The translations under genes were made by a program, and so were the position numbers. From the IMG/VR virus record IMGVR_UViG_3300022188_000009: a DNA stretch of 64,000 nt. One strand, given 5' to 3'. Origin of the DNA: a virus (taxonomy: Duplodnaviria; Heunggongvirae; Uroviricota; Caudoviricetes). Under the pieces are notes generated by a model. The model worked only from the letters and a program-made list of their open reading frames with translations, made no database searches and had not been told where the DNA came from. Positions 1-64,000 of this stretch are shown one piece after another. The number at the start of each line of letters is the position of its first letter. Position 1 is the first letter of the stretch.

Positions 1-135
1 TAGTGTGATCACTTGTAGTGTGATCACTTGTAGTGTGATCACTTGTAGTGTGATCACTTGTAGTGTGATCACTTGTAGTGTGATCACTTGTAGTGTGATC
101 ACTTGTAGTGTGATCACTTGTAGTGTGGTTGATTA
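1..135. repeat. Tandem direct repeat array: 15-bp unit tagtgtgatcacttg x8 plus a degenerate ninth copy. Each unit contains the palindrome GTGATCAC.
   Basis: Eight perfect head-to-tail copies are visible at positions 1-120, followed by tagtgtggttgat. The track ORF at 5..190 (MITCSVITCSV...) is just the translation of this repeat. Confidence 0.9.
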
Positions 136-330
136 TTTAGTACGTCTACCATCGACCACACCTCGTACTCCATGCTCAGCGATTATCTGACCTATTGAGA
201 AGTAATCTCGTGTAATATCAGATACTAATGCAAAAGCGGCATTCCTAGATATACTACACGTTTTTGCTATATCATCAAGAAAATCTATTATATTTTCATC
301 CACTCTAATTGAAATTTGTTTCTTTATCAT
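133..330 (-). CDS. Ribbon-helix-helix (CopG/Arc/ParG-like) DNA-binding protein, about 66 aa
   Basis: The translation MIKKQISIRVDENIIDFLDDIAKTCSISRNAAFALVSD has the typical RHH layout: an N-terminal beta-strand (ISIRVDE) followed by two helices and an S-R-N-A-A motif. I placed the start at the internal Met, which has the RBS agggg 8 nt upstream. The track ORF 133..408 would extend the N-terminus over the predicted promoter. Confidence 0.5.
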   Translation of the reverse strand: MIKKQISIRVDENIIDFLDDIAKTCSISRNAAFALVSDITRDYFSIGQIIAEHGVRGVVDGRRTK

Positions 331-385
331 AATTACTATACCCCTATTGTGATTGATTACATACGTACTGTGATTACCTATACCT

Positions 386-415
386 ATAATATAATCACTA
401 TATACCACTTGTCAA
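386..415 (-). promoter_or_regulatory. Sigma-70-like promoter for the RHH gene, with an overlapping inverted-repeat operator
   Basis: On the minus strand there is TTGACA (reverse complement of 410-415), an 18-nt spacer, then TATTAT (reverse complement of 386-391). The inverted repeat GTGATTA (370-376) / TAATCAC (392-398) overlaps the -10 element. Its half-sites resemble the GTGATCAC core of the terminal repeats. Confidence 0.4.
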
Positions 416-759
416 GCCTTTTTAAGCAAAAAGTGATACTTTGCAAAACACTAAATATCGAAAAGTGGCATAATCCTCAATAAAATCAGATACTTCTAGA
501 TCATGGTCAAAGGACATGTTATATAATTGATAAAGAAGCCCCAATAAGTACTCCAGTTAACAAATTTCATCCCGGCGGAAGAATATGTAATAATATGAGT
601 AAGTTAAACCAACAAAAAGCTTTAAATACCTTTAAATAAGTAATTAAAAATAACAAAAAGGTAATAACCCACGTATAATAATAGCTTTATCAAACATAAT
701 AGTACCCTGTATATTACCGAGTATATTGGTATTCTAGGCTCTCTGTGGTGATGTGGTGG

Positions 760-870
760 GGTGCGGTATCTGTATACTAGTCTATATTATCGGTATGGTA
801 TCGGTATACTATCGGTATGCTATGCTGTGGTATCGGTATGCTAGTCTATTAGAATTATGGTATAATATCA
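760..870. repeat. Iteron-like cluster of CGGTAT(G/A) direct repeats (at least 6 copies), followed by a perfect extended -10 element TGGTATAAT at 858-866 on the + strand
   Basis: The motif ggtatcggtat recurs at about 764, 791, 801, 813 and 834. The sequence tatggtataatatc matches the TGnTATAAT consensus. Confidence 0.55.
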
Positions 871-959
871 GGTATTTACAGATAAATTAATCATAATAAA
901 AAATTGTCTCAATCAATCGGTATGTTGGTTTGCAGTCAGAGCGTGCCTTCGCAAGACCC

Positions 960-1470
960 TATGGTAATATAATACAATAATAATAGTAGTATAATACAAT
1001 CTAATAAACAAGTATAATGAGTTTCTATAAACCAGCATACCGATATTCGATAAATATTCAAGTAATTCGGACAATTAGTATAATAATAGTAATATAATAA
1101 ATAGTATAGTAACCTGTTAGTAATCAATCAATAAGCCAGTAATTTGATAACTCAATAATGCTCTAAACCCGCCATGGTCTAGTAATACATCGATTTAATA
1201 ATAATAGTAATATATAATATGATAGTATATCTTATAATCCAATAAACCAGTATATCGATAATTTTTATAGACTAGTATATCATGTTTAATCAAATAATTC
1301 GGGTAGTTAGTATAATAATAATAGTAATATAATCTAATAAACCAGTATATCGATAATATAGCATAGCATACCGATAGTATTGATAGTCTATAAACCAGTA
1401 TATCGATACAGCATCCGATAACCCAGTAATACTCTAAACCCGCTATGGGCTAGTGATGGGCTGATTTAAT
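960..1470. repeat. Complex AT-rich iteron region, a candidate origin of replication or packaging site
   Basis: The motif taataatagtaatataat is repeated at about 1081, 1199 and 1313. The motif (a/t)ataaaccag(t/c)ata(t/c)cgata occurs four times, at about 1028, 1241, 1336 and 1389. A 28-nt module, ctctaaacccgc(c/t)atgg(t/g)ctagt(a/g)at, occurs twice (1161-1188 and 1433-1460). No credible ORF is present. Confidence 0.6.
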
Positions 1471-1630
1471 AGTATGATAAATGATATAGTATATCGCTAT
1501 ACAGATATTCTCTATAGACTGGGATTTCTGCTAATTTAGCTTAAGTTAATCTTCTATACTTATTGGTGTACTTATATACTTAGTTTTAGTACTCTTAATA
1601 CTGTTAAATTGATGTGATATTTTTATTTTC

Positions 1631-1640
1631 CGCCCGGGCG
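1631..1640. other. GC-rich 10-bp palindrome CGCCCGGGCG, flanked by short TTTTC/AAAAT arms, in an otherwise AT-rich spacer
   Basis: The sequence ttttccgcccgggcgaaaatt is a potential hairpin or recognition site. There is no T-tract, so it is not a canonical terminator. Confidence 0.4.
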
Positions 1641-1863
1641 AAAATTGGTAAGAACATACGTTAAACCTATTGGAATGTAAGAGTTTTCTAATGGGTGACT
1701 AGTGGTCTTATTATTCTAGGTATCTATAGTAATATATAAATACCTGTAATCATTAGAATTACACTGATGTGTTACACTAGTGTAATGACCATTATCAATG
1801 TTATAATTCTTGATGGCATTATCAATCAATTAAACTGTATTTTTTTAGAAGGAGGATCCTATT

Positions 1864-2052
1864 GTGAAAGGTAATATTACAATTACAAAAGAACGTTTTT
1901 TAAGGCTTATTGTTAGGTCTACAATATTAAATAGACTAGAATGTGGAGGAGTAGATAATTGGGAATGGTATGATGAAAGTATGAATCCAGAAGGTGAGTT
2001 AAGTATGGATGAATTTGAAGAAGAAGAGAAGCTTCGTATATCTAAATTATAG
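1864..2052 (+). CDS. Hypothetical protein with an acidic C-terminus
   Basis: GTG start, preceded by the RBS gaaggagg at 8-nt spacing. Clean 62-codon ORF. Confidence 0.5.
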   Translation: MKGNITITKERFLRLIVRSTILNRLECGGVDNWEWYDESMNPEGELSMDEFEEEEKLRISKL

Positions 2053-2067
2053 AAAGGAAATTTTAAA

Positions 2068-2262
2068 ATGAATGACATAATTGTAGTAGTTTTTATAATT
2101 TCTATACTATTATTTATTTATTTTATTCCAACTTTCGTAGCGTATAGAAAATTACATGATGATTTCTTCGACATTTTTATATATAATATTTTCTATGGTT
2201 ATACTATTATTGGTTGGATAATGGTATTAATTTGGGCACGTACTAGGGATGACGAACTATAG
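2068..2262 (+). CDS. Small membrane protein, similar to the superinfection-immunity (Imm) family
   Basis: Two predicted transmembrane helices. The motif IYFIPTFVAYRK is reminiscent of the Imm_superinfect family, which carries a FLPTIIA-type motif. RBS is gaaaggaaa. Confidence 0.4.
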   Translation: MNDIIVVVFIISILLFIYFIPTFVAYRKLHDDFFDIFIYNIFYGYTIIGWIMVLIWARTRDDEL

Positions 2263-2311
2263 CAATTATGTTGATGTTTGTATAATAATTAATTAAATAA
2301 GGAGAAAAACA

Positions 2312-2974
2312 ATGAAGACATATTTAAAATTAGTAACAATAGTGTTCATAGGTTTTATGATGTTTGGATGTACTCATGATTTGAGAATTACAAATCTTGA
2401 CCGATATCAAAATTTTGAATTTAAGCAATTTCGAAATAAAACTATAATTGGAATAGTTCCAGAGTTAGATAATATAGAACATAAAAAAATAGTCAAAAGT
2501 TTCGCTGAAGGCTTAACAAAATATGAAGCTGTAGTTATTTTACCCTATAATCTTTTAAATATTTCTTCAGTTGATTATATAACTAAGATTAGTATTAATT
2601 CAAATTATAGAGGATCTTGGACTAATTATTTTATAGATTTTCCAGGATTTTTAATATGGACACCAGTATGGCATGGTTATAATTATACAATATCTCATAA
2701 TGTTCAAATTAAATTAATTAGCGGTAAAACCAATAAAGAAATAAAACAATTTAATATTCCAATTGAACTTAAAGTTAAACAAGCAGATAGTGGTAGAACT
2801 TGGGTACAATGTGGGTGGTTAGAGACAGGAATAATGCCTTTTATTGGCGGATTTTTCCATATACAATATGATGATGATGTTACAGCTATGGTTACTAAAG
2901 AAATATATTACCCTATAGGTAGTTATGTAGCTGAGGAAATAATAGATCAAATTATGGCTTATGAGAATAAATAA
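2312..2974 (+). CDS. Lipoprotein of unknown function
   Basis: Signal peptide with lipobox (MKTYLKLVTIVFIGFMMFGC). RBS aaggag. A TATAAT -10 element sits at 2281-2286. Confidence 0.6.
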   Translation: MKTYLKLVTIVFIGFMMFGCTHDLRITNLDRYQNFEFKQFRNKTIIGIVPELDNIEHKKIVKSFAEGLTKYEAVVILPYNLLNISSVDYITKISINSNYRGSWTNYFIDFPGFLIWTPVWHGYNYTISHNVQIKLISGKTNKEIKQFNIPIELKVKQADSGRTWVQCGWLETGIMPFIGGFFHIQYDDDVTAMVTKEIYYPIGSYVAEEIIDQIMAYENK

Positions 2975-3036
2975 ATTAAAAATAAAGTAAAGAACAATAT
3001 TAATAATAAACATATATAATAGTATTAAATAATAAT

Positions 3037-3111
3037 AAGAGTGTAGATCAATGGTAGAGCATCAGTCTTTGATACTGGTGGTTATAGGTTCAAATCCTAT
3101 CATCCCTTCCA
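3037..3111 (+). tRNA. tRNA-Gln(UUG)-like gene with an encoded CCA end and a weak acceptor stem
   Basis: D-arm gatc/aatggta/gagc. Anticodon arm tcagt/cTTTGat/actgg, giving anticodon TTG. T-arm atagg/ttcaaat/cctat. The 3-prime end is catccct-t-cca. The acceptor stem pairs in only 5 of 7 positions and has two A-C mismatches. Confidence 0.5.
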
Positions 3112-3139
3112 ACAATACTTTATAAAATAGAGAATAATT

Positions 3140-3337
3140 ATGGCTTGTATATGTCAACAATGTGGGAAAAAATATCGAATTGATTTGGTTATTCCTGATA
3201 ATATTTGGGAAAAAATAAAACCTATAAATAAACCGAAAGGATCTGGACTTTTATGTGGAATGTGTATAATGAACAAACTTGAATCTTTTAATAAATATGG
3301 GATTATTTATGTAAATAATAATCTTTTTGAATTATAA
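3140..3337 (+). CDS. Small zinc-ribbon protein
   Basis: Motif CQQCG...CGMC. Confidence 0.4.
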   Translation: MACICQQCGKKYRIDLVIPDNIWEKIKPINKPKGSGLLCGMCIMNKLESFNKYGIIYVNNNLFEL

Positions 3338-3357
3338 TATAATAAAAGGGGTAAATA

Positions 3358-3552
3358 ATGAGTACATCTGAATGTATTAGATGTAAGAGACATGTTTCAA
3401 TTCATTATATAAATGATGATAATTTGTGTTGTGATTGTGCAAGTGGAAGTTTAGAATTTTTAAAACGTGATTTAAAGTTTGATATACTAAAAACAATACC
3501 TCCAGATCCATATAAAAAAGCTATAAAGGAGATAAAAAATGAAAGAGTTTAA
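3358..3552 (+). CDS. Small Cys-rich protein
   Basis: Motif CIRCKRH...CCDC. RBS aaaagggg. Confidence 0.4.
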   Translation: MSTSECIRCKRHVSIHYINDDNLCCDCASGSLEFLKRDLKFDILKTIPPDPYKKAIKEIKNERV

Positions 3553-3736
3553 AAAAGAATTAAGAGATTTAATTAACACACATAGTATTGATACTGTGTG
3601 TAATATATCAGATACCTTGTTGGCAGAACTAATTGTCGGTGCTATTAAAGGTATAAAAAAAACTAAAAGAAAGTGTTTTGGTTGCCATGAATGTGATCCA
3701 AAACAGCCCACGTGTACACATATTGAAAGGAGTTAA
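3539..3736 (+). CDS. Small protein with a C-terminal Cys cluster
   Basis: RBS aaggag. Motif CFGCHECDPKQPTC. Confidence 0.4.
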   Translation: MKEFKKELRDLINTHSIDTVCNISDTLLAELIVGAIKGIKKTKRKCFGCHECDPKQPTCTHIERS

Positions 3737-3737
3737 A

Positions 3738-4727
3738 ATGAAAATTCTACAGCATCTAAAAGTACCAACCGGTGATATACTGGTGGTAGAAGGTAAAAAA
3801 GGTAAATTGGAAATGTTATCTATAGGCGACTATGGACAGGGTCATAACCTAAAATGCGATGCTCTAGGAATATCAAGAGTGTTAGACAAAGTAGAACATA
3901 CTGATATACTGCCTTTAGAAGAAAAGTGGGTAATCACCATATCTACCCAATACGGCTGTTCAATGGGGTGTAAGTTTTGTGATGTTCCTAAAGTAGGGTC
4001 TGGTAAAAATGCTACCTATAAAGACCTTATAAAGCAAATATTGCAAGGCATCTATTTACACCCAGAAGTTAAATCAACAAAAAGACTCAATATTCATTAC
4101 GCTCGTATGGGTGAGCCTACGTGGAATCCTAATGTGTTGGATGCTACGAAATGGGCTAAGGAACATCTTGATCATGAATATAAGATTCATCCGGTGGTGT
4201 CTACTATGATGCCAAGAAAGAATGAATGGCTAAGAACCTTTATACACACTTGGATGAGAATAAAGAATCGGCTACTTGAAGGGAATGCAGGATTACAGTT
4301 AAGCATTAACTCGACCAATGACAAAGAAAGAGAAGTAATGTTTAATAATAATGCCTGCTCCTTTCCTGAGATAGCCAATATTATGAGAGGTGTTATTCCA
4401 AATGGAAGAAAGATTACTCTTAATTTTCCTATAGCCGGCTATGAGATAGATCCAAGCGTTTTACTGAACTTTTTTGATCCGGATGATTATATCATTAAAT
4501 TAACGCCCATGCATAAAACGTCGGCTGCTCTCAAAAATGATATTAAAACAGAAGGAGATTATACAGAGTATCATCCATATGAACAGCATGAAACAGAGTT
4601 AAAGGCTGCTGGATATGATGTTTTGGTCTTTATAGCATCAAAAGAAGAAGACTTGGGATTGATAACTTGTGGGAATGTTATCTTATCCGGGGCATTACCA
4701 AAAGTTGATTATAAACGAGTATTATAA
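3738..4727 (+). CDS. Radical SAM enzyme of the RlmN/Cfr family
   Basis: The segment VITISTQYGCSMGCKFC matches RlmN ATLCVSSQVGCALECKFC and includes the CxxxCxxC cluster. ARMGEPTWN aligns with RlmN MGMGEPLLN. LSINSTNDKERE aligns with RlmN ISLHAPNDEIRD. The C-terminal ITCGN aligns with RlmN AACGQ. The start is placed at the MKILQ Met, which has the RBS aaaggag. The residue equivalent to RlmN Cys118 is Thr. Confidence 0.7.
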   Translation: MKILQHLKVPTGDILVVEGKKGKLEMLSIGDYGQGHNLKCDALGISRVLDKVEHTDILPLEEKWVITISTQYGCSMGCKFCDVPKVGSGKNATYKDLIKQILQGIYLHPEVKSTKRLNIHYARMGEPTWNPNVLDATKWAKEHLDHEYKIHPVVSTMMPRKNEWLRTFIHTWMRIKNRLLEGNAGLQLSINSTNDKEREVMFNNNACSFPEIANIMRGVIPNGRKITLNFPIAGYEIDPSVLLNFFDPDDYIIKLTPMHKTSAALKNDIKTEGDYTEYHPYEQHETELKAAGYDVLVFIASKEEDLGLITCGNVILSGALPKVDYKRVL

Positions 4728-4747
4728 ATATTGAAAGTTTTAAGGAG

Positions 4748-4954
4748 GTGATAGTAGAGGTGATAGTACATGAACAAAATAGGTCTATGCTTCCGGTTCT
4801 ATATAAATCTATAATGCCGGTTTTATATACGTCTAGAGTTACGGTTTTGTGTAATCCTGAAATTATACACGTAATGCCGATTAAACCACATAGACTTATT
4901 ACAGGAGTTAGTAAATCAGGTAAAAAAGGTATGGTTATAGACATGTTTGTATAA
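4748..4954 (+). CDS. Hypothetical small protein with an internal repeat (MLPVLYKS / IMPVLYTS)
   Basis: RBS aaggagg. Questionable, because the DNA in this stretch is itself repetitive. Confidence 0.25.
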   Translation: MIVEVIVHEQNRSMLPVLYKSIMPVLYTSRVTVLCNPEIIHVMPIKPHRLITGVSKSGKKGMVIDMFV

Positions 4955-5020
4955 ATTCTTTAGACAGGTAAAGATGATATGAGTGGTAGTTCGTTTTAAT
5001 TTATAGAAAGAGGTGATTAA

Positions 5021-5365
5021 ATGCAAGAAGAATTGATAGGTTTAATTAACCATGGAAATGAATTAGTTTTGAGATTAGAATCTAGAACAGGAGAAAACAA
5101 TTATTCCAGCCCTGTTATAAGTGAAGATAGTGTAATCAAAATTATAGGAAAACTTAGATATAAAATAAAAACTGAAGATGATCTATATCATAAATTACGT
5201 ACTATTGTTAAAGTTATTCATTCTAATATGACTCATATTGATGATCTATCATTAAATGAAGTAGAAATTATATACATATGGGCATGTCATGTTGATAGAC
5301 TGTTAAAAGAATTAGATACTACCATTCTGGAGGATATGGTAGCTTTGAAAAAACTACTAAGTTAA
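5021..5365 (+). CDS. Hypothetical protein
   Basis: 114-codon ORF with the RBS agaggtg. Confidence 0.45.
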   Translation: MQEELIGLINHGNELVLRLESRTGENNYSSPVISEDSVIKIIGKLRYKIKTEDDLYHKLRTIVKVIHSNMTHIDDLSLNEVEIIYIWACHVDRLLKELDTTILEDMVALKKLLS

Positions 5366-5387
5366 TCAATAATTTAAAGGTGGTTTT

Positions 5388-5621
5388 ATGAAACATTTTA
5401 TTCTGGCAATGATTGTGCTGTTCGTATTTCAGATGACAGTTATTGGAGATAGTTTGAAGTTCGATCCTTTGTATAATAACAAAGCTAAATGTTTTATGTC
5501 TTTGAACTATGAGGGTATTGAAGGGCCGGCTCCTAAATACTGGAAAATCAAAGATGCTGTTTATAAAGAAGGAATTCTCAAACGTGATTTGATTTTTGTA
5601 CGTATTGATGGTAATAAATGA
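5388..5621 (+). CDS. Small secreted protein
   Basis: N-terminal signal peptide MKHFILAMIVLFVFQMTVIG. Confidence 0.45.
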   Translation: MKHFILAMIVLFVFQMTVIGDSLKFDPLYNNKAKCFMSLNYEGIEGPAPKYWKIKDAVYKEGILKRDLIFVRIDGNK

Positions 5622-5636
5622 TATAAACGACGTAAG

Positions 5637-6095
5637 ATGTTGACTATTGCAGCCGATAAACGTATATCTTGTTTTGAGAGTAATACTGTTGATGCTGCCT
5701 GGTTATGTCCTGAGTACATTAAAGAAATTATGCCTGTAGTTAAAGCTCCTACGGAAAAGAAAGTATTTTATGTTTACTTTGATTTTAACAAGTCTAATAT
5801 TAAAGACGAACAGGTGCCTATACTGAAAGCTGCTATTGACTATGCTAAGCTTGGTGGTACTGTAGATATCAAACTGGAAACAAGTTGTGATTTTCGTGGT
5901 TCTGTTGCATATAACTTTAAGCTTGGAGAAGACCGTGCTGATGCTGTAGCATTATGGTTTGCTGATAACGGATTAGATTTACCTATCTCTATTGATAATT
6001 ATGGTGAAGAGCGGTCTATGATTCGTTCTTTAGTAAATGGTATCTTTTGTCCTGATTGTTGGGCTGATCGTAAAGTAAAGGTTACTGTTGAATAG
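5637..6095 (+). CDS. Hypothetical protein
   Basis: 152-codon ORF, followed by a strong terminator. Confidence 0.45.
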   Translation: MLTIAADKRISCFESNTVDAAWLCPEYIKEIMPVVKAPTEKKVFYVYFDFNKSNIKDEQVPILKAAIDYAKLGGTVDIKLETSCDFRGSVAYNFKLGEDRADAVALWFADNGLDLPISIDNYGEERSMIRSLVNGIFCPDCWADRKVKVTVE

Positions 6096-6103
6096 TTAAT
6101 GGG

Positions 6104-6140
6104 CTTGGTGGGGGATTTTTCCCCCGCCGGCTAAAATTTT
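6104..6140 (+). terminator. Rho-independent terminator
   Basis: Stem ggtggggg, loop attttt, stem cccccgcc, followed by a taaaatttt tail. Confidence 0.65.
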
Positions 6141-6500
6141 ATGAAAGGAAATAAAATGATATATACAGCCCAGTATAGATACCCTGGAAAAGATAGATTT
6201 GATATTACAGTTAAAGGTAATTATGAAGTTGGTAAACTTTATGCACCAACATGGTCTATGGTAAGTGGAATCAAAAAGGGTACACTGACTCATGAAGAGT
6301 ATACAGCCCAATATTATAATCTCCTAATTCAGCGTTGGGCTATATCAGGTGAAGAAATGATGAGTATTATTGATAAAGCACGTAATCAAGACGTCACATT
6401 AGTGTGCTTTTGCCCTGCTAATGCTTTTTGTCATCGCTATTTACTGGTAAAATTTCTGCAGCATAATTGGGGTGTTGAGTATGGAGGAGAAAGGAAATAA
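6141..6500 (+). CDS. DUF488-family protein
   Basis: MIYTAQY...VTLVCFCPANAFCHRYLL matches the DUF488 signature (N-terminal IYTiGy and a C-terminal LLCxC..CHR motif). The start may instead be the Met at 6156. Confidence 0.55.
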   Translation: MKGNKMIYTAQYRYPGKDRFDITVKGNYEVGKLYAPTWSMVSGIKKGTLTHEEYTAQYYNLLIQRWAISGEEMMSIIDKARNQDVTLVCFCPANAFCHRYLLVKFLQHNWGVEYGGERK

Positions 6501-6605
6501 ATGACTTCTGGAGAATGTTTATTGTTAGCTATAATAATAGTTACAGTTTGTTTATCTTACTGTTGTGGTATGACATGGCCTGCTAACTGGATAATGGGTT
6601 GGTAG
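6501..6605 (+). CDS. Possible 34-aa hydrophobic peptide
   Basis: Translation MTSGECLLLAIIIVTVCLSYCCGMTWPANWIMGW. It overlaps the upstream stop in a TAAATG arrangement. Speculative. Confidence 0.25.
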   Translation: MTSGECLLLAIIIVTVCLSYCCGMTWPANWIMGW

Positions 6606-6732
6606 AAACGTTAACTGTATGAAATCTTTAGATAGAATTAATTAAAATAACTGTCAAACATAGAGTTTGGAAATTCGAAATAACATAAAATGAAAGGAAA
6701 AATAACTAAAAGAGGTAAAAAAGAAAATAACA

Positions 6733-7251
6733 ATGAATAAAAATTTACAAAGTGCAAGGAAAAATAAAAATGATGAATTTATTAAGATAAAAGATCATCC
6801 AAGATATTCTATTTCAAAAAGTGGTATAGTATGCAACGATAAAACAGGAAAGGTTTTAAAAAATATAAAACTTAAAACAGGATATTTACGGGTAACTTTA
6901 TCTAGTAGAAAACAAGTTTTAGTACATAGATTGGTTGCAGAAGCTTTTATTCCTAATCCATATAATTTACCTTGTGTTAATCATATAGATGAAAATCCTG
7001 AAAATAATAATAACTATGGTAACTTAGAATGGGTTACTCACAAACAAAATATAAGACATTCATGTAAAGGTTGCAAAAGTTATTTGTTTAATAAGAAAGA
7101 ATATTATGAAACAAACAGTTGTACCAGATCGGATTTCAAAAGAATATGTAATAGGCATGTATGGAATATAGTAGATTTTACAGAATTAGATAGTGGAGAA
7201 AAACGGTATTCAAATAAAAAATATTATTATATTGAAAGAGGCCCCCAATGA
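6733..7251 (+). CDS. HNH homing endonuclease
   Basis: The motif VNHIDENPENNNNYGNLEWVTHKQN is the classic H-N-H core of phage homing endonucleases. Confidence 0.7.
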   Translation: MNKNLQSARKNKNDEFIKIKDHPRYSISKSGIVCNDKTGKVLKNIKLKTGYLRVTLSSRKQVLVHRLVAEAFIPNPYNLPCVNHIDENPENNNNYGNLEWVTHKQNIRHSCKGCKSYLFNKKEYYETNSCTRSDFKRICNRHVWNIVDFTELDSGEKRYSNKKYYYIERGPQ

Positions 7252-8282
7252 ACAGTAACCTACAAAGAGCTAAAAAAGCAAAACAGGATGAATTCTACAC
7301 ACAGCTTACAGACATTGAAAAAGAATTAAAACATTACCGAGAGTATTTTAAAGGAAAAAACGTATTTTGTAATTGTGATGACCCAAGTATTAGTGGATTT
7401 TTTCACTATTTTTCATATAATTTTGAATATTTAGGTCTAAAAAAACTAATTACTACCTGTTACAAGAATCAACAGATGAATTTATTCAGTAAACGTGATA
7501 TAGAAAAAGCGATTTATCTTGAGTATGAAGGTACTAAAAATGACGGTAATGTACCAGCTCTTGAAGACATCGGTATTAAACCGTTAAAAGGTAATGGAGA
7601 TTTTCGTTCTGAAGAATGTATAGAGATTCTTAAAGGAGCTGATGTTGTTGTTACTAATCCACCATTTTCATTATTTAGAGAGTATTTGGCCCAATTAATT
7701 AAGTATGAAAAGAAATTTCTGATTGTTGGCCACATGAATGCTTTAACCTACAAAGAGATTTTTCCTTTAATAAAAAACAATAAAATTTGGTTAGGCACCA
7801 ATAATAATCAAAGTTTTGTATTTGGATCACCTTATAAAAATACTCTTGAAAATAACAAAAAATTTTGCAAACAAAAAGGTTATAATGGGGATAAATACAT
7901 TAAAGTGCCAGGAATAAATTGGTATACAAATCTTCTACATAAAAAGAGAAACAAAAAACTTACATTATTTGAAAATTATTATGGGCATGAAGAAAACTAT
8001 CCAAAATATGATAATTACGATGCTATTGAAGTCAGTAGAGTAGTAAATATCCCTGGAGACTTTAATGGTGTAATGGGTGTACCAATAACTTTTTTAGACA
8101 AACATAATCCTGAACAGTTTGAGATTATATGGCAGGCTGCAGGAAATACACGGGCAACTGCTCCAAAAGAAATTTTAGATAGATTAAATTATCAGCAACA
8201 TATCGAAGATAGGGGTGGTTGTGCGATTATTAAAGGAAAAAGGACTTATGCAAGAATATTAATTAAAAGGAAAATAATGTAA
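7248..8282 (+). CDS. Putative N6-adenine DNA methyltransferase
   Basis: VVVTNPPFSL matches catalytic motif IV, (D/N)PP(Y/F). The start overlaps the stop of the upstream HNH gene. Confidence 0.5.
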   Translation: MNSNLQRAKKAKQDEFYTQLTDIEKELKHYREYFKGKNVFCNCDDPSISGFFHYFSYNFEYLGLKKLITTCYKNQQMNLFSKRDIEKAIYLEYEGTKNDGNVPALEDIGIKPLKGNGDFRSEECIEILKGADVVVTNPPFSLFREYLAQLIKYEKKFLIVGHMNALTYKEIFPLIKNNKIWLGTNNNQSFVFGSPYKNTLENNKKFCKQKGYNGDKYIKVPGINWYTNLLHKKRNKKLTLFENYYGHEENYPKYDNYDAIEVSRVVNIPGDFNGVMGVPITFLDKHNPEQFEIIWQAAGNTRATAPKEILDRLNYQQHIEDRGGCAIIKGKRTYARILIKRKIM

Positions 8283-9394
8283 TGAAAATAGAATTACGCG
8301 AAATACCAATTCAAGAAGTAGTACAATATAGTAAACATTTAAAGAAACGTCAAGGTTACAAAGATAATGCTGAAGAAGGTGTATATGGTATGAATGGTAG
8401 ATTAAATATTCGTCCTGCATATCAAAGAGAATTTATTTATAAAGATCTTCAAAGAAATGCAGTAATTAACACTGTCACACACGACTTCCCATTAAATGTT
8501 CTTTACTGGGCAGTAAATAAAGACGGAAGTTATGAGGTGTTAGATGGGCAACAACGCCTCATAAGCATAGGTCAATATGTAAACAGTGATTTTAGTTTAA
8601 ACCATAAATTTTTTCACAACTTAACCGACGATGAACGTAATCAAATATTAGATTATAAACTGATGGTTTATTTATGTGAAGGAAGAGATAATGAAAAATT
8701 AGATTGGTTTAAAATTATTAATATAGCAGGTGAAAAATTAACTGATCAAGAATTACGTAATGCTATTTATACTGGATCGTGGTTACATGATGCAAAAAGT
8801 TATTTCAGTAAAACAGGTTGTCCTGCATATAAAATAGCCTCGGATTACGTTAAAGGCTCGCCCATACGCCAGAACTACCTAGAAACTGTTTTGAAATGGG
8901 TAAGTGAAAATAATATTGAAGACTACATGTCAAAAAATCAGCATAACAAGGATGCCGTTGAGCTATGGAATTATTTTGAAAAAAGTATTTCATGGTTTAA
9001 AAATATATTTATTAAATACAGAAAAGAAATGAAAGGGTTACCAATCGGAAGTTTATACAATGATTTTAGTGACAATGAGTACCCTCTGCCCGATCAAATA
9101 GAAAAAACCGTCAGTGAATTAATGATAAACGATGAAGTGACTAAAAAATCAGGTATATACCCATACATACTTACTGATGATGAAAAATATTTAAACATTC
9201 GTTCATTTGATAATAATCAAAAACGTGAAGCATATGAAAAACAGGCCGGTATATGTGTACACTGTAAAAAACATTTTGAAATAAATGATACGGAAGCCGA
9301 TCATATAACTCCATGGTCTAAGGGAGGAAAAACTACTCCTGAAAATTGTCAAATATTATGCCTATACTGTAACCGTACAAAAAGTTCCAAATAA
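8282..9394 (+). CDS. DUF262 (ParB-like NTPase) plus C-terminal HNH nuclease, a GmrSD-like architecture
   Basis: The N-terminus carries the LDGQQRL motif that is the signature of DUF262. The C-terminus, CVHCKK...ADHITPWSKGG...NCQILCLYCNRTK, is a canonical HNH. Confidence 0.6.
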   Translation: MKIELREIPIQEVVQYSKHLKKRQGYKDNAEEGVYGMNGRLNIRPAYQREFIYKDLQRNAVINTVTHDFPLNVLYWAVNKDGSYEVLDGQQRLISIGQYVNSDFSLNHKFFHNLTDDERNQILDYKLMVYLCEGRDNEKLDWFKIINIAGEKLTDQELRNAIYTGSWLHDAKSYFSKTGCPAYKIASDYVKGSPIRQNYLETVLKWVSENNIEDYMSKNQHNKDAVELWNYFEKSISWFKNIFIKYRKEMKGLPIGSLYNDFSDNEYPLPDQIEKTVSELMINDEVTKKSGIYPYILTDDEKYLNIRSFDNNQKREAYEKQAGICVHCKKHFEINDTEADHITPWSKGGKTTPENCQILCLYCNRTKSSK

Positions 9395-9712
9395 AAATAT
9401 ATAATTAGGAGATTACAGTGGATAAATCTAAAACATACATAAAAATGTGTAATCATCCAAAAATTCAAGATAAATAGGTATTAGAATAAGGACAAATATA
9501 TTATGTAGACCCAATGATGGAAATATTTTCTTGGAGAGGGAAAGGAGAAGGAAATTCATCAGGTTGTTATCATATAATATCTATACTTTAATAGAAAAAT
9601 TTTATAAGTTCAATAAAGATATAAAAGACATATTAAATGAATATTCTATGGAACAACGTTGGCTTATGTTTGTTATGTATGAATTATATGGATTAAACTG
9701 GCAAAATAATAA

Positions 9713-10030
9713 ATGGAGAAAGAATTAAGAGAGGGATACAAAATGACAAAGGAATTAGTTACGTACAAAAAGATAAATACATATTTTTATAAACGCAGAT
9801 ATAGCAACAGGTGTAAAACACGTGATATATGCCCAATATGTAAAAAATTAATACTAACGGGTGACCATTTATACCTGCTTATAAATAATTATAAACTGTT
9901 TCCAAATATATTTGTTCATCGAGACTGCATAACTACTAAAAAAGAATGCATAATTAAATTGACAAAAAGTTATAAAAAATATGAAGATTTTAAAGATAAA
10001 TATATTTTTTGGGGGCCGAAAGAATATTAA
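9713..10030 (+). CDS. Zinc-finger protein
   Basis: Motif CKTRDICPICKK...HRDC. Confidence 0.4.
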   Translation: MEKELREGYKMTKELVTYKKINTYFYKRRYSNRCKTRDICPICKKLILTGDHLYLLINNYKLFPNIFVHRDCITTKKECIIKLTKSYKKYEDFKDKYIFWGPKEY

Positions 10031-10047
10031 TAATAGGAGTGTGTTTT

Positions 10048-10170
10048 ATGCTTTATAAAATTGCGTCATTAATTGCTATTATTGGCATGTATGGGTATAT
10101 TGGTAGATCGTGTGTCTTGTGGTATCGTAAACAGATTGATAGTAATTCTAAAAAGAAGGGAGATTCATGA
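10048..10170 (+). CDS. Possible 40-aa membrane peptide
   Basis: RBS ataggagtg. Translation MLYKIASLIAIIGMYGYIG. Confidence 0.3.
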   Translation: MLYKIASLIAIIGMYGYIGRSCVLWYRKQIDSNSKKKGDS

Positions 10171-10373
10171 TTATTGAAATCGTACTTTCAGTTACTTTTA
10201 TTGTTTGTATCTGTCTACTATCCTGTTTGTTGGGACTGTACACTGGTTATAAATACGGAATAGGAAAAGGAAAAGTAGAGGGTTGGTGTGAGTATGAAGA
10301 CCTTGTATTTCGTCGTACGATAAGTGAGCCTAGGTATAACAAAAATAAAGTTCAAAAAGATTTACTTAAATGA
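10167..10373 (+). CDS. Small membrane protein
   Basis: N-terminal transmembrane helix. The start overlaps the upstream stop in a tcATGa arrangement. Confidence 0.4.
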   Translation: MIIEIVLSVTFIVCICLLSCLLGLYTGYKYGIGKGKVEGWCEYEDLVFRRTISEPRYNKNKVQKDLLK

Positions 10374-10397
10374 CTTTAAAAATTGATTGGAGAATTG

Positions 10398-11024
10398 ATG
10401 GAAGCAATATATAATTATCAACCAGATGTATTGGAAAATGAGGTTCCTGTTTTTAGAAAACAAATGGATAAATTATTTAAAGAGTATGAAGTATATGTAT
10501 TTGGCTATGGAAGTCTCTTGTACGCTGAAGGTTGGCGTGGTAGAAACATGCCACATCCCCCACAAAAGAAAGATCTTATAGAGGGCACACTGAATAATTT
10601 TGAACGGGGGCCATGGGGATTATACAGCACTATAAATTTTTATGGTGTAATACCCACTAAAGGTAAAAAAGTCAATGGTGTAATAACCAAAATCGGTACT
10701 TTAAAGAACTGGGCTAATCTAATGAATACTGAAGTAGTTGCCGGTTTACATCGTTATGCAAATTATCGTGTTGTTGATGTTACTAACAATATCACAGGCT
10801 GGAAAAAGAAGCCTAAAGGAATAAAAATTCACTGTGTAGTAAATCGTCCTATAAATCGTACTCTACTGCATAATTCGAAACCTTACCATAAATACTACAA
10901 TCATGTGTGGGAGGGTATTCAAAAAGAACGTACTTCAAAATTCAATAAAGAATTTTTGAAGTTAGGTGGTTTTAAGGGGAATGAATCTGTAACAAAATTT
11001 ATGGAAATAAGGAGGAAAAAATGA
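10398..11024 (+). CDS. ChaC-like gamma-glutamylcyclotransferase-fold protein
   Basis: VYVFGYGSLLYAEGW matches the ChaC/GGCT YGSL motif. ATG start at 10398. Confidence 0.55.
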   Translation: MEAIYNYQPDVLENEVPVFRKQMDKLFKEYEVYVFGYGSLLYAEGWRGRNMPHPPQKKDLIEGTLNNFERGPWGLYSTINFYGVIPTKGKKVNGVITKIGTLKNWANLMNTEVVAGLHRYANYRVVDVTNNITGWKKKPKGIKIHCVVNRPINRTLLHNSKPYHKYYNHVWEGIQKERTSKFNKEFLKLGGFKGNESVTKFMEIRRKK

Positions 11025-11656
11025 AAAATATTGAAAAAGATCTTGTCGTAGAGGAAGTTTATCAACATTTAAAAATCGTTTTTCACAAACATGTTGTAAA
11101 GGCTATGTTAGAAGTAGGTCAGTACATAATTAAATCTTTTTACGATAATAATTATAAACAAGCACAAGGAAAAGAATTTAATGGAAAAAAATCTTTATTA
11201 AAACTTATAAAACGGCTCCAAAGCGATTCCCAAGGGGACGTTCCTTCACGGACATGGGTGTATGATGCTGTTAATTTGGCAATTGACCAATACCTGTTTG
11301 AAGAAAAAAAGCTACCGTCCGTATACGGACAATTAGGGCATAGTCATAAAGTTAATTTAACATATGTTAATAAACTTGAAATTAAAAAACAGCTTATTCA
11401 GGAAACATTCGATGAATCTTATACAGTTTCACAACTAAGAAAACGTATGAGAGAAGAAAAAGTAAAAACTGGTATTAAATATGTTTCATTGAAAAGCAAT
11501 ATGCCAGTAAGTAAGCTTAAAGCACTTGATGTGAAAAAGATAAGAACTCTAAAGAAACAAACTCTGAAGCTCGAAAAAGAATTAAAAAAACGTTTAAACA
11601 TATACCAATCAAACTTGAAAAAGCTTAAGAAAATTTTAGAGACAAAGCAAAAATAA
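11021..11656 (+). CDS. Hypothetical Lys-rich protein
   Basis: 211-codon ORF with a coiled-coil-like C-terminus. Confidence 0.5.
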   Translation: MKNIEKDLVVEEVYQHLKIVFHKHVVKAMLEVGQYIIKSFYDNNYKQAQGKEFNGKKSLLKLIKRLQSDSQGDVPSRTWVYDAVNLAIDQYLFEEKKLPSVYGQLGHSHKVNLTYVNKLEIKKQLIQETFDESYTVSQLRKRMREEKVKTGIKYVSLKSNMPVSKLKALDVKKIRTLKKQTLKLEKELKKRLNIYQSNLKKLKKILETKQK

Positions 11657-11696
11657 AATTTAATAGAAAAAGCATGAATAATAAAGGAGAAAAATA

Positions 11697-12401
11697 ATGT
11701 ATAACAGAGATAAAATAGATGCCATTCGTAAAACTGTTATGATAATGATAATTATATCTATTGTAATAATGATTTTCTCGGCTGCAATATCTTATGGCGG
11801 TAACAATATGGTTATTACCTTACCCAATGGTCAGGCAATTCCTGTAGATGGCCTGGATTCAAACGAACTAAAAATGATGACAACTTATATGACTAAAGTT
11901 GCTAAAGCTCAGAACGCACAGGGGAGCTTTATGGCAAACTCTTCTAAAGTTATGTCAGAAATTGCCAATAATCCAGAAAAATTTAATGACTGGCGTAAAC
12001 TCATTACTGGTACTATAAAGGATGCCTGTAATGACCTGAATATTAGTGTTAATGAGTTTATAAAAACACCGGTTGGTATTGGAGTTGCAGTCTTAGTTAT
12101 ATATAAAATTGCCGGTGCAGATGTCTTGAGTAAATTATTTGAAATTATTATATTTGTACCACTATGGATCTCAGTAATAGTTATATTATACTCATTACAA
12201 CGAAAATATTTGAGTAGTAAAGTGATTTATAATCATAAAAAAGATGTTAGTGTTGATGGTAAACCTAAGTATGAATATTCTAATCCTACTCATACCACAT
12301 CATACCCTTGGGATTCTGATGAAGCACGTGCATGGTTTGGAATATTTTTATTAGTAATTGGTGTTGGATCTATAGCTGTATTATTAGCAATTTTAATTTA
12401 A
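11697..12401 (+). CDS. Membrane protein
   Basis: Several hydrophobic segments. RBS aaaggagaaaaa. Confidence 0.55.
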   Translation: MYNRDKIDAIRKTVMIMIIISIVIMIFSAAISYGGNNMVITLPNGQAIPVDGLDSNELKMMTTYMTKVAKAQNAQGSFMANSSKVMSEIANNPEKFNDWRKLITGTIKDACNDLNISVNEFIKTPVGIGVAVLVIYKIAGADVLSKLFEIIIFVPLWISVIVILYSLQRKYLSSKVIYNHKKDVSVDGKPKYEYSNPTHTTSYPWDSDEARAWFGIFLLVIGVGSIAVLLAILI

Positions 12402-12422
12402 TTAATTTTAGGAAAATTTATC

Positions 12423-12836
12423 ATGCCTTTATCAAAATTACCCAACCGTAGAAAAACCTATTACAAAATTACTAACAAAAAAGAACGTCATAGCGGTTTA
12501 CAATACAAAGATGGATTAGTAATTGATCCTAAAAAATTTAACAATAATCCAGAAGATTCATGTGTTGAAGGAGGAATTTATTTTACTACAAAAGAACATT
12601 TACATAAATTCTTTATATATGGTCCATGGATTCGACCGGTTAAAATTTCTAGTGACGCGAAAGTAATTCTTGATGCTGGTGGAGATAAATATAGAGCGGA
12701 TAGATTATTTTTTAAACCAAGAAAAAATCTTAATTTTTATTTTGATAAATTATTTGATAAAGAAACATTTCCTAAAGAAGATTATTGGTATTTAACAAAC
12801 TATTGTCAAGAATACAAAAATATTTGGGATAATTAA
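12423..12836 (+). CDS. Hypothetical protein
   Basis: 137-codon ORF. Confidence 0.5.
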   Translation: MPLSKLPNRRKTYYKITNKKERHSGLQYKDGLVIDPKKFNNNPEDSCVEGGIYFTTKEHLHKFFIYGPWIRPVKISSDAKVILDAGGDKYRADRLFFKPRKNLNFYFDKLFDKETFPKEDYWYLTNYCQEYKNIWDN

Positions 12837-12977
12837 TTTAGTTGCACTTGGTAAAAATTATTTCTAGGCCGAATTAAAATTTATATATATATATACAAAA
12901 AGAAAATATGTCAAAAATTTTAAATCTTTATGGTTTAATAAAAACAGGAACAAATAAAGTTTTTAGGGGAAACTATA

Positions 12978-13448
12978 ATGGCAAAAGAAAAAAGAAGGAT
13001 TCAGACAAAATTTGATAGGCCTATAGTAAAACAAAACAAGAAAAAAGCAAAACGTAAAAAACGTGAAAGAGAATGTTCAATTAAACGATTTAAAGATGGC
13101 TGTGGTATTTGCGGATCGTCTAATATAGCACAACATGGTGTTAGATATTGCACAAAATGTGGTGAAGAACTATATTATTTTGTTAATAAGCCAGAATTTT
13201 CTTTTTTTCAGCTAAAAGAAATACCTGAATTAAAATGTAAATGTATGGATGAACATAAATATAAATTTAAAGGAAGAGAGCGTATATTTAAGAGTAAACC
13301 CGAAAAATTTATCTATGTAAACGTATGTTTAGATTGTGGAGCAACCCAATCATGTTATTGTCCGGTGTGTAAACAAAGTAAAAGACAATGTTGGAAAAAC
13401 GCAACAGGAAAAAGGTTATGTCAGGTTTGCAATTTTAGAAGTAATTAA
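12978..13448 (+). CDS. Cys-rich multi-zinc-ribbon protein with a basic N-terminus
   Basis: At least five CxxC pairs. Confidence 0.5.
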   Translation: MAKEKRRIQTKFDRPIVKQNKKKAKRKKRERECSIKRFKDGCGICGSSNIAQHGVRYCTKCGEELYYFVNKPEFSFFQLKEIPELKCKCMDEHKYKFKGRERIFKSKPEKFIYVNVCLDCGATQSCYCPVCKQSKRQCWKNATGKRLCQVCNFRSN

Positions 13449-13464
13449 CAAAGGAAAAAACATT

Positions 13465-14193
13465 ATGAAAAAGTCTTCATCAGGATATGCATATATAGAT
13501 ACTGAAACAGGTAAATGGAAATGGGCTCAACAAATTAGAAGAAAATGGCAAACCTTTTCCTACATACAAAGACTTACCAGAGAAACAATTGCAAACGAAT
13601 TTCTGATGATAGGCCCTCTTGTACAGGATTTATTTACTAAAGTAGTAGTATCTGAAACATTACACAATGAAATACTTTATGATTTTATTCCACGTTGGAA
13701 AAAAGCTAAACTTAGAGAATCTCGTTTTCAAATGGACAATGATCAAATGGTAAACCGTGCAATGGCAGGTTTTCTTGGAGAAGCAGCCATAGAAACACTG
13801 TTCGGAATACCCGTACTTGATCGTGATAAAGATGGTAAGCTTTCCGTTAAAAGTTCGTATAGTTTTAAAACTGCAGACCTGAGTGCAAGTGGGTTAGATG
13901 TTGGCGTTAAGACGGTAGAATGGGGTAAATTTCCAGTTATTAAACGTACAGTTAGACGTCCACAAATGATTAGCTTTAAGGTCGGTTCCCGTACTTTTTT
14001 AGTAGGTGGATATGCATCAATGAAAGTATTACGAGATTTTCAATCATCTATATATATTCTCAATGAAGCACTTCGTAACAAACGTAAGAATGATGGACAA
14101 TTGGAAAAAGTCTGTTTCTATGGTTTTCATAAATTAGTACAAATACATGATTTAGATACTCTTCGATCATCCTATTATAAAAAAGGAAAATAA
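13465..14193 (+). CDS. Hypothetical protein
   Basis: Start placed at MKKSSSGYAY, with the RBS aaaggaaaaaa. The track ORF at 13336 overlaps the upstream gene. Confidence 0.5.
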   Translation: MKKSSSGYAYIDTETGKWKWAQQIRRKWQTFSYIQRLTRETIANEFLMIGPLVQDLFTKVVVSETLHNEILYDFIPRWKKAKLRESRFQMDNDQMVNRAMAGFLGEAAIETLFGIPVLDRDKDGKLSVKSSYSFKTADLSASGLDVGVKTVEWGKFPVIKRTVRRPQMISFKVGSRTFLVGGYASMKVLRDFQSSIYILNEALRNKRKNDGQLEKVCFYGFHKLVQIHDLDTLRSSYYKKGK

Positions 14194-14277
14194 TATTTTA
14201 CTATAAAGAAGGGTTCTTCTGGTTCTGGGGCTCTCCTGACAGGTTTTTGAGGGTTCTGGATTCTGAGTGGAGGTGAT

Positions 14278-14430
14278 ATGACTATAAAAAGGCGTAGAAA
14301 GCCCAAAAAGCTGCATATTCGTGGAGATAAACCTGAAATGGGGCGTGTACCTATAGCACCACCTACAACGTGGTATAAGGACAAATCAAGATACAATAGA
14401 CAAAAAGAGAAGATTATACCTAACGATTAA
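14278..14430 (+). CDS. Possible 50-aa highly basic protein
   Basis: RBS ggaggtga. Translation MTIKRRRKPKKLHIRG.... Preceded by a GGTTCT repeat region. Confidence 0.3.
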   Translation: MTIKRRRKPKKLHIRGDKPEMGRVPIAPPTTWYKDKSRYNRQKEKIIPND

Positions 14431-14445
14431 AATTAAGAGGTAATT

Positions 14446-14865
14446 ATGACTAAAGAAGAAAACTCTAACATTATTGAAATAACTACTATTGGAGATGAAA
14501 AACGTAGTTATCTTAAAAATTATGATGCAAAAATGTTTACTTCTGAAATAAATGATCAATATTATGAAAATGATCCTTCTGATTCACCTGAAACGATTAC
14601 ATCAAATCAGATACATATTATTAACCAATATCTCGTAGGTAATACAAAGAATTGGTGGGTACATTTAATAAAACATGTAGGACACGCATTAGGTATTAAA
14701 ATATATAATATCCAAGAATTAACAAAAAAACAGGCTAATGTAGTAATAAATTATTGTAGAAATTATTCTCACCACTATCAAGAAGATCGAGCGGTTGTTC
14801 AAGATAGTAATGAAATTCAGTCAAATAATCAAAATTCATGTATTGATATATGGGAGGATCTATAA
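14446..14865 (+). CDS. Hypothetical acidic protein
   Basis: 139-codon ORF. RBS taagaggt. Confidence 0.5.
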   Translation: MTKEENSNIIEITTIGDEKRSYLKNYDAKMFTSEINDQYYENDPSDSPETITSNQIHIINQYLVGNTKNWWVHLIKHVGHALGIKIYNIQELTKKQANVVINYCRNYSHHYQEDRAVVQDSNEIQSNNQNSCIDIWEDL

Positions 14866-14962
14866 AGCATTAATGTATTACTGTACCGCAATTAAATTCT
14901 GTTGAAGACAAAATTGAAGGTTTTTGAATGTTTAAAATTAACAAACTACAAAGGAGCAAATC

Positions 14963-15094
14963 ATGAACAAAAAGACTAATCAGACTTTTGGTTCTTTAAA
15001 TAGTGATAAAGATCGTCGTCGTAAGAAACGTGAACGTGATCATAAAAATAAAAGATCGAGAAAAAAGTGGGGTAATAAAAACAATTGGAAATAA
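14963..15094 (+). CDS. Possible 43-aa basic protein
   Basis: RBS aaaggagc. Arg/Lys-rich. Confidence 0.3.
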   Translation: MNKKTNQTFGSLNSDKDRRRKKRERDHKNKRSRKKWGNKNNWK

Positions 15095-15111
15095 TTATTT
15101 GAAAAGGAAAA

Positions 15112-15339
15112 ATGGATATGGATATTAATTATTATAAAAAAGTATTATTGCCAATTACAGTCTCAGAAGGAGATTATTGTTTTGGTAACGGGAGATGTTG
15201 TGAGCATTTTTCAAATGAATTTGGTTATCCACAGTGTAATTTTAATATGGAATTTTCAGGAGGAACAGATCTTAAATACGATAAAAAAGGAAGAGTATTT
15301 AAACTTAAAGTCTGTAAAAATCTTAAAGAAATACTTTAA
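15112..15339 (+). CDS. Small Cys-containing protein
   Basis: RBS aaaaggaaaaa. Confidence 0.4.
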   Translation: MDMDINYYKKVLLPITVSEGDYCFGNGRCCEHFSNEFGYPQCNFNMEFSGGTDLKYDKKGRVFKLKVCKNLKEIL

Positions 15340-15358
15340 TAATTTAAAGGAAAAAATT

Positions 15359-15676
15359 ATGGAAGCCTTTGGTATTATTAAATTAATGCAAACATACGCA
15401 AAAACTCAAAATAAATGGTGTATGTATATACATACCTCTTACGATGATTTTAATGAAATAATTAAAGCCGCCCCATATTTAAAAGAAACAGATAAATATG
15501 GATCAGCTTACGATTGCATTGTATTAACGTTTGATACAGAAAAAGAAATGGAAAAGTACTATGATTTAACTGTAGGTGATGACGGACCTACTAAACATAA
15601 TTCTTATGACGGTGAGTGTAGAGTTTATGCTCTAACATGCTCAAATACAGGAGAATTATTGACCGAAAATACCTAA
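15359..15676 (+). CDS. Hypothetical protein
   Basis: Start at MEAFGII, with the RBS aaaggaaaaaa. The track ORF at 15182 overlaps the upstream gene. Confidence 0.4.
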   Translation: MEAFGIIKLMQTYAKTQNKWCMYIHTSYDDFNEIIKAAPYLKETDKYGSAYDCIVLTFDTEKEMEKYYDLTVGDDGPTKHNSYDGECRVYALTCSNTGELLTENT

Positions 15677-15721
15677 TTTTTTTATATAAATGTCACTTAA
15701 TTAAAAAGGAAAGGGGTAAAA

Positions 15722-16012
15722 ATGGAAAAAAGAGCACTTATACGTAAACATATAGTTGGTCCGATCTGTGCTATTTTGACGATTATTGCTGGTAATATTG
15801 CCAATTCAATTTATTTGGCTTATAGCTCACCAGTAGAGGCACAAATTGCTGCAAATCAGGTAACAGATTCAAATACTGCATGGGCAGTTCATCAAGCTAT
15901 TCAGAATGGTATGATTCCCTATGTTATCGGTGTTAGTACATCAATTATTTTTATATTATTCTTATTGCCGTCCATTATGGACATTGTCAAAAACATGAAC
16001 AAAAATCAGTAA
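15722..16012 (+). CDS. Membrane protein
   Basis: Two transmembrane helices. RBS aaaggaaagggg. Confidence 0.5.
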   Translation: MEKRALIRKHIVGPICAILTIIAGNIANSIYLAYSSPVEAQIAANQVTDSNTAWAVHQAIQNGMIPYVIGVSTSIIFILFLLPSIMDIVKNMNKNQ

Positions 16013-16062
16013 TTTTTATTAACTTTATTTTTTATTAAAATTGAAAAGGAAATTTATTTATT

Positions 16063-17106
16063 ATGAAACATTTTATCAAACTATTTGTTATAACTGCTAT
16101 TGTCATGAGCTTTTTCACTGCCTGCGGGCCCGCAAAAATTGAACAGTTTGCCACTATAGCTGCCAATGAAACAGCGTTTCTTGTGCCACTTGAAGGTGCA
16201 AACAAGACTAATCAGGCAAAATTCATGTCTATAGACTACCTCAATGGTGCAAAAGTAGCCACCAAACGTATCAGTCTACCTTTACGTAAATGGTCAACCG
16301 GTCGTTTATGGATAAATTACAAATGGATACAGACTATGTCCGTAATTAAAGTAAACAGAATGCCTGTTACCCGTGAATGGACTGGTGACTCCTCTACAGG
16401 TACGAATAGTAAAAATCAGGCTCTATGGGTAGAGTCTGCTGATTCAATCGGGTTTGGTGTTGGTGTGAACGTTACTGCTTTAATAACAGAAACTGATGCA
16501 GCAACATTTTTATACTATTTTGCCGGTAAACCATTAGCACAGGTAGTTGATCAAAATGTACGCGGTAAAGTTAATTCTATTTTATCCCGTGAATTCGCAA
16601 AATATGATTTGGAAAAGGCCAGACGTGCAAAAAATACTATTTTTGAAACTGCGGCTAAAGAAACTATTGCTGAATTTATAGAGTTGGGTGTAACCATAAC
16701 TAACCTTGGTTTGGCAGAAGGTCTTGTATATGCAGATAAAGAAATACAGAATGCAATTAATGCCAAATTTAAAGCAGAAATGGGTATTCAGATTCAGGAA
16801 CAGAAGAACTTTACTCAGGAACGCATTAATGAACGTAATGTCGCTATAGCTACAGCAGAAGCACTTGCATCCTTAAAAAGAGCTGACGGTATGATCCGTA
16901 TTGAAGCTGCCAAAGCTGAAGCTGCTAAGAAATTCTTTAAAGAAATTGACGCACGTCGTGCCCAAGTACAGCTTGAAGTTGATCTTATGCGTGCAGAAGC
17001 TATGTTAGCGTTTGCCAAGAATATAAAGCCTGGTACATTGCCATCTAACATTTTACCAGCAGGATCAGGCCTGTTGTTCGGTCTTGATGCCAATAATAGC
17101 AAGTAA
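16063..17106 (+). CDS. Lipoprotein with an SPFH/Band-7-like domain
   Basis: Lipobox FFTAC. The C-terminal half is an Ala/Glu-rich coiled coil (IEAAKAEAAKKF...RAQVQLEVDLMRAEA), typical of HflK/flotillin-type SPFH proteins. Confidence 0.5.
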   Translation: MKHFIKLFVITAIVMSFFTACGPAKIEQFATIAANETAFLVPLEGANKTNQAKFMSIDYLNGAKVATKRISLPLRKWSTGRLWINYKWIQTMSVIKVNRMPVTREWTGDSSTGTNSKNQALWVESADSIGFGVGVNVTALITETDAATFLYYFAGKPLAQVVDQNVRGKVNSILSREFAKYDLEKARRAKNTIFETAAKETIAEFIELGVTITNLGLAEGLVYADKEIQNAINAKFKAEMGIQIQEQKNFTQERINERNVAIATAEALASLKRADGMIRIEAAKAEAAKKFFKEIDARRAQVQLEVDLMRAEAMLAFAKNIKPGTLPSNILPAGSGLLFGLDANNSK

Positions 17107-17135
17107 TGATAAGTAAGTGACAAGAAAAAAGGGAG

Positions 17136-17165
17136 GGGGCTGGAAACAGTCCCAAACTTTTATTT
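17136..17165 (+). terminator. Rho-independent terminator
   Basis: Stem ggggctg, loop gaaa, stem cagtccc, followed by aaacttttattt. Confidence 0.55.
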
Positions 17166-17180
17166 AAAAAAGGAGGATGT

Positions 17181-17633
17181 ATGGCTATATTGGATATTGT
17201 TACAATTGAAAATGATGATAAAGGTGTACTGAGAAAGATAGCCGAACGAGTTGAACCGAAAGAAATTTCAGAATTTCAACAATTAATTGACGATATGCTG
17301 GAGACAACACTCCATTTTGGAGCTATAGGGTTATCAGCTCCTCAAGTAGGCGTAAGTAAACAGATATTTGTCCTTGAGGAGGGCACTGTATGCATTAACC
17401 CCGGTAGTAAAATGGGCAGTGGTAAAATAACATCACATGCTGAAGGTTGTTTATCTATTAAAGAAAAACAGTTTGATGTAAAACGTATTCGTAATGTTAT
17501 TATACGTTGTTTGGGTCGTAATGGGCAGCCTCAAAAGCTTGCTCCTAGAAAGAAGCTTTACTCTATTGCTATTCAGCACGAAATCGACCACCTCAATGGA
17601 GTATTAATTTGTGATAAGGGAAAGGTAAGATAG
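17181..17633 (+). CDS. def: Peptide deformylase
   Basis: All three PDF motifs are present: GLSAPQVG (motif 1), EGCLS (motif 2) and HEIDHLNG (motif 3). RBS aaaggagg. Confidence 0.85.
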   Translation: MAILDIVTIENDDKGVLRKIAERVEPKEISEFQQLIDDMLETTLHFGAIGLSAPQVGVSKQIFVLEEGTVCINPGSKMGSGKITSHAEGCLSIKEKQFDVKRIRNVIIRCLGRNGQPQKLAPRKKLYSIAIQHEIDHLNGVLICDKGKVR

Positions 17634-17678
17634 ATAGTATAGATTAATCATCCTTAATATAAAAAGGTTGGGCATAAT

Positions 17679-19043
17679 ATGCATATCAAAGATCAGGAAA
17701 GAAATGGATTTAGAAGAACAGCATCTCCCTCAGAAACTATCAAAACAGTCAAAGACGGGTTACAACGTTTAGAATTGAAAGAAGAAATCAAAATAATGAA
17801 GTCTTCAGACCATTTATGGTCAGTACGTTTAGAAATACCCACTCTTCGTGCTGGTGTAAATGGTAAAGGTATAAGTGAACAACTTGCTATTGCTTCAGCT
17901 TATGGAGAAATGGCTGAACGTCTTTCTGCTGGTATGGAAATAGGTATTGAAGTTGGTCCATTTCGTCAGTTATTTGGAACAACAGGTGATGCTATGGCTA
18001 AAGTTACACTTTATAAATATATGAAAGGATACCGCTGGACTCATCAAGATAGTATACAAAATAGTGTAGCAGTTGAAGACTTTTGTAAACGTAACCCGTT
18101 TACTAATGAAGAATACCATAATATGAAAATGAATAGTGAGTTACTAAAACATTGGGTTCCTGGTTATTCTTTAGTACAAAAAAAGAATATTTATATACCG
18201 ATTCTTTTTACTAAATGGATATCATCTACCAACGGGTTAGCAGCAGGTAATACTATAGAAGAGGCTATAGTACAGGGTTGTTGCGAGATATTTGAACGTG
18301 ATGCCATGATAGACTTTTTACTAGGAAAAACTCCCCTTGAGAATTGTCCAGTAATTAATCTTACTACAATTGATAACCCCATTATTAAACAACATATTGA
18401 ATTTTTTCATAATAACCATGTTGAAGTTGTAATTCGTGATATAGGTAACAGTATTTATCCAGTATATACTATTCTAACATATAATCATGATATGCCTGAA
18501 AACTATATAGGCTATAATAATATTAAAGCCGGCAGTTCTTTTGATTCAAATGAAGCAATTATGCGTTGTTTTACAGAACGTATGCAGGGTACAGACTTTG
18601 AATTTGAAGAATCTCAAGGGCCTCGACCAGAAGGACTTAATCATGATCAATATATGTCTGCATTTTTCAAAGGAATATGTCCCATGGATCTTAAGACTCA
18701 CGGGGTAGGTACTTCAGTACCATATAAATCTTATTCAGAAACGAATATTGTGACTGAGATAAATAATTGTGTTGAAATTGCAAAGAAACTTGACACAGAT
18801 ATTATTGTAGTAGATCACACACATCCTATAATAAATTTTCCCACCGCCCGCGTAATTATGCCAGGAGTATCGGATTTTATGAAGTGGTGGGCACCTAGTA
18901 CACTAACCTCACAATTTGTTGGTAATCTTCAGCCTGAAGAAGATAAATATGAGAAAAAGTTAATTAGTGTCTTGGAATCTTTCTTTAAAAAGAAACCCCG
19001 TAAACAAGATCATGGTGGGGTTATAACATGTACAGAGGACTGA
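17679..19043 (+). CDS. YcaO-domain protein
   Basis: The segment GVNGKGISEQLAIASAYGEMAERL matches the YcaO signature, which is a GKG ATP-binding motif followed by a Ser/Ala-x-x-E-x-x-ER motif. Confidence 0.7.
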   Translation: MHIKDQERNGFRRTASPSETIKTVKDGLQRLELKEEIKIMKSSDHLWSVRLEIPTLRAGVNGKGISEQLAIASAYGEMAERLSAGMEIGIEVGPFRQLFGTTGDAMAKVTLYKYMKGYRWTHQDSIQNSVAVEDFCKRNPFTNEEYHNMKMNSELLKHWVPGYSLVQKKNIYIPILFTKWISSTNGLAAGNTIEEAIVQGCCEIFERDAMIDFLLGKTPLENCPVINLTTIDNPIIKQHIEFFHNNHVEVVIRDIGNSIYPVYTILTYNHDMPENYIGYNNIKAGSSFDSNEAIMRCFTERMQGTDFEFEESQGPRPEGLNHDQYMSAFFKGICPMDLKTHGVGTSVPYKSYSETNIVTEINNCVEIAKKLDTDIIVVDHTHPIINFPTARVIMPGVSDFMKWWAPSTLTSQFVGNLQPEEDKYEKKLISVLESFFKKKPRKQDHGGVITCTED

Positions 19044-19044
19044 T

Positions 19045-19464
19045 ATGGAAGAACAATGGATTGGCCCAGTTCGGCCGTTATTTAACTTAGAAGAGGAACC
19101 ACCTAAGAATAAAAGAGTTGAAAGACTTGTGGCTGGTACCAACAGTAATGGTATGGTGATAGATGTATCGAGACAAGGTTTAGAAATAAATGGGTACTAT
19201 GTGTCTTTTAATGACGGAGACACCCGTTATTCAATATTACGAGAACCTGTAGTTATCCCTTGGGATGAATTGGACAAAATGAAGAGTCGTATTTTTAAAG
19301 CAAAGAAACGTGTTGCTGAAATGGATCGAATAGAAGAAAAAGTCGATAAAAAGTATCTTAAAACATTACCAATTGTTGTAATTAATGGCGGAAAATACTA
19401 TATAGACCCCGAAAAGAGAGAAAGAAGGTCTGTGGACAAATCACAAGAAGTCTGGAAATTTTAA
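19045..19464 (+). CDS. Hypothetical protein
   Basis: 139-codon ORF. Its start overlaps the stop of the YcaO gene. Confidence 0.5.
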   Translation: MEEQWIGPVRPLFNLEEEPPKNKRVERLVAGTNSNGMVIDVSRQGLEINGYYVSFNDGDTRYSILREPVVIPWDELDKMKSRIFKAKKRVAEMDRIEEKVDKKYLKTLPIVVINGGKYYIDPEKRERRSVDKSQEVWKF

Positions 19465-19490
19465 GTTTATTTTATGAAAAGGTACAAAAA

Positions 19491-20351
19491 ATGAAATTTA
19501 TAAAAAAATTATATAATAATATTATTTGGAAAATGATTTATCATAATAAACCAATGTCTGAAAGCTTTATCAGAAGGTTTAAAGATAATGTTAATTGGTG
19601 GCAAATTTCTAGTTATCAAACTTTATCTGAAGACTTTATCAGAGAATTCAAAGACAGAGTCTTTTGGGATGAAATTTCTTATAATCAAATTTTATCAGAA
19701 GACCTCATAAGGGAGTTTTCCGATAAAGTAAATTGGGGTTGGATTTACTATAAACAAGCTTTACCTGAAGCTTTTATCAAAGAATTCTGGCACAAGGGAA
19801 ATTGGGCTATAATCTCACATAAACAAGTCTTATCAGAAGACTTTATAAGAGAATTTCAGGATAAAATTGATTGGCCAGGAATATCTCATTATCAGAATTT
19901 ATCAGAAGATTTTATAAGAGAGTTTCAGGATAAAGTTAACTGGAAAGCGATATCTAGCCACCAAATTTTATCAAAAAACTTCATTCATGAATTCAAAGAT
20001 GAAATTGATGTCGAAGTACAGTTTGTAAAACACCATAAGAAATTAATTTATAAAGAAAAATGTAAACTGGTCAAAAAGTACGCAGAAGAATACGGCCTGA
20101 AATATGACAATAAACATCTGTATGCTTACCGTAAACACGACAAGTTTGGCAGGGGTATGCACAGTAATACCGTTTACAAAAAGGGAGTTTATAGAGACTG
20201 GCATTGCGATCTGGAGTCAGGTTTTGGAGCTTCTTTCGGATTAGGAGTATTTCCGCAGGGTAACACACCTGTTCGTGTGAAGATTAAGGATATCGGTTGC
20301 TGGGCTGACGATTCAGATAAACTGAGGGTTTGGGAATTCGAAGTATTATAA
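19491..20351 (+). CDS. Tandem-repeat protein with about 6.5 copies of a 23-aa repeat (xQxLSEDFIREFxDKVNWxxISx)
   Basis: The repeats are visible at both the protein and the DNA level. Confidence 0.55.
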   Translation: MKFIKKLYNNIIWKMIYHNKPMSESFIRRFKDNVNWWQISSYQTLSEDFIREFKDRVFWDEISYNQILSEDLIREFSDKVNWGWIYYKQALPEAFIKEFWHKGNWAIISHKQVLSEDFIREFQDKIDWPGISHYQNLSEDFIREFQDKVNWKAISSHQILSKNFIHEFKDEIDVEVQFVKHHKKLIYKEKCKLVKKYAEEYGLKYDNKHLYAYRKHDKFGRGMHSNTVYKKGVYRDWHCDLESGFGASFGLGVFPQGNTPVRVKIKDIGCWADDSDKLRVWEFEVL

Positions 20352-20383
20352 AAAAATCTTTAAATAAAGTCTGGAGGCTACAA

Positions 20384-20848
20384 ATGGAATTTGTAAAAGG
20401 TGATATATTAGACGCAAAACATGGTATTATAGGACATCAGGTCAATTGTCGTATGGTAATGGGTGCCGGATTGGCTAAACAAATTCGTGATCAATACCCT
20501 ATAGTATTTACTGAATACAATGAAGTAATGGGTGCTGCTCCTATAGAGAATCGATTGGGTAAATGTCAGGTAGTACAAACTGGGCCCGATTTGTACGTAG
20601 CAAATCTGTTCGGTCAAATGGATTATTTTCCAAAAAACATACGTCATACTGACTATAACGCCTTATCTATGGCATTACATGGATTAAATTCCTGGCGAAA
20701 AATTAATTGGCCAGATGATCCATCAGTTATGCCTATTTATTTACCATCAGGATTGGGTTCCGGACTCGCTGGAGGAGATTGGATAATTGTAAAAGAATTA
20801 ATTGCAACAGTAATTTCTGACGCGATTATAGTTAGATATAACAAATAA
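20384..20848 (+). CDS. Macro-domain (ADP-ribose binding/processing) protein
   Basis: MEFVKGDILDAKHGIIGHQVNCRMVMGAGLAKQI matches the macro-domain N-terminal motifs (GDIT and NAAN..L.GGGV). RBS ggagg. Confidence 0.5.
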   Translation: MEFVKGDILDAKHGIIGHQVNCRMVMGAGLAKQIRDQYPIVFTEYNEVMGAAPIENRLGKCQVVQTGPDLYVANLFGQMDYFPKNIRHTDYNALSMALHGLNSWRKINWPDDPSVMPIYLPSGLGSGLAGGDWIIVKELIATVISDAIIVRYNK

Positions 20849-20849
20849 A

Positions 20850-21407
20850 ATGTATCAAGGGGGTGACCAAGTGTCAAGTTATTTTACCGAAATATATAAG
20901 GTTAACGCGTATGGAAAAAGCTCATCAAAACGAAAAACGTTATCAATAAAGTGTAAATATTGTGGAAGAACCTATATGTATACTTCAAATAAACATAAAC
21001 CTAAGAAATGTAGTATTTGTAACCATGTTTACGGCACCCCAATACCAATTAATACTATCATACCAGAAGGGGCTAAACTCTCTACACATAATCAAATACG
21101 TTTAGTGTGTGATCATTGTGGATATAGGGCAATAGTTTGGGTTAAGAAGGGTATTGCTAAGATTCCTTGTCCTAAATGTGAGATAGATGGGTTTGGAGTA
21201 AAAATTTATAAGTTGAACCCAGAAGGAGCTTGTGATACATATGAAGTATGGGAAGAAGAGTTTGTAAGTATATTTTCTAAAAAACCTAAAATTGCCACTA
21301 GACCAAAGAAGAAATTTTGTATTTGTAATGAATGTGGTTACAATAATTCTTTTATTATCAAACAACCAACTAAATGTAAAATTTGTAAAAGGATACTTCT
21401 TCCATGA
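20850..21407 (+). CDS. Multi-zinc-ribbon protein
   Basis: About eight CxxC pairs. Confidence 0.5.
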   Translation: MYQGGDQVSSYFTEIYKVNAYGKSSSKRKTLSIKCKYCGRTYMYTSNKHKPKKCSICNHVYGTPIPINTIIPEGAKLSTHNQIRLVCDHCGYRAIVWVKKGIAKIPCPKCEIDGFGVKIYKLNPEGACDTYEVWEEEFVSIFSKKPKIATRPKKKFCICNECGYNNSFIIKQPTKCKICKRILLP

Positions 21408-21610
21408 TAAAAATAAGAATAATTTTTCCACGAAATGCTACATTTTCAGAATTTCATTGGTGGTGCCCTGTATGTGATAAAGAAACTTATTTTTATTCAA
21501 TGCCGCCAACAAAATGCTTAAATTGTCAATACAACGCTCTACCAAATCTACGTTATTTGAACGAATGTAGAGATTACAGAATAAATTACCACAAAAAATG
21601 GAAGACATAA
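21404..21610 (+). CDS. Small zinc-ribbon protein, member of a paralog family
   Basis: Motif WWCPVCDK...CLNCQY. Confidence 0.45.
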   Translation: MIKIRIIFPRNATFSEFHWWCPVCDKETYFYSMPPTKCLNCQYNALPNLRYLNECRDYRINYHKKWKT

Positions 21611-21757
21611 TACAAATATTAAAAAAAAAGCTAAAGATCCTGTATGGTATACTTTTTGTCCATTTTGTGGTACTAGATTGTCTTACGTTTATGTATCTCC
21701 TGCAACTTGTAAAAATTGTACCAAAGTACTTCCACCATTTTGCTAAGGAATTTTAAT

Positions 21758-21982
21758 ATGTTTTCATTAAAATATGATATTCATTTTGACGATTATATGT
21801 TTACATGTCCGTCATGTAACTGTGTAACTATATATAGGACTAAATACCCTACTTCAAAATATTGTCGTATATGTGACACTAAGGTATATCCCAGAATAGA
21901 TATTATTATAAAAAGTATAGTGTATCGTACCATTTATCACTTTTCCAAGGAGGATTTATATGATAATGGGACAAAAAGGTAA
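21758..21982 (+). CDS. Small zinc-ribbon protein, member of a paralog family
   Basis: Motif CPSCNC...CRICD. RBS aaggaa. Confidence 0.45.
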   Translation: MFSLKYDIHFDDYMFTCPSCNCVTIYRTKYPTSKYCRICDTKVYPRIDIIIKSIVYRTIYHFSKEDLYDNGTKR

Positions 21983-22457
21983 AAAAAAGAGCCACTATAT
22001 AAGAGTGGCAACATTTAAAATAGATGAAGTATTACCATTTGTTTTTACAAGAGAGATTCGACATACTCTTCGTGCACAAGGTTTTCGTTATGATAGTAAT
22101 GAGTGGAAGACTGCTAGCCGACGTGGATACCAGATTTATTTGAACGGTAAAGATAAAACAATTAAGGTTTCCATGGGCTCACACCGATATCAACTGTTTG
22201 CTCTTAAAGGTATTAAATGTACAAGATGTGGTATTGAAGGTGAATATTTCGCACTTGAGCGTGATTTTAAAACCAGCCCTGATAAATTTCACTTCAATCT
22301 ATATGGTAATGATAGTAATGGACAAGAAATAATGATAACCAAAGATCACGTTATTCCTCGATCAAAAGGGGGAAAAAATAAGTTGAATAATTATCAACCT
22401 ATGTGCTTTAGGTGTAACCAGAAAAAGGCGGATAAATTATATTATGTTAAAGATTAA
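21960..22457 (+). CDS. HNH endonuclease
   Basis: The motif ITKDHVIPRSKGGKNKLNNYQPMCFRCNQKK is an HNH core. Confidence 0.65.
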   Translation: MIMGQKGKKKSHYIRVATFKIDEVLPFVFTREIRHTLRAQGFRYDSNEWKTASRRGYQIYLNGKDKTIKVSMGSHRYQLFALKGIKCTRCGIEGEYFALERDFKTSPDKFHFNLYGNDSNGQEIMITKDHVIPRSKGGKNKLNNYQPMCFRCNQKKADKLYYVKD

Positions 22458-22662
22458 AGTTGAAGCCTGTAGGTATAGTTGTGTCAACTTTAGGTGTCCT
22501 AAATGCAAGTCATATGATATAGTATATATTAATATGCCAGATACTTGTTGGAATTGTGGGAGTAAATATCAATTTGATCTTGCAACATTAATTAAAAATA
22601 AAAATGAACGCACATTCTTTCACTTTAATAAAGGGGAAACGTCGGGTTATTATCATGATTAA
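22444..22662 (+). CDS. Small zinc-ribbon protein, member of a paralog family
   Basis: Motif CPKCKS...CWNCG. Confidence 0.45.
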   Translation: MLKIKVEACRYSCVNFRCPKCKSYDIVYINMPDTCWNCGSKYQFDLATLIKNKNERTFFHFNKGETSGYYHD

Positions 22663-22885
22663 ATTTAAAGTTTTAAGAGCATTAGATGAACACCCAGGTA
22701 ATTCTAGCATAAGCATAAAATGTCCAAAATGCCAAAGTATAAATTTTCGCGGACTCACTTCTTTTGACAATTCAGGCGTCTTTATGTGTTGGGATTGTTT
22801 AAATATTTTACCTAATATCATATTAATGTTTAAATACCAAGTACACCGTAAAATTTATTACACAAAAAGTTCTACTCCTTTTTAA
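22655..22885 (+). CDS. Small zinc-ribbon protein, member of a paralog family
   Basis: Motif CPKCQS...CWDC. Start at MIKFKV. Confidence 0.4.
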   Translation: MIKFKVLRALDEHPGNSSISIKCPKCQSINFRGLTSFDNSGVFMCWDCLNILPNIILMFKYQVHRKIYYTKSSTPF

Positions 22886-22906
22886 GATAATTGTGAGGGT
22901 TAGTTA

Positions 22907-23128
22907 ATGTTTAAAGTTAAGATACATAAAAACAATGAGTATAACAATATGAAACATTGGCAATGCCCACACTGTCTTACAAAAGAAGTTGCAATAACAA
23001 TATTTCCTGAAAGCTGTCATAATTGTGGTGAAACATTACCGTTTCTTTTTGATTTATTGTCACGAGTATCTGCTAGAGCTGCATATCATTTTGCAAAAAG
23101 GTATCAAAGTAATTCAAATTTAATTTAG
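22907..23128 (+). CDS. Small zinc-ribbon protein, member of a paralog family
   Basis: Motif WQCPHC...CHNCGE. Confidence 0.45.
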   Translation: MFKVKIHKNNEYNNMKHWQCPHCLTKEVAITIFPESCHNCGETLPFLFDLLSRVSARAAYHFAKRYQSNSNLI

Positions 23129-23145
23129 GGTACTAAGGACAAATT

Positions 23146-23358
23146 ATGATTAAAATGAAATTAAATGGTAGATTTTCTGGCAGCAATATCCCCATTAAGA
23201 ATTATGTGCGGTGTCCACAATGTTTAACAGAGAATTTTTTTCATAATTGGGCACCACGGTATTGTGAAAGTTGTGGTTTTTCTTTTGGAAATATAATTTT
23301 ACTAATAGAGAGCATACGTGTTCGTAAATACTACTACAAAAAAGGAGAAATAAATTAA
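23146..23358 (+). CDS. Small zinc-ribbon protein, member of a paralog family
   Basis: Motif CPQCLT...CESCGF. Confidence 0.45.
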   Translation: MIKMKLNGRFSGSNIPIKNYVRCPQCLTENFFHNWAPRYCESCGFSFGNIILLIESIRVRKYYYKKGEIN

Positions 23359-23361
23359 CTA

Positions 23362-23568
23362 ATGTACAAATATAAAAAATATGGAAATGTTGAGATAGAA
23401 GAATCCTGGGATTTAACAACAGACGATCGTAATGAAATTGTGTCGACGCTCGCAGAGTCTGTATGTATCCCAACATTGAAAAAATTTGACGGTGTTTGGA
23501 CACAACAAGAGGCCAGAACTATTCTTGAAAGTGGTTACAGAGTTTTTAGCAATATTAAGGAAAAATAA
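23362..23568 (+). CDS. Hypothetical small protein
   Basis: 68-codon ORF. Confidence 0.4.
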   Translation: MYKYKKYGNVEIEESWDLTTDDRNEIVSTLAESVCIPTLKKFDGVWTQQEARTILESGYRVFSNIKEK

Positions 23569-23571
23569 ATA

Positions 23572-23769
23572 ATGGAATACAAAATAGCGGTATCGTGGGT
23601 AGAGACAGGAATAATAAAAATTGAAGGGAACAGTGTTGAGGCCGCCCTTAAAATTGCTGAAAAGACAATAGATGATATGAGATTGCCAGACGGTGAATAT
23701 CTCGATGAATCTTTTCAGATAGATAAGGAAACAACAAAGTTATTAAATTTTAAAAAGAATTTAGTTTAA
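23572..23769 (+). CDS. Hypothetical small protein
   Basis: 65-codon ORF. Confidence 0.4.
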   Translation: MEYKIAVSWVETGIIKIEGNSVEAALKIAEKTIDDMRLPDGEYLDESFQIDKETTKLLNFKKNLV

Positions 23770-23789
23770 TAAGTAAAAGGAAAAGCATT

Positions 23790-24074
23790 ATGGTCCAAAC
23801 AATTAAGAAAAGTAATTGTACACTTGTTCATTTAAAAACCGTAAAACCTATTAACAAAGGTAGGTTACTGTATGATAAGCAAGCTAATTCGTCAATTGAA
23901 GCAATGGATATGAATAAACGAACCAAACATGTTGATGCTGCTTATGATTACTTATCAAAAAAGTCAACTAATAGCTGGCGTAAAAATGACTTTACTCCTA
24001 TTTTATTTGGACTTGGATGGTTAGCTGGACTAATAACAATGTATGTAATTACACATTATTGGGAAATCATGTAA
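23790..24074 (+). CDS. Small protein with a C-terminal transmembrane helix
   Basis: RBS aaaaggaaaagc. Confidence 0.4.
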   Translation: MVQTIKKSNCTLVHLKTVKPINKGRLLYDKQANSSIEAMDMNKRTKHVDAAYDYLSKKSTNSWRKNDFTPILFGLGWLAGLITMYVITHYWEIM

Positions 24075-24445
24075 TGATTAATAAATATATATCGTGGGAA
24101 GAATACCGCAAAACATGTACACAAAAATTTAAATTAGATAATTTTCTCTGTGATCATCCGAATTGCTCAATGTGGAACTGTGAAGAACATACATGCCCTA
24201 TTTTCCGAAAGGACTCAAAAATGTTTATGATGAATAACATAAGTATGATGAATGCCCCAAGTTGGGCTATAAGATCCACTACTGTTAATAAAAACGGTGG
24301 TATAGCAATATTTAATGATGAAATGTCTAGCGACTACCCGTTATCTCAAGTCATAAGGCACCATTTGTTACGCTGTAAATCTGTCGTGAATGATGTGTCA
24401 ATGTTAGAAATAAGGCCAAATAGTACGAGAAGTTTTAAGTTTTAA
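24074..24445 (+). CDS. Cys/His-containing hypothetical protein
   Basis: Start at MINKYISW, overlapping the upstream stop in a TAATG arrangement. Confidence 0.4.
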   Translation: MINKYISWEEYRKTCTQKFKLDNFLCDHPNCSMWNCEEHTCPIFRKDSKMFMMNNISMMNAPSWAIRSTTVNKNGGIAIFNDEMSSDYPLSQVIRHHLLRCKSVVNDVSMLEIRPNSTRSFKF

Positions 24446-24465
24446 AATGTAAAAAAGAGGGTATA

Positions 24466-24654
24466 ATGACACATAAATGGGCGACTACAACGGTCTACAA
24501 AGAAGGTGATTATTACGGAGCCATGATTGATGCAGAAGATTTATCTGAAGCAATAAACATACTGCTTTCTTATCGTGATGTAATAATTGCATATGGATCT
24601 GTGTCTCCTGTTATTAACACTCAGGAATGTTTTTTAAGTGAGGTTGCAATATAA
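24466..24654 (+). CDS. Hypothetical small protein
   Basis: RBS aagagggt. Confidence 0.35.
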   Translation: MTHKWATTTVYKEGDYYGAMIDAEDLSEAINILLSYRDVIIAYGSVSPVINTQECFLSEVAI

Positions 24655-24818
24655 TGACACATATACAGGTCAAAACAGATAATAGTGAGTATTTAAGAAT
24701 ATTTGATATCGATAAGGAATTAAGCGAAGTTATAGACAGTTGTTTAGATGACCAGAATAACCCTAGACACCCTATTGTACTTATGACAGTTTCTCCAGAA
24801 CCAATTGTTTATGATTAA
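24654..24818 (+). CDS. Possible 54-aa protein
   Basis: Overlaps the upstream stop in a TAATG arrangement. Speculative. Confidence 0.25.
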   Translation: MTHIQVKTDNSEYLRIFDIDKELSEVIDSCLDDQNNPRHPIVLMTVSPEPIVYD

Positions 24819-24841
24819 AATACCTAGTAAAGGATTATTAA

Positions 24842-25324
24842 ATGAATATTAAGATATTAGGAGCAAGAAAACGTTTTTATATCCCACCACTTGTTGTAAT
24901 ATATATTGCGTTTTTAATTGCAGCAATATCTACGAGTATTAAAGTAACTCGGGTATATAGAGTTTGCCCAGTATTTATTTGGTTTGTTGATGATAATATA
25001 TATGGTGGTGCTTCATTTGCTGGAATATGTAAAGGGCCAGTTATTCTAATTAATAAAAAATATCGTAATGATGAAGAAATACTGGCACATGAATTAGTTC
25101 ATTCAGAACAAGTTTACCGTACTTTTTTCTTACATTGGATTATTTGTTATTTATTCAGTGATTACCTTGCTGAGGCTGAAGCTGAAGCTTATGGACGTAC
25201 TGGTATGACAAGAGAAAGTGACGCAGATTATTATGCAAAATTTATCAAAGAAGAGTATGCACCTGAAACTGATGTTAAATTTATTGCTAAAAAACTGAGG
25301 TATTATTGGAAAATCAGTAATTAA
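24842..25324 (+). CDS. Membrane-anchored putative zinc metallopeptidase
   Basis: An N-terminal transmembrane helix followed by the HExxH motif in AHELVHSEQ. Confidence 0.4.
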   Translation: MNIKILGARKRFYIPPLVVIYIAFLIAAISTSIKVTRVYRVCPVFIWFVDDNIYGGASFAGICKGPVILINKKYRNDEEILAHELVHSEQVYRTFFLHWIICYLFSDYLAEAEAEAYGRTGMTRESDADYYAKFIKEEYAPETDVKFIAKKLRYYWKISN

Positions 25325-25344
25325 AAGGAGAAAATATAAGTATT

Positions 25345-26118
25345 ATGAAAACAACAAAGATTGACTGGGATACTAATAGTGCTCCTAAAAACTGTTACAC
25401 CAGCGATAGTATTCTATTTAGTTGGTTAACTACTCCAAAAAAGAATGTATTTCTGCAAGTCTCAAATTGGCATAGTTGTAGAGAGACTTTTATAACAGAA
25501 ATTCAACGTGCTTTAGGAATCACAGAATGGAGCTACATACGCAAGTTAAATTTACGTCGGATGAGGTTTGCAGTTATTCGTAATTATCCTAAAAAAGTAA
25601 CTAACTTTAAAAAGAAGACTAATTATGATATTATATGGATAAAAAACGCTAAACTAATTCTGAATTTATTTGAGAAACGCCTTGGTTGGGGGTTAACTAC
25701 AGTGTACAGAGTAGACCCTGAATGTGTTGGTGAAGATGCTAATGCCAATGTATTCGTATTTTCAGGATCTGTTAAATGGATGCGTTCTCCACAATTAATG
25801 TCCCTATATCTGTTGATTCTGCGTCTTAGTAAACACGCTCATTTTCAGAAAGTTAAAAGTATGGACGATTTGGGCGAATGGGTAAAAGAAAACAGGACTA
25901 AGGACCATCAAGATGCTGTATATTTAAAATATATTTATCCACACCTGTTTAATATATTGGATAATGTAGAATATCTTTTCTTTAAACGGTCTATGAAAAA
26001 GAATTTTGCTAAACAGGATGGATACAACGGCATTAATAATATGATTAACGGTATTGCTGATTATGTCACAAACTACAAATTAAATAAAATTAAAAAAAAA
26101 TGCAAAAAAAATGTTTAA
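25345..26118 (+). CDS. Member 1 of a five-gene paralogous family of unknown function (WHSCRETF and SPQLMSLYLLILRL motifs)
   Basis: Long segments of its DNA are identical to the gene at 26143..26907. Confidence 0.6.
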   Translation: MKTTKIDWDTNSAPKNCYTSDSILFSWLTTPKKNVFLQVSNWHSCRETFITEIQRALGITEWSYIRKLNLRRMRFAVIRNYPKKVTNFKKKTNYDIIWIKNAKLILNLFEKRLGWGLTTVYRVDPECVGEDANANVFVFSGSVKWMRSPQLMSLYLLILRLSKHAHFQKVKSMDDLGEWVKENRTKDHQDAVYLKYIYPHLFNILDNVEYLFFKRSMKKNFAKQDGYNGINNMINGIADYVTNYKLNKIKKKCKKNV

Positions 26119-26142
26119 ACATATAAAGGAAATATAGGTATT

Positions 26143-26907
26143 ATGAAAATGACGAAGATTAACTGGATATCTGGATATAACCCTAAACATTGTTACACCA
26201 GCGATAGTATTCTATTTAGTTGGTTAACTACTCCAAAAAAGAATGTATTTCTGCAAGTCTCAAATTGGCATAGTTGTAGAGAAACTTTTGTGTCTGAAAT
26301 TCCACGTGCTTTAGGAGTTAAAAAATGGCGTTATTCACGTAAGTTAGATTTACGTCGAATGAGGTTTGCAGTTATCCGTAAGTATACCACAAAAGTAACT
26401 AACTTTAAAAAACATATAGATTATGACGTTAAATGGATGAAAAATGCAAAGCGTATTTTGAATTTATTCGAGAAATACCTTGGTTGGGGGTTAACTACAG
26501 TGTACAGAGTAGACCCTGAATGTGTTGGTGAAGATGCTAATGCCAATGTATTCGTATTTTCAGGATCTGTTAAATGGATGCGTTCTCCGCAATTAATGTC
26601 ATTATATTTACTGATTCTACGGCTTAGTCGACACTATCATTTTCAGAATATTAAAAGTATGGATGATTTTGATAAGTGGATGAAAAAGAATGTAAATAGG
26701 GTGGATACAGACACTATGTACCTGAAAGCAGTTTATCCATATCTATTTAGTATATTAGATAATGTAAAATATCTTTTCTTTGAGCGATCCATGAAGAAAA
26801 ATTTTACTAAACAAACCGGAAATCATGGTATTAATAACATGATTAAGGGTATTGCTGATGATGCTACTATAGTAAGGTTCAATAAAATCAAGAAAAGGGC
26901 AAAGTAA
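26143..26907 (+). CDS. Member 2 of the paralogous family, the tandem duplicate of member 1
   Basis: A stretch of about 110 nt at 26478 is identical to the stretch at 25680. A stretch of about 90 nt at 26197 is identical to that at 25398. Confidence 0.6.
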   Translation: MKMTKINWISGYNPKHCYTSDSILFSWLTTPKKNVFLQVSNWHSCRETFVSEIPRALGVKKWRYSRKLDLRRMRFAVIRKYTTKVTNFKKHIDYDVKWMKNAKRILNLFEKYLGWGLTTVYRVDPECVGEDANANVFVFSGSVKWMRSPQLMSLYLLILRLSRHYHFQNIKSMDDFDKWMKKNVNRVDTDTMYLKAVYPYLFSILDNVKYLFFERSMKKNFTKQTGNHGINNMIKGIADDATIVRFNKIKKRAK

Positions 26908-27467
26908 TGTTTAAATATATAATTTGTTTACTATTTTGTTTCTCAATGTTTACTGGTTGTGCAACTATTAAAATCGAGCATAAAGGTTTACCTGTAGCAA
27001 ATAATATTGTGCGAGCAAGTATTCTTAGTGGAAATATTGAGATGAGTTCTGCCCTCATCAGGTATTATGGTAAAATTGAGGGTGATGAAGTGTTGTTGAC
27101 TTATGAGTATATAAAACTTCGTTCTAAAGAAAAACATCTTATTTCATCGTATAATTTGAAGGGGTTATGTTATAAAGTACAAGTTTTCAACCCACGAAAA
27201 GTAGAATACCAAATGTTTGTTGAACGTTATTATTATGACGAAACCAAACGTAAACGTATAACGTATGAATTCAAATCAATCTATGCAGGAAACCTATCGA
27301 TGAAAGATTTCAATATAAGCCTGCCACTAGATAAAGGAAGTAATGGTTACGTTCAATTATTTGTTCATGATGAAGATGGGCTAATTATTTACCAAAGCCC
27401 TAAGGCTGGTTATGAGATTGGTGAAATTAAGAGGAGTCGAATAACTGGTGGTTATAAGTCAAAATAG
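26907..27467 (+). CDS. Lipoprotein
   Basis: Lipobox in LLFCFSMFTGC. Confidence 0.5.
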   Translation: MFKYIICLLFCFSMFTGCATIKIEHKGLPVANNIVRASILSGNIEMSSALIRYYGKIEGDEVLLTYEYIKLRSKEKHLISSYNLKGLCYKVQVFNPRKVEYQMFVERYYYDETKRKRITYEFKSIYAGNLSMKDFNISLPLDKGSNGYVQLFVHDEDGLIIYQSPKAGYEIGEIKRSRITGGYKSK

Positions 27468-27560
27468 AATGTTGTGATGTTGCATGAATCCATGCACAAA
27501 TTTATTTTTTTATTTATTTTATTTTATTTTTATTAATTTTTTTTCAAGGAGGTATTTTTT

Positions 27561-28004
27561 ATGAAGAGATCAACAATTGTTAGTTTAGTTGCAGCAGCAG
27601 TACTCGCATTTACCGGTATAGCTGGAGCAGGGCAGAATGCCCCGGAAGCTACAGTTAATAATGTTCCGAAAGCTCCAGTTAATGCACTTGCAGATAGTAA
27701 TGGTAATGCATACAATAATAATGAAGCACACATTGGTGCCTATAAATTTAATAATTCTGCCGAATTCAACATGGAAACAGTACATGCAGATCCAACAGGG
27801 AAGGTCAACTCCACAACAACCATCGGATTCACTGGGCCTGGTTTTGTTAAAGACACCCAGTCTGACCAGGGCACTGCAATTGCCAAATCTACCGGAAGTA
27901 TGACTGCAAATACAAATAATAATGTCTTCGGCAATGTCGATAATCCAACTAATAGAAATGAATATGATGTTGAGACTGAGCCTGGTCATTTGAAAAGTGG
28001 ATGA
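27561..28004 (+). CDS. Secreted N/G/T/A-rich protein. It is possibly the N-terminal part of a readthrough protein that continues into 28038..28748.
   Basis: Signal peptide MKRSTIVSLVAAAVLAFTGIAGA. RBS aaggagg. It is in the same frame as the next ORF, separated by a single TGA. Confidence 0.55.
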   Translation: MKRSTIVSLVAAAVLAFTGIAGAGQNAPEATVNNVPKAPVNALADSNGNAYNNNEAHIGAYKFNNSAEFNMETVHADPTGKVNSTTTIGFTGPGFVKDTQSDQGTAIAKSTGSMTANTNNNVFGNVDNPTNRNEYDVETEPGHLKSG

Positions 28005-28037
28005 AATAACGAAGGCGTTGGTAACCACAATTTTGAT

Positions 28038-28748
28038 ATGCATATTGATATGACGGCCGAACAGTATAATGGTGCATCTGCTCAAATAGGTTCTGGTTAT
28101 AACGCAACATGGGCCAGTGGAGATAATTTTACAGGCAGCAGTATTTTTGCCAATTACGGTGGCAAAGGTAATTTGGAAACATCGGAAGGCTGTGAAACTT
28201 ACTTTAATGAAAATCATCCGCCATATGGTGGTGATAGTTGGGATTATGATGGAAAAATAAAAGCTTCACTTACAGGTAATCTTAGTGCTGACGGAACCAC
28301 AGTAGCTAATGCAAGTAGAGAGCATAATGACAATAACGCATCCTCATACGCAACCGGCAAAACTTTAGGGGATTCTAACGCATCCGCTAACACTGCATTT
28401 TCTTCAATGAATGGTAATTCTTCAGAGTATGATTTTGATGCTACACTGCATGCTTTTGGTACGTGGGAGATTAAGCATCAAAGTTACGCTGCACTGCCAG
28501 ACAACACTGCAACAGCAATAACTTATGGGGCTGCTAAATTCGATTATAACAACACACAGTATGTTGAAGGCAATAACAATTGCTATGGCGGTATGGATAT
28601 TGGGATTAAAGGTGATGGATTTGCAAAAACAATTGGAAACTCTGATATCGATCGTACAGCTAACGCTTTTAATGTTACAAGTAAATCAATATCAAGAGCT
28701 TACTCTAACATGCCTGTAGGATATTCCAACAGTTGTTGTGAAGAATAA
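28038..28748 (+). CDS. N/G/S/T-rich protein with a Cys-rich C-terminus. It has no signal peptide of its own and is in frame with the upstream secreted ORF.
   Basis: The first ATG lies 33 nt after the TGA that ends the previous gene, in the same frame. There is no obvious RBS of its own. Confidence 0.5.
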   Translation: MHIDMTAEQYNGASAQIGSGYNATWASGDNFTGSSIFANYGGKGNLETSEGCETYFNENHPPYGGDSWDYDGKIKASLTGNLSADGTTVANASREHNDNNASSYATGKTLGDSNASANTAFSSMNGNSSEYDFDATLHAFGTWEIKHQSYAALPDNTATAITYGAAKFDYNNTQYVEGNNNCYGGMDIGIKGDGFAKTIGNSDIDRTANAFNVTSKSISRAYSNMPVGYSNSCCEE

Positions 28749-28777
28749 CAGATAAATCTTTTAACAGTATAGTTTTT

Positions 28778-28808
28778 AAAGGGGCTGTGTAACAACAGCC
28801 CCTTTTTC
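28778..28808 (+). terminator. Strong rho-independent terminator
   Basis: The sequence aaaggggctg, loop tgtaacaa, cagcccc, then ttttt forms a perfect 7-10 bp GC-rich stem followed by a T-tract. Confidence 0.8.
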
Positions 28809-28845
28809 ATTACATTAAATTTTCATTTAGGAGGTACTCTTATTT

Positions 28846-29352
28846 ATGAAACGTTTATTTCTAATTTTTGCCCTTTGTCTGGTTCTTATAATACCAGGCA
28901 CGGCTCTTGCTATTGCTCCAGGTAGTACTATTCCAAATACTACTTCTGAGGCAGATTCAATAGCAGTCAATAATCTCAGCTTATATAATGAGGCTGCCGA
29001 TCTTAATACCGGCCGTGGATTTGCCATTCCAGGTGATACAATATTCCCAGGTACTCCAGGTTATTATGGAGAAGCTACCCCAGGTCACAGATTTATTCCA
29101 TTGAAAAAATTACTTATGTTTGTTACTGTATTGAACGCTAATAAAGCTGCCAATATGTTAACCGGTCGTACAGGAAGTGAAGATATACAGATACGTGATT
29201 TAATTGCCACAAAAGATGCAAATCCTACCAAATTGGTATATTGTTCTATTGTCAAGCCGGCCGCAGTAGGTGCCCATACAACAGAACAGGTTTCTATAGG
29301 GACCGTAGCTGCAAAAAATCGTAAATCAATCAGTGCAGACGTACTTGCTTAA
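28846..29352 (+). CDS. Secreted protein
   Basis: Signal peptide MKRLFLIFALCLVLIIPGTALA. RBS aggagg. Confidence 0.55.
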   Translation: MKRLFLIFALCLVLIIPGTALAIAPGSTIPNTTSEADSIAVNNLSLYNEAADLNTGRGFAIPGDTIFPGTPGYYGEATPGHRFIPLKKLLMFVTVLNANKAANMLTGRTGSEDIQIRDLIATKDANPTKLVYCSIVKPAAVGAHTTEQVSIGTVAAKNRKSISADVLA

Positions 29353-29391
29353 GCAATTGTTAATGTCAGCAAACGTGGTGCAAATTATATT

Positions 29392-29667
29392 ATGTTTATG
29401 GCCGAAGGTATTAATCGTGAAATTGATGCCCAGGGTTTCGGTATCGGATTTAATACAACACAGGCCCAGCTCCACTCCAGTGATAACTCCAAAGCCAACG
29501 TATCGACCTGTGGATTAGGCTATAGTCACGGATGGTCCGGTTACATTGATTACCCATGGTTACAGTTTACCTATCTGAAAGTTACCGGTATGGATCAGTT
29601 GGAAGTAGTTAATACACCAATCGAACTTTTGCAAAGCCATACCATTGAATCAAAAATAGATTACTAA
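29392..29667 (+). CDS. Hypothetical protein
   Basis: 91-codon ORF. Confidence 0.35.
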   Translation: MFMAEGINREIDAQGFGIGFNTTQAQLHSSDNSKANVSTCGLGYSHGWSGYIDYPWLQFTYLKVTGMDQLEVVNTPIELLQSHTIESKIDY

Positions 29668-29692
29668 TAACATTTTTCTTAATACGAATAAA

Positions 29693-29730
29693 AAGGGTAA
29701 ACTATTTTTTTAGCGGCTTACCCTTTTTTT
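29693..29730 (+). terminator. Putative terminator
   Basis: The stem aagggtaa / ttaccctt has a large loop and is followed by ttttttt. Confidence 0.4.
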
Positions 29731-29751
29731 ACTTTAAAAAGAGATAATTAC

Positions 29752-30111
29752 ATGATCTGTACTATTTGTGGCAAAACTATAGAATCAGTAAATGTATGTG
29801 GTAAAAAGTACTATTGTCCTGTTTGCTACATAAAAGAATTTCCTCCTATATTAGCCCTTACTATACCGTGGGGGACACAAACCACTCTCTATAATCCTAA
29901 TACAAACACCTTTGAACTAAAAACAATCAGTCAATTACAATATTGTGGTTTTCACCTACTTTATCGTACAGTTTATTTTAGTGAAAAACTCAGTCTTTAC
30001 CATAAAGAATTTTTAACTTTTCATTATCGTGGTAATTTTCGATGCCGTAAAATTCGTGGTTACCTATGGCCGGCAGCTGTAAAACCCTGTACTAATACTA
30101 ATTGTGTTTAA
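29752..30111 (+). CDS. Cys-containing hypothetical protein
   Basis: The N-terminus carries a CTICGK...CPVC zinc ribbon. Confidence 0.4.
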   Translation: MICTICGKTIESVNVCGKKYYCPVCYIKEFPPILALTIPWGTQTTLYNPNTNTFELKTISQLQYCGFHLLYRTVYFSEKLSLYHKEFLTFHYRGNFRCRKIRGYLWPAAVKPCTNTNCV

Positions 30112-30126
30112 GAAAGGAATTATATC

Positions 30127-30837
30127 ATGGCAAACATTGCGACGAATAAACCCAAATATACTAAGCAAAACGGGACTTTTTCTGTTTTATTTAGTATAGT
30201 ATTCGGTATTATTATAGTTAGTGGATTTGTTTGTTGTTTGTACACTTACAAGCAGCATAATATAACACAGATCATTCTAAAAGAAATGACGGAATCTCAT
30301 AATGAAGCTTTAACTATACTCAATCAAAAAGTTGAGCAGGCTGAACGTGACAAAAAAGACTACTTAAAGAAAGTGGCTAACCCGTCAAAGAGAAACATTC
30401 AAGATATGAAAAATTATATCACTTTAAGATATTCCACCATTCCTGATGAGTTAGTATTAATCATTGCGGAAACAACGCAGAAAATAACTGAAAAACATGA
30501 CGTAGATTTTGGGTTGGTTGTTGGTCTCATGGAAGTAGAATCAGTATTTAATCCTTTTGCTAAAAGCAAAGCAGATGCTCGCGGTCTTCTTCAAATTATG
30601 TACAAAATTTGGGGTAAAACGTATGATATTAAACATCCATCCGATCTCCATAATATTGAATATAATGTCGATATAGGAGTTCATATACTTAAGCATTATT
30701 TGAAAAAGAATAATGGCAACATTCGCAATGCCTTGCAAAACTATAATGGGTCTGAAGGTACTGCCTTTTCTAATAAAGTATTCACTGCTTTAGGCAAATT
30801 TACAGCTTATAGAAATAACTCCTCAACGTGTGATTGA
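30127..30837 (+). CDS. Membrane-anchored lytic transglycosylase (SLT domain)
   Basis: An N-terminal transmembrane helix. The segment EVESVFNPFAKSKADARGLLQIM matches the SLT catalytic E-S...GLMQ motif. Confidence 0.65.
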   Translation: MANIATNKPKYTKQNGTFSVLFSIVFGIIIVSGFVCCLYTYKQHNITQIILKEMTESHNEALTILNQKVEQAERDKKDYLKKVANPSKRNIQDMKNYITLRYSTIPDELVLIIAETTQKITEKHDVDFGLVVGLMEVESVFNPFAKSKADARGLLQIMYKIWGKTYDIKHPSDLHNIEYNVDIGVHILKHYLKKNNGNIRNALQNYNGSEGTAFSNKVFTALGKFTAYRNNSSTCD

Positions 30838-30858
30838 TCATGATAAGGAGCAAACTCC

Positions 30859-32085
30859 ATGACTATTTTTACACCTCAATTAGAAATTCAGAAATTTTTA
30901 AACAGTTTTCAAAATTTAACAACGGCACAGGATCGCCTTAAACAATATTTTAAAATTGACATTAAACAGGATGTCATCACATTCTCTGACGGAAATACTG
31001 AACCAGTCTGGATTTATAATTATAACCTTTTCGAAGCTCGCGGAGAAAGTATAGTAGAAAACGAAGCACGTGCTTTGATTCTAAATAGACATAACGAAAT
31101 AGTAAGTTTTTCTTTTCCAAGATTTTTTAACCTAAATGAAAAAAATGCAGCTAATTTAGATTGGGAAACAACGGTATTAGAAACCAAATTTGACGGATCA
31201 CTTATTGTAGTTTACGGATACAAGGACGAGATATTTATTCAAACCAGACGCTCAGCTACAGCTAATGGTCAACTAAATAATATTGAAAACAAAACATATT
31301 ATGAAGCTGTCATGGATGTTCTTAAAGTAAAAAATCATAATTCTCCTCTTGCACCATTTATTGAAAATAAAAACTATATAAATAACTGTACTTGTGTTTT
31401 TGAATATGTTGGGCCAGATAATCGTCTAGTTACACCATATAATAAACCAGACCTTGTCTGTTTAGCAGTATTTAGGAAAGATTTTGCAGTTGAAATTGTA
31501 TCAAAACGTGTTGATTATTGGTGTGAAAAGTGTGGGTTTCTACGCCCAAAACGTTACGGAGGGTTCAAAGGTAGTGAAGACGCTATTGATTTTGTAAAAT
31601 TATCTTCGAAGCCTCTAGATGAGGGATTCGTTGCAGTTGATTATTATAATTGCCGGATAAAGATAAAAAACCCTGCATTTTTATCTATCTCAAGAGCTAT
31701 AAATGCGGGTAATTTGTTATTACCGAAACATTTCGCCAAAATAGTATTAAATGGTGATACTGAAGAAACAGTATCTTATTTTAGTGAATTCGCTAATATA
31801 CTATTACTGATGGATGGTACACTTGAAGAAATAATTGAAGAGTTGGATAATATATGGGAACTTAATAGAAACGCTAAGTCACTAAAAGAATTTGCTGAGG
31901 TAATAAAATACCACTCATTAAGCCATATATTATTTATGATCTGGAAAAATAAAATTAAAAATTTTGATGATATACTTCAATATATAAAACCTGAATTATT
32001 AGTTACAGAAACAAAGGAAAGACATAATGATTCATATAAAGCGGCTATTAAAGAGGCTGTCTATTCTAGAGGTCAAAAAACATGA
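30859..32085 (+). CDS. ATP-dependent RNA ligase, similar to T4 RnlA (Rnl1)
   Basis: RFFNLNEKNAANLDW matches T4 KFFNLNENP. TKFDGSLIVVY matches T4 motif I, KEDGSLVSTY. FEYVGPDNRLVTPY matches T4 FEFVAPTNRIVLAY. Confidence 0.75.
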   Translation: MTIFTPQLEIQKFLNSFQNLTTAQDRLKQYFKIDIKQDVITFSDGNTEPVWIYNYNLFEARGESIVENEARALILNRHNEIVSFSFPRFFNLNEKNAANLDWETTVLETKFDGSLIVVYGYKDEIFIQTRRSATANGQLNNIENKTYYEAVMDVLKVKNHNSPLAPFIENKNYINNCTCVFEYVGPDNRLVTPYNKPDLVCLAVFRKDFAVEIVSKRVDYWCEKCGFLRPKRYGGFKGSEDAIDFVKLSSKPLDEGFVAVDYYNCRIKIKNPAFLSISRAINAGNLLLPKHFAKIVLNGDTEETVSYFSEFANILLLMDGTLEEIIEELDNIWELNRNAKSLKEFAEVIKYHSLSHILFMIWKNKIKNFDDILQYIKPELLVTETKERHNDSYKAAIKEAVYSRGQKT

Positions 32086-32128
32086 CTTAAAAGTTTCTGA
32101 ATATTTAAAGAGGAGAAGAAAAGAAAAA

Positions 32129-32935
32129 ATGGCTAGAAAAAAAATAGTAACAGTTGAATGGTTTAAAAGTGTAAATAAATTATGTGAATCTTATCAACAA
32201 ACAGGAATGGCTTTTGCTTTCGTAACAAGCCAAAAAGATGGAAATAAAATGTGTCATGAATGGGTAAAATGTAGAGATTTCTTACATGATGGTGTTCGCA
32301 CACAAATCACTGGTATACCATGTGAAATTTATGGATTTAAATTTAATACAAAAACAAATCCAAACATTTATCTTTACAAAATGCGTATGCTTGTAACAAA
32401 ATACAATTTAAAGACCACTGCTGATACAAAATTGTTTAATAAAAAAATAGTATCGGGTCTTAAATTAATTAATCATTTTGAAAAACAAGCTAAAGTTTCT
32501 CTGACTAAAGTACATAAAGTTGATACAAAAGATTCAGGAAAAGAGTCAATATTTATGTTCATAGGTCCAGCTATGTGGGTACATTCACCGTTTTTAGTGT
32601 CTATGTATACGTTCTTAATTCGTCTTGGGGATAAACAGATAAAATTCAAAAACGCCAATAGTCTTAAAAAAGAATTAAAAAGACTGAATACTAAATATAC
32701 AAAAGATGAATTATTAGATAATGATGCTGAATATCTAGGATGCTTGTGGGATAAATTACATATAATTATTAAAAATCGTGCTAAATTATTCACAAAGAAG
32801 AATAAAATGCATGATATTTATAGTGATGACATAAGTATAAATAATTTTCATAATAGATGCGGAATACGCAGTCTGGCAATGGGAACAACCCCAAACAACG
32901 AGCTTAATGAATGTATTAAGGAGATTTGTAAGTAA
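32129..32935 (+). CDS. Member 3 of the paralogous family
   Basis: VTSQKDGNKMCHEWVKCRDF...MWVHSPFLVSMYTFLIRL matches the family motifs. Start at MARKK, with the RBS aagaggag. Confidence 0.5.
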   Translation: MARKKIVTVEWFKSVNKLCESYQQTGMAFAFVTSQKDGNKMCHEWVKCRDFLHDGVRTQITGIPCEIYGFKFNTKTNPNIYLYKMRMLVTKYNLKTTADTKLFNKKIVSGLKLINHFEKQAKVSLTKVHKVDTKDSGKESIFMFIGPAMWVHSPFLVSMYTFLIRLGDKQIKFKNANSLKKELKRLNTKYTKDELLDNDAEYLGCLWDKLHIIIKNRAKLFTKKNKMHDIYSDDISINNFHNRCGIRSLAMGTTPNNELNECIKEICK

Positions 32936-33783
32936 TGACACAAAATGAAACAGTATCTGAAAAAACAGAAAAGAAAAAGTTAATTAGGGTGCATAATCGT
33001 TCTAAAAACGGTACAACTTATAAAGACAATTATAAATACTCATCAATCAACTTCGCATTTGTATCCAATCCAGAAAATGGTAGGAAACAGGCAACTAACT
33101 TAGTGACATGCCGCGAATATGTTAATCGTGTAGCATTAGGAGCAGCTACAGGTACTGGTGATCCTAACCATGACGTAAACAGTGACGCACCAATTGATTT
33201 TGATAGATTACGCCTTCTTATAGTGCATGATCCAGATGGCTGGGAGGAGTTTAGAACTAAACTATTTAATGGTAAAGCCTGTCTTAATTTACTTGAAAAG
33301 GTAAATAAATGGAAACCAAGTACGATTACTACAGTTAAACACGATACATATGACCATGCGTGGTTGTTAACTGGACCAAAAGAGTGGATGAGTCAGCCAC
33401 AACTTCTTTCTTTAGCAACTTGGATATTAAGACTTGCAGCTGTTGAAGGGCCAATCGAAACAACAAATTTTGATGTTTTTGAAGATGATTTGAAAAAACG
33501 CATAAATATTAACAATAGCCATGATTCCGGCCTATATTTAAATAATTTTTGGGACAAACTGTACATTTTGACTAAATATCATGATCAGATTTGGGAAGGT
33601 GTTGATGAAAAGAAAGCCTGGACCGATGTAGATCCTAGCAGTTTTGGTATTTATAGTGGGTTACTGAATTTTGTATCAAAAACTCCTAAATACTCTAATT
33701 GTGTTAGGATTACGCAAAAAAGATTTCTTGGCCTGTGCAAAGAACATTTGCCACGTAAAAAGAAACAGACTAAAGAAGATTAA
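32935..33783 (+). CDS. Member 4 of the paralogous family
   Basis: Carries the motifs LVTCREYV and EWMSQPQLLSLATWILRL. Confidence 0.5.
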   Translation: MTQNETVSEKTEKKKLIRVHNRSKNGTTYKDNYKYSSINFAFVSNPENGRKQATNLVTCREYVNRVALGAATGTGDPNHDVNSDAPIDFDRLRLLIVHDPDGWEEFRTKLFNGKACLNLLEKVNKWKPSTITTVKHDTYDHAWLLTGPKEWMSQPQLLSLATWILRLAAVEGPIETTNFDVFEDDLKKRININNSHDSGLYLNNFWDKLYILTKYHDQIWEGVDEKKAWTDVDPSSFGIYSGLLNFVSKTPKYSNCVRITQKRFLGLCKEHLPRKKKQTKED

Positions 33784-33814
33784 AAATTTATAAATTCAAA
33801 GGGGGAAAAAGGTA

Positions 33815-34738
33815 ATGGAAAAGTGTTTCACAATTGGATGTGATCCTGAATTCTTTCTTCGCGAAAAACAAAGCGGAAAATTAATTTCAGCTATTCCACA
33901 CATTAAAGGTACCAAAACAGAACCACAATTATTGCCAAAGGGAGGTAATATCCAACATGATAATGTTGCTGTAGAAATTGCAACAGATCCAGCAAAATCT
34001 ATGGAAATGTTTATACAAAATATCAAAATGACTTTGTCAGAAGCAGTAAGAACTTTACCTGCAGATACAGAGATTATTGCGATACCTTCAGCGAATTTTG
34101 ATAAAGACCAGCTTGAGCATCCAGAAGCACAGGTATTCGGCTGTGATCCTGATTATGATGCTTGGGAAATTCGTGAAAATGAAAAACCACATGCAGGAGA
34201 TAATACTTTTAGATCTTGTGGTGCCCATATCCATCTTGGTACTGACGGAAAAGATGAAAATTCTTTCCTACTTGATTTTGAAGGTAAGCTGACCACTGTA
34301 AAAATTATGGATTGTGTACATGGAATTATTTCTACTGTACTTGATTCCGGTAAAGAAGCTATCGACCGTCGTAAATTATACGGTAAACCTGGGGCTCATA
34401 GGCCAAAGGAATATGGCGTAGAATATCGAGTATTATCCAATTACTGGTTAAAAAGTCCAGTAACTGTATCAATGATGTACCATTTGTCAAAAGATGTATT
34501 GACTATTGTACGTGAAGGTAAAGCTGAAGAATTAATCAATGCAATGGGTGAAAGTCAGGTAAAGGCTACTATTGAGGACGGTAATGCAGATGATGCCATG
34601 AAGATGATTGAAACAAACCTATTACCCATCCTCAGTGAAGACTCAGTTTATTATTTTAATGAAGTTTTGGCAAAAATTAAAGCAAACGATATGAATTTCC
34701 ACATGGAGTGGGAACTATACAAGGAGGCAGTCGCATGA
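33815..34738 (+). CDS. Carboxylate-amine ligase of the GCS2 / glutamine-synthetase-like (amidoligase) family, copy 1
   Basis: The N-terminal TIGCDPEFFLRE matches the GCS2 lGvEeEfflvd motif. CGAHIHLGT matches the GCS2 HvHvgv motif. RBS aaggtaa. Confidence 0.6.
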   Translation: MEKCFTIGCDPEFFLREKQSGKLISAIPHIKGTKTEPQLLPKGGNIQHDNVAVEIATDPAKSMEMFIQNIKMTLSEAVRTLPADTEIIAIPSANFDKDQLEHPEAQVFGCDPDYDAWEIRENEKPHAGDNTFRSCGAHIHLGTDGKDENSFLLDFEGKLTTVKIMDCVHGIISTVLDSGKEAIDRRKLYGKPGAHRPKEYGVEYRVLSNYWLKSPVTVSMMYHLSKDVLTIVREGKAEELINAMGESQVKATIEDGNADDAMKMIETNLLPILSEDSVYYFNEVLAKIKANDMNFHMEWELYKEAVA

Positions 34739-35502
34739 AAATTGGTATACCGGTTTCTTTCAGTAACACACAGTATTATATTAACCAGGCCTATGTAAAA
34801 TATGTAGCTGATGCTGGCTATGAGCCAGTATTGCTTTCTCCGGAGTCATCAATAAAGACAGCTGTTAGCCTCATTGACGGTCTTATAATGCCCGGAGGTA
34901 TTGATGTTGATCCTATATACTATGGATATGACAACTTTTCATCTTATGCAGTTGACCCGCTAAAGGATGAATTTGAGCGGGAATTGTTTCATTCCGCCCG
35001 TGAAGCTAAATTGCCTATACTTGGTATTTGTCGTGGTTTCCAACTTATTATATATGAGTATATGGAGCACGATAACAACCTAATTGAGTTCATGGAGTTT
35101 AAACCACATATTTCTGGGCATAACCAGGTTGATGGCCAAAGATTACCACGTACTATTTCCCAGCACTTTGTTGATTATAACCCATCTACTCTTTATAATG
35201 CAAGCAGTACCAAAGCAGACTCAATGCCCGTAAATAGTATGCATCATCAATGCTTGGTTGTTGATTTTAAACGCAATGGGATTATCGGAATTCGTAATTT
35301 TCGTATGGGGGCTTGGACTACCCGTGGTATAAAGGTTAAAACAGTAAAAGACAGTAATCCAATGGTATGTGAAGCATTTCGTATAAGTAAATGGGGTGCA
35401 CCGATTTTGGCTGTACAGTGGCATCCTGAAGAAATAAAGGATTACGAGTTACTTCACCAATTCTTTGGTAATGTTAAAGCTGATACTATGGAGACTACGT
35501 AA
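34735..35502 (+). CDS. Class-I glutamine amidotransferase-like protein (peptidase C26 / gamma-glutamyl hydrolase PuuD-like), copy 1
   Basis: MKIGIPV...YVKYVADAGYEPVLL...DGLIMPGGIDVDP...LPILGICRGFQLI...HHQ...WHPE matches the C26 family, with a Cys-His-Glu catalytic triad. RBS aaggagg. Confidence 0.7.
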   Translation: MKIGIPVSFSNTQYYINQAYVKYVADAGYEPVLLSPESSIKTAVSLIDGLIMPGGIDVDPIYYGYDNFSSYAVDPLKDEFERELFHSAREAKLPILGICRGFQLIIYEYMEHDNNLIEFMEFKPHISGHNQVDGQRLPRTISQHFVDYNPSTLYNASSTKADSMPVNSMHHQCLVVDFKRNGIIGIRNFRMGAWTTRGIKVKTVKDSNPMVCEAFRISKWGAPILAVQWHPEEIKDYELLHQFFGNVKADTMETT

Positions 35503-35726
35503 TGTCATTCAGCATAGAAGTTATTTTCGATGATGATACTAAATTAACCACAGGATATAGGTTAAAGGACTTAATGGATGTTATTAAAAAATCTCCTTTA
35601 TACGAAAAAAGGTGTATCATGCCTGTAATCCCGTGGTTAATTGATTTAGGTATTGATTACGTTGGTTCTGGTTCACATAATAAGAGCATTAAACGTATCA
35701 ATATAGAGGAAAAGGTGGTAATATGA
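35502..35726 (+). CDS. Hypothetical small protein
   Basis: Its start and stop overlap the neighbouring genes. Confidence 0.35.
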   Translation: MSFSIEVIFDDDTKLTTGYRLKDLMDVIKKSPLYEKRCIMPVIPWLIDLGIDYVGSGSHNKSIKRINIEEKVVI

Positions 35727-37435
35727 TTAATCAAGTAGATATTGGTTATTTAAAAGAAATTGAAAACGTAAACTGGCTTTCTGAGGTAATAAGTGAGCGG
35801 TTCGATAATGCACTTGACATGTTAATTGACAACTCTATAATTTATGGTGGGGCTGTAAGGGATGTACTTGCGGATAAACCACTTGAAGGGGATCTTGACA
35901 TAGCAGTATTGCCAGAAAATTTTCAAATGATTTCAAAAACTTTTGCTGAAAATCCAAGATGGATAGCATATGCCCCTAGTCCAGGAAAATCACTTGGAGA
36001 TTCCGGTAAAATAGCCAGAGAACTCGCTCCAATGGGTAATATATCATCGTTTGTTAACATGAATAATGTTGTAGTACAACTCATTACATCAAACGATTTA
36101 AATAAAGATCGTATGCAGGCCGTTATGCACCCAGCACGCATGGTTGATATAGTGTGTTGTGGAGTTATAATGCTTAATGATGGGCGTGTGTTTGAAACCG
36201 TACCTGGTGCCCATAAAGACTGTATAGATGGGCTCCTTAGGCTAAACGAATCTTCAGATACTATGTATCTGGATGCTATACCTGCTAGAGTTAAAAAATT
36301 AGTTGCCCGCGGTTGGAAAAATCAGATTAATGTTGAAAAAGCAGTAGCAGAAATTAAATTGAAACGTGAACGTAGTAAAAAACCTCGTAAAAAAAGTGGA
36401 TGGGTCGGAAATAACCAATTTAAATGTCCAGATAAAATTGAGTATGAGATTTTTATGTACAATAAAACCTTAAAACTAGCAATTAATGGACATAAACGAG
36501 AAATTAAAAATCTGTATGAGCTGGGAGATAGCTACACAATATCTTCTCACGTCAACAATATTTGTCGAATTTGTAGACTTAACGCACGTATAATTAAATC
36601 ACCGCTTGGTCAAATATATATCGAATGTGCTGACAGGATAACAACTTCCAGTATTATCGCCAAATTGGATAAATATCGAAGAAAAAGAAAAACTTCTAAA
36701 AGAGCTCTTAGTAAACAATCAGACTATAGCCTTTTTGGCCCTTCTTCTGATGCTAAAAAAGTACATTATAAAGCAACATCTAAACAGTATGAGAATAGTG
36801 GTACACTTACAGGAAGATCAAGCGGAGGAAGAATTGCATCAGGTAGTGTAACAGGTCCTACAAGTGAGGTTATAAGTGAGCCAATAGAAGAAGACTTAGA
36901 AAAACCAATAGCTTATCGAAAAGACACTGTTAAAGTTAAATTTAGAGATTATAACGATCTTCCTGAAAATAAGAAACACGTAATAGCTACAGAAATTAGA
37001 GAAATAAGAGGTGAATTTGAAGCACTCGCTAAATTGGGACAAAAAGCAACTACAGACCACTTACTTGCTAAATTAAAGCCGAGAAAAGTCGTAACCGAGG
37101 AGCATACAGTCGATGTAGTAGAAAAACCTTCCGAAGTTAGTTTTCAAAACAGTACTGATGTAGAAGTATTTAAAAAATACATGACAGCCAGTGAAATTGA
37201 AGATTTAAAAAGAGGTTTGGAAACACTGCCTAAGAAAAAAAAGCTTAAGTGGGTACCACTTTCTAAATTAGACAATGTTACAAGCGAATCACTTTCTAAA
37301 GCAAATAAAAATCCGTGCTTAGAACAATCATTCGCTGAAAATGAGTGGAAAACAGCCCCTATAAAGAAAAAAAATACCATTTTTGATGAATTATTACTTC
37401 AAACCAAAAAGGAGGAGATAAACTCTAATGACTAA
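35723..37435 (+). CDS. Nucleotidyltransferase with a PolyA-pol/CCA-type head domain and a long, basic, low-complexity C-terminal extension
   Basis: NSIIYGGAVRDVLADKPLEGDLDIAV matches the GGxVRD...DxD motif of the class II tRNA nucleotidyltransferase and poly(A) polymerase family. Confidence 0.5.
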   Translation: MINQVDIGYLKEIENVNWLSEVISERFDNALDMLIDNSIIYGGAVRDVLADKPLEGDLDIAVLPENFQMISKTFAENPRWIAYAPSPGKSLGDSGKIARELAPMGNISSFVNMNNVVVQLITSNDLNKDRMQAVMHPARMVDIVCCGVIMLNDGRVFETVPGAHKDCIDGLLRLNESSDTMYLDAIPARVKKLVARGWKNQINVEKAVAEIKLKRERSKKPRKKSGWVGNNQFKCPDKIEYEIFMYNKTLKLAINGHKREIKNLYELGDSYTISSHVNNICRICRLNARIIKSPLGQIYIECADRITTSSIIAKLDKYRRKRKTSKRALSKQSDYSLFGPSSDAKKVHYKATSKQYENSGTLTGRSSGGRIASGSVTGPTSEVISEPIEEDLEKPIAYRKDTVKVKFRDYNDLPENKKHVIATEIREIRGEFEALAKLGQKATTDHLLAKLKPRKVVTEEHTVDVVEKPSEVSFQNSTDVEVFKKYMTASEIEDLKRGLETLPKKKKLKWVPLSKLDNVTSESLSKANKNPCLEQSFAENEWKTAPIKKKNTIFDELLLQTKKEEINSND

Positions 37436-37841
37436 CGAAAAGACTGATTTCTTTTTCGTCTACGGTACCCTTAAAGAAGGTGGCCATTTTGCAACCGATC
37501 TTGACCCTTTCCGTATTCGTTCTGAAAAGGCTGAACTTGATGGGTTTGAATTATTTAACTTAGGTTGGTTCCCTGGTATAAAAGAAGGAGACAGTAAAGT
37601 TTATGGAGAAGTCCATGAATATAAAAACTTAGGTTCAGTTCAACAGCGTCTTGATAATATTGAAGGGTATAATGAGAGTGACGAAAAGAACAGCTTATAT
37701 CTCAGGCGTCGTAAGACTGTAAATTTGGGTGCCGGTAAAGGAAAGATTGAAGCCAATGTGTACATATTTAATCAAAACGTACCGTCTGACGCAAAAAAGA
37801 TTGAATCTGGCGACTGGGATTTAGAAAAATACAGTAATTAA
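37428..37841 (+). CDS. AIG2/GGCT-like gamma-glutamylcyclotransferase-fold protein
   Basis: FFFVYGTLKEGG matches the YGTLKxG signature. RBS aaggagg. Confidence 0.65.
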   Translation: MTNEKTDFFFVYGTLKEGGHFATDLDPFRIRSEKAELDGFELFNLGWFPGIKEGDSKVYGEVHEYKNLGSVQQRLDNIEGYNESDEKNSLYLRRRKTVNLGAGKGKIEANVYIFNQNVPSDAKKIESGDWDLEKYSN

Positions 37842-37907
37842 TTGAAGTAGATATCTTGATTATTACAAAATATAAAATATTTTTAATGAAAAAGGAATAA
37901 AATAAAT

Positions 37908-38183
37908 ATGAAAATTAAAGAAAATTTAAACATGTTGGGGTTGTCTGTAGTAGATAAAGTTACAGGGTTTAAAGGTATTGTTTCATCAATGAGTTTTGAT
38001 TTATATGGATGTGTACAGGGCCTGGTTACTCCATCTATGAAAGAAGATGGAAAATGTCCGGACAATCTATGGCTTGATGTTGATAGATTACGAATAGTTT
38101 GCAGAGAGCCTGTCATGAAACGGCCTGATTTTGAGCTCAGTTCAGCCCCTAAAGGCCCTGCAATGAAACCAGTTAAATTTTAA
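37908..38183 (+). CDS. Hypothetical protein
   Basis: RBS aaaaggaataaa. Confidence 0.4.
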   Translation: MKIKENLNMLGLSVVDKVTGFKGIVSSMSFDLYGCVQGLVTPSMKEDGKCPDNLWLDVDRLRIVCREPVMKRPDFELSSAPKGPAMKPVKF

Positions 38184-38202
38184 TAGTTCAGAAAGGAAAA
38201 AT

Positions 38203-38523
38203 ATGAAAATCAACGAGATTACAATTAATCCACAAATGACAGCTACTGGAGACCCTTCACGGTTTCGAGTAAATGAAGCAATTGATGTTAATGGGCAGCC
38301 TGGGCATACAGTCAAAAAGATTACATATAATCCAGTTACACGTTTATTCAACAAAGGCCTGGAAGTCGGAAATAGCTGTTATACTGTCTATTTTAATGAT
38401 ATTCCTGAACGCCGTATAATCATGGATAATATAGTTACCTCAATTGAGGCAGTAAAAGACGATAACAAGAAAGATAACAACAATGACGCAGCCAGTGAAG
38501 CTGGTGTAGCATTACCGACATAG
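38203..38523 (+). CDS. Hypothetical protein
   Basis: RBS aaaggaaaaat. Confidence 0.4.
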   Translation: MKINEITINPQMTATGDPSRFRVNEAIDVNGQPGHTVKKITYNPVTRLFNKGLEVGNSCYTVYFNDIPERRIIMDNIVTSIEAVKDDNKKDNNNDAASEAGVALPT

Positions 38524-38531
38524 GAGGCCAA

Positions 38532-39254
38532 ATGGCAGATCGTATTTTAGTGGTTAATGGAGCAAGTTATGCGAGAGCTATAGATGGATTGGGGGACCCA
38601 ACTTCAAGGGTTTCTCAATTTATGGAAAGTCCTAAGGATTTCAAGCTTGTATTGTTTACTGGAGGGGCTGATGTTGATCCAAGATTTTATGGAGATACTA
38701 GCCCTAAAAGACTTTGTCAAGCTAACCCTGAACGAGATATATTTGAAATTTCTATCTTCAAAAAGGCTAAAAAAGCAGAAGTTTTAATGACTGGTATATG
38801 CCGAGGACTACAATTTCTTAATGTAATGAATGGTGGTAAAATGATCCATCATTTAGAGAATCATGGTTTTGGAACACATGATATGATTACTGATTGTGGA
38901 GATGTCATACCTGTTAATTCTTTACATCATCAAATGATTATTCCTGGTATGGATTCTATAGTTACAGGATGGACAGAATCGCTTTCTAAATTACATATAG
39001 GCCAAGACGATGAAGAAATTAACTGGCCGGGCGTAAATTATGAAGCAGCAATATACACAAACACAAAGTGCTTCGGCGTACAATACCATCCTGAGATGCT
39101 GAATAATGACAGCGAAGGTTACCAATATTATTATGATATGGTACACCGTGCTCTAACTATGGATTGGAATGACTTCGTCGAGCCTCACCTAATAAAGGCT
39201 AAAGATGGAAAATCTTCTAAAATATCTCAATCTAATTCTTGTATTACCTGGTAA
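38532..39254 (+). CDS. Class-I glutamine amidotransferase-like protein (peptidase C26-like), copy 2
   Basis: LFTGGADVDPRFYG...LMTGICRGLQFLNVMNGG...SLHHQ...QYHPE. RBS taggaggcc. Confidence 0.65.
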   Translation: MADRILVVNGASYARAIDGLGDPTSRVSQFMESPKDFKLVLFTGGADVDPRFYGDTSPKRLCQANPERDIFEISIFKKAKKAEVLMTGICRGLQFLNVMNGGKMIHHLENHGFGTHDMITDCGDVIPVNSLHHQMIIPGMDSIVTGWTESLSKLHIGQDDEEINWPGVNYEAAIYTNTKCFGVQYHPEMLNNDSEGYQYYYDMVHRALTMDWNDFVEPHLIKAKDGKSSKISQSNSCITW

Positions 39255-39675
39255 TCGTATATTACTTAAACGTAATATAAGTTCCGTATCTAAAACTTGG
39301 CAATGGTCAGCTACAGAGGAATCTTATTTAACAGAATCTATGGATGCTGCTATGGAAGCAAACAGACTCCTACGTAACAATTATAATATAATACCGCCTA
39401 TTGATACTACAGAAGACTTTGTAATCATAAAACATGTACCACCGATTAAATCTTTAGCAGGAAAATTTATTATACCACTTATCGCAAAAATAAATATACA
39501 TATGAATTTTCAGGTAGACAAAACTATCCAATTTAGGGCTGTACGATTTGATGACTTACTAGACGATATTATGGCGAACTCTATTTATCAAAAAACAGGA
39601 GATTTTCCTTTACATACGCCTGTTTTGGTACATACGTTACAAACTTGTCATAATAGGAGGATTCTTAATCAATGA
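39205..39675 (+). CDS. Hypothetical protein of uncertain start
   Basis: The track ORF overlaps the upstream gene by 50 nt. The alternative start MDAAMEANRLL lies at 39343. Confidence 0.3.
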   Translation: MENLLKYLNLILVLPGNRILLKRNISSVSKTWQWSATEESYLTESMDAAMEANRLLRNNYNIIPPIDTTEDFVIIKHVPPIKSLAGKFIIPLIAKINIHMNFQVDKTIQFRAVRFDDLLDDIMANSIYQKTGDFPLHTPVLVHTLQTCHNRRILNQ

Positions 39676-40190
39676 GCAAAAAACTGTCAAATTACACTTG
39701 TAAAGAGATCTTCATAGTGTGTGAAGAAGAAGATCAGGACTTCGGAGAGATGTTTGTTACAGATAACTGGAGTGACCTCAAAACACATTTGAAAACTTTA
39801 ACTCCTGATACAGATTCTGAAATGAGAGTCTTTCATGGAGTTATAACCCCAGCAGAATTCTTACCTAACTCGTTCCACGGTAAATCTGTTTTCATTGTTT
39901 GCCAGGACCCAGATGATTTACAGAAAGGTAACGCTATAGAAGCTGTATCTGATACCCCAGAAGGCTTGTCAGAAGATATTTCGAGACTTCTTGATTATGG
40001 AACGGTACATTTATTTAATGGTGAATTGGACATTGATAATGTTTATTTACTGTACGGGTACCAATTACAAACCTGTCTAACTGTTGATGGAGATGAGCTT
40101 GACGAAGAAATTATTGAAATGTGCAAAATTATTGGAACTGAAGTAAAAATGACTGAGCAGGCATTTTCAAAGAACAGTCAGGGAGGATAG
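39672..40190 (+). CDS. Acidic hypothetical protein
   Basis: 172-codon ORF. Confidence 0.45.
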   Translation: MSKKLSNYTCKEIFIVCEEEDQDFGEMFVTDNWSDLKTHLKTLTPDTDSEMRVFHGVITPAEFLPNSFHGKSVFIVCQDPDDLQKGNAIEAVSDTPEGLSEDISRLLDYGTVHLFNGELDIDNVYLLYGYQLQTCLTVDGDELDEEIIEMCKIIGTEVKMTEQAFSKNSQGG

Positions 40191-40192
40191 AT

Positions 40193-40576
40193 GTGGTAGA
40201 AAAAATAAAAAAGATTATAGAAGTTGAGGTGTATGACCAAAATGTTCAGGCAAGCTACAAAGGTCGTTTGTTGGGACTATTATCTCAAAAAGAATATGCA
40301 GGAATTATTGCAAAAAAAGATCTCAGGAACAAACTATTTACTGTGCCTACAAAACCATGTTCTGAAATAGCAAATCTTGTTATGATTGAAGGACTTCGTT
40401 TAGCAATAGCAGTTAAAGAAAAAGATGATAAAGAGGTAACAAGAAAAACTCTGTTCTTTACAGAGCAATTAGATATAATTAGTCACGTAGTTAGTGATAT
40501 TGACATTACATTTGTAGGAAAAAATGGATCTTACATTATTCTTACGGAGGAAGAAGTAAATGAAAATCATCCCTAG
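40193..40576 (+). CDS. Hypothetical protein
   Basis: 127-codon ORF. Confidence 0.45.
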   Translation: MVEKIKKIIEVEVYDQNVQASYKGRLLGLLSQKEYAGIIAKKDLRNKLFTVPTKPCSEIANLVMIEGLRLAIAVKEKDDKEVTRKTLFFTEQLDIISHVVSDIDITFVGKNGSYIILTEEEVNENHP

Positions 40577-41357
40577 TCAAGTATTTAATACTGGTACTAA
40601 ATTTGTAGTTACCAAAGAGTCTATAGACGGCACATTTAAACCAGGATCCACAGGCTTCATTTCATACGTCAAAGGTATAGATCGTGATTACCCCAATGTA
40701 GTGTTTATAAGGGCTAATATAGTTAAAAGAGGAAAAGCTGGTAAAGAACGTCTGGAGCAGTGTGAGATATCTACGCCTGTATTTGATTTTGAGAGTGAGC
40801 ATTTACATGCTTTGCTTCCAAATGAAGAAAGGCGGCATTTTGTTCATATTAAGTCTGTAACAGTGCCTAACAATGTAATATCATTTTCTAAAATAGATTA
40901 TCTTGCCTGGGCAAATGCATATGCGAGATATATCCATAAACTTAGCATAAAAGCTAAGCATGTTTCTGTATGGCCAAACGGTAGTAAAAATTTAGTAAAC
41001 CGTATTCTACACATAGATGATTACTACAGAGAAGATGAGAATTATACGAAAGACACATACTGCAATACAGATTCAAGAGTAGAATTTATTGCTAAAATAC
41101 GTGTTATTAGTTCTACGTTAGTTCGTTGTTGTATTTCGTATATGTATAAAATAGCTCAATTGGAAGAACATGCTATATTAGACATAAATAAACGTAGCAC
41201 TAAAGACAAACCAATTAATACAGAAACAATTCTAAAAACTACAAAGGATTTCTTCTCAGAGCGAAAATCGATGATTGGCTTTTTACATTCAGAACACGGT
41301 AAAAATAAAAATTCTAAAACTATGGAAATTATACGTAATGGTCTATCGTGGTCTTAA
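40560..41357 (+). CDS. Hypothetical protein
   Basis: 265-codon ORF. Confidence 0.45.
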   Translation: MKIIPSQVFNTGTKFVVTKESIDGTFKPGSTGFISYVKGIDRDYPNVVFIRANIVKRGKAGKERLEQCEISTPVFDFESEHLHALLPNEERRHFVHIKSVTVPNNVISFSKIDYLAWANAYARYIHKLSIKAKHVSVWPNGSKNLVNRILHIDDYYREDENYTKDTYCNTDSRVEFIAKIRVISSTLVRCCISYMYKIAQLEEHAILDINKRSTKDKPINTETILKTTKDFFSERKSMIGFLHSEHGKNKNSKTMEIIRNGLSWS

Positions 41358-41398
41358 CATTTGATTTACGTTAAAATTAAAATTCATTTGGAGGCAAC

Positions 41399-42298
41399 AT
41401 GTTCGATTTAGGAACACAAATTGTAGTTTTGGCTAGTAATAAAAGAAAAAATACTGGTTTTAGGAGGGGTAGTATAGGATTCGCCTCAACTTGTTTAAGA
41501 AGTAATACCTTTTACAAATATGGTTTTGTTGCTACAATCAATGAAATATTTTTTAGTAGGTATGGGTTTGAACTTAAAGACAGGGTAGAAAAGAAAACTA
41601 TTATATCTATTTTTCCAATAATTAAATCACCCATGGAAGATACTGAAACTCAAATACTGTCTTTAATTAAACGAATAAATTCACCAAAAAGTACTATCAT
41701 CTGGAATGACATTAATGATTACTTTGGTATGAGCCAAACAACCCCTGTAGCGTTGGCTATTCCATTAAACTATAAAAGAACAAATCTTGCAGATTGCAGT
41801 AATAATGAATTTAAGGCTTGGGTAAACAGTGTTTTTCTGAATTCAAACTTCGTAAGTTGGCTGAACGGGTTAATGGTCACTAACCATTTCGTTAACTCTA
41901 ATATGCTAAATATTAACTGTAAGTCTATTAGAATCATACACCAGATGGTTGTTGATCGAGAATATAGACACTCAAAATTAATTAGTATATGTAAAAACAA
42001 TGATACAAAAAAATCTATTACTGTTGTAATTAAAGCACTTTTGGTTATGTTTGGACGAACTGAGAAAAATAATTTAATTAATTATTTAATAGCTGTTATG
42101 CATAATACAGATATTAATGACAAAAAGTTACTATTCAGATCAATTTTAAATAACATTGTAGTAAGCCTATATTCTCCGTCAGTGTTTGAAGCATTAAAAA
42201 ATAATTTTAAGAAAATAAACCATACTGAGGCATTAAATGTTATTAATACTATTGAAGCCACGAAACATTCTGTTATAACGCTCCATTCTAGTCTTTAG
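41399..42298 (+). CDS. Hypothetical protein
   Basis: RBS tggaggca. Confidence 0.45.
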   Translation: MFDLGTQIVVLASNKRKNTGFRRGSIGFASTCLRSNTFYKYGFVATINEIFFSRYGFELKDRVEKKTIISIFPIIKSPMEDTETQILSLIKRINSPKSTIIWNDINDYFGMSQTTPVALAIPLNYKRTNLADCSNNEFKAWVNSVFLNSNFVSWLNGLMVTNHFVNSNMLNINCKSIRIIHQMVVDREYRHSKLISICKNNDTKKSITVVIKALLVMFGRTEKNNLINYLIAVMHNTDINDKKLLFRSILNNIVVSLYSPSVFEALKNNFKKINHTEALNVINTIEATKHSVITLHSSL

Positions 42299-42350
42299 AA
42301 AAATTTGGTTAATATCTAACAATAACTTTATTTAGTGAAAGGGGAATCCT

Positions 42351-45300
42351 ATGCAGGATACATTCAATTCGAGCAGAGTTCAACACCTAGTTAATACTAT
42401 TTTTACTCAATTTCGCTCAAGAACAGAAACTGAAGGACGGAAGAGCGGTGTAGATTTTGGAATCACACTTGATTTAAATATTGATTCAGATAATATACTT
42501 TGGCTTAAGTTTGCTAAAGGCAATGAATCACACAGTATCACTATACCAATGCCGTTTATAGAAAACAGTATAGAGTTTGTTCAGCAGAATGAAGTTTTAA
42601 GAGCTACTTGCCCATTCTGGTTGGAAGAAGAACAACGTGAGTTGGACTATTTTGGTGCTGTTTCTCAGGTCATACTTGGAACTCCAAGTGGGCTGATATC
42701 TGACGATTTAATCAAAGCTACTCCATATCTACAACGGGTTATATACGGCTTCAAGAATGATAATGCTTCGATAATTATTTATAACTTTCAACAGGCAATT
42801 AACGAAATAGTTCATAAAATGCCTCTACATGAAACAATGATGAATAGTTTCGTAATGAATAACAGACTGATGGTTGTTGACAAAGACTTTGATGAACTTA
42901 CAAGTCCTACACAACGCCTTGAGTATCAGGTAAACAAAGCTAAGAAATATTTCAATATTGGTTGGACATCGATAGGTCTGTCAGACGGGGCACTGGCAGA
43001 TAAGAATTATATCCTTAAGAAAGACTTACGTAATCTATCACCATTCGGTATACGATATCATAATCCTCAACGTAATCTGTATTCCACACTTGGGATGAAA
43101 GGTGATGAGTATTCAATTATTAGTTCACAGACATCCAAAGAACTTGCAGACAAGAATATTACTCGTAAAGGGTGGAATTTATTCTCAGCTTTTGTTGATA
43201 TTCCTGATATCTTTGAAGATCAAATAATGGTTGACAACTCTCACCTTGACAAGTTTGTAACATATGAACGCAGATACCAAGTATTCGGTATACTTCATAT
43301 AAAAGAAAATCAGACAATTAAAACAAATGACATTTTGGGCACTTCACCTGATCAGGAAAATATAATCTTCGATACAGTATGTGACAGTGCTCGTGTTATT
43401 AAAATTGTCGAATCTTCAGTATCAGTTGGTGGAGCTTTAACTAAAGTGTATAATGTTATTGTTTCCTATTGTCGTAACTTTCGTGACGGTGTTAAAATTA
43501 CTAACATGCATGGTAATAAAGGAGTCATTCGGATGGCTGACTTAGGCTATGCCGTTGATCCAAGAACAGGTCAGAAAAGGAAAATTGACGTAATTATTGG
43601 GGCAAAAACTGTTGGCAAAAGACGTAACTATGGACAGATTCTTGAGGCACTCACTAACTGTATTCTGGAAGCAGACGCTTCTTCTAGTACTGTATATATA
43701 GATTCAGAAACAGTTGAAATTCCTAAAGTTAATCCTATAGTTATTGCTGATGATTGGTATCAACCAAATGAGCAGATTGAAGCTGGATTAGAGAAGCGTG
43801 GGTTCAGACGTGATGGTACGTGGGATTGTGATACTTATGCTGGTAAAGTTAAAGCTATATGTGGTAATATTTTCTGGGGAGTAATTAAAACTCCAGAAGA
43901 TCAAGTATGGAAACCCAATGCTACAACTAACCGTAATGGTAAAGGGGTCCGCACAGCAGGCTTAAAGCTGTCTCATATCGAGTTTATGTCAATAGAAACC
44001 CGTTTTGGTGCTAACAGTGCTCTTATGGATGAAATCATGTCATACTCACAAGGCTCAGCAAATTTGCATGATGTATTGAGTATGATGCGTGCTAAAATTG
44101 GTACAGTACCAACCGATAAACCAGTGCTTGATTTACAAAGTATTATACCAGTAAACCAACAGGGTAGTACTATTATACCTGGACAATTCATCGGAGGAAC
44201 TATTGTTGATGAATTCTTTCATCCTGATGGTTTTGTATTTCAACTGCCATTACCTTATATGACTCTTGTTGATAGTGATGGAGAAACATTTGAAGGCTCT
44301 CCTTTATCATTCGACCAGATGACTGTTGCTGAGAAAGCAAAATATAAAAAGCAATTCGTCACTGATAAACTATATATCCCTAATGGGACGCTTAGAAAAT
44401 GTTGGAGGCATGCTACAGGAAAATATGGTTTGAGTGAGATCGGTGTATTAGTTAATAATGTAACAGTTATGGCACGAAGACTTGTAGAAGACCCACAGAA
44501 TGCAATTCACCACAGATTATATTATAGTACGTTATATACATATTTTAATAAGCTGAGTAAAATACTTGGTACAAAACGTGGTGAAATATCAACATATGGT
44601 ATGGGTATCAGATATCCATTTTCTGTTAAAGCTATTGCATGCCTGTCTACAACGCTGCCTAAAAACACAGTAGAAATTCATCGTAGTATGGCAGAAGTAA
44701 TGAAAGTCAAAAATAATGATGTTGTTTTGGCTGAAAGATTTCCATGTTTAGGATTTATGTCCGTACGTCCTCAGAAAGTACGAATTACTGATGATCCTAT
44801 GTGTAAATACGTTATTAGAGTGAGTGGTAATAGTTTAGTAAGTCAGAATCTTGATTTTGATGGCGATGTTCTATTCTTAGCAGCATTTCATACGCCGGCA
44901 GCGAAAACAGAATTACTTCGTGAATGGACAAACCCTGATAAGACGTGTTACAAGTTCATTAAAGAACTCAATGAACGAAAAGGAGCTCCCCATATTAAGG
45001 AGTTCACGTTTAAAGACTTTGATATTAAACCATTTGCAGACATGACTAATGAGGAACATGCAATTATAGTGGAGAAGAACACTGGGGTAAAAGCTCAAAC
45101 TGGCTCAGTTATTGCGTTAACTTATAATATTATGCGTATGGTTGAAAATTCTGATTTAGCTAAAGACCATAAAACGAAAGTTTCTATAGAGATGTTCTTG
45201 GAAAAAGCAGCTCAATCTGTATTCGAACAGAAGCATGGAGGCAGATCTCTTTATGAAATAGTTACCGAAGGTGTGTGTACTTCTGATGTTGAAATGCTAG

Positions 45301-45776
45301 TTGAAGTTGGTTTCAAAAGAGGTGTTACTGAAAAATTATGTACTTTAATTAAAGAACGTGCATCCACTTTAGGTATTTTTGACCTGGTTAAGTTTCATCA
45401 GGACTCGAAAAAGTTTGGAGGTGGCAATATCATAAATAAGGTTATTCGTGAATACCATCATATATATTTTGCAAGTCGTGCTTGCCTTGAAGGTACTGCA
45501 CTGCTTGAGGCATTAGATTATGATGCTGTAGATATTCCAAGTAGAATGTTCAAACGTATAATTGCAGGAAAAAATGAGAAAATACATACAGAGCTGGATA
45601 AAGTATTGAATGAAGCACAAGCTAATCAAATTAATGATAACAAATTGAAGAAAGCTGTTACAGACATATGCGAGATCTTTGATATAGCTATGAGCTGTAA
45701 GTCTATGGGTATACTGCCTAAAACAGGCAGTAAACTACGTGCAGCTCCAAAAACCGTTATAGGTGGAGGTTTCTGA
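42351..45776 (+). CDS. Large (1141 aa) protein similar to the RNA polymerase beta-prime subunit, carrying a double-psi beta-barrel catalytic motif
   Basis: VSQNLDFDGDVLFLAAFH matches the universally conserved NADFDGD metal-binding motif of multisubunit RNAP beta-prime. It is also related to RdRP/YonO-like polymerases. RBS aaagggg. Confidence 0.5.
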   Translation: MQDTFNSSRVQHLVNTIFTQFRSRTETEGRKSGVDFGITLDLNIDSDNILWLKFAKGNESHSITIPMPFIENSIEFVQQNEVLRATCPFWLEEEQRELDYFGAVSQVILGTPSGLISDDLIKATPYLQRVIYGFKNDNASIIIYNFQQAINEIVHKMPLHETMMNSFVMNNRLMVVDKDFDELTSPTQRLEYQVNKAKKYFNIGWTSIGLSDGALADKNYILKKDLRNLSPFGIRYHNPQRNLYSTLGMKGDEYSIISSQTSKELADKNITRKGWNLFSAFVDIPDIFEDQIMVDNSHLDKFVTYERRYQVFGILHIKENQTIKTNDILGTSPDQENIIFDTVCDSARVIKIVESSVSVGGALTKVYNVIVSYCRNFRDGVKITNMHGNKGVIRMADLGYAVDPRTGQKRKIDVIIGAKTVGKRRNYGQILEALTNCILEADASSSTVYIDSETVEIPKVNPIVIADDWYQPNEQIEAGLEKRGFRRDGTWDCDTYAGKVKAICGNIFWGVIKTPEDQVWKPNATTNRNGKGVRTAGLKLSHIEFMSIETRFGANSALMDEIMSYSQGSANLHDVLSMMRAKIGTVPTDKPVLDLQSIIPVNQQGSTIIPGQFIGGTIVDEFFHPDGFVFQLPLPYMTLVDSDGETFEGSPLSFDQMTVAEKAKYKKQFVTDKLYIPNGTLRKCWRHATGKYGLSEIGVLVNNVTVMARRLVEDPQNAIHHRLYYSTLYTYFNKLSKILGTKRGEISTYGMGIRYPFSVKAIACLSTTLPKNTVEIHRSMAEVMKVKNNDVVLAERFPCLGFMSVRPQKVRITDDPMCKYVIRVSGNSLVSQNLDFDGDVLFLAAFHTPAAKTELLREWTNPDKTCYKFIKELNERKGAPHIKEFTFKDFDIKPFADMTNEEHAIIVEKNTGVKAQTGSVIALTYNIMRMVENSDLAKDHKTKVSIEMFLEKAAQSVFEQKHGGRSLYEIVTEGVCTSDVEMLVEVGFKRGVTEKLCTLIKERASTLGIFDLVKFHQDSKKFGGGNIINKVIREYHHIYFASRACLEGTALLEALDYDAVDIPSRMFKRIIAGKNEKIHTELDKVLNEAQANQINDNKLKKAVTDICEIFDIAMSCKSMGILPKTGSKLRAAPKTVIGGGF

Positions 45777-46278
45777 TATGCTAAAAACTATTGAATTTAA
45801 TGATTTTGTAATAAAGGTTGGAGATAAATTTCGAGTCAAAAAAGGATCTTCTACACCAGACGGTTGTCCAACAAATTGTATTGTTAAAGTAGAGTGTATT
45901 ACCAGTGATGGTTTAATAGGATTATATAGTAAACATGCAATTGAAGGTTGGAGTGACCTAAATGGTAGGGTTAATTATGAGCATGGACTTTATGTACAAG
46001 CCAAGTATGTTTATAAAAATCTCGATATAATTAAAACAGAGTTCACCATACAAAAAGCTATAAAACATAAAGGGCATAACCTTCAAGGAATGAAATGTAA
46101 ACTTATTAAATCTTTACGCCACACTCAGCACGTTTTTGTTGAGGTAGATAAAAATATAGGAGCCGGTGGTGCTGACGGTCTAGGAAAACTAGGTCATTGT
46201 ATACTGATTACAAAAGATAATTTATCCAGTATCCCACCGGAAAAAAAGAAATCTAAAAACCAAAAGATATTTAATTGA
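45763..46278 (+). CDS. Hypothetical protein
   Basis: Its start overlaps the stop of the upstream gene. Confidence 0.45.
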   Translation: MEVSDMLKTIEFNDFVIKVGDKFRVKKGSSTPDGCPTNCIVKVECITSDGLIGLYSKHAIEGWSDLNGRVNYEHGLYVQAKYVYKNLDIIKTEFTIQKAIKHKGHNLQGMKCKLIKSLRHTQHVFVEVDKNIGAGGADGLGKLGHCILITKDNLSSIPPEKKKSKNQKIFN

Positions 46279-46335
46279 TATATATATATATAAACAGAAT
46301 TAGACACTCTTTGCTAAAAAAGGAGAACTAAATTT

Positions 46336-46707
46336 ATGACTGAGAAAAAATGGAAAGGAATTACTAATAATTTTGCCCTGTTTCAGGGAGAGATTATAGC
46401 AGATCCCCAGTTTAACGGGGATTATGGATTTATGACGCTGCGTACAATAATTTTGCAACGTGATGCTAATGGTCAATTTGTTGAGGTTAATCAAGATATT
46501 CCAATAATGATTGAACCCGGATCACCAAATTTGAAAGTAGCTCGTGATTATATCAAGACTGGTCGAAAACTCCAGGCATGGGCACATTATAAATCTTGGG
46601 AAACAGACGGGGTGACACAGCACGCATTCGTTGTACGCAGAATAGATTTGGGTGACAAGCCTTATGAGGGACCACCTTCTGGAAGTACTCCCCCACTGCC
46701 GCAATAA
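46336..46707 (+). CDS. SSB-like OB-fold protein
   Basis: NNFALFQGEIIADPQF...GFMTLRT resembles the SSB N-terminus (N.V.LiGnLgrDPE). The C-terminus has a Pro-rich tail. RBS aaaaggaga. Confidence 0.4.
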   Translation: MTEKKWKGITNNFALFQGEIIADPQFNGDYGFMTLRTIILQRDANGQFVEVNQDIPIMIEPGSPNLKVARDYIKTGRKLQAWAHYKSWETDGVTQHAFVVRRIDLGDKPYEGPPSGSTPPLPQ

Positions 46708-46747
46708 TATTTTATGTTCGGGCAGAATAAGTTGGGAGGATTTTATT

Positions 46748-47173
46748 ATGGGAAAGAAAATTGCATTAGGACAAAGTACCGAAGCTCCAGCAACTGTAAT
46801 TGCAGCAATACCGCTTTCATTAGAAGAAAAAGTGGTGTTGCTGACAAAACAGGTCGAGGAATTAACTAAAGCATTTCATATTGTGAACAACATTCGTCTT
46901 AAAGATAAAAGACAGCAAGAAATTCATGATGAGCTTGGAGCCAAAAACATTAATATAGACAAAATACCAATTGGTTTAAGTTTGATAGGGATATCAGTAC
47001 TTGAAGGTATTCATATTCTAACTGTAACAGCAGATGGGTATTATATAGGGGAAACAAAATATAATTCACTGTCTGCAGCGGCTGAGGCTGTCAGTCACGT
47101 TAAAATAGATGGCTGGATATATTGGAAACTACCAGATGGGCGTACAGCTAAGGAAGCCTTTAGGAAGGACTAA
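46748..47173 (+). CDS. Hypothetical protein
   Basis: Start at MGKKIAL, with the RBS tgggagga. Confidence 0.45.
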   Translation: MGKKIALGQSTEAPATVIAAIPLSLEEKVVLLTKQVEELTKAFHIVNNIRLKDKRQQEIHDELGAKNINIDKIPIGLSLIGISVLEGIHILTVTADGYYIGETKYNSLSAAAEAVSHVKIDGWIYWKLPDGRTAKEAFRKD

Positions 47174-47700
47174 TGGGTAAAAAATCTAAGAAAAAACGTA
47201 AGAATTATAAATATACTAAAACTGAGTTCGTAGACATAATATGCACTAAATGTGGTCTGTGTCCTGAAGGAACAGATCCTGTGTTCTGTTATAATGACGT
47301 ATATGTCAATAATCATAAAAAGTTCATCAAAGTAATTTTTAAGAATCTTATTGAGGTTAAACGGTGGCTAGTTAATATTGGCCATTCTGACCCTACATTC
47401 TGCCCGGACGAAGATATTGAGTACATATTCAAGATGAGCTTTTGCCAATCAGATTACTGTAAACAAAGACCGCTTGCAAATCATAATTGTGCTTATTTAG
47501 CAGGCTGCATTGGTGCATTTCGTGGACAAATTAAAAACCCAAATAATCAGATTATGTTACTTAATGAGTATCGTAATCGGAAGAAGAAAGAGAAAAAGAA
47601 TAAAAACAGTTATAAGCAGCAACCATGCCCGACTTTCTTTTGTAAGCCTGGTATGGAAGACGAGGTTAAGAAGATTATAAATGGAAATAATATTAAATAA
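47173..47700 (+). CDS. Cys-rich basic protein
   Basis: Many Cys residues. The C-terminus is Lys/Arg-rich. Confidence 0.45.
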   Translation: MGKKSKKKRKNYKYTKTEFVDIICTKCGLCPEGTDPVFCYNDVYVNNHKKFIKVIFKNLIEVKRWLVNIGHSDPTFCPDEDIEYIFKMSFCQSDYCKQRPLANHNCAYLAGCIGAFRGQIKNPNNQIMLLNEYRNRKKKEKKNKNSYKQQPCPTFFCKPGMEDEVKKIINGNNIK

Positions 47701-49084
47701 TAGAATAAGAGTAAAGGACCCCCCTGAAATCATTAAGAACCTTTTAATTGAAAAATTATTAGTGGACAATCCGAAATTTCTAGAAGCAGAAGCATCTGGA
47801 CGTAGTACGTGGGGTATTGATAAAAATATATTAAATTTTGCTACTATGCCTGACGGTAGTTTTTTAGTTCCAAGAGGAATACGTCAGTGGCTAGTAAAAC
47901 AAGCAGAAGAAATACTTGGCCCCAATAATTTCACCATTACGGATGAAAGAACTATATTTGAGTATACTGAAGTAGACTCGTCTAGCATTAAATATAGACC
48001 ATATCAACTTGAAGCGGTGACTAATTTAGTTTCTAGTTCTCCTGAAGGGGTACTGGTTGCTCCTGCCGGCAGTGGTAAAACAGTAATGGGTTTGAGTTTA
48101 ATACCACTTGTGGGACAACCAGCCCTATGGTTAACACATACAGGAACATTAGCTGAACAGGCCAAAGAGAGAGCAGAGGCTTTCCTACCAAATATAGGAG
48201 AAATAGGACTATTCGGTAGAAGTGAGTGGGAGAAGGGCGATCTTCTTACTATAGGCATGATACAAACTCTCATTCGCAATCCAGAAAAGCTTATTAAAAT
48301 GAGGGATGAATGGGGGTTGGTTATACTTGATGAAGCTCATCACTGTTCCTCTAGAACTTTTTTAGAGGTTGTTCAACACTTAAATCCCTATTATATATAT
48401 GGACTAACCGCTACTCCATATAGAAGAGATAAGTTAGAAATGTTGATGTTCCAGACATTAGGGGAAACTAAAACCATAATACCAATTAAAAAGGTAGAGA
48501 AACATGGCGGTATTATAGTTCCAAAAATTCGGTGTAGAGCTGTCATTTCAAAACAAATAGACGGTAATAATATTCAAGAAATATTAAAAGTAATTATTAG
48601 TGACAAGAAAAGAAATAACATGATTGTTAGTGATGTCATTGCAGAAGCCACAGCAGGCCACTTTTGTATAGTAATTAGTGATCGTAGGGCTCATTGTGAA
48701 ACTCTCCATAAGCTAATACAAACTAAGTGGAAAAAGACAGACATTGTTACTGGTAAATATAACCGTAAACATATCAATAGACAAGTTGACAGATACAATA
48801 AAAACGAGATAACCGTATTAGTAGCCACATTTGCTCTTCTTGGTGAAGGGTTTGATGTACCGTTCCTTGATCGTGCTTTTATCGCTATGCCATTTAGGGC
48901 AGAAGCTAAGACAGAGCAATTGATTGGAAGGATACAAAGAGCATATCCTGGAAAAAAGGATGCTATAGTATATGATTATATTGACATAAATATCGGTGTT
49001 TTAGAAAACCAATTTTCAAACAGAAAAAAAGCTTCTAGAAGTAGAGTGTATAATAGACTTGGTGTAGAGATAGAACACTATTAA
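47681..49084 (+). CDS. Superfamily-2 DEAH-box helicase (SNF2/UvsW/type-III-Res-like)
   Basis: Walker A in APAGSGKTVMG. Motif II in LVILDEAHHC. C-terminal helicase motifs in VLVATFALLGEGFDVP and IGRIQRA. Confidence 0.75.
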   Translation: MEIILNNRIRVKDPPEIIKNLLIEKLLVDNPKFLEAEASGRSTWGIDKNILNFATMPDGSFLVPRGIRQWLVKQAEEILGPNNFTITDERTIFEYTEVDSSSIKYRPYQLEAVTNLVSSSPEGVLVAPAGSGKTVMGLSLIPLVGQPALWLTHTGTLAEQAKERAEAFLPNIGEIGLFGRSEWEKGDLLTIGMIQTLIRNPEKLIKMRDEWGLVILDEAHHCSSRTFLEVVQHLNPYYIYGLTATPYRRDKLEMLMFQTLGETKTIIPIKKVEKHGGIIVPKIRCRAVISKQIDGNNIQEILKVIISDKKRNNMIVSDVIAEATAGHFCIVISDRRAHCETLHKLIQTKWKKTDIVTGKYNRKHINRQVDRYNKNEITVLVATFALLGEGFDVPFLDRAFIAMPFRAEAKTEQLIGRIQRAYPGKKDAIVYDYIDINIGVLENQFSNRKKASRSRVYNRLGVEIEHY

Positions 49085-49097
49085 TGGGGGGATGTAG

Positions 49098-50261
49098 ATG
49101 GAACTGAGTATAAAAATTTCTGCTACTATGAATAAGGAATCAGATTGGAACGATTTTTATGAACATCGTATTATCCGATTGCCTGCAGATGCTAGATCAA
49201 AATATAATTTACAGATTGAAGATTTTCTCTATCTGAGGAATAAATTTGGTGGGTATATAACCCTACAGATAGCAGAGGCATTTAAAGAGGATGTTGAAAG
49301 AAATCATCTATGTGGTTACGTAACTGCCACGAATTATGATAAATTATTTATTAAATCCCAAGATACTAATGAAGTCCAACAAGTGAGGGATATAACCCTC
49401 GGCTGTGACCCAGAAGCTTTTTTAGTTGATACTACAACCGGTAACATTATCGCAGCTCATCGATTTATGAAAAAATACGGGGATGTTGGACACGATGGTA
49501 TGTTACTTGAATTCAGACCATTACCATCAACCAGTGAAAATGTAGTTACAGCAAATATTGCAAATTTAATAATGAAAGCAAGAAAAATACTTAATGAGAG
49601 CACTGAGGGGCTTAAATACACGATGGTTGGTGCTTCCTCATGTCACGGCCTAGCTGCAGGTTTTCATCTCCATTACGGGCTTCCTGCAGGCCTTCTTGGA
49701 CGTAGACCAGCTGTGTCTAATATCGCTAAATTAATGACCAAAGCATTTGATTATTATATAGGTATTCCATCTATTATACCTGAAGGAAATGAAGACACCA
49801 GTAGACGAACGATGCAATTTGTTGAATATGGGAAGCCTGGTGGATACCGTTTAGATAATCGTACCTTTGAATATAGATTGCCTGGTGGTATAAATTTGAG
49901 GCATCCTTGTTTAACAAGAGGGCTTATGGCTCTGGGGGCCGTTGTTGTGGAGGACTTAGTTAGTAGGATACATACAAGTACTGATTACTTCTCAAATTTG
50001 AAAGAGGTGGCCACGGATGAGGATTTAAAAACTATTTATCCGAGATTACCTGTTATTGAGACACTTTATTCGGTAATCTGTAATCCTGATATCGGTCCTG
50101 CGAAAGCACATTTTGATGTTATAAAGGAAGATATACGAAAAATGATCGGTTACAGTGAACGTGCAGCATCAGTTGAATCTTATTTTACGTGTTTGGATCA
50201 TGGTATCCAGTATGATTCTAATCTTGAAGCAAATTGGGGAGGTTTTAATGAGAAACAGTAA
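49098..50261 (+). CDS. Carboxylate-amine ligase (GCS2/GS-like amidoligase), copy 2
   Basis: Carries ITLGCDPEAFLVD, and HGLAAGFHLHYG as the HxH motif. RBS gggggg. Confidence 0.55.
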   Translation: MELSIKISATMNKESDWNDFYEHRIIRLPADARSKYNLQIEDFLYLRNKFGGYITLQIAEAFKEDVERNHLCGYVTATNYDKLFIKSQDTNEVQQVRDITLGCDPEAFLVDTTTGNIIAAHRFMKKYGDVGHDGMLLEFRPLPSTSENVVTANIANLIMKARKILNESTEGLKYTMVGASSCHGLAAGFHLHYGLPAGLLGRRPAVSNIAKLMTKAFDYYIGIPSIIPEGNEDTSRRTMQFVEYGKPGGYRLDNRTFEYRLPGGINLRHPCLTRGLMALGAVVVEDLVSRIHTSTDYFSNLKEVATDEDLKTIYPRLPVIETLYSVICNPDIGPAKAHFDVIKEDIRKMIGYSERAASVESYFTCLDHGIQYDSNLEANWGGFNEKQ

Positions 50262-51936
50262 AGACAAGTGGTCGTTTTATAATCTACCATCACGACCAGA
50301 CTTGAATGCTGGAGAAATTATGTATTGGAAGAATACTCTTAAGAAAATTCTAAAGATTGGCTTAGAGTTTGAATATAATCTCCCAGAAAAGAAAAACGGG
50401 TCCTGTAAAGGTGATAGTACTACATGCCCGTGTGTAAATTTAACGCCTGAAAATGACTGTTGGCAACAATGTATTAATACAGAAGCATGCAACTTAATTA
50501 AACCAAATTTAGAGCTGTGTGATAATGTTACAGGTACATGTGAACCAGAAGACTGTAATACATGTGCTCACTTTACTCCGCATTGTAACGGAATATTTTG
50601 CCCTAATTTTGTTAGTTATTGCTTTGCATGCTCTGATTTTCGTAATGATTGTAAAAACTGTAAGTATAAGTATGATCCAAATCGTAATCCAGAAAATATT
50701 CGAAAACATATGATTAATGAATTAAAACCTAACAATACTTACGGTCAGGTTAGCCCAACAGGCGTTCACAGTATAGTAACTGATGGTTCCTTACTTGGTA
50801 AACGTGGGGCAGAAATTATTACTGTTGGTCGACGTGTAGATTATTGGGAATTTTATCGAATGGCTGAAAACATCATCAGTCTATCAACTAAACGTGGTGC
50901 GTACTTAAATGAAAGATGTAGCATCCACATGCACGCCTTAGCCAGTTACTATGGCAAGGTAGTTCCTGGGCAGGAAAAACTCAGTGTTCCAACTCGTGTA
51001 AATGAAATGGAGCGTGATATGCCCGAAATTATTTTAGCAAATTTACACCAGTTAGTTAGGCGTTACCAAAATGCTATGACATGGATGGTAATGGGCCTGT
51101 CAGAACAACACAGAATGACAAGATGGGAAAAATTTAGAGTTAGTGTACTCCCAGTTAGTGCTGTTATGAATCATATGTGTGAAGTACAGCAAAAAGTTGC
51201 CTCTAACGCAGGGGGGAATAAGTATGGATGGATTAATTATAGTAATATTGAATTTTCACCAACTGGCGATGTTAGTAGATTCCATGTAGAGTTTAGAGCA
51301 GCAGACGGTCTTAATTCTCCAAGTGCTGTTGCAGCTATTGCTTGTATGTACTATGCTCTTGTTATTAAAGCAGTAGAGATAAGTCGTTACGGTGTTGTGG
51401 AAATTGGCGGAGATAACTGGACAAAACAAGCAGATACAGTAAAGAAAGTATTACTGAATAATATGAGTTCGTATAATGAAGGTGATCGTTTTGGAGATAC
51501 TTCCAAACTTCACAAATATTATAATATTCTTATTGGTGAGTCGCTTGATTTGGTACGACAGTTGAAATCTATATTGATTAAGATTGGGCCTGCTTTTGAA
51601 GTACTTGAAAAATTGGCAGAACGCCCCTGTGCTTTACGCCTTGTTGATGGCCAAACCTGGGAACGTATTGAAGACGACCTAAAAGTCATCGTTAATAAAG
51701 AAGGTATGTTTGAATTAACTGTTAGTGAGATTATTACACTTAACCAAGTATCTGAGTGTCGTGATATAGATGAATGGGTTGGAGTTATTGGTCAGATTTT
51801 GCGTAATGACCCTGAATTAAATATTGATCCGGATAATGTGGAAGTCGAAGATACTATAAAAAGTTTCGTAATTAAAAAACAAGAAGAGGGTGAGTTGGTG
51901 TGGTCAAAGAACATCGGAGCCCCTATACTTATTTAA
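50248..51936 (+). CDS. GS-like amidoligase (GxExE type) with an approximately 90-aa Cys-rich insertion (about 20 Cys)
   Basis: IGLEFEYNLP matches the GxExE N-terminal strand motif of GS/GCS2-like ligases. ERCSIHMHALAS is the HxH motif. Start at MRNSK, with the RBS ggggagg. Confidence 0.45.
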   Translation: MRNSKDKWSFYNLPSRPDLNAGEIMYWKNTLKKILKIGLEFEYNLPEKKNGSCKGDSTTCPCVNLTPENDCWQQCINTEACNLIKPNLELCDNVTGTCEPEDCNTCAHFTPHCNGIFCPNFVSYCFACSDFRNDCKNCKYKYDPNRNPENIRKHMINELKPNNTYGQVSPTGVHSIVTDGSLLGKRGAEIITVGRRVDYWEFYRMAENIISLSTKRGAYLNERCSIHMHALASYYGKVVPGQEKLSVPTRVNEMERDMPEIILANLHQLVRRYQNAMTWMVMGLSEQHRMTRWEKFRVSVLPVSAVMNHMCEVQQKVASNAGGNKYGWINYSNIEFSPTGDVSRFHVEFRAADGLNSPSAVAAIACMYYALVIKAVEISRYGVVEIGGDNWTKQADTVKKVLLNNMSSYNEGDRFGDTSKLHKYYNILIGESLDLVRQLKSILIKIGPAFEVLEKLAERPCALRLVDGQTWERIEDDLKVIVNKEGMFELTVSEIITLNQVSECRDIDEWVGVIGQILRNDPELNIDPDNVEVEDTIKSFVIKKQEEGELVWSKNIGAPILI

Positions 51937-51945
51937 GAGGTGCTT

Positions 51946-52767
51946 ATGTGTGCTATTTTTGGAGTAGGATTTCAACGAGGTTGTAAAATATGTAATAATG
52001 AGATGGTACGGGAGATTATCCGTAATTTATTTCTTGAAAATATGGTAAGGGGCCGGACAGCTTCTGGCCTCGCCTATGTTTCAGGTAAAGAAATTCAAGT
52101 AATTAAGAAGAATACTGCTGCTTGTGATTTTATTCAGTTACCTGACTATAAAAAATCAAATCTTACATATTTAAAAATGTCGAATTCTGAAGATTCTATA
52201 AATTCAGAACATCGACCTGTTTCGGTACTTGGACATTGCAGATTAAAAACGAAAGGGACAGAACTTAATAATGTCAACAATCACCCAATTATAAGAGATA
52301 ATATAGTTGGAGTGCATAACGGTATGATTAGTAATGATGACTACTTATTTGACCATTATTCAGATAAATTCAAGCGTAACGGAAAAGTCGATAGTGAGAT
52401 TATATTTGCATTAATTGAGCATTATTCTGGCAATAACGGGACAATAGTTGAAGCCATTCAGAAAGCAAATCAAGAGATCTACGGAGGATTTGCCTGTGCC
52501 ATGGTACATAGATTTCAACCATACATTGTGTGGTTATTTAGAAACAGCAATCCATGTTCTATTTTTCATTACAAAGATAGTGGCCTTGTAATCTGGTCAT
52601 CAATGCCACAGTTTATAAGGTCGGCAACAAAAGGATATACTTTAGGGGAACCAGAAGAAATTGAATTTCCTGCAGAGACTGGAATTGCAATTGATCTATA
52701 TCAGAATAAATTTTACAGGTTCAAATTAAAGGACCAAGGAAAAGAAACTAATGCAGGAGTTCACTAA
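51946..52767 (+). CDS. Class-II (Ntn) glutamine amidotransferase, copy 1
   Basis: N-terminal MCAIFG, whose Cys would be exposed after Met removal. Also RGRTASGLA, HCRLKTKG...NNHP and VDSEII. RBS agaggtg. Confidence 0.6.
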   Translation: MCAIFGVGFQRGCKICNNEMVREIIRNLFLENMVRGRTASGLAYVSGKEIQVIKKNTAACDFIQLPDYKKSNLTYLKMSNSEDSINSEHRPVSVLGHCRLKTKGTELNNVNNHPIIRDNIVGVHNGMISNDDYLFDHYSDKFKRNGKVDSEIIFALIEHYSGNNGTIVEAIQKANQEIYGGFACAMVHRFQPYIVWLFRNSNPCSIFHYKDSGLVIWSSMPQFIRSATKGYTLGEPEEIEFPAETGIAIDLYQNKFYRFKLKDQGKETNAGVH

Positions 52768-53734
52768 ATATTTAATGGGGGTTATGGAACAACCAAAGTT
52801 ACTTGAAGAAAAATCCCCATCACCAACTGTTTGTATAGGACAAATGCTTTATGAACCAGGTATGCCTATTCCACTAATGTCACCTGTTATAATTGATACT
52901 AACTATCAAGAAAAATCGAGTTACACCCTTCAAATTAGTGAGTCTAACAGAGTGTTTGTGAAAGTAAAAACATATTTTCCGCCTAATAGTAATTTTAACC
53001 CGATTAATACAATAGTAACAAATGTTAATAAAGTTAGTGTAACAGAGCCCAAACAATTACTTGACAACCATTGTGTTAAAGATATCGATATATTTAAAAA
53101 AGAAAATATAGGTAAGATTGCAGACTATGTTAAGGAACACGGGGTAATCACTTTTAGAATGGAAAACCCCAATACGGCTATAAATTTTATGAGCACCTGT
53201 TTAAAAAGTGTAAAAAGTGATTATAGATATTCCTGTTTCATAAAACGGTTTTGTGTGGGAAATAGACACCCTAGACTTTCATGTATTGATGATACTTTGA
53301 TCTTATTTGTTAGTTTTTTCGACTTGCCTTATGCAATTCCTGTATATAATAAGAAAAAAGCTGATGGTATGGGAGTACGCATCGGCATGTACTGGCCAAA
53401 ATCTACAAAAAAAATGGGTAAGTTGTGTGAGGTTGACTCATTGTACTTTGCAGTATCTATGCACCCTGATAACTTGTTGCACATTGATGGGCAAAAAATA
53501 AATAAACCTGGATTTATTTGTAATGATTATATAGATAATTTCTGTAATACATTGAATAACGAGATTAAACGACGTAAAGATTTACCAAGGCTTATTGAAG
53601 AGGCTAAACAAAATAAGAAAAAAGAAGAAGGAGAACCAAGTAAATTTACAGATGTGTATTTAAGTACAACAAATTTAGGTAGTTCAGCTACTTCTTATAC
53701 GTATACAACTAGTAGTAATACATCAACTTATTAA
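52751..53734 (+). CDS. Hypothetical protein with a Ser/Thr-rich C-terminus
   Basis: Lies between the two class-II GATase genes. Confidence 0.45.
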   Translation: MQEFTKYLMGVMEQPKLLEEKSPSPTVCIGQMLYEPGMPIPLMSPVIIDTNYQEKSSYTLQISESNRVFVKVKTYFPPNSNFNPINTIVTNVNKVSVTEPKQLLDNHCVKDIDIFKKENIGKIADYVKEHGVITFRMENPNTAINFMSTCLKSVKSDYRYSCFIKRFCVGNRHPRLSCIDDTLILFVSFFDLPYAIPVYNKKKADGMGVRIGMYWPKSTKKMGKLCEVDSLYFAVSMHPDNLLHIDGQKINKPGFICNDYIDNFCNTLNNEIKRRKDLPRLIEEAKQNKKKEEGEPSKFTDVYLSTTNLGSSATSYTYTTSSNTSTY

Positions 53735-53756
53735 AATAAAGGTTAGGAGGTAACCC

Positions 53757-55763
53757 ATGTGTGGAGTTGTAAGTGCATTAGCATACGGTGAGTTTGAGAC
53801 AAATAGAGAGGAAAAGACTCGACAAGAGTCCATTATTTTCCTTGTTTCTGAATTACTCCAACTCACGCAATCACGAGGCAAAGACGCCACAGGTATTGCA
53901 ACTATGTTCGCAAATTGTGACTATATGGGGCTGAAGATGGGTGTTTCGGCTCAAGAGTTTGTTGGACGATTTGGTGGAACGGAGAAGGATTATGACGGTT
54001 ATTTGGATATATGGCGGAAGAAAAAACATCCAGCTAAGATTGTTATTGGACACTGTCGTAAACCATCGGTAGGAGGCAACGCCGGTGCAGACGACAATAA
54101 TAACAATCACCCAATTAAAGTAGGTGATATTATTGGAGTACATAACGGTACATTAGATAACCATGAAAACATATTCAAAAATTTGGATTGTACTCCTGAA
54201 TCTAACGTGGATAGTGAAGCTATCTTCAGGCTGCTACACCATTTTACTGATAATGGTACAAAACCTTTCACAACTGAAAGTATACTTGAGACCTGTAAAC
54301 GTATGGGTGGTACTTACTCATGTTTAACATTTAGTGGTAATAACCCATATCAAATGGCCGCATTTCGCGATGGTCGGCCTCTGGAAGCATGTATAATACG
54401 TCCACTCAAATTATTACTTATCGCAAGTGATAAGGATTTTCTGAAAGCAGCAGTCTTCCGTTATAACAAAATGGCTCATCTATATCAGACTGGGGCTGTT
54501 AAATTTCTATCATTAAAGAAAGACGATATAGACCTTGAGACGTTAAAAGATGACTGTATGTATCTTTTTGATGTGCAGGATGAAATAAATTCAAAAACAC
54601 AGATTAAAGATCTGTATATTTCTGAAAAGGTACCACGTGCAGATAAAATTTGGAAAAAATCCGGTGGATCTACAACTATGTGGCATCGTAATAACCAGAA
54701 TCGTAATACAGTGGTAAAAAAAACAACAGTGACAACATCCAAACCGGACAACCAGTCTGGGACTCATGGAAAAGAAAGTACAACTGGGGATAATAAAACA
54801 AAACGGTTGGGTATGGTTTGGAATCGAAGTAATTATAAATATGAATCCATTCATGATGTGGATAAAGCGGATAAACATGGAAGTACAGAAATTGATATAG
54901 ATAATGGGGAAATAATTGATATTTCTAATAATGTAATAATTCAAGAAGGCGAAAAAAAAATAGACAAATCGATCTTACAAGTAGAAAATGATATTACACA
55001 TCCTCTTGAAGAGTCAGATAATCCTGTAGATAATCTTATTTCTGACCCAGCTAAAATTAATGAAATTGCTATTTCTCAAATTGAGGAGATACAGAATAAA
55101 ACTAACTCTTCAGACACAAACAACACCTCTGAGGATGTTAATTTACCCAAAAAAGCCCTTCTACTTGATTATGTAAAGCAACATAAGAAAATCGAGATAG
55201 ATGCATCGACTTACCCTGATGTTGTAGAAAAGGCCCAAAAAGCTACAAAAGAAGAAGAAACCTTCAGCAGCAACGACGAGCTTGCTGATGCTATTGAAGT
55301 AACAAATGTAAATATTATGAAAAATATGTCTACATACTCTTTAGCTAATCGGATCAAGGCGTTCTTCTTTAGAAAAGGCTGGTATGCTGGGTATATTACA
55401 CGCATGAAAGAAGAAGAGAGTGTAATGGTTGGGGGTGATTACTCACGTAAAATGTTGATAAGATCTCGTAATAAAGCTCTTAATGCTCAGAAAACCATTA
55501 AAATGATGAAAATAATGGTAAAGATTTACGATAATATAACTGGACAATGCTTGCTTACGCCTACTTATGGCAACGTTTTTGGCAAACAACAGTCCCATAT
55601 CATCCAGGATTGTAAAATTAATCGAGCAGTAACTGAAATTTTTGATAAAAATGAACATATCAGACCCAACTCTGTGCTGAATCTATTTAGTGAAGGAGAT
55701 ATGAAAAATAGTTCATTCTTAAAACGTATTACATCTGCGATATCACACAAATGCAGTAATTAG
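53757..55763 (+). CDS. Class-II (Ntn) glutamine amidotransferase, copy 2, with an approximately 440-aa C-terminal extension
   Basis: N-terminal MCGVVSA. Also ATGIATMF, HCRKPSVGGN...NNHP and VDSEAIF. RBS ggaggtaa. Confidence 0.6.
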   Translation: MCGVVSALAYGEFETNREEKTRQESIIFLVSELLQLTQSRGKDATGIATMFANCDYMGLKMGVSAQEFVGRFGGTEKDYDGYLDIWRKKKHPAKIVIGHCRKPSVGGNAGADDNNNNHPIKVGDIIGVHNGTLDNHENIFKNLDCTPESNVDSEAIFRLLHHFTDNGTKPFTTESILETCKRMGGTYSCLTFSGNNPYQMAAFRDGRPLEACIIRPLKLLLIASDKDFLKAAVFRYNKMAHLYQTGAVKFLSLKKDDIDLETLKDDCMYLFDVQDEINSKTQIKDLYISEKVPRADKIWKKSGGSTTMWHRNNQNRNTVVKKTTVTTSKPDNQSGTHGKESTTGDNKTKRLGMVWNRSNYKYESIHDVDKADKHGSTEIDIDNGEIIDISNNVIIQEGEKKIDKSILQVENDITHPLEESDNPVDNLISDPAKINEIAISQIEEIQNKTNSSDTNNTSEDVNLPKKALLLDYVKQHKKIEIDASTYPDVVEKAQKATKEEETFSSNDELADAIEVTNVNIMKNMSTYSLANRIKAFFFRKGWYAGYITRMKEEESVMVGGDYSRKMLIRSRNKALNAQKTIKMMKIMVKIYDNITGQCLLTPTYGNVFGKQQSHIIQDCKINRAVTEIFDKNEHIRPNSVLNLFSEGDMKNSSFLKRITSAISHKCSN

Positions 55764-55776
55764 GAGGATATAGTTT

Positions 55777-57069
55777 ATGGCACGCGAAAAGTTAATTATA
55801 GTCCAATCTGCAAGTATGGATAGTAATAAAAAGAAAGATAGGAATGAACACAGTCTTATTCGTATGAGTAAAGTTACCCGTAATACTATGGACTTCGATA
55901 ATAGTGTAGAAGTGTATCCTGTAACTAAAAGTACTGAAAAAAGAATGAAAGGAGCAATGCTTCTGGACATTTTTCAAGCTTTTTCAACTGATATTAAAAA
56001 GCTTCGTGCTGAAGGATTCACTGATACTGAGCTCAACAACGTTGGATTTGTAACTACCAAAACATTCAACAAGATTAACGGTGTTACTAAAGAAAGTAGT
56101 GGAAATATATGGGTAACTGATGATATCGCTGATACTATTATTGGTGCAGATCCTGAATTCCTACTATTCGATAATAATGGTGAAGTTATTCGTGCGAACA
56201 ACGTACTTGGCTATCACGGCCCTATTGGATGTGATGGTGCAATGGCTGAAGTTCGTCCTATGCCTGCCATTCAACCGGAAGAATTGGTTGAAAATATGGA
56301 AAAATTGTTTAAAACTAAGGAATTAGTAGAAGCAATTGAGCCGTATAACTGGATGGCTGGGTGTTATTATAAAGATAGTGCTCGTGATTACCCACTTGGT
56401 GGCCATATTCATATTGGTAATCCAATAAAAGTGGCCAATATGGATAGTTCAATACGAAGAAGATTTTTCACGTCCTTCAATAAAATTTTGGATGAACTAC
56501 TGGCTGTGCCAATGATCAAAATTGACGGTAGTTCTCTTGGTCGTGCTCGACGAACAGAGTGCTCTATGGGAAAATATGGGTATTTTGGAGAGTTTAGAGT
56601 ATGTAATGGTCGACTGGAATATAGAACCTTAAGTGGGCTGTGGATGATGCACCCAACATTGGCTATAATGGTTCTAGGCACAGCTAAAGCTATTATTGAT
56701 GAAGTATTTCGGCATGTAGCAGATAAAGAGTACAAACCTACCTATACATGTCCTTCAAAGTTCAATGATACCAATGTGTGGAAAAAAGATTTTGATTTAT
56801 GGGCTCAAATTCCCTTATGTAAAGATCTTGGCTGTACAAAATCTTCTGATAAAATGATTGAACTATTGCATAATTCATCAGCAACCAAGATTACTGTTCC
56901 TTATTTAAAAAGTTGGTATGGAAGAATGAAAAAATTATCGACTTACAAACAGTATGGTAAATATATTGACGGGCTATATGAAATATTGAAGAATAGTACT
57001 AAAACTTTTAACAATTATGATAAGAGAATACAGTCTAATTGGTTAGAAGACAAAAAATTCTTAGATTAA
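55777..57069 (+). CDS. Carboxylate-amine ligase (GCS2/GS-like amidoligase), copy 3
   Basis: Carries IGADPEFLLFD and LGGHIHIGNP. RBS aggagg. Confidence 0.55.
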   Translation: MAREKLIIVQSASMDSNKKKDRNEHSLIRMSKVTRNTMDFDNSVEVYPVTKSTEKRMKGAMLLDIFQAFSTDIKKLRAEGFTDTELNNVGFVTTKTFNKINGVTKESSGNIWVTDDIADTIIGADPEFLLFDNNGEVIRANNVLGYHGPIGCDGAMAEVRPMPAIQPEELVENMEKLFKTKELVEAIEPYNWMAGCYYKDSARDYPLGGHIHIGNPIKVANMDSSIRRRFFTSFNKILDELLAVPMIKIDGSSLGRARRTECSMGKYGYFGEFRVCNGRLEYRTLSGLWMMHPTLAIMVLGTAKAIIDEVFRHVADKEYKPTYTCPSKFNDTNVWKKDFDLWAQIPLCKDLGCTKSSDKMIELLHNSSATKITVPYLKSWYGRMKKLSTYKQYGKYIDGLYEILKNSTKTFNNYDKRIQSNWLEDKKFLD

Positions 57070-57090
57070 TAAAAGGATTAAATAAAACAA

Positions 57091-57891
57091 ATGAAAGAAA
57101 TTAAAATAGATTTTATTGATGAATATTCTCCAGCAAATCTTTACTCTACTAAAGATATATATTTTTCATGGTTAACTGCCCCCAAAAAAAATGTACTTTA
57201 TCAAATTACAAAGTGGCATAGTTGCCGAGAAACGTTTGTTGGAGAATTAAATAAACAGTTCGATGAAAAAAGAAAATGGCCCTATAAATATGAAATCAAC
57301 ACTACACATACAAGGTTTGCTGCTACACATAAATACATTAATAATATGCACATTAACCATTTTGAAAAAACGTGTGCTAACAACCTTAGATGTGCAAAAC
57401 ATGCTAAACGGCTTCTGAATTTATTCGAAAAATATCTTGGTTGGGGACTAACTACAATATATAAATGTAATAATGATAACTTTACCAAGCACAGAATTGA
57501 TATGTTTGTAGTATATGGTTCAGCAAAGTGGTTAAGATCCCCACAACTTATGTCATTATATTTATTAATCATTCGACTTTCAAAAAATGAGTATTTTCAA
57601 ACACTTAAAAATATCAATGATATAAAAAAATTCAGTAGTAATATTAAAAATAATGATTCTCAGGATATAATTTTTTGGAAAAGAATCAATCCATATCTTT
57701 TCAGAATATTAGATAATGTAAATGATTTATTTTTCCATCAATCTATAAAAAACTCACATACAGAGCAGTCAGGAACATCTGGTATAAATAATTTGGTAAA
57801 TGGATACAGTAATAAAGTAACAAACGGTGTATTTTGTAAAATTAAAAATGATATTGACAATAAGATGCCTGATTCTACGCTAAAAAGATAA
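57091..57891 (+). CDS. Member 5 of the paralogous family
   Basis: Carries YFSWLTAPKKNVLYQITKWHSCRETF and WLRSPQLMSLYLLIIRL. Confidence 0.55.
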   Translation: MKEIKIDFIDEYSPANLYSTKDIYFSWLTAPKKNVLYQITKWHSCRETFVGELNKQFDEKRKWPYKYEINTTHTRFAATHKYINNMHINHFEKTCANNLRCAKHAKRLLNLFEKYLGWGLTTIYKCNNDNFTKHRIDMFVVYGSAKWLRSPQLMSLYLLIIRLSKNEYFQTLKNINDIKKFSSNIKNNDSQDIIFWKRINPYLFRILDNVNDLFFHQSIKNSHTEQSGTSGINNLVNGYSNKVTNGVFCKIKNDIDNKMPDSTLKR

Positions 57892-57945
57892 TTGCACCAG
57901 AAAAAAGTATCTTATAGTTTTTAAGAAATAAGGAGAAATGTAAAA

Positions 57946-59049
57946 ATGTCTATTGACAAAACAATTGAGAATGGTTATATTTGGTATAGTGGAGCGACAA
58001 ATACGACTGGGGAGAAGCTTGCTGTAGCTCTCGGCATGAAACACGGTAGAAAAAAACCAGTGATGTCAAACACGAGCTTATGCATTGGTTGGGGAGCAAA
58101 AATAAAAGAAGATATCGGGCTATCGGACAAAATGGTACTTAATCACCCAAATAAGATCAGAATAAATAGAAATAAATTACTTGCTCTTGAACTTATGAAG
58201 AAGAATGATGTATCAGTGGCCCCATTTTGTACAGATACAGGAACAGCAGCCATGAAGAAATCTGGAACAATGCTGCCGGTAATTGGCCGTACGAAATACC
58301 ACCAGGGCGGTAAAGGGTTTTGGAGCTGCCCTACTATGACTCATATAAAAGAGGCAAAGAATGCCGGAGCTGTGTACTTTCAAAACCTTATTGAAATTAA
58401 AGACGAGTTCAGGTTACATATTGTTGGTGATAAATGTATATATGCCGTAAAGAAAGTCAAGCGTACAGTTAAAGAGATGGAAGAAGCATACGTCAGGCAT
58501 GAAATGGAGCGTCAGAAACAATTGGCGGAAAAGAATAATGACCAGTTTGATGATGCAACTGCCAAACTATTTCTTAAACGGCAGGCTAAAAAGTTTGCAC
58601 ATGACGGTGCAGACATGATGATAAGGTCAAACAGACTTGGATGGAGATTCTCTCACATAAAGACACCTGGCAAGAATCTGGTTACAGAGTCTATTAAAGC
58701 ATGTAAAGCAATTGGCCTTGATTTTGGTGCCGTTGATTGTTGTATTGATGTAAATGATAAACCATTTATCATTGAAGTAAACACAGGCCCAGGTTTAGAA
58801 GAAACTCCGTTCAATGCGTGGGTTGAAGCTCTACGTGTTATGATTACTGACACTCTTAAACCGAAAAGTAAAGTTGGTAAACTCGTAGAGAAAGTTTCCG
58901 GTATTGTAAATGTTAAGAAACCGGCTACTAAGTCTTCCAAGAACAAGTTGGCTGACAAATTAGCATTGGCACAGGAAATGGTGGAAGCTGCAGATGAGGA
59001 GGAGATAACCGTACTTGATAGAGTATTCAGTAATATGTTTGGTAAATAA
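57946..59049 (+). CDS. ATP-grasp ligase (RimK / glutathione-synthetase-like)
   Basis: EFRLHIVGDKCIYAVKK and DFGAVDCCIDVNDKPFIIEVNTGPG match the ATP-grasp C-terminal D..E.N..PG metal-binding motif. RBS aaggag. Confidence 0.6.
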   Translation: MSIDKTIENGYIWYSGATNTTGEKLAVALGMKHGRKKPVMSNTSLCIGWGAKIKEDIGLSDKMVLNHPNKIRINRNKLLALELMKKNDVSVAPFCTDTGTAAMKKSGTMLPVIGRTKYHQGGKGFWSCPTMTHIKEAKNAGAVYFQNLIEIKDEFRLHIVGDKCIYAVKKVKRTVKEMEEAYVRHEMERQKQLAEKNNDQFDDATAKLFLKRQAKKFAHDGADMMIRSNRLGWRFSHIKTPGKNLVTESIKACKAIGLDFGAVDCCIDVNDKPFIIEVNTGPGLEETPFNAWVEALRVMITDTLKPKSKVGKLVEKVSGIVNVKKPATKSSKNKLADKLALAQEMVEAADEEEITVLDRVFSNMFGK

Positions 59050-59058
59050 GGAGATGCT

Positions 59059-59511
59059 ATGGTAGAGTTTTATGTTTCGTTATCAAATCATGACATAGCT
59101 CAACAGGTCACTACAATGGTTAATACGTATAATCGTTGGTATACGAAATTATCTACACAAGCATTACTGATAAGCTCAGCCAGCTACTTTACGGAAATAG
59201 AATGTAATAGAGTAGTTGGCTGTGCTTCATTTGTTCATGAGTATAACAATTATACAAAAATACAACATATTTGTGTGCTTCCATCTCACAGACAGAGAGG
59301 AATAGCACACAGATTATCAGAATTAGCAATTGCAAACTCAAAAACAGAATATGTATACATGACGATTCGTGAGGATAATATTTCAAGTATTAAACTTGCT
59401 AAATCTTTAAAATTTGTTTACATTAAAAAACATTGGTTTCGAGACCATTGGACCTTAACTTTTGGAAGGAGACGTGAACATGTTGGAAACAACTATACAG
59501 CAACAATGTAA
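59059..59511 (+). CDS. GNAT-family acyltransferase
   Basis: HICVLPSHRQRGIAHRL is GNAT motif A, (Q/R)xxGxG/A. RBS aaggag. Confidence 0.6.
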   Translation: MVEFYVSLSNHDIAQQVTTMVNTYNRWYTKLSTQALLISSASYFTEIECNRVVGCASFVHEYNNYTKIQHICVLPSHRQRGIAHRLSELAIANSKTEYVYMTIREDNISSIKLAKSLKFVYIKKHWFRDHWTLTFGRRREHVGNNYTATM

Positions 59512-60217
59512 AATTAAGTATATTTATGTTGAAATGATATTCAATAAAGAAAATAAATATGACGTTGTTGCTGGCTTATTTAAAGGTATTGTTAAAAAGA
59601 AAGATGAGGTTTTTATCCTCCTTCATGGAGTTAAAAATGCTACAATAATTTTAAATACTAATTTTTATAACATCATGTCAGTAGAAATATTGGAAAAAGA
59701 CTACAAAAATATGACATATTTGACATCTGAAGATAATGACCAGAAGATGGCTTTTCAGCTGCTTGGGGAGTCTAACGAAATGTTACTTAAGCATAATTTT
59801 GGCCTAAAAAATGATACTAAAATTATTGATATTGAAAAATATAAAGATGTACCATCAAATTATATGGATGGTAAATCAATCAATAAAGATATTACTAAAT
59901 CAGATGAATCAGGAACTAAAACAAGTACGTTTTCTTCTTCTGGTAATGATTATAAACCAAAGTCTTCTAGTAACGCTACAATATACAGAAGACATCAAAC
60001 TAAAGATGAAAAAACTCCGGCTATAATATCCCGTGCTGAGTCTAAAAAACCTACTAAATCTGACCTTGAACTAATGCGTGAAAGGATTGAACAAATTAAA
60101 AAAGGTACTTATGAACATGTATTACCTGAAACATTGGGCGAAGAGCCTGGAGACGATGATGATGATCTCGATAACAGGTTTGATAGAAACTGTTATAGCG
60201 GATACGGATACGGATAA
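59480..60217 (+). CDS. Hypothetical protein with an acidic C-terminal tail
   Basis: Start at MLETT, with the RBS aggag. Confidence 0.45.
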   Translation: MLETTIQQQCKIKYIYVEMIFNKENKYDVVAGLFKGIVKKKDEVFILLHGVKNATIILNTNFYNIMSVEILEKDYKNMTYLTSEDNDQKMAFQLLGESNEMLLKHNFGLKNDTKIIDIEKYKDVPSNYMDGKSINKDITKSDESGTKTSTFSSSGNDYKPKSSSNATIYRRHQTKDEKTPAIISRAESKKPTKSDLELMRERIEQIKKGTYEHVLPETLGEEPGDDDDDLDNRFDRNCYSGYGYG

Positions 60218-60228
60218 GGAGATTTATT

Positions 60229-61215
60229 ATGGAACTCATTGGTCATGAAAAAACTAAAAAACAATTAGAGATAGCTACTGCTTCAGCACAAAAGCGGAAT
60301 ACTGCATTACCTCATATGATGTTTGCAGGAGCTGCTGGTTGTGGTAAGACTAGTATGGCACGTTGGTTAGCTATGGAGCTCAGTATACCATTCTTATCAG
60401 TTGTTCCAAATGATTTGGGTGATTACAAAGGAATCGTAAAAGTTCTCGATCAACTAAATCACGATAATTACGATGATTGTGGTAATAGACTTGGAGCCAT
60501 TAACCCTACAATTGTATTTTTAGACGAGGTACATAATCTTCCATTAAAAGGTCAAGAATTGTTAGGCTTAGTAATGGAAAGATTCATTATTGAGTCAGGT
60601 AGACCAAATAAATTTCACTGGATACCAAGATTTACATTAGTCGGTGCTACTACCATGTCAGGTAAACTTTCTAAACCATTCCGTGATAGGTTTAAACTTC
60701 AATTTCTTTTTCAACCCTATGGGATAGAAGATATGAAGGCAATTGTAAGAATTCATGCAAAACAGATGAAAATTAAATTATTGCCTAAGGCAGTAGAGAC
60801 TATAGCCTCTAGAAGTAGAGGTACACCTCGCATCGCAGTTGGGTTTACAGAACGAGTTAGAGATAAAATGGTAGCCTGTAGTTCTAGTTTCGGCACTTTT
60901 CATCTAGTTGAAAGTGTTTTTAAAGATATGGAAATAGATAAGGAAGGGTTTACAGTGGTAGAACTTAAGATATTAAGATCTCTTTTTTCAGCCGGCGGGA
61001 CCCCAATTGGTTTAGATAACCTTTCTATAATTACTGAGGAAGATAAGAAGACTATCAGAGATAGTGCAGAACCTTTTTTAATAAGAAAAGGGTTGATACT
61101 TGTTGGTAGTAAAGGTAGGATACTAACAGAAACCGGTATTTCCTATGTAGAAAATATGGATACAGAAGGAAAACGAATGAAGAAAGAAATAGATTTTGAT
61201 TACGAACGTTATTAA
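60229..61215 (+). CDS. RuvB-like AAA+ ATPase
   Basis: LIGHEKTKKQLEIATASAQKR...FAGAAGCGKTSMA matches the RuvB N-terminus. Also FLDEVHNL, TLVGATT, PFRDRF and SRGTPRIA. RBS aaggag. Confidence 0.8.
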   Translation: MELIGHEKTKKQLEIATASAQKRNTALPHMMFAGAAGCGKTSMARWLAMELSIPFLSVVPNDLGDYKGIVKVLDQLNHDNYDDCGNRLGAINPTIVFLDEVHNLPLKGQELLGLVMERFIIESGRPNKFHWIPRFTLVGATTMSGKLSKPFRDRFKLQFLFQPYGIEDMKAIVRIHAKQMKIKLLPKAVETIASRSRGTPRIAVGFTERVRDKMVACSSSFGTFHLVESVFKDMEIDKEGFTVVELKILRSLFSAGGTPIGLDNLSIITEEDKKTIRDSAEPFLIRKGLILVGSKGRILTETGISYVENMDTEGKRMKKEIDFDYERY

Positions 61216-61225
61216 GAGAGGCATA

Positions 61226-62101
61226 ATGACACCCTTCAGACAAAAACCAGCAAAGTGGGACGGTGATAATGAAAATGGTCGTTACAGAGAAAAAGATGGC
61301 TTTAAGTTCGATATAATAACTCAATCAGTAGTTAATGTTGTAGAGAAAATGCCTAAACATTTTTTAGCTGATACTCCTAAAGAAGCTGACGCAATTTATG
61401 CACAATATAAAAACATGCTTAATGGGTGGGCATATGCTTATGCAACATCTACAGGGTTAAGTAGGGCTGATCTATTTGGTGAGGCCTTAATAGGATTAGC
61501 TAGAACTTACCGCGATTGGGATCTGAATCGTGGAGGTAGTTTTCGTACTTATGCTATTTATAAAGTAAAAGACGCTCTTAACGAATTTGTAAGAGGTAAT
61601 TCAGCAACAATTTCAGTGCCTGCATATATTAAGAAAGCAAATGCTAATTTATGTGAAATTAAGTCAATTTGTGAGTCATATCAATTAAATTGGGAAATCC
61701 TTGTAATAGACCAGGATATACCGGATCCATTTGACATGCAGGACGCAATAAGATGTACAAATCTTGTTGAGAATCTAATCAATGCGGCTAAACGAGCAAA
61801 AGTTTCCTATGAGAAGTTTATAGACCGTGTTACTTATATTCCAGAGAACGCTGACTTTTCAGACCAGACAGCCCCTGAAGTTCACGAAAGAGCTCATCAA
61901 CAGATGGAAGCTGCACTAATTGTCGAAAAACTTAAAACACATATGAATGAAGACGAATTGACTATTTGTGACGGTATTATGAAAGATAAATCTTTCGAAC
62001 AAATAGGATCTGAAATGGGAAAAAGCAAATCCTGGATCTCGGGAAAATTAAAGAGATTGAAAGAAAAGATCATAGATAAGATGGAAGATGGTACTCTTTG
62101 A
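61226..62101 (+). CDS. Sigma-70-family sigma factor
   Basis: Region-2-like segment DLFGEALIGLARTYRDWDLNRGGSFRTYAIYKVKDALNEF. C-terminal region-4-like helix-turn-helix SFEQIGSEMGKSKSWISGKLKR. Start at MTPFR, with the RBS agagagg. Confidence 0.6.
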   Translation: MTPFRQKPAKWDGDNENGRYREKDGFKFDIITQSVVNVVEKMPKHFLADTPKEADAIYAQYKNMLNGWAYAYATSTGLSRADLFGEALIGLARTYRDWDLNRGGSFRTYAIYKVKDALNEFVRGNSATISVPAYIKKANANLCEIKSICESYQLNWEILVIDQDIPDPFDMQDAIRCTNLVENLINAAKRAKVSYEKFIDRVTYIPENADFSDQTAPEVHERAHQQMEAALIVEKLKTHMNEDELTICDGIMKDKSFEQIGSEMGKSKSWISGKLKRLKEKIIDKMEDGTL

Positions 62102-62154
62102 TCATGGTCGAAAAGGTTATAGTGGTTTAAAACTAAAACGGGGAATTGCAAAAA

Positions 62155-62331
62155 ATGAACACAGACGTTTTCAAACAGTTAGTATTGGAAGCAGAGAACC
62201 TACTCGATAGGGTAGAAGAGGACACAGATTGTAACATTAGGTGGGTATGCGAGAAAGATACACTGGTGGAAACAATAAAGGAGGCAAGGGAATTATTATG
62301 GCCGAAAAAAGGACAGCAATTAAAGTATTAA
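62155..62331 (+). CDS. Hypothetical small acidic protein
   Basis: ATG at 62155. Confidence 0.35.
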   Translation: MNTDVFKQLVLEAENLLDRVEEDTDCNIRWVCEKDTLVETIKEARELLWPKKGQQLKY

Positions 62332-62498
62332 ACAATGCTCACACTACTCTTAATAGTTTTATTAATAATTTAGAAGTAACAGCAACTAACAGAGAACTTG
62401 CTTCTGCAAAACAAGCACTCACAGACATTATACTTGTTATAAATCACTTGAACGGCCTAAAAGCTGATCTTGCAGCACTAGCTAATGTGTATAAATAA
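62298..62498 (+). CDS. Hypothetical small protein
   Basis: RBS aaggaggcaaggg. Confidence 0.4.
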   Translation: MAEKRTAIKVLNNAHTTLNSFINNLEVTATNRELASAKQALTDIILVINHLNGLKADLAALANVYK

Positions 62499-62517
62499 GA
62501 TTAAGGAAGGGAATATA

Positions 62518-63927
62518 ATGAATACTGTGCAAGTATTACAACGTCTCGATAATGAGACAAAAGCAGAGGTCTTTTTTGTTGGAGGTTACGTAAGAGACTT
62601 ATTACGAGATAAAAACAATACTGACCTCGATATTGTTGTACGTGGGTTATCAATGCGGAACATAAAAAAGTTTTTAGCACGATATGGTAAAGTTAAAGAA
62701 GTAAATCTGGCTAAAACTAATGATCATTTTAGTATAAATATTTTATTATTCAAAGCCTCTAATGATACGTTTGAGGCACAAATATCTTTACCGAGAAGAG
62801 GTAAAAAGCAAATACCAGATTCACATAATACACTCAGACAAGACGTTCGATTCAGAGATTTTAAAATCAATGCAATGTACTTATCAATCAATTATAAAAC
62901 AAAAGAAGACATAATTGATCTGGTTGGAGGCAAAGATGATACTGTGAGTCGTAGTATTACCGCTAATGGTAGTGCAGTCGGGCGTATAAAAGAATCACCA
63001 ATACGTATGATTCGAGCAGTCTCACTTGCTGCTAGAACAGGTTATGCTATAGATGAAGAAATCATCGAAGCTATTCAGGCTAATGCCTCTATAATAGATA
63101 AAGTACCTGTTGAAATGATAAAGAAAGAATTCAATAACATTATAATGAGTGAAAAGCCAAGCAAGTATTTAAGATTGTTAAACAAAACAGGATTACTGAA
63201 ACACATTGCTCCAGAACTGTATAATTGTGTTGAGGTGACACAAGATAATCGTTATCACAAATATGATGTATTTACACACCTGATATATTCTTGTGATAAT
63301 TGTGAGTTTGATTTAGTTTTAAGACTTGCAGGATTATTACATGATATCGGTAAACCAAGTACACGTAAAGAAATTAATGATCCACATGGTGGTATTAGAG
63401 TTACCTTTCATAAGCATGAAATGGCAAGTGTGAAATTAGCAAGAACTTTTCTCCGCCGGCTGAAATATGATAATGAAGTAACAAAGGCAGTACTGTCTCT
63501 TGTAAAATTACATATGTACCACTTCACACGTGATTGGACTGACTCTGCTGTACGTAAATTTATTAAGCGTGCTGATATCGGCGAAGAATATATGGCTGAA
63601 GATAAGATAGGTTATTTTCCACTATTCAAACTCCGTGCAGCTGAACGAATGGGTAATGGACTTAAAGGCATACCTGTTACAGACAGGCAGAAGGATTTTG
63701 AAAAGAAAATAGTAAATATTTTTCAGGAAAGCCATGTTCTTGATGTCTCAGACTTGGATATTAATGGTAATGTATTGATGGAAACATTTAATATAAAACC
63801 AGGGGAAGCAGTAGGTAAACTTTTAAAACACCTATTAGAACAGACACTTGAGAACCCAAAGTTAAATACAAGACTTGAATTATTAAAAACTGCAACTGAA
63901 TTTATTTATAATGGAGGAATAAACTAA
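62518..63927 (+). CDS. cca: tRNA nucleotidyltransferase (CCA-adding enzyme) with a C-terminal HD phosphohydrolase domain
   Basis: VFFVGGYVRDLL...DLDIVV is the head-domain GGxVRD/DxD motif. LAGLLHDIGKP is the HD-domain motif. RBS aaggaaggg. Confidence 0.8.
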   Translation: MNTVQVLQRLDNETKAEVFFVGGYVRDLLRDKNNTDLDIVVRGLSMRNIKKFLARYGKVKEVNLAKTNDHFSINILLFKASNDTFEAQISLPRRGKKQIPDSHNTLRQDVRFRDFKINAMYLSINYKTKEDIIDLVGGKDDTVSRSITANGSAVGRIKESPIRMIRAVSLAARTGYAIDEEIIEAIQANASIIDKVPVEMIKKEFNNIIMSEKPSKYLRLLNKTGLLKHIAPELYNCVEVTQDNRYHKYDVFTHLIYSCDNCEFDLVLRLAGLLHDIGKPSTRKEINDPHGGIRVTFHKHEMASVKLARTFLRRLKYDNEVTKAVLSLVKLHMYHFTRDWTDSAVRKFIKRADIGEEYMAEDKIGYFPLFKLRAAERMGNGLKGIPVTDRQKDFEKKIVNIFQESHVLDVSDLDINGNVLMETFNIKPGEAVGKLLKHLLEQTLENPKLNTRLELLKTATEFIYNGGIN

Positions 63928-63964
63928 CTTACGTTATAAGTAGAAGACAAGTTTATTTTTTTTC

Positions 63965-63992
63965 TTGACAAATTAAAAAAGATGATTATAAT
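63965..63992 (+). promoter_or_regulatory. Near-consensus sigma-70 promoter: TTGACA, 16-nt spacer, TATAAT
   Basis: ttgaca at 63965-70 and tataat at 63987-92, downstream of the cca stop. The transcript would read out of the window. Confidence 0.45.
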
Positions 63993-64000
63993 TGTAAGGT

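Follow-up and report, generated by a model that had tools for sequence, protein, structure and literature searches.

RNA polymerases (RNAPs) of the cellular type are assemblies of about 400 kDa with five or more subunits, and the small or single-chain relatives (YonO, crAss gp66, P23-45 gp64/gp96 and the phiKZ/AR9 non-virion RNAPs, nvRNAPs) have each shifted ideas on the minimal transcription machine and its evolution. The presence of a large open reading frame (ORF) with a DFDGD motif and of a sigma-70-family gene in the 64,000-nucleotide Caudoviricetes sequence analysed here (the window) poses the question of whether this phage encodes a polymerase of its own, to which of the known types it belongs and what directs it to promoters. 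The polymerase gene with its parts, the ORFs at 41399, 45778 and 46336, the helicase gene at 47681 and the sigma gene described below lie on the plus strand.

Two polymerase barrels in a single chain

The gene at 42351..45776, with an ATG start and a TGA stop, specifies a protein of 1141 amino acids that contains, as given in the original prediction, the motif NLDFDGD; it lies at residues 833-839 (nt 44847-44867). In an alignment of 49 homologs with 48-75% identity D835, D837 and D839 are unchanged throughout, and a six-frame search of the whole window for [RK]xPx{20,100}DxDxD returned this ORF and one trivial poly-Asp stretch. The motif lies, as had been anticipated, in a double-psi beta-barrel (DPBB), with Pfam RNA_pol_Rpb1_2 matching aa 778-855 (26.1 bits against a cut-off of 25.3, E 1.2e-5), and a second barrel is matched by RNA_pol_Rpb2_6 at aa 346-490 (30.6 bits against 23.4, E 2.6e-7). 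The DFDGD match is above chance and both barrels pass the Pfam gathering cut-offs. The earlier statement that no beta-like partner is recognisable was wrong because the beta-like module, with DGVKITNMHGNKGVIR at aa 379-394, sits in the same polypeptide; no other beta- or beta-prime-like ORF was found in the window. The chain is organised as a beta-type module (approximately aa 1-600) followed by a beta-prime-type module (approximately aa 676-1116), and its last 25 residues are disordered and not conserved.

Similarity to known RNAPs by sequence is restricted to the two barrels and a weak match at switch 2 and is elsewhere near or below detection. The rpoB model TIGR02013 gives a local match (E 2.6e-6) far under its full-length cut-off, and hhalign comparisons of the family with single E. 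coli sequences were too weak for domain mapping. Profile comparison with the RNAPs in the PDB, which had been suggested for the ORF and its neighbours, gave E-values of about 3e-5 for beta and 0.03 for beta-prime with the ORF, and profile searches of the 41399 and 45763 families against PDB and Pfam gave no match. The fork, lid, clamp helices, bridge helix and trigger loop were assigned from the secondary structure of a confident structure model of the protein (pLDDT 88.1, pTM 0.85) combined with by-eye E. coli patterns.

Conservation of the catalytic elements

Two-barrel polymerases share eight invariant residues comprising those of DxDxD, the metal-B Asp, two Lys and an Arg and a Pro upstream of DxDxD (PMC2919709 section 9). 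All eight are present and invariant in the 49 homologs, as D835, D837, D839, D290, K382, K390, R796 and P798. Markers of DNA-dependent enzymes are likewise invariant, namely E289 (Rpb2-E836), R424 (Rpb2-R1020, funnel) and K742 (Rpb1-K332, switch 2), the last in a weak alignment (E 0.23).

Within the beta-type module a fork-like segment GWTSIGLSDGALADKN (aa 204-219) and a region-D-like segment HNPQRNLYSTLGMKG (aa 237-251), together spanning 42960..43103, have by-eye counterparts in E. coli RpoB 556-571 and 673-686 and show a regional conservation of 0.80 with many invariant columns. They are followed by FEDQ (43212..43223), invariant in the alignment and resembling E. coli 'NFEDSILV', in which E289/D290 correspond to E. 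coli beta E813/D814 and Rpb2 E836/D837, a position with a metal-B ligand role (PMC2919709 section 9). The DPBB core (43485..43637) contains DGVKITNMHGNKGVIR, with K382 and K390, and KRRNYGQ, with R424; phmmer and hmmsearch against bacterial beta chains, along with invariant columns, equate these with E. coli K1065, K1073 and R1106. The multisubunit-RNAP clade is characterised by an SBHM 'flap' domain as an insertion in its beta barrel (Iyer et al. 2021, PMC7824862), and in our model the segment 300-376 is all-beta with no evident flap-tip helix.

The beta-prime-type module begins with a lid-like loop and a helical hairpin (44376..44570, from DSSP of the model), whose helices 696-713 and 718-739 come just before switch 2. 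The hairpin (aa 696-739) appears to take the position of the beta-prime clamp helices and has a pattern resemblance, below a significant alignment, to E. coli beta-prime 240-310. Switch 2 (region C) is represented by GTKRGEISTYGMGIRYPFSVKAI (44568..44636), where hmmsearch and the family's invariant columns pair K742, G744, R754 and S758 with E. coli beta-prime K334, G336, R346 and S350; searched with the family profile, E. coli RpoC aligns collinearly and weakly, profile positions 716-765 to beta-prime 325-374 (single-sequence E 0.23). The second DPBB (44733..44867) carries ERFPC, with R796 and P798 as counterparts of E. coli R425 and P427, and the NLDFDGD motif, both supported by Pfam Rpb1_2 and by invariant columns. 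A search for bridge-helix and trigger-loop equivalents had also been proposed, and the model contains a 33-residue helix by DSSP at aa 900-932 (TGVKAQTGSVIALTYNIMRMV, 45048..45146) and a helix-loop-helix at 940-976 holding a shortened trigger-loop-like element AAQSVFEQKHGG (45207..45242), while the resemblance of these to E. coli, for the helix to beta-prime 777-801, is one seen by eye. H962 corresponds to E. coli H936, and F958, Q960, K961, H962 and G963 are invariant ('FEQKHGG'). Conservation is highest at the catalytic elements, with values of 0.79-0.83 for the barrels and 0.81 for the candidate bridge helix and of only 0.16 for the tail, which speaks for an enzyme that is active and kept by purifying selection.

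A family of uncultivated large phages

The approximately 370 members of the family measure 1050-1240 aa and are without exception annotated as 'hypothetical', with 374 matches among 5.8 billion proteins and only 106 among 1.84 billion representatives. Carriers include 13 IMG/VR contigs of 45-298 kb, viral contigs reach 330 kb and phage-type genes neighbour the RNAP gene; beyond viral contigs a genome scan located the family only on mis-binned MAG contigs. It is absent from isolate genomes, and tblastn and megablast searches of the RNAP against 50,697 GenBank phage records gave no match. This is a discrete and unnamed family confined to uncultivated large phages, of which we found no published description. 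In a sister lineage the enzyme is encoded by two overlapping genes with one conserved break point, indicating a modular beta plus beta-prime enzyme, and with both fused and split forms in existence the family illustrates how beta and beta-prime fuse and separate in nature. 

Comparison with known RNA polymerases

Cellular RpoB/RpoC and Rpb2/Rpb1 total approximately 2750 aa in two chains accompanied by alpha2 and omega, whereas the phage family has one chain of 1141 aa that is without most lobes, the protrusion extensions, the flap tip, the beta-prime N-terminal zipper and Zn domain, and the jaw. As a single chain, with no further beta- or beta-prime-like ORF in the window, it is not a canonical alpha2-beta-beta-prime-omega core. 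It does share several properties of clade 1 of Chaban et al. 2024, as cellular beta and beta-prime profiles recognise both barrels and the Glu preceding the metal-B Asp, the switch-2 Lys (in a weak alignment) and the funnel Arg are present.

YonO of SPbeta, QDE-1, crAss-like phi14:2 gp66 and P23-45 gp64/gp96 are likewise single-polypeptide two-barrel enzymes with the same barrel order, and several of them are phage enzymes of similar size. That the family belongs with them, as a YonO-, QDE-1- or crAss-like single-subunit polymerase of the RNA-interference-type clade, is nevertheless very unlikely: members of the YonO/RdRP-like clade are recognised by best similarity to QDE-1/YonO and by having no Rpb2-E836 equivalent, and the family does not show this combination. 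The chain of approximately 130 kDa very probably falls in the cellular-type clade, apart from the RNAi-type enzymes, and seems to have retained switch 2 together with a bridge helix and a trigger loop.

The phiKZ/AR9 nvRNAPs, with beta and beta-prime each divided between two or more chains, consist of four to five polypeptides plus a non-sigma specificity subunit, in phages with no sigma of their own (PMC7824862, PMC7598289), and differ from the present family, which is fused in one chain and has a sigma on the same contig. The original prediction of a non-canonical RNAP is partly supported; the chain has two barrels but is fused and not split, with the defining features of neither the YonO-like nor the phiKZ/AR9 type.

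The closest known architecture is the Rpb2::Rpb1 fusion ORF6 of the killer plasmid pGKL2 with its giant-virus homologs, represented by the profile 'ORF6_Kl_lactis', a chain of approximately 980 aa with beta then beta-prime. The phage family has the same module order in a single chain, a likeness of architecture only and one drawn from description. In contrast to the phage enzymes ORF6 is encoded by a eukaryotic plasmid or virus and is reportedly without homology to the trigger loop, switch 1, switch 5, rudder and lid, whereas the phage family has the trigger-loop-like 'QKHGG'; no ORF6-like protein occurs among the family's 106 matches in the 1.84 billion representatives. The mReC polymerases (Weinheimer & Aylward 2020) are also found on metagenomic Caudovirales contigs, some of more than 200 kb, and are deep-branching phage RNAPs of the multisubunit type. 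They have separate beta (1017-1364 aa, 335-403 bits to COG0085) and beta-prime (903-1005 aa) genes that are readily aligned to cellular subunits, unlike the present family, which is fused, half the size and far more divergent, with only local matches to cellular models. Identity with mReC was rejected, as the supplement of that study lists separate, much larger genes and none of the contigs checked.

Genes neighbouring the polymerase

The predicted flanking ORFs 40560, 41399 and 45763 all exist, the last more likely starting at the ATG at 45778. Across 15 RNAP loci compared, homologs of the 299-aa ORF directly upstream (41399..42298), a candidate accessory factor, lie 10-234 nt upstream of the RNAP gene in 11 and evolve fast, with 19-29% identity where the RNAP has 42-66%. 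A second candidate of approximately 166 aa (45778..46278) starts 1 nt after the RNAP stop with a GGAGG inside the RNAP 3' end, being translationally coupled to it, and has the conserved C-terminal motif 'VEFDExIGGGSxDGxGxxGHC'. In the distant loci L014-L016 this domain occurs in proteins of 335-478 aa encoded 650-875 nt upstream of the RNAP, and apart from this relocated domain neither flanking family was detected in L014-L017. The possibility that the flanking ORFs are pieces of beta or beta-prime, or paralogs of each other, was dismissed as no such similarity was found.

Downstream lies a gene for a 123-aa protein (46336..46707) that by eye has the look of an SSB-type OB-fold with a Pro-rich tail; in 11 of the 15 loci it follows the RNAP at a distance of 0-2 kb, and it had no match in any family library searched. 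An SF2 helicase of the XPB/Rad25/RadD type (47681..49084; Pfam ResIII/DEAD/Helicase_C, NCBIfam XPB E 1.3e-21) is near the RNAP in all 15 loci, and its case as an RNAP-specific partner is weakened by its being phrog_16, a generic helicase family that occurs in over 1000 GenBank phages. Also kept with the RNAP in all 15 loci is a protein of approximately 560 aa (50155-51936) with no family match, which we rejected as a partner because it is Cys-rich and lies between COOH-NH2 ligase and amidotransferase genes, resembling a part of that peptide-modification module. A RuvB-like ATPase gene is found further along from the RNAP block.

A co-inherited sigma factor

The sigma-70-family gene that had been placed at 61226 is real and encodes a 291-aa factor with regions 2-4 (61226..62101), approximately 15 kb downstream of the RNAP. 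It was recognised by Pfam Sigma70_r2 (31.4 bits against a cut-off of 24, E 1.6e-7), NCBIfam TIGR02937 (56 bits against 42.9, aa 54-285) and phrog_351 (E 3e-17), and its regions 2.2-2.4 align to RpoS/SigA. The two genes share a contig in JAUPWX010080193.1 and likewise at loci L007, L008 and L011; pattern-based scans for such contigs returned only four, and the linkage is described here for lineages other than the most divergent ones (L014-L017). The sigma factor is thus co-inherited with the RNAP, which contradicts the published rule that large phages encoding an RNAP are without sigma and those encoding sigma are without an RNAP.

Searches for promoters gave little signal. Intergenic k-mer enrichment yielded only -10-like TAGTATAAT boxes concentrated in the non-coding region 484-1863; neither sigma-70-type promoters nor intrinsic terminators are enriched around the RNAP, and no motif enriched in the window is a candidate for a phage-specific polymerase promoter.

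Proposed function and alternatives

Taken with the conservation of its catalytic residues, the architecture indicates that the 42351 product is probably a catalytically complete single-polypeptide DNA-dependent RNAP, a drastically reduced beta-then-beta-prime fusion serving independent phage transcription with its specificity given by a partner. The active site would form between the two DPBBs of one chain, the beta-type barrel giving K382 and K390 together with E289/D290 and R424 and the beta-prime-type barrel giving R796, P798 and N833 along with the Mg-binding D835/D837/D839. The nucleotide-addition machinery would further include switch 2, the candidate bridge helix and, with H962, a short trigger loop, which would make it complete, and the fusion would do away with the alpha-dimer assembly platform. 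Most likely the enzyme transcribes part of the phage genome without the host catalytic core, as a non-virion polymerase made after infection. Promoter specificity is expected to come from a partner because the greater part of the clamp N-terminus is missing from the chain, in which no reader of DNA sequence is recognisable; candidates are the sigma-70-family factor and the gene-coupled, fast-evolving ORFs 41399 and 45778.

A related reading, which overlaps with this explanation, is that the chain supplies no more than the catalytic core of a polymerase made up of several proteins, the missing parts coming from neighbouring ORFs as in phiKZ/AR9. We regard this as possible though on balance unlikely. 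In its favour, the first 235 or so residues of a bacterial beta-prime and the bulk of the beta lobes are missing, 41399 is positioned directly upstream in 11 of 15 loci and 45778 is translationally coupled, with its domain staying beside the RNAP after rearrangement in distant lineages; the sister lineage truly has two genes, and the AR9/phiKZ nvRNAPs need a fifth, non-homologous specificity subunit (PMC7598289). The flanking ORFs however have no similarity to beta/beta-prime segments, PDB sequences or Pfam and, the relocated 45763 domain excepted, their families were not detected in L014-L017, and since gene order is collinear throughout the clade adjacency by itself carries little weight. 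The RNAP gene shares its block with genes for an SSB-like protein and the phrog_16 SF2 'DNA helicase', and a RuvB-like ATPase is encoded further along, which keeps as a candidate a main role other than gene expression, namely the making of primers for replicating the phage DNA or of some other specialised RNA. No DnaG-type or archaeo-eukaryotic-type primase occurs among the window proteins scanned, the same idea has been put forward for primase-less phiKZ-type phages (Iyer et al. 2021, PMC7824862), and the phage sigma could suffice for host RNAP to serve phage promoters. We nonetheless give a priming role little credence, as the window is part of a genome of approximately 300 kb in which a primase may lie elsewhere, characterised phage two-barrel RNAPs are all transcriptases (PMC7598289, PMC10770324) and the apparent retention of switch 2, a bridge helix and a trigger loop fits processive transcription.

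As to the sigma factor, redirection of the host RNAP is the rule for known phage sigmas, e.g. T4 gp55 and SPO1 gp28. We lean slightly towards such a role here, with the sigma taking the host core to middle or late phage promoters and the phage enzyme having an unrelated specificity factor. Consistent with this are the canonical core-binding region 2.2 'DLFGEALIGLARTYRDWD', which aligns to RpoS/SigA, the location of the gene 15 kb from the RNAP and not adjoining it, the want of an evident flap-tip helix in the all-beta model segment 300-376, and the use of non-sigma factors by known jumbo-phage RNAPs (PMC7598289). A rather improbable arrangement is that the fused RNAP uses the co-inherited sigma as its own initiation factor, giving a complete bacterial-type system of two proteins and approximately 165 kDa, in which the clamp-helix-like hairpin (aa 696-739) and the flap-like domain would form the docking site; if true, this would be the smallest sigma-dependent RNAP known and the first case of sigma use by a two-barrel RNAP of a phage. 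Whether a sigma can work with a polymerase so reduced is a directly testable question, and the fused RNAP would lend itself to study as a minimal form of the universal active site and might be a compact transcription tool.

The sole hint as to the host of this phage is a radical-SAM gene 51% identical to a Bacteroides phage gene.

A single-chain polymerase with beta-type and beta-prime-type halves

The ORF at 42351-45776 (+), running from ATG to TGA, encodes a 1141-aa protein whose NLDFDGD motif (aa 833-839, nt 44847-44867) underlay the original prediction of a polymerase-type protein. That reading holds: an alignment of 49 homologs (48-75% identity) shows no variation at the aspartates D835, D837 and D839, and Pfam RNA_pol_Rpb1_2 matches aa 778-855 with 26.1 bits against a curated cut-off of 25.3. 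The accompanying view that no beta-like partner is recognisable has to be corrected, as this protein itself contains, at aa 346-490, the beta catalytic domain RNA_pol_Rpb2_6 (30.6 bits, against a cut-off of 23.4). The beta-type and beta-prime-type regions are each matched by a separate PHROG 'RNA polymerase beta subunit' family, and by phmmer and with the family profile aa 362-433 (DGVKITNMHGNKGVIR...KRRNYGQILEA) align with the beta signature of many solved bacterial RNAPs. Given these alignments in the N-terminal half, the 'missing' beta partner is that half of the protein, and the whole is a beta::beta-prime fusion; no second two-barrel gene was found in the window. The protein is a single-chain, cellular-type mini RNA polymerase of ~130 kDa, whose activity, template, timing and partners we infer.

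Active-site elements and conservation

Motifs were compared directly with the E. coli rpoB and rpoC sequences and conservation was read from the family alignment. On the beta side the fork (GWTSIGLSDGALADKN, aa 204-219) corresponds to GRVCPIETPEGPNIGL of E. coli beta and region D (HNPQRNLYSTLGMKG, aa 237-251) to residues 673-686, while the metal-B ligands E289 and D290 of IFEDQIMV, both invariant, correspond to E813 and D814 of NFEDSILV. The two barrel lysines K382 and K390, also invariant, match K1065 and K1073, and the funnel arginine R424 matches R1106. On the beta-prime side, switch 2 (GTKRGEISTYGMGIRYPFSVKAI) gave a collinear but weak hmmsearch match to E. coli residues 332-354, ERFPC upstream of the Mg-binding loop supplies R796 and P798 (R425 and P427 in E. 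coli), and the loop itself reads NLDFDGD for NADFDGD. Equivalents of the bridge helix and trigger loop were also sought and, from secondary structure and pattern, are probably represented by a 33-residue helix (aa 900-932) and a short loop (AAQSVFEQKHGG) that is 8 residues shorter than in E. coli beta-prime and keeps the His. The same approach would place the lid and clamp helices at aa 676-740 and the flap at aa 300-376.

Ruprich-Robert and Thuriaux (PMC2919709) listed eight residues invariant in every two-barrel RNAP together with extra markers of DNA-dependent enzymes. The 1141-aa protein carries both barrels, all eight of these residues and the extra markers. Family conservation reaches its maxima at the inventoried elements (barrels 0.79-0.83, bridge helix 0.81, fork and region D 0.80) and falls to 0.16 in the C-terminal tail, a pattern that looks like that of an active enzyme under selection.

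Structure model and relation to known polymerases

An AlphaFold2 model built on the 49-sequence alignment was confident (mean pLDDT 88.1, pTM 0.85), with disorder confined to the last 25 residues. The original prediction of a non-canonical phage RNAP stands as far as the enzyme is a single-chain beta::beta-prime polymerase; a YonO-like or crAss-like enzyme, among the forms it had suggested, is disfavoured since single-chain enzymes of that RNA-interference-type clade score lower in the fold comparison (P74 gp62 12.8, QDE-1 11.5, P23-45 gp96 11.0, crAss phi14:2 gp66 8.9), in agreement with Foldseek against the PDB. Full-length matches in the viral library BFVD were led by a P23-45-gp96-like 'minor tail protein' and an uncharacterized 798-aa protein of Acinetobacter phage ME3, both at ~10% identity and TM 0.36-0.49, and no close described viral protein was found there.

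Neither in full-text literature searches nor in the key papers did a beta::beta-prime fusion of this kind encoded by a phage turn up. Iyer et al. 2021 (PMC7824862) give only YonO-like single-chain and phiKZ-type split enzymes for jumbo phages, and mReC has separate, much larger subunits in contrast to the single fused chain found here. The fused derivative visible in the tables of Chaban et al. is the killer-plasmid ORF6 profile, which is set apart by its description as lacking trigger-loop homology, unlike the mini-polymerase with its probable trigger loop. Our guess is that the family is unlikely, though by no means inconceivably, to be already among the 23 families of that survey. A single-chain cellular-type enzyme with fused and split forms and a linked sigma factor is a more interesting finding than the original prediction had proposed.

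Distribution, split forms and enlarged relatives

A word-indexed search of 5.8 billion proteins returned 374 matches, on contigs of up to 330 kb; the best 120 are all 1057-1244 aa long, 48-98% identical and named 'hypothetical protein' at source. Among 1.84 billion 50%-cluster representatives, searched exhaustively, there were only 106 matches, about 30 of them full-length clusters down to 36% identity, and no cellular RNAP above threshold. The NCBI records, few in number, are MAG proteins with wrong assignments (e.g. Thermococci archaeon, Patescibacteria group bacterium). When one genome was scanned for each of 185,579 prokaryotic species, the family turned up only on six MAG contigs (16-43 kb) assigned to unrelated phyla, and in no isolate genome. 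In IMG/VR the family has 13 loci, on viral contigs 45-298 kb long. The family is widespread and unnamed, comes from uncultivated large phages and has fused and split forms.

Three distant matches each cover just one half of the profile: P0195 (537 aa), which carries DFDGD, spans profile positions 521-1050, and P0205 (506 aa) and P0219 (544 aa) span 222-498. At locus L020 (1-2356) P0195 overlaps by 14 nt an upstream gene covering profile positions 270-498, and at L021 (281-2169) P0205 is followed by an overlapping gene covering 524-620. A sequencing frameshift could have produced such half-length genes; these two systems are however only 33% and 28% identical to each other and yet broken at the same point, which rules this out: the split is real and old. 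The mini-polymerase exists as fused and two-subunit forms, with the split tentatively placed by motif assignment upstream of the canonical beta C-terminus. P0225 (2278 aa, L019 8001-14837), a distant relative that is fused but larger, has beta-type then beta-prime-type barrels in the same order as the mini-polymerase. It adjoins a TraG-like/T4SS coupling protein and AAA ATPases, neighbours that raise the possibility of a giant fused polymerase carried by a conjugative element.

A linked sigma factor

The sigma-70-family factor predicted at 61226 proved genuine: the 291-aa product of 61226-62101 passes Sigma70_r2 and TIGR02937 (aa 54-285), and its regions 2.2-2.4 align with RpoS/SigA. Its family is as restricted as that of the polymerase, with 105 matches, nearly all of ~291 aa, and for 10 of these the longest contig equals in size those of polymerase family members. 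One pair was verified directly, sigma P0278 and polymerase P0008 both lying on JAUPWX010080193.1 (312,947 bp), on the same strand and ~15 kb apart. The order RuvB-like, sigma, CCA-adding enzyme is identical there and in the window (sigma identity 55%); the RuvB-like AAA+ ATPase (60229-61215; RuvB_N, lid and C-terminal winged helix) overlaps at its 3' end the longest sigma ORF. In IMG/VR the sigma is present on the contigs of polymerase loci L007, L008 and L011, at identities down to 31%. The polymerase family is thus linked to its own sigma-70-family factor in the window, JAUPWX010080193.1 and these three loci.

Conserved neighbouring genes

The flanking ORFs originally named (40560, 41399 and 45763) all exist. 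Across 15 loci with polymerase identities of 35-66%, the SF2 helicase (47681-49084), a ~560-aa Cys-rich protein (50155-51936), which we take to belong to a peptide-modification module, and ligase and amidotransferase genes accompany the polymerase in every case. The helicase is XPB/Rad25/RadD-like and in this is reminiscent of the Rad25-like helicase associated with phiKZ-type RNAP genes (Iyer et al. 2021, PMC7824862); as its generic family occurs in >1000 GenBank phages, at ≤30% identity, its link to the polymerase is suggestive only.

In 11 of the 15 loci a member of the 41399 family is the immediate upstream neighbour of the polymerase; the 123-aa protein at 46336, SSB-like by eye, adjoins the polymerase in as many. 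For the 45763 ORF the likeliest start is ATG 45778, 1 nt past the polymerase stop and with GGAGG within the last polymerase codons, and its conserved C-terminal domain is found in the most distant loci within larger proteins upstream of the polymerase. These three families evolve much faster than the polymerase (19-47% against 42-66% identity) and have no Pfam, PHROGs, NCBIfam or PDB-sequence match; the flanking ORFs do not resemble those parts of beta or beta-prime that are absent from the fusion. They are candidate accessory or specificity factors, nothing more. Between the polymerase block and the helicase, 47173-47700 encodes a 175-aa Cys-rich, zinc-ribbon-like protein with lysine-rich termini, conserved in 9 loci. 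In a relative of 51% identity (L002) a TnpB/IS605 OrfB (Cas12f-like) gene (5662-6726, -) is inserted upstream of the polymerase, on the opposite strand to the otherwise collinear block.

Genome context

All genes in the window lie on one strand, at a GC content of ~33%. The surrounding genes are of kinds usual in large phages (Rnl1 RNA ligase, CCA-adding enzyme, phiEco32-type COOH-NH2 ligases, amidotransferases, GNAT, HNH endonuclease, YcaO and radical-SAM). Because no structural genes lie within the window, we infer from gene context and IMG/VR membership that the element is an uncultivated large phage. A tRNA-Gln(TTG) (3037-3111), a T4 Rnl1-type RNA ligase (30859-32085) and a CCA-adding/poly(A) polymerase with HD domain (62485-63927) look like a tRNA repair and maintenance toolkit. 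An unusually large peptide-ligase and amidotransferase gene set (32000-35500 and 49098-59511), collinear across the whole phage clade, comprises at least three phiEco32-type COOH-NH2 ligases, several class I and class II glutamine amidotransferases, a RimK-like ATP-grasp (S6 glutaminyl-transferase PHROG), a GNAT and the ~560-aa Cys-rich protein. A YcaO cyclodehydratase-family protein (17679-19043, Pfam E 6e-48) points to modification of peptide backbones or a RiPP-like role.

The product of 3678-4727 (phrog_24834, E 1e-111) shares 51.5% identity with a 'radical SAM domain-containing protein' of Bacteroides phage Versailles. This is the sole close tie to a cultured phage and points weakly to a Bacteroidota host. 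The 370-aa product of 8282-9394, which has an HNH endonuclease domain at its C-terminus, is possibly a homing endonuclease. At 1-135 there are ~8 perfect tandem copies of the 15-nt unit TAGTGTGATCACTTG, containing the palindrome TGATCA, which may mark the end of the genome or of the contig, or be an assembly artefact. In the ~1.4-kb non-coding, repeat-dense region at 484-1863 there are iteron-like GGTATCGGTATGCTA units, AAACCAGTATATCGATA in three copies and about twelve -10-like boxes (TAGTATAAT / TAATATAAT); lying near the left end, the region could be a cluster of early promoters or an origin of replication.
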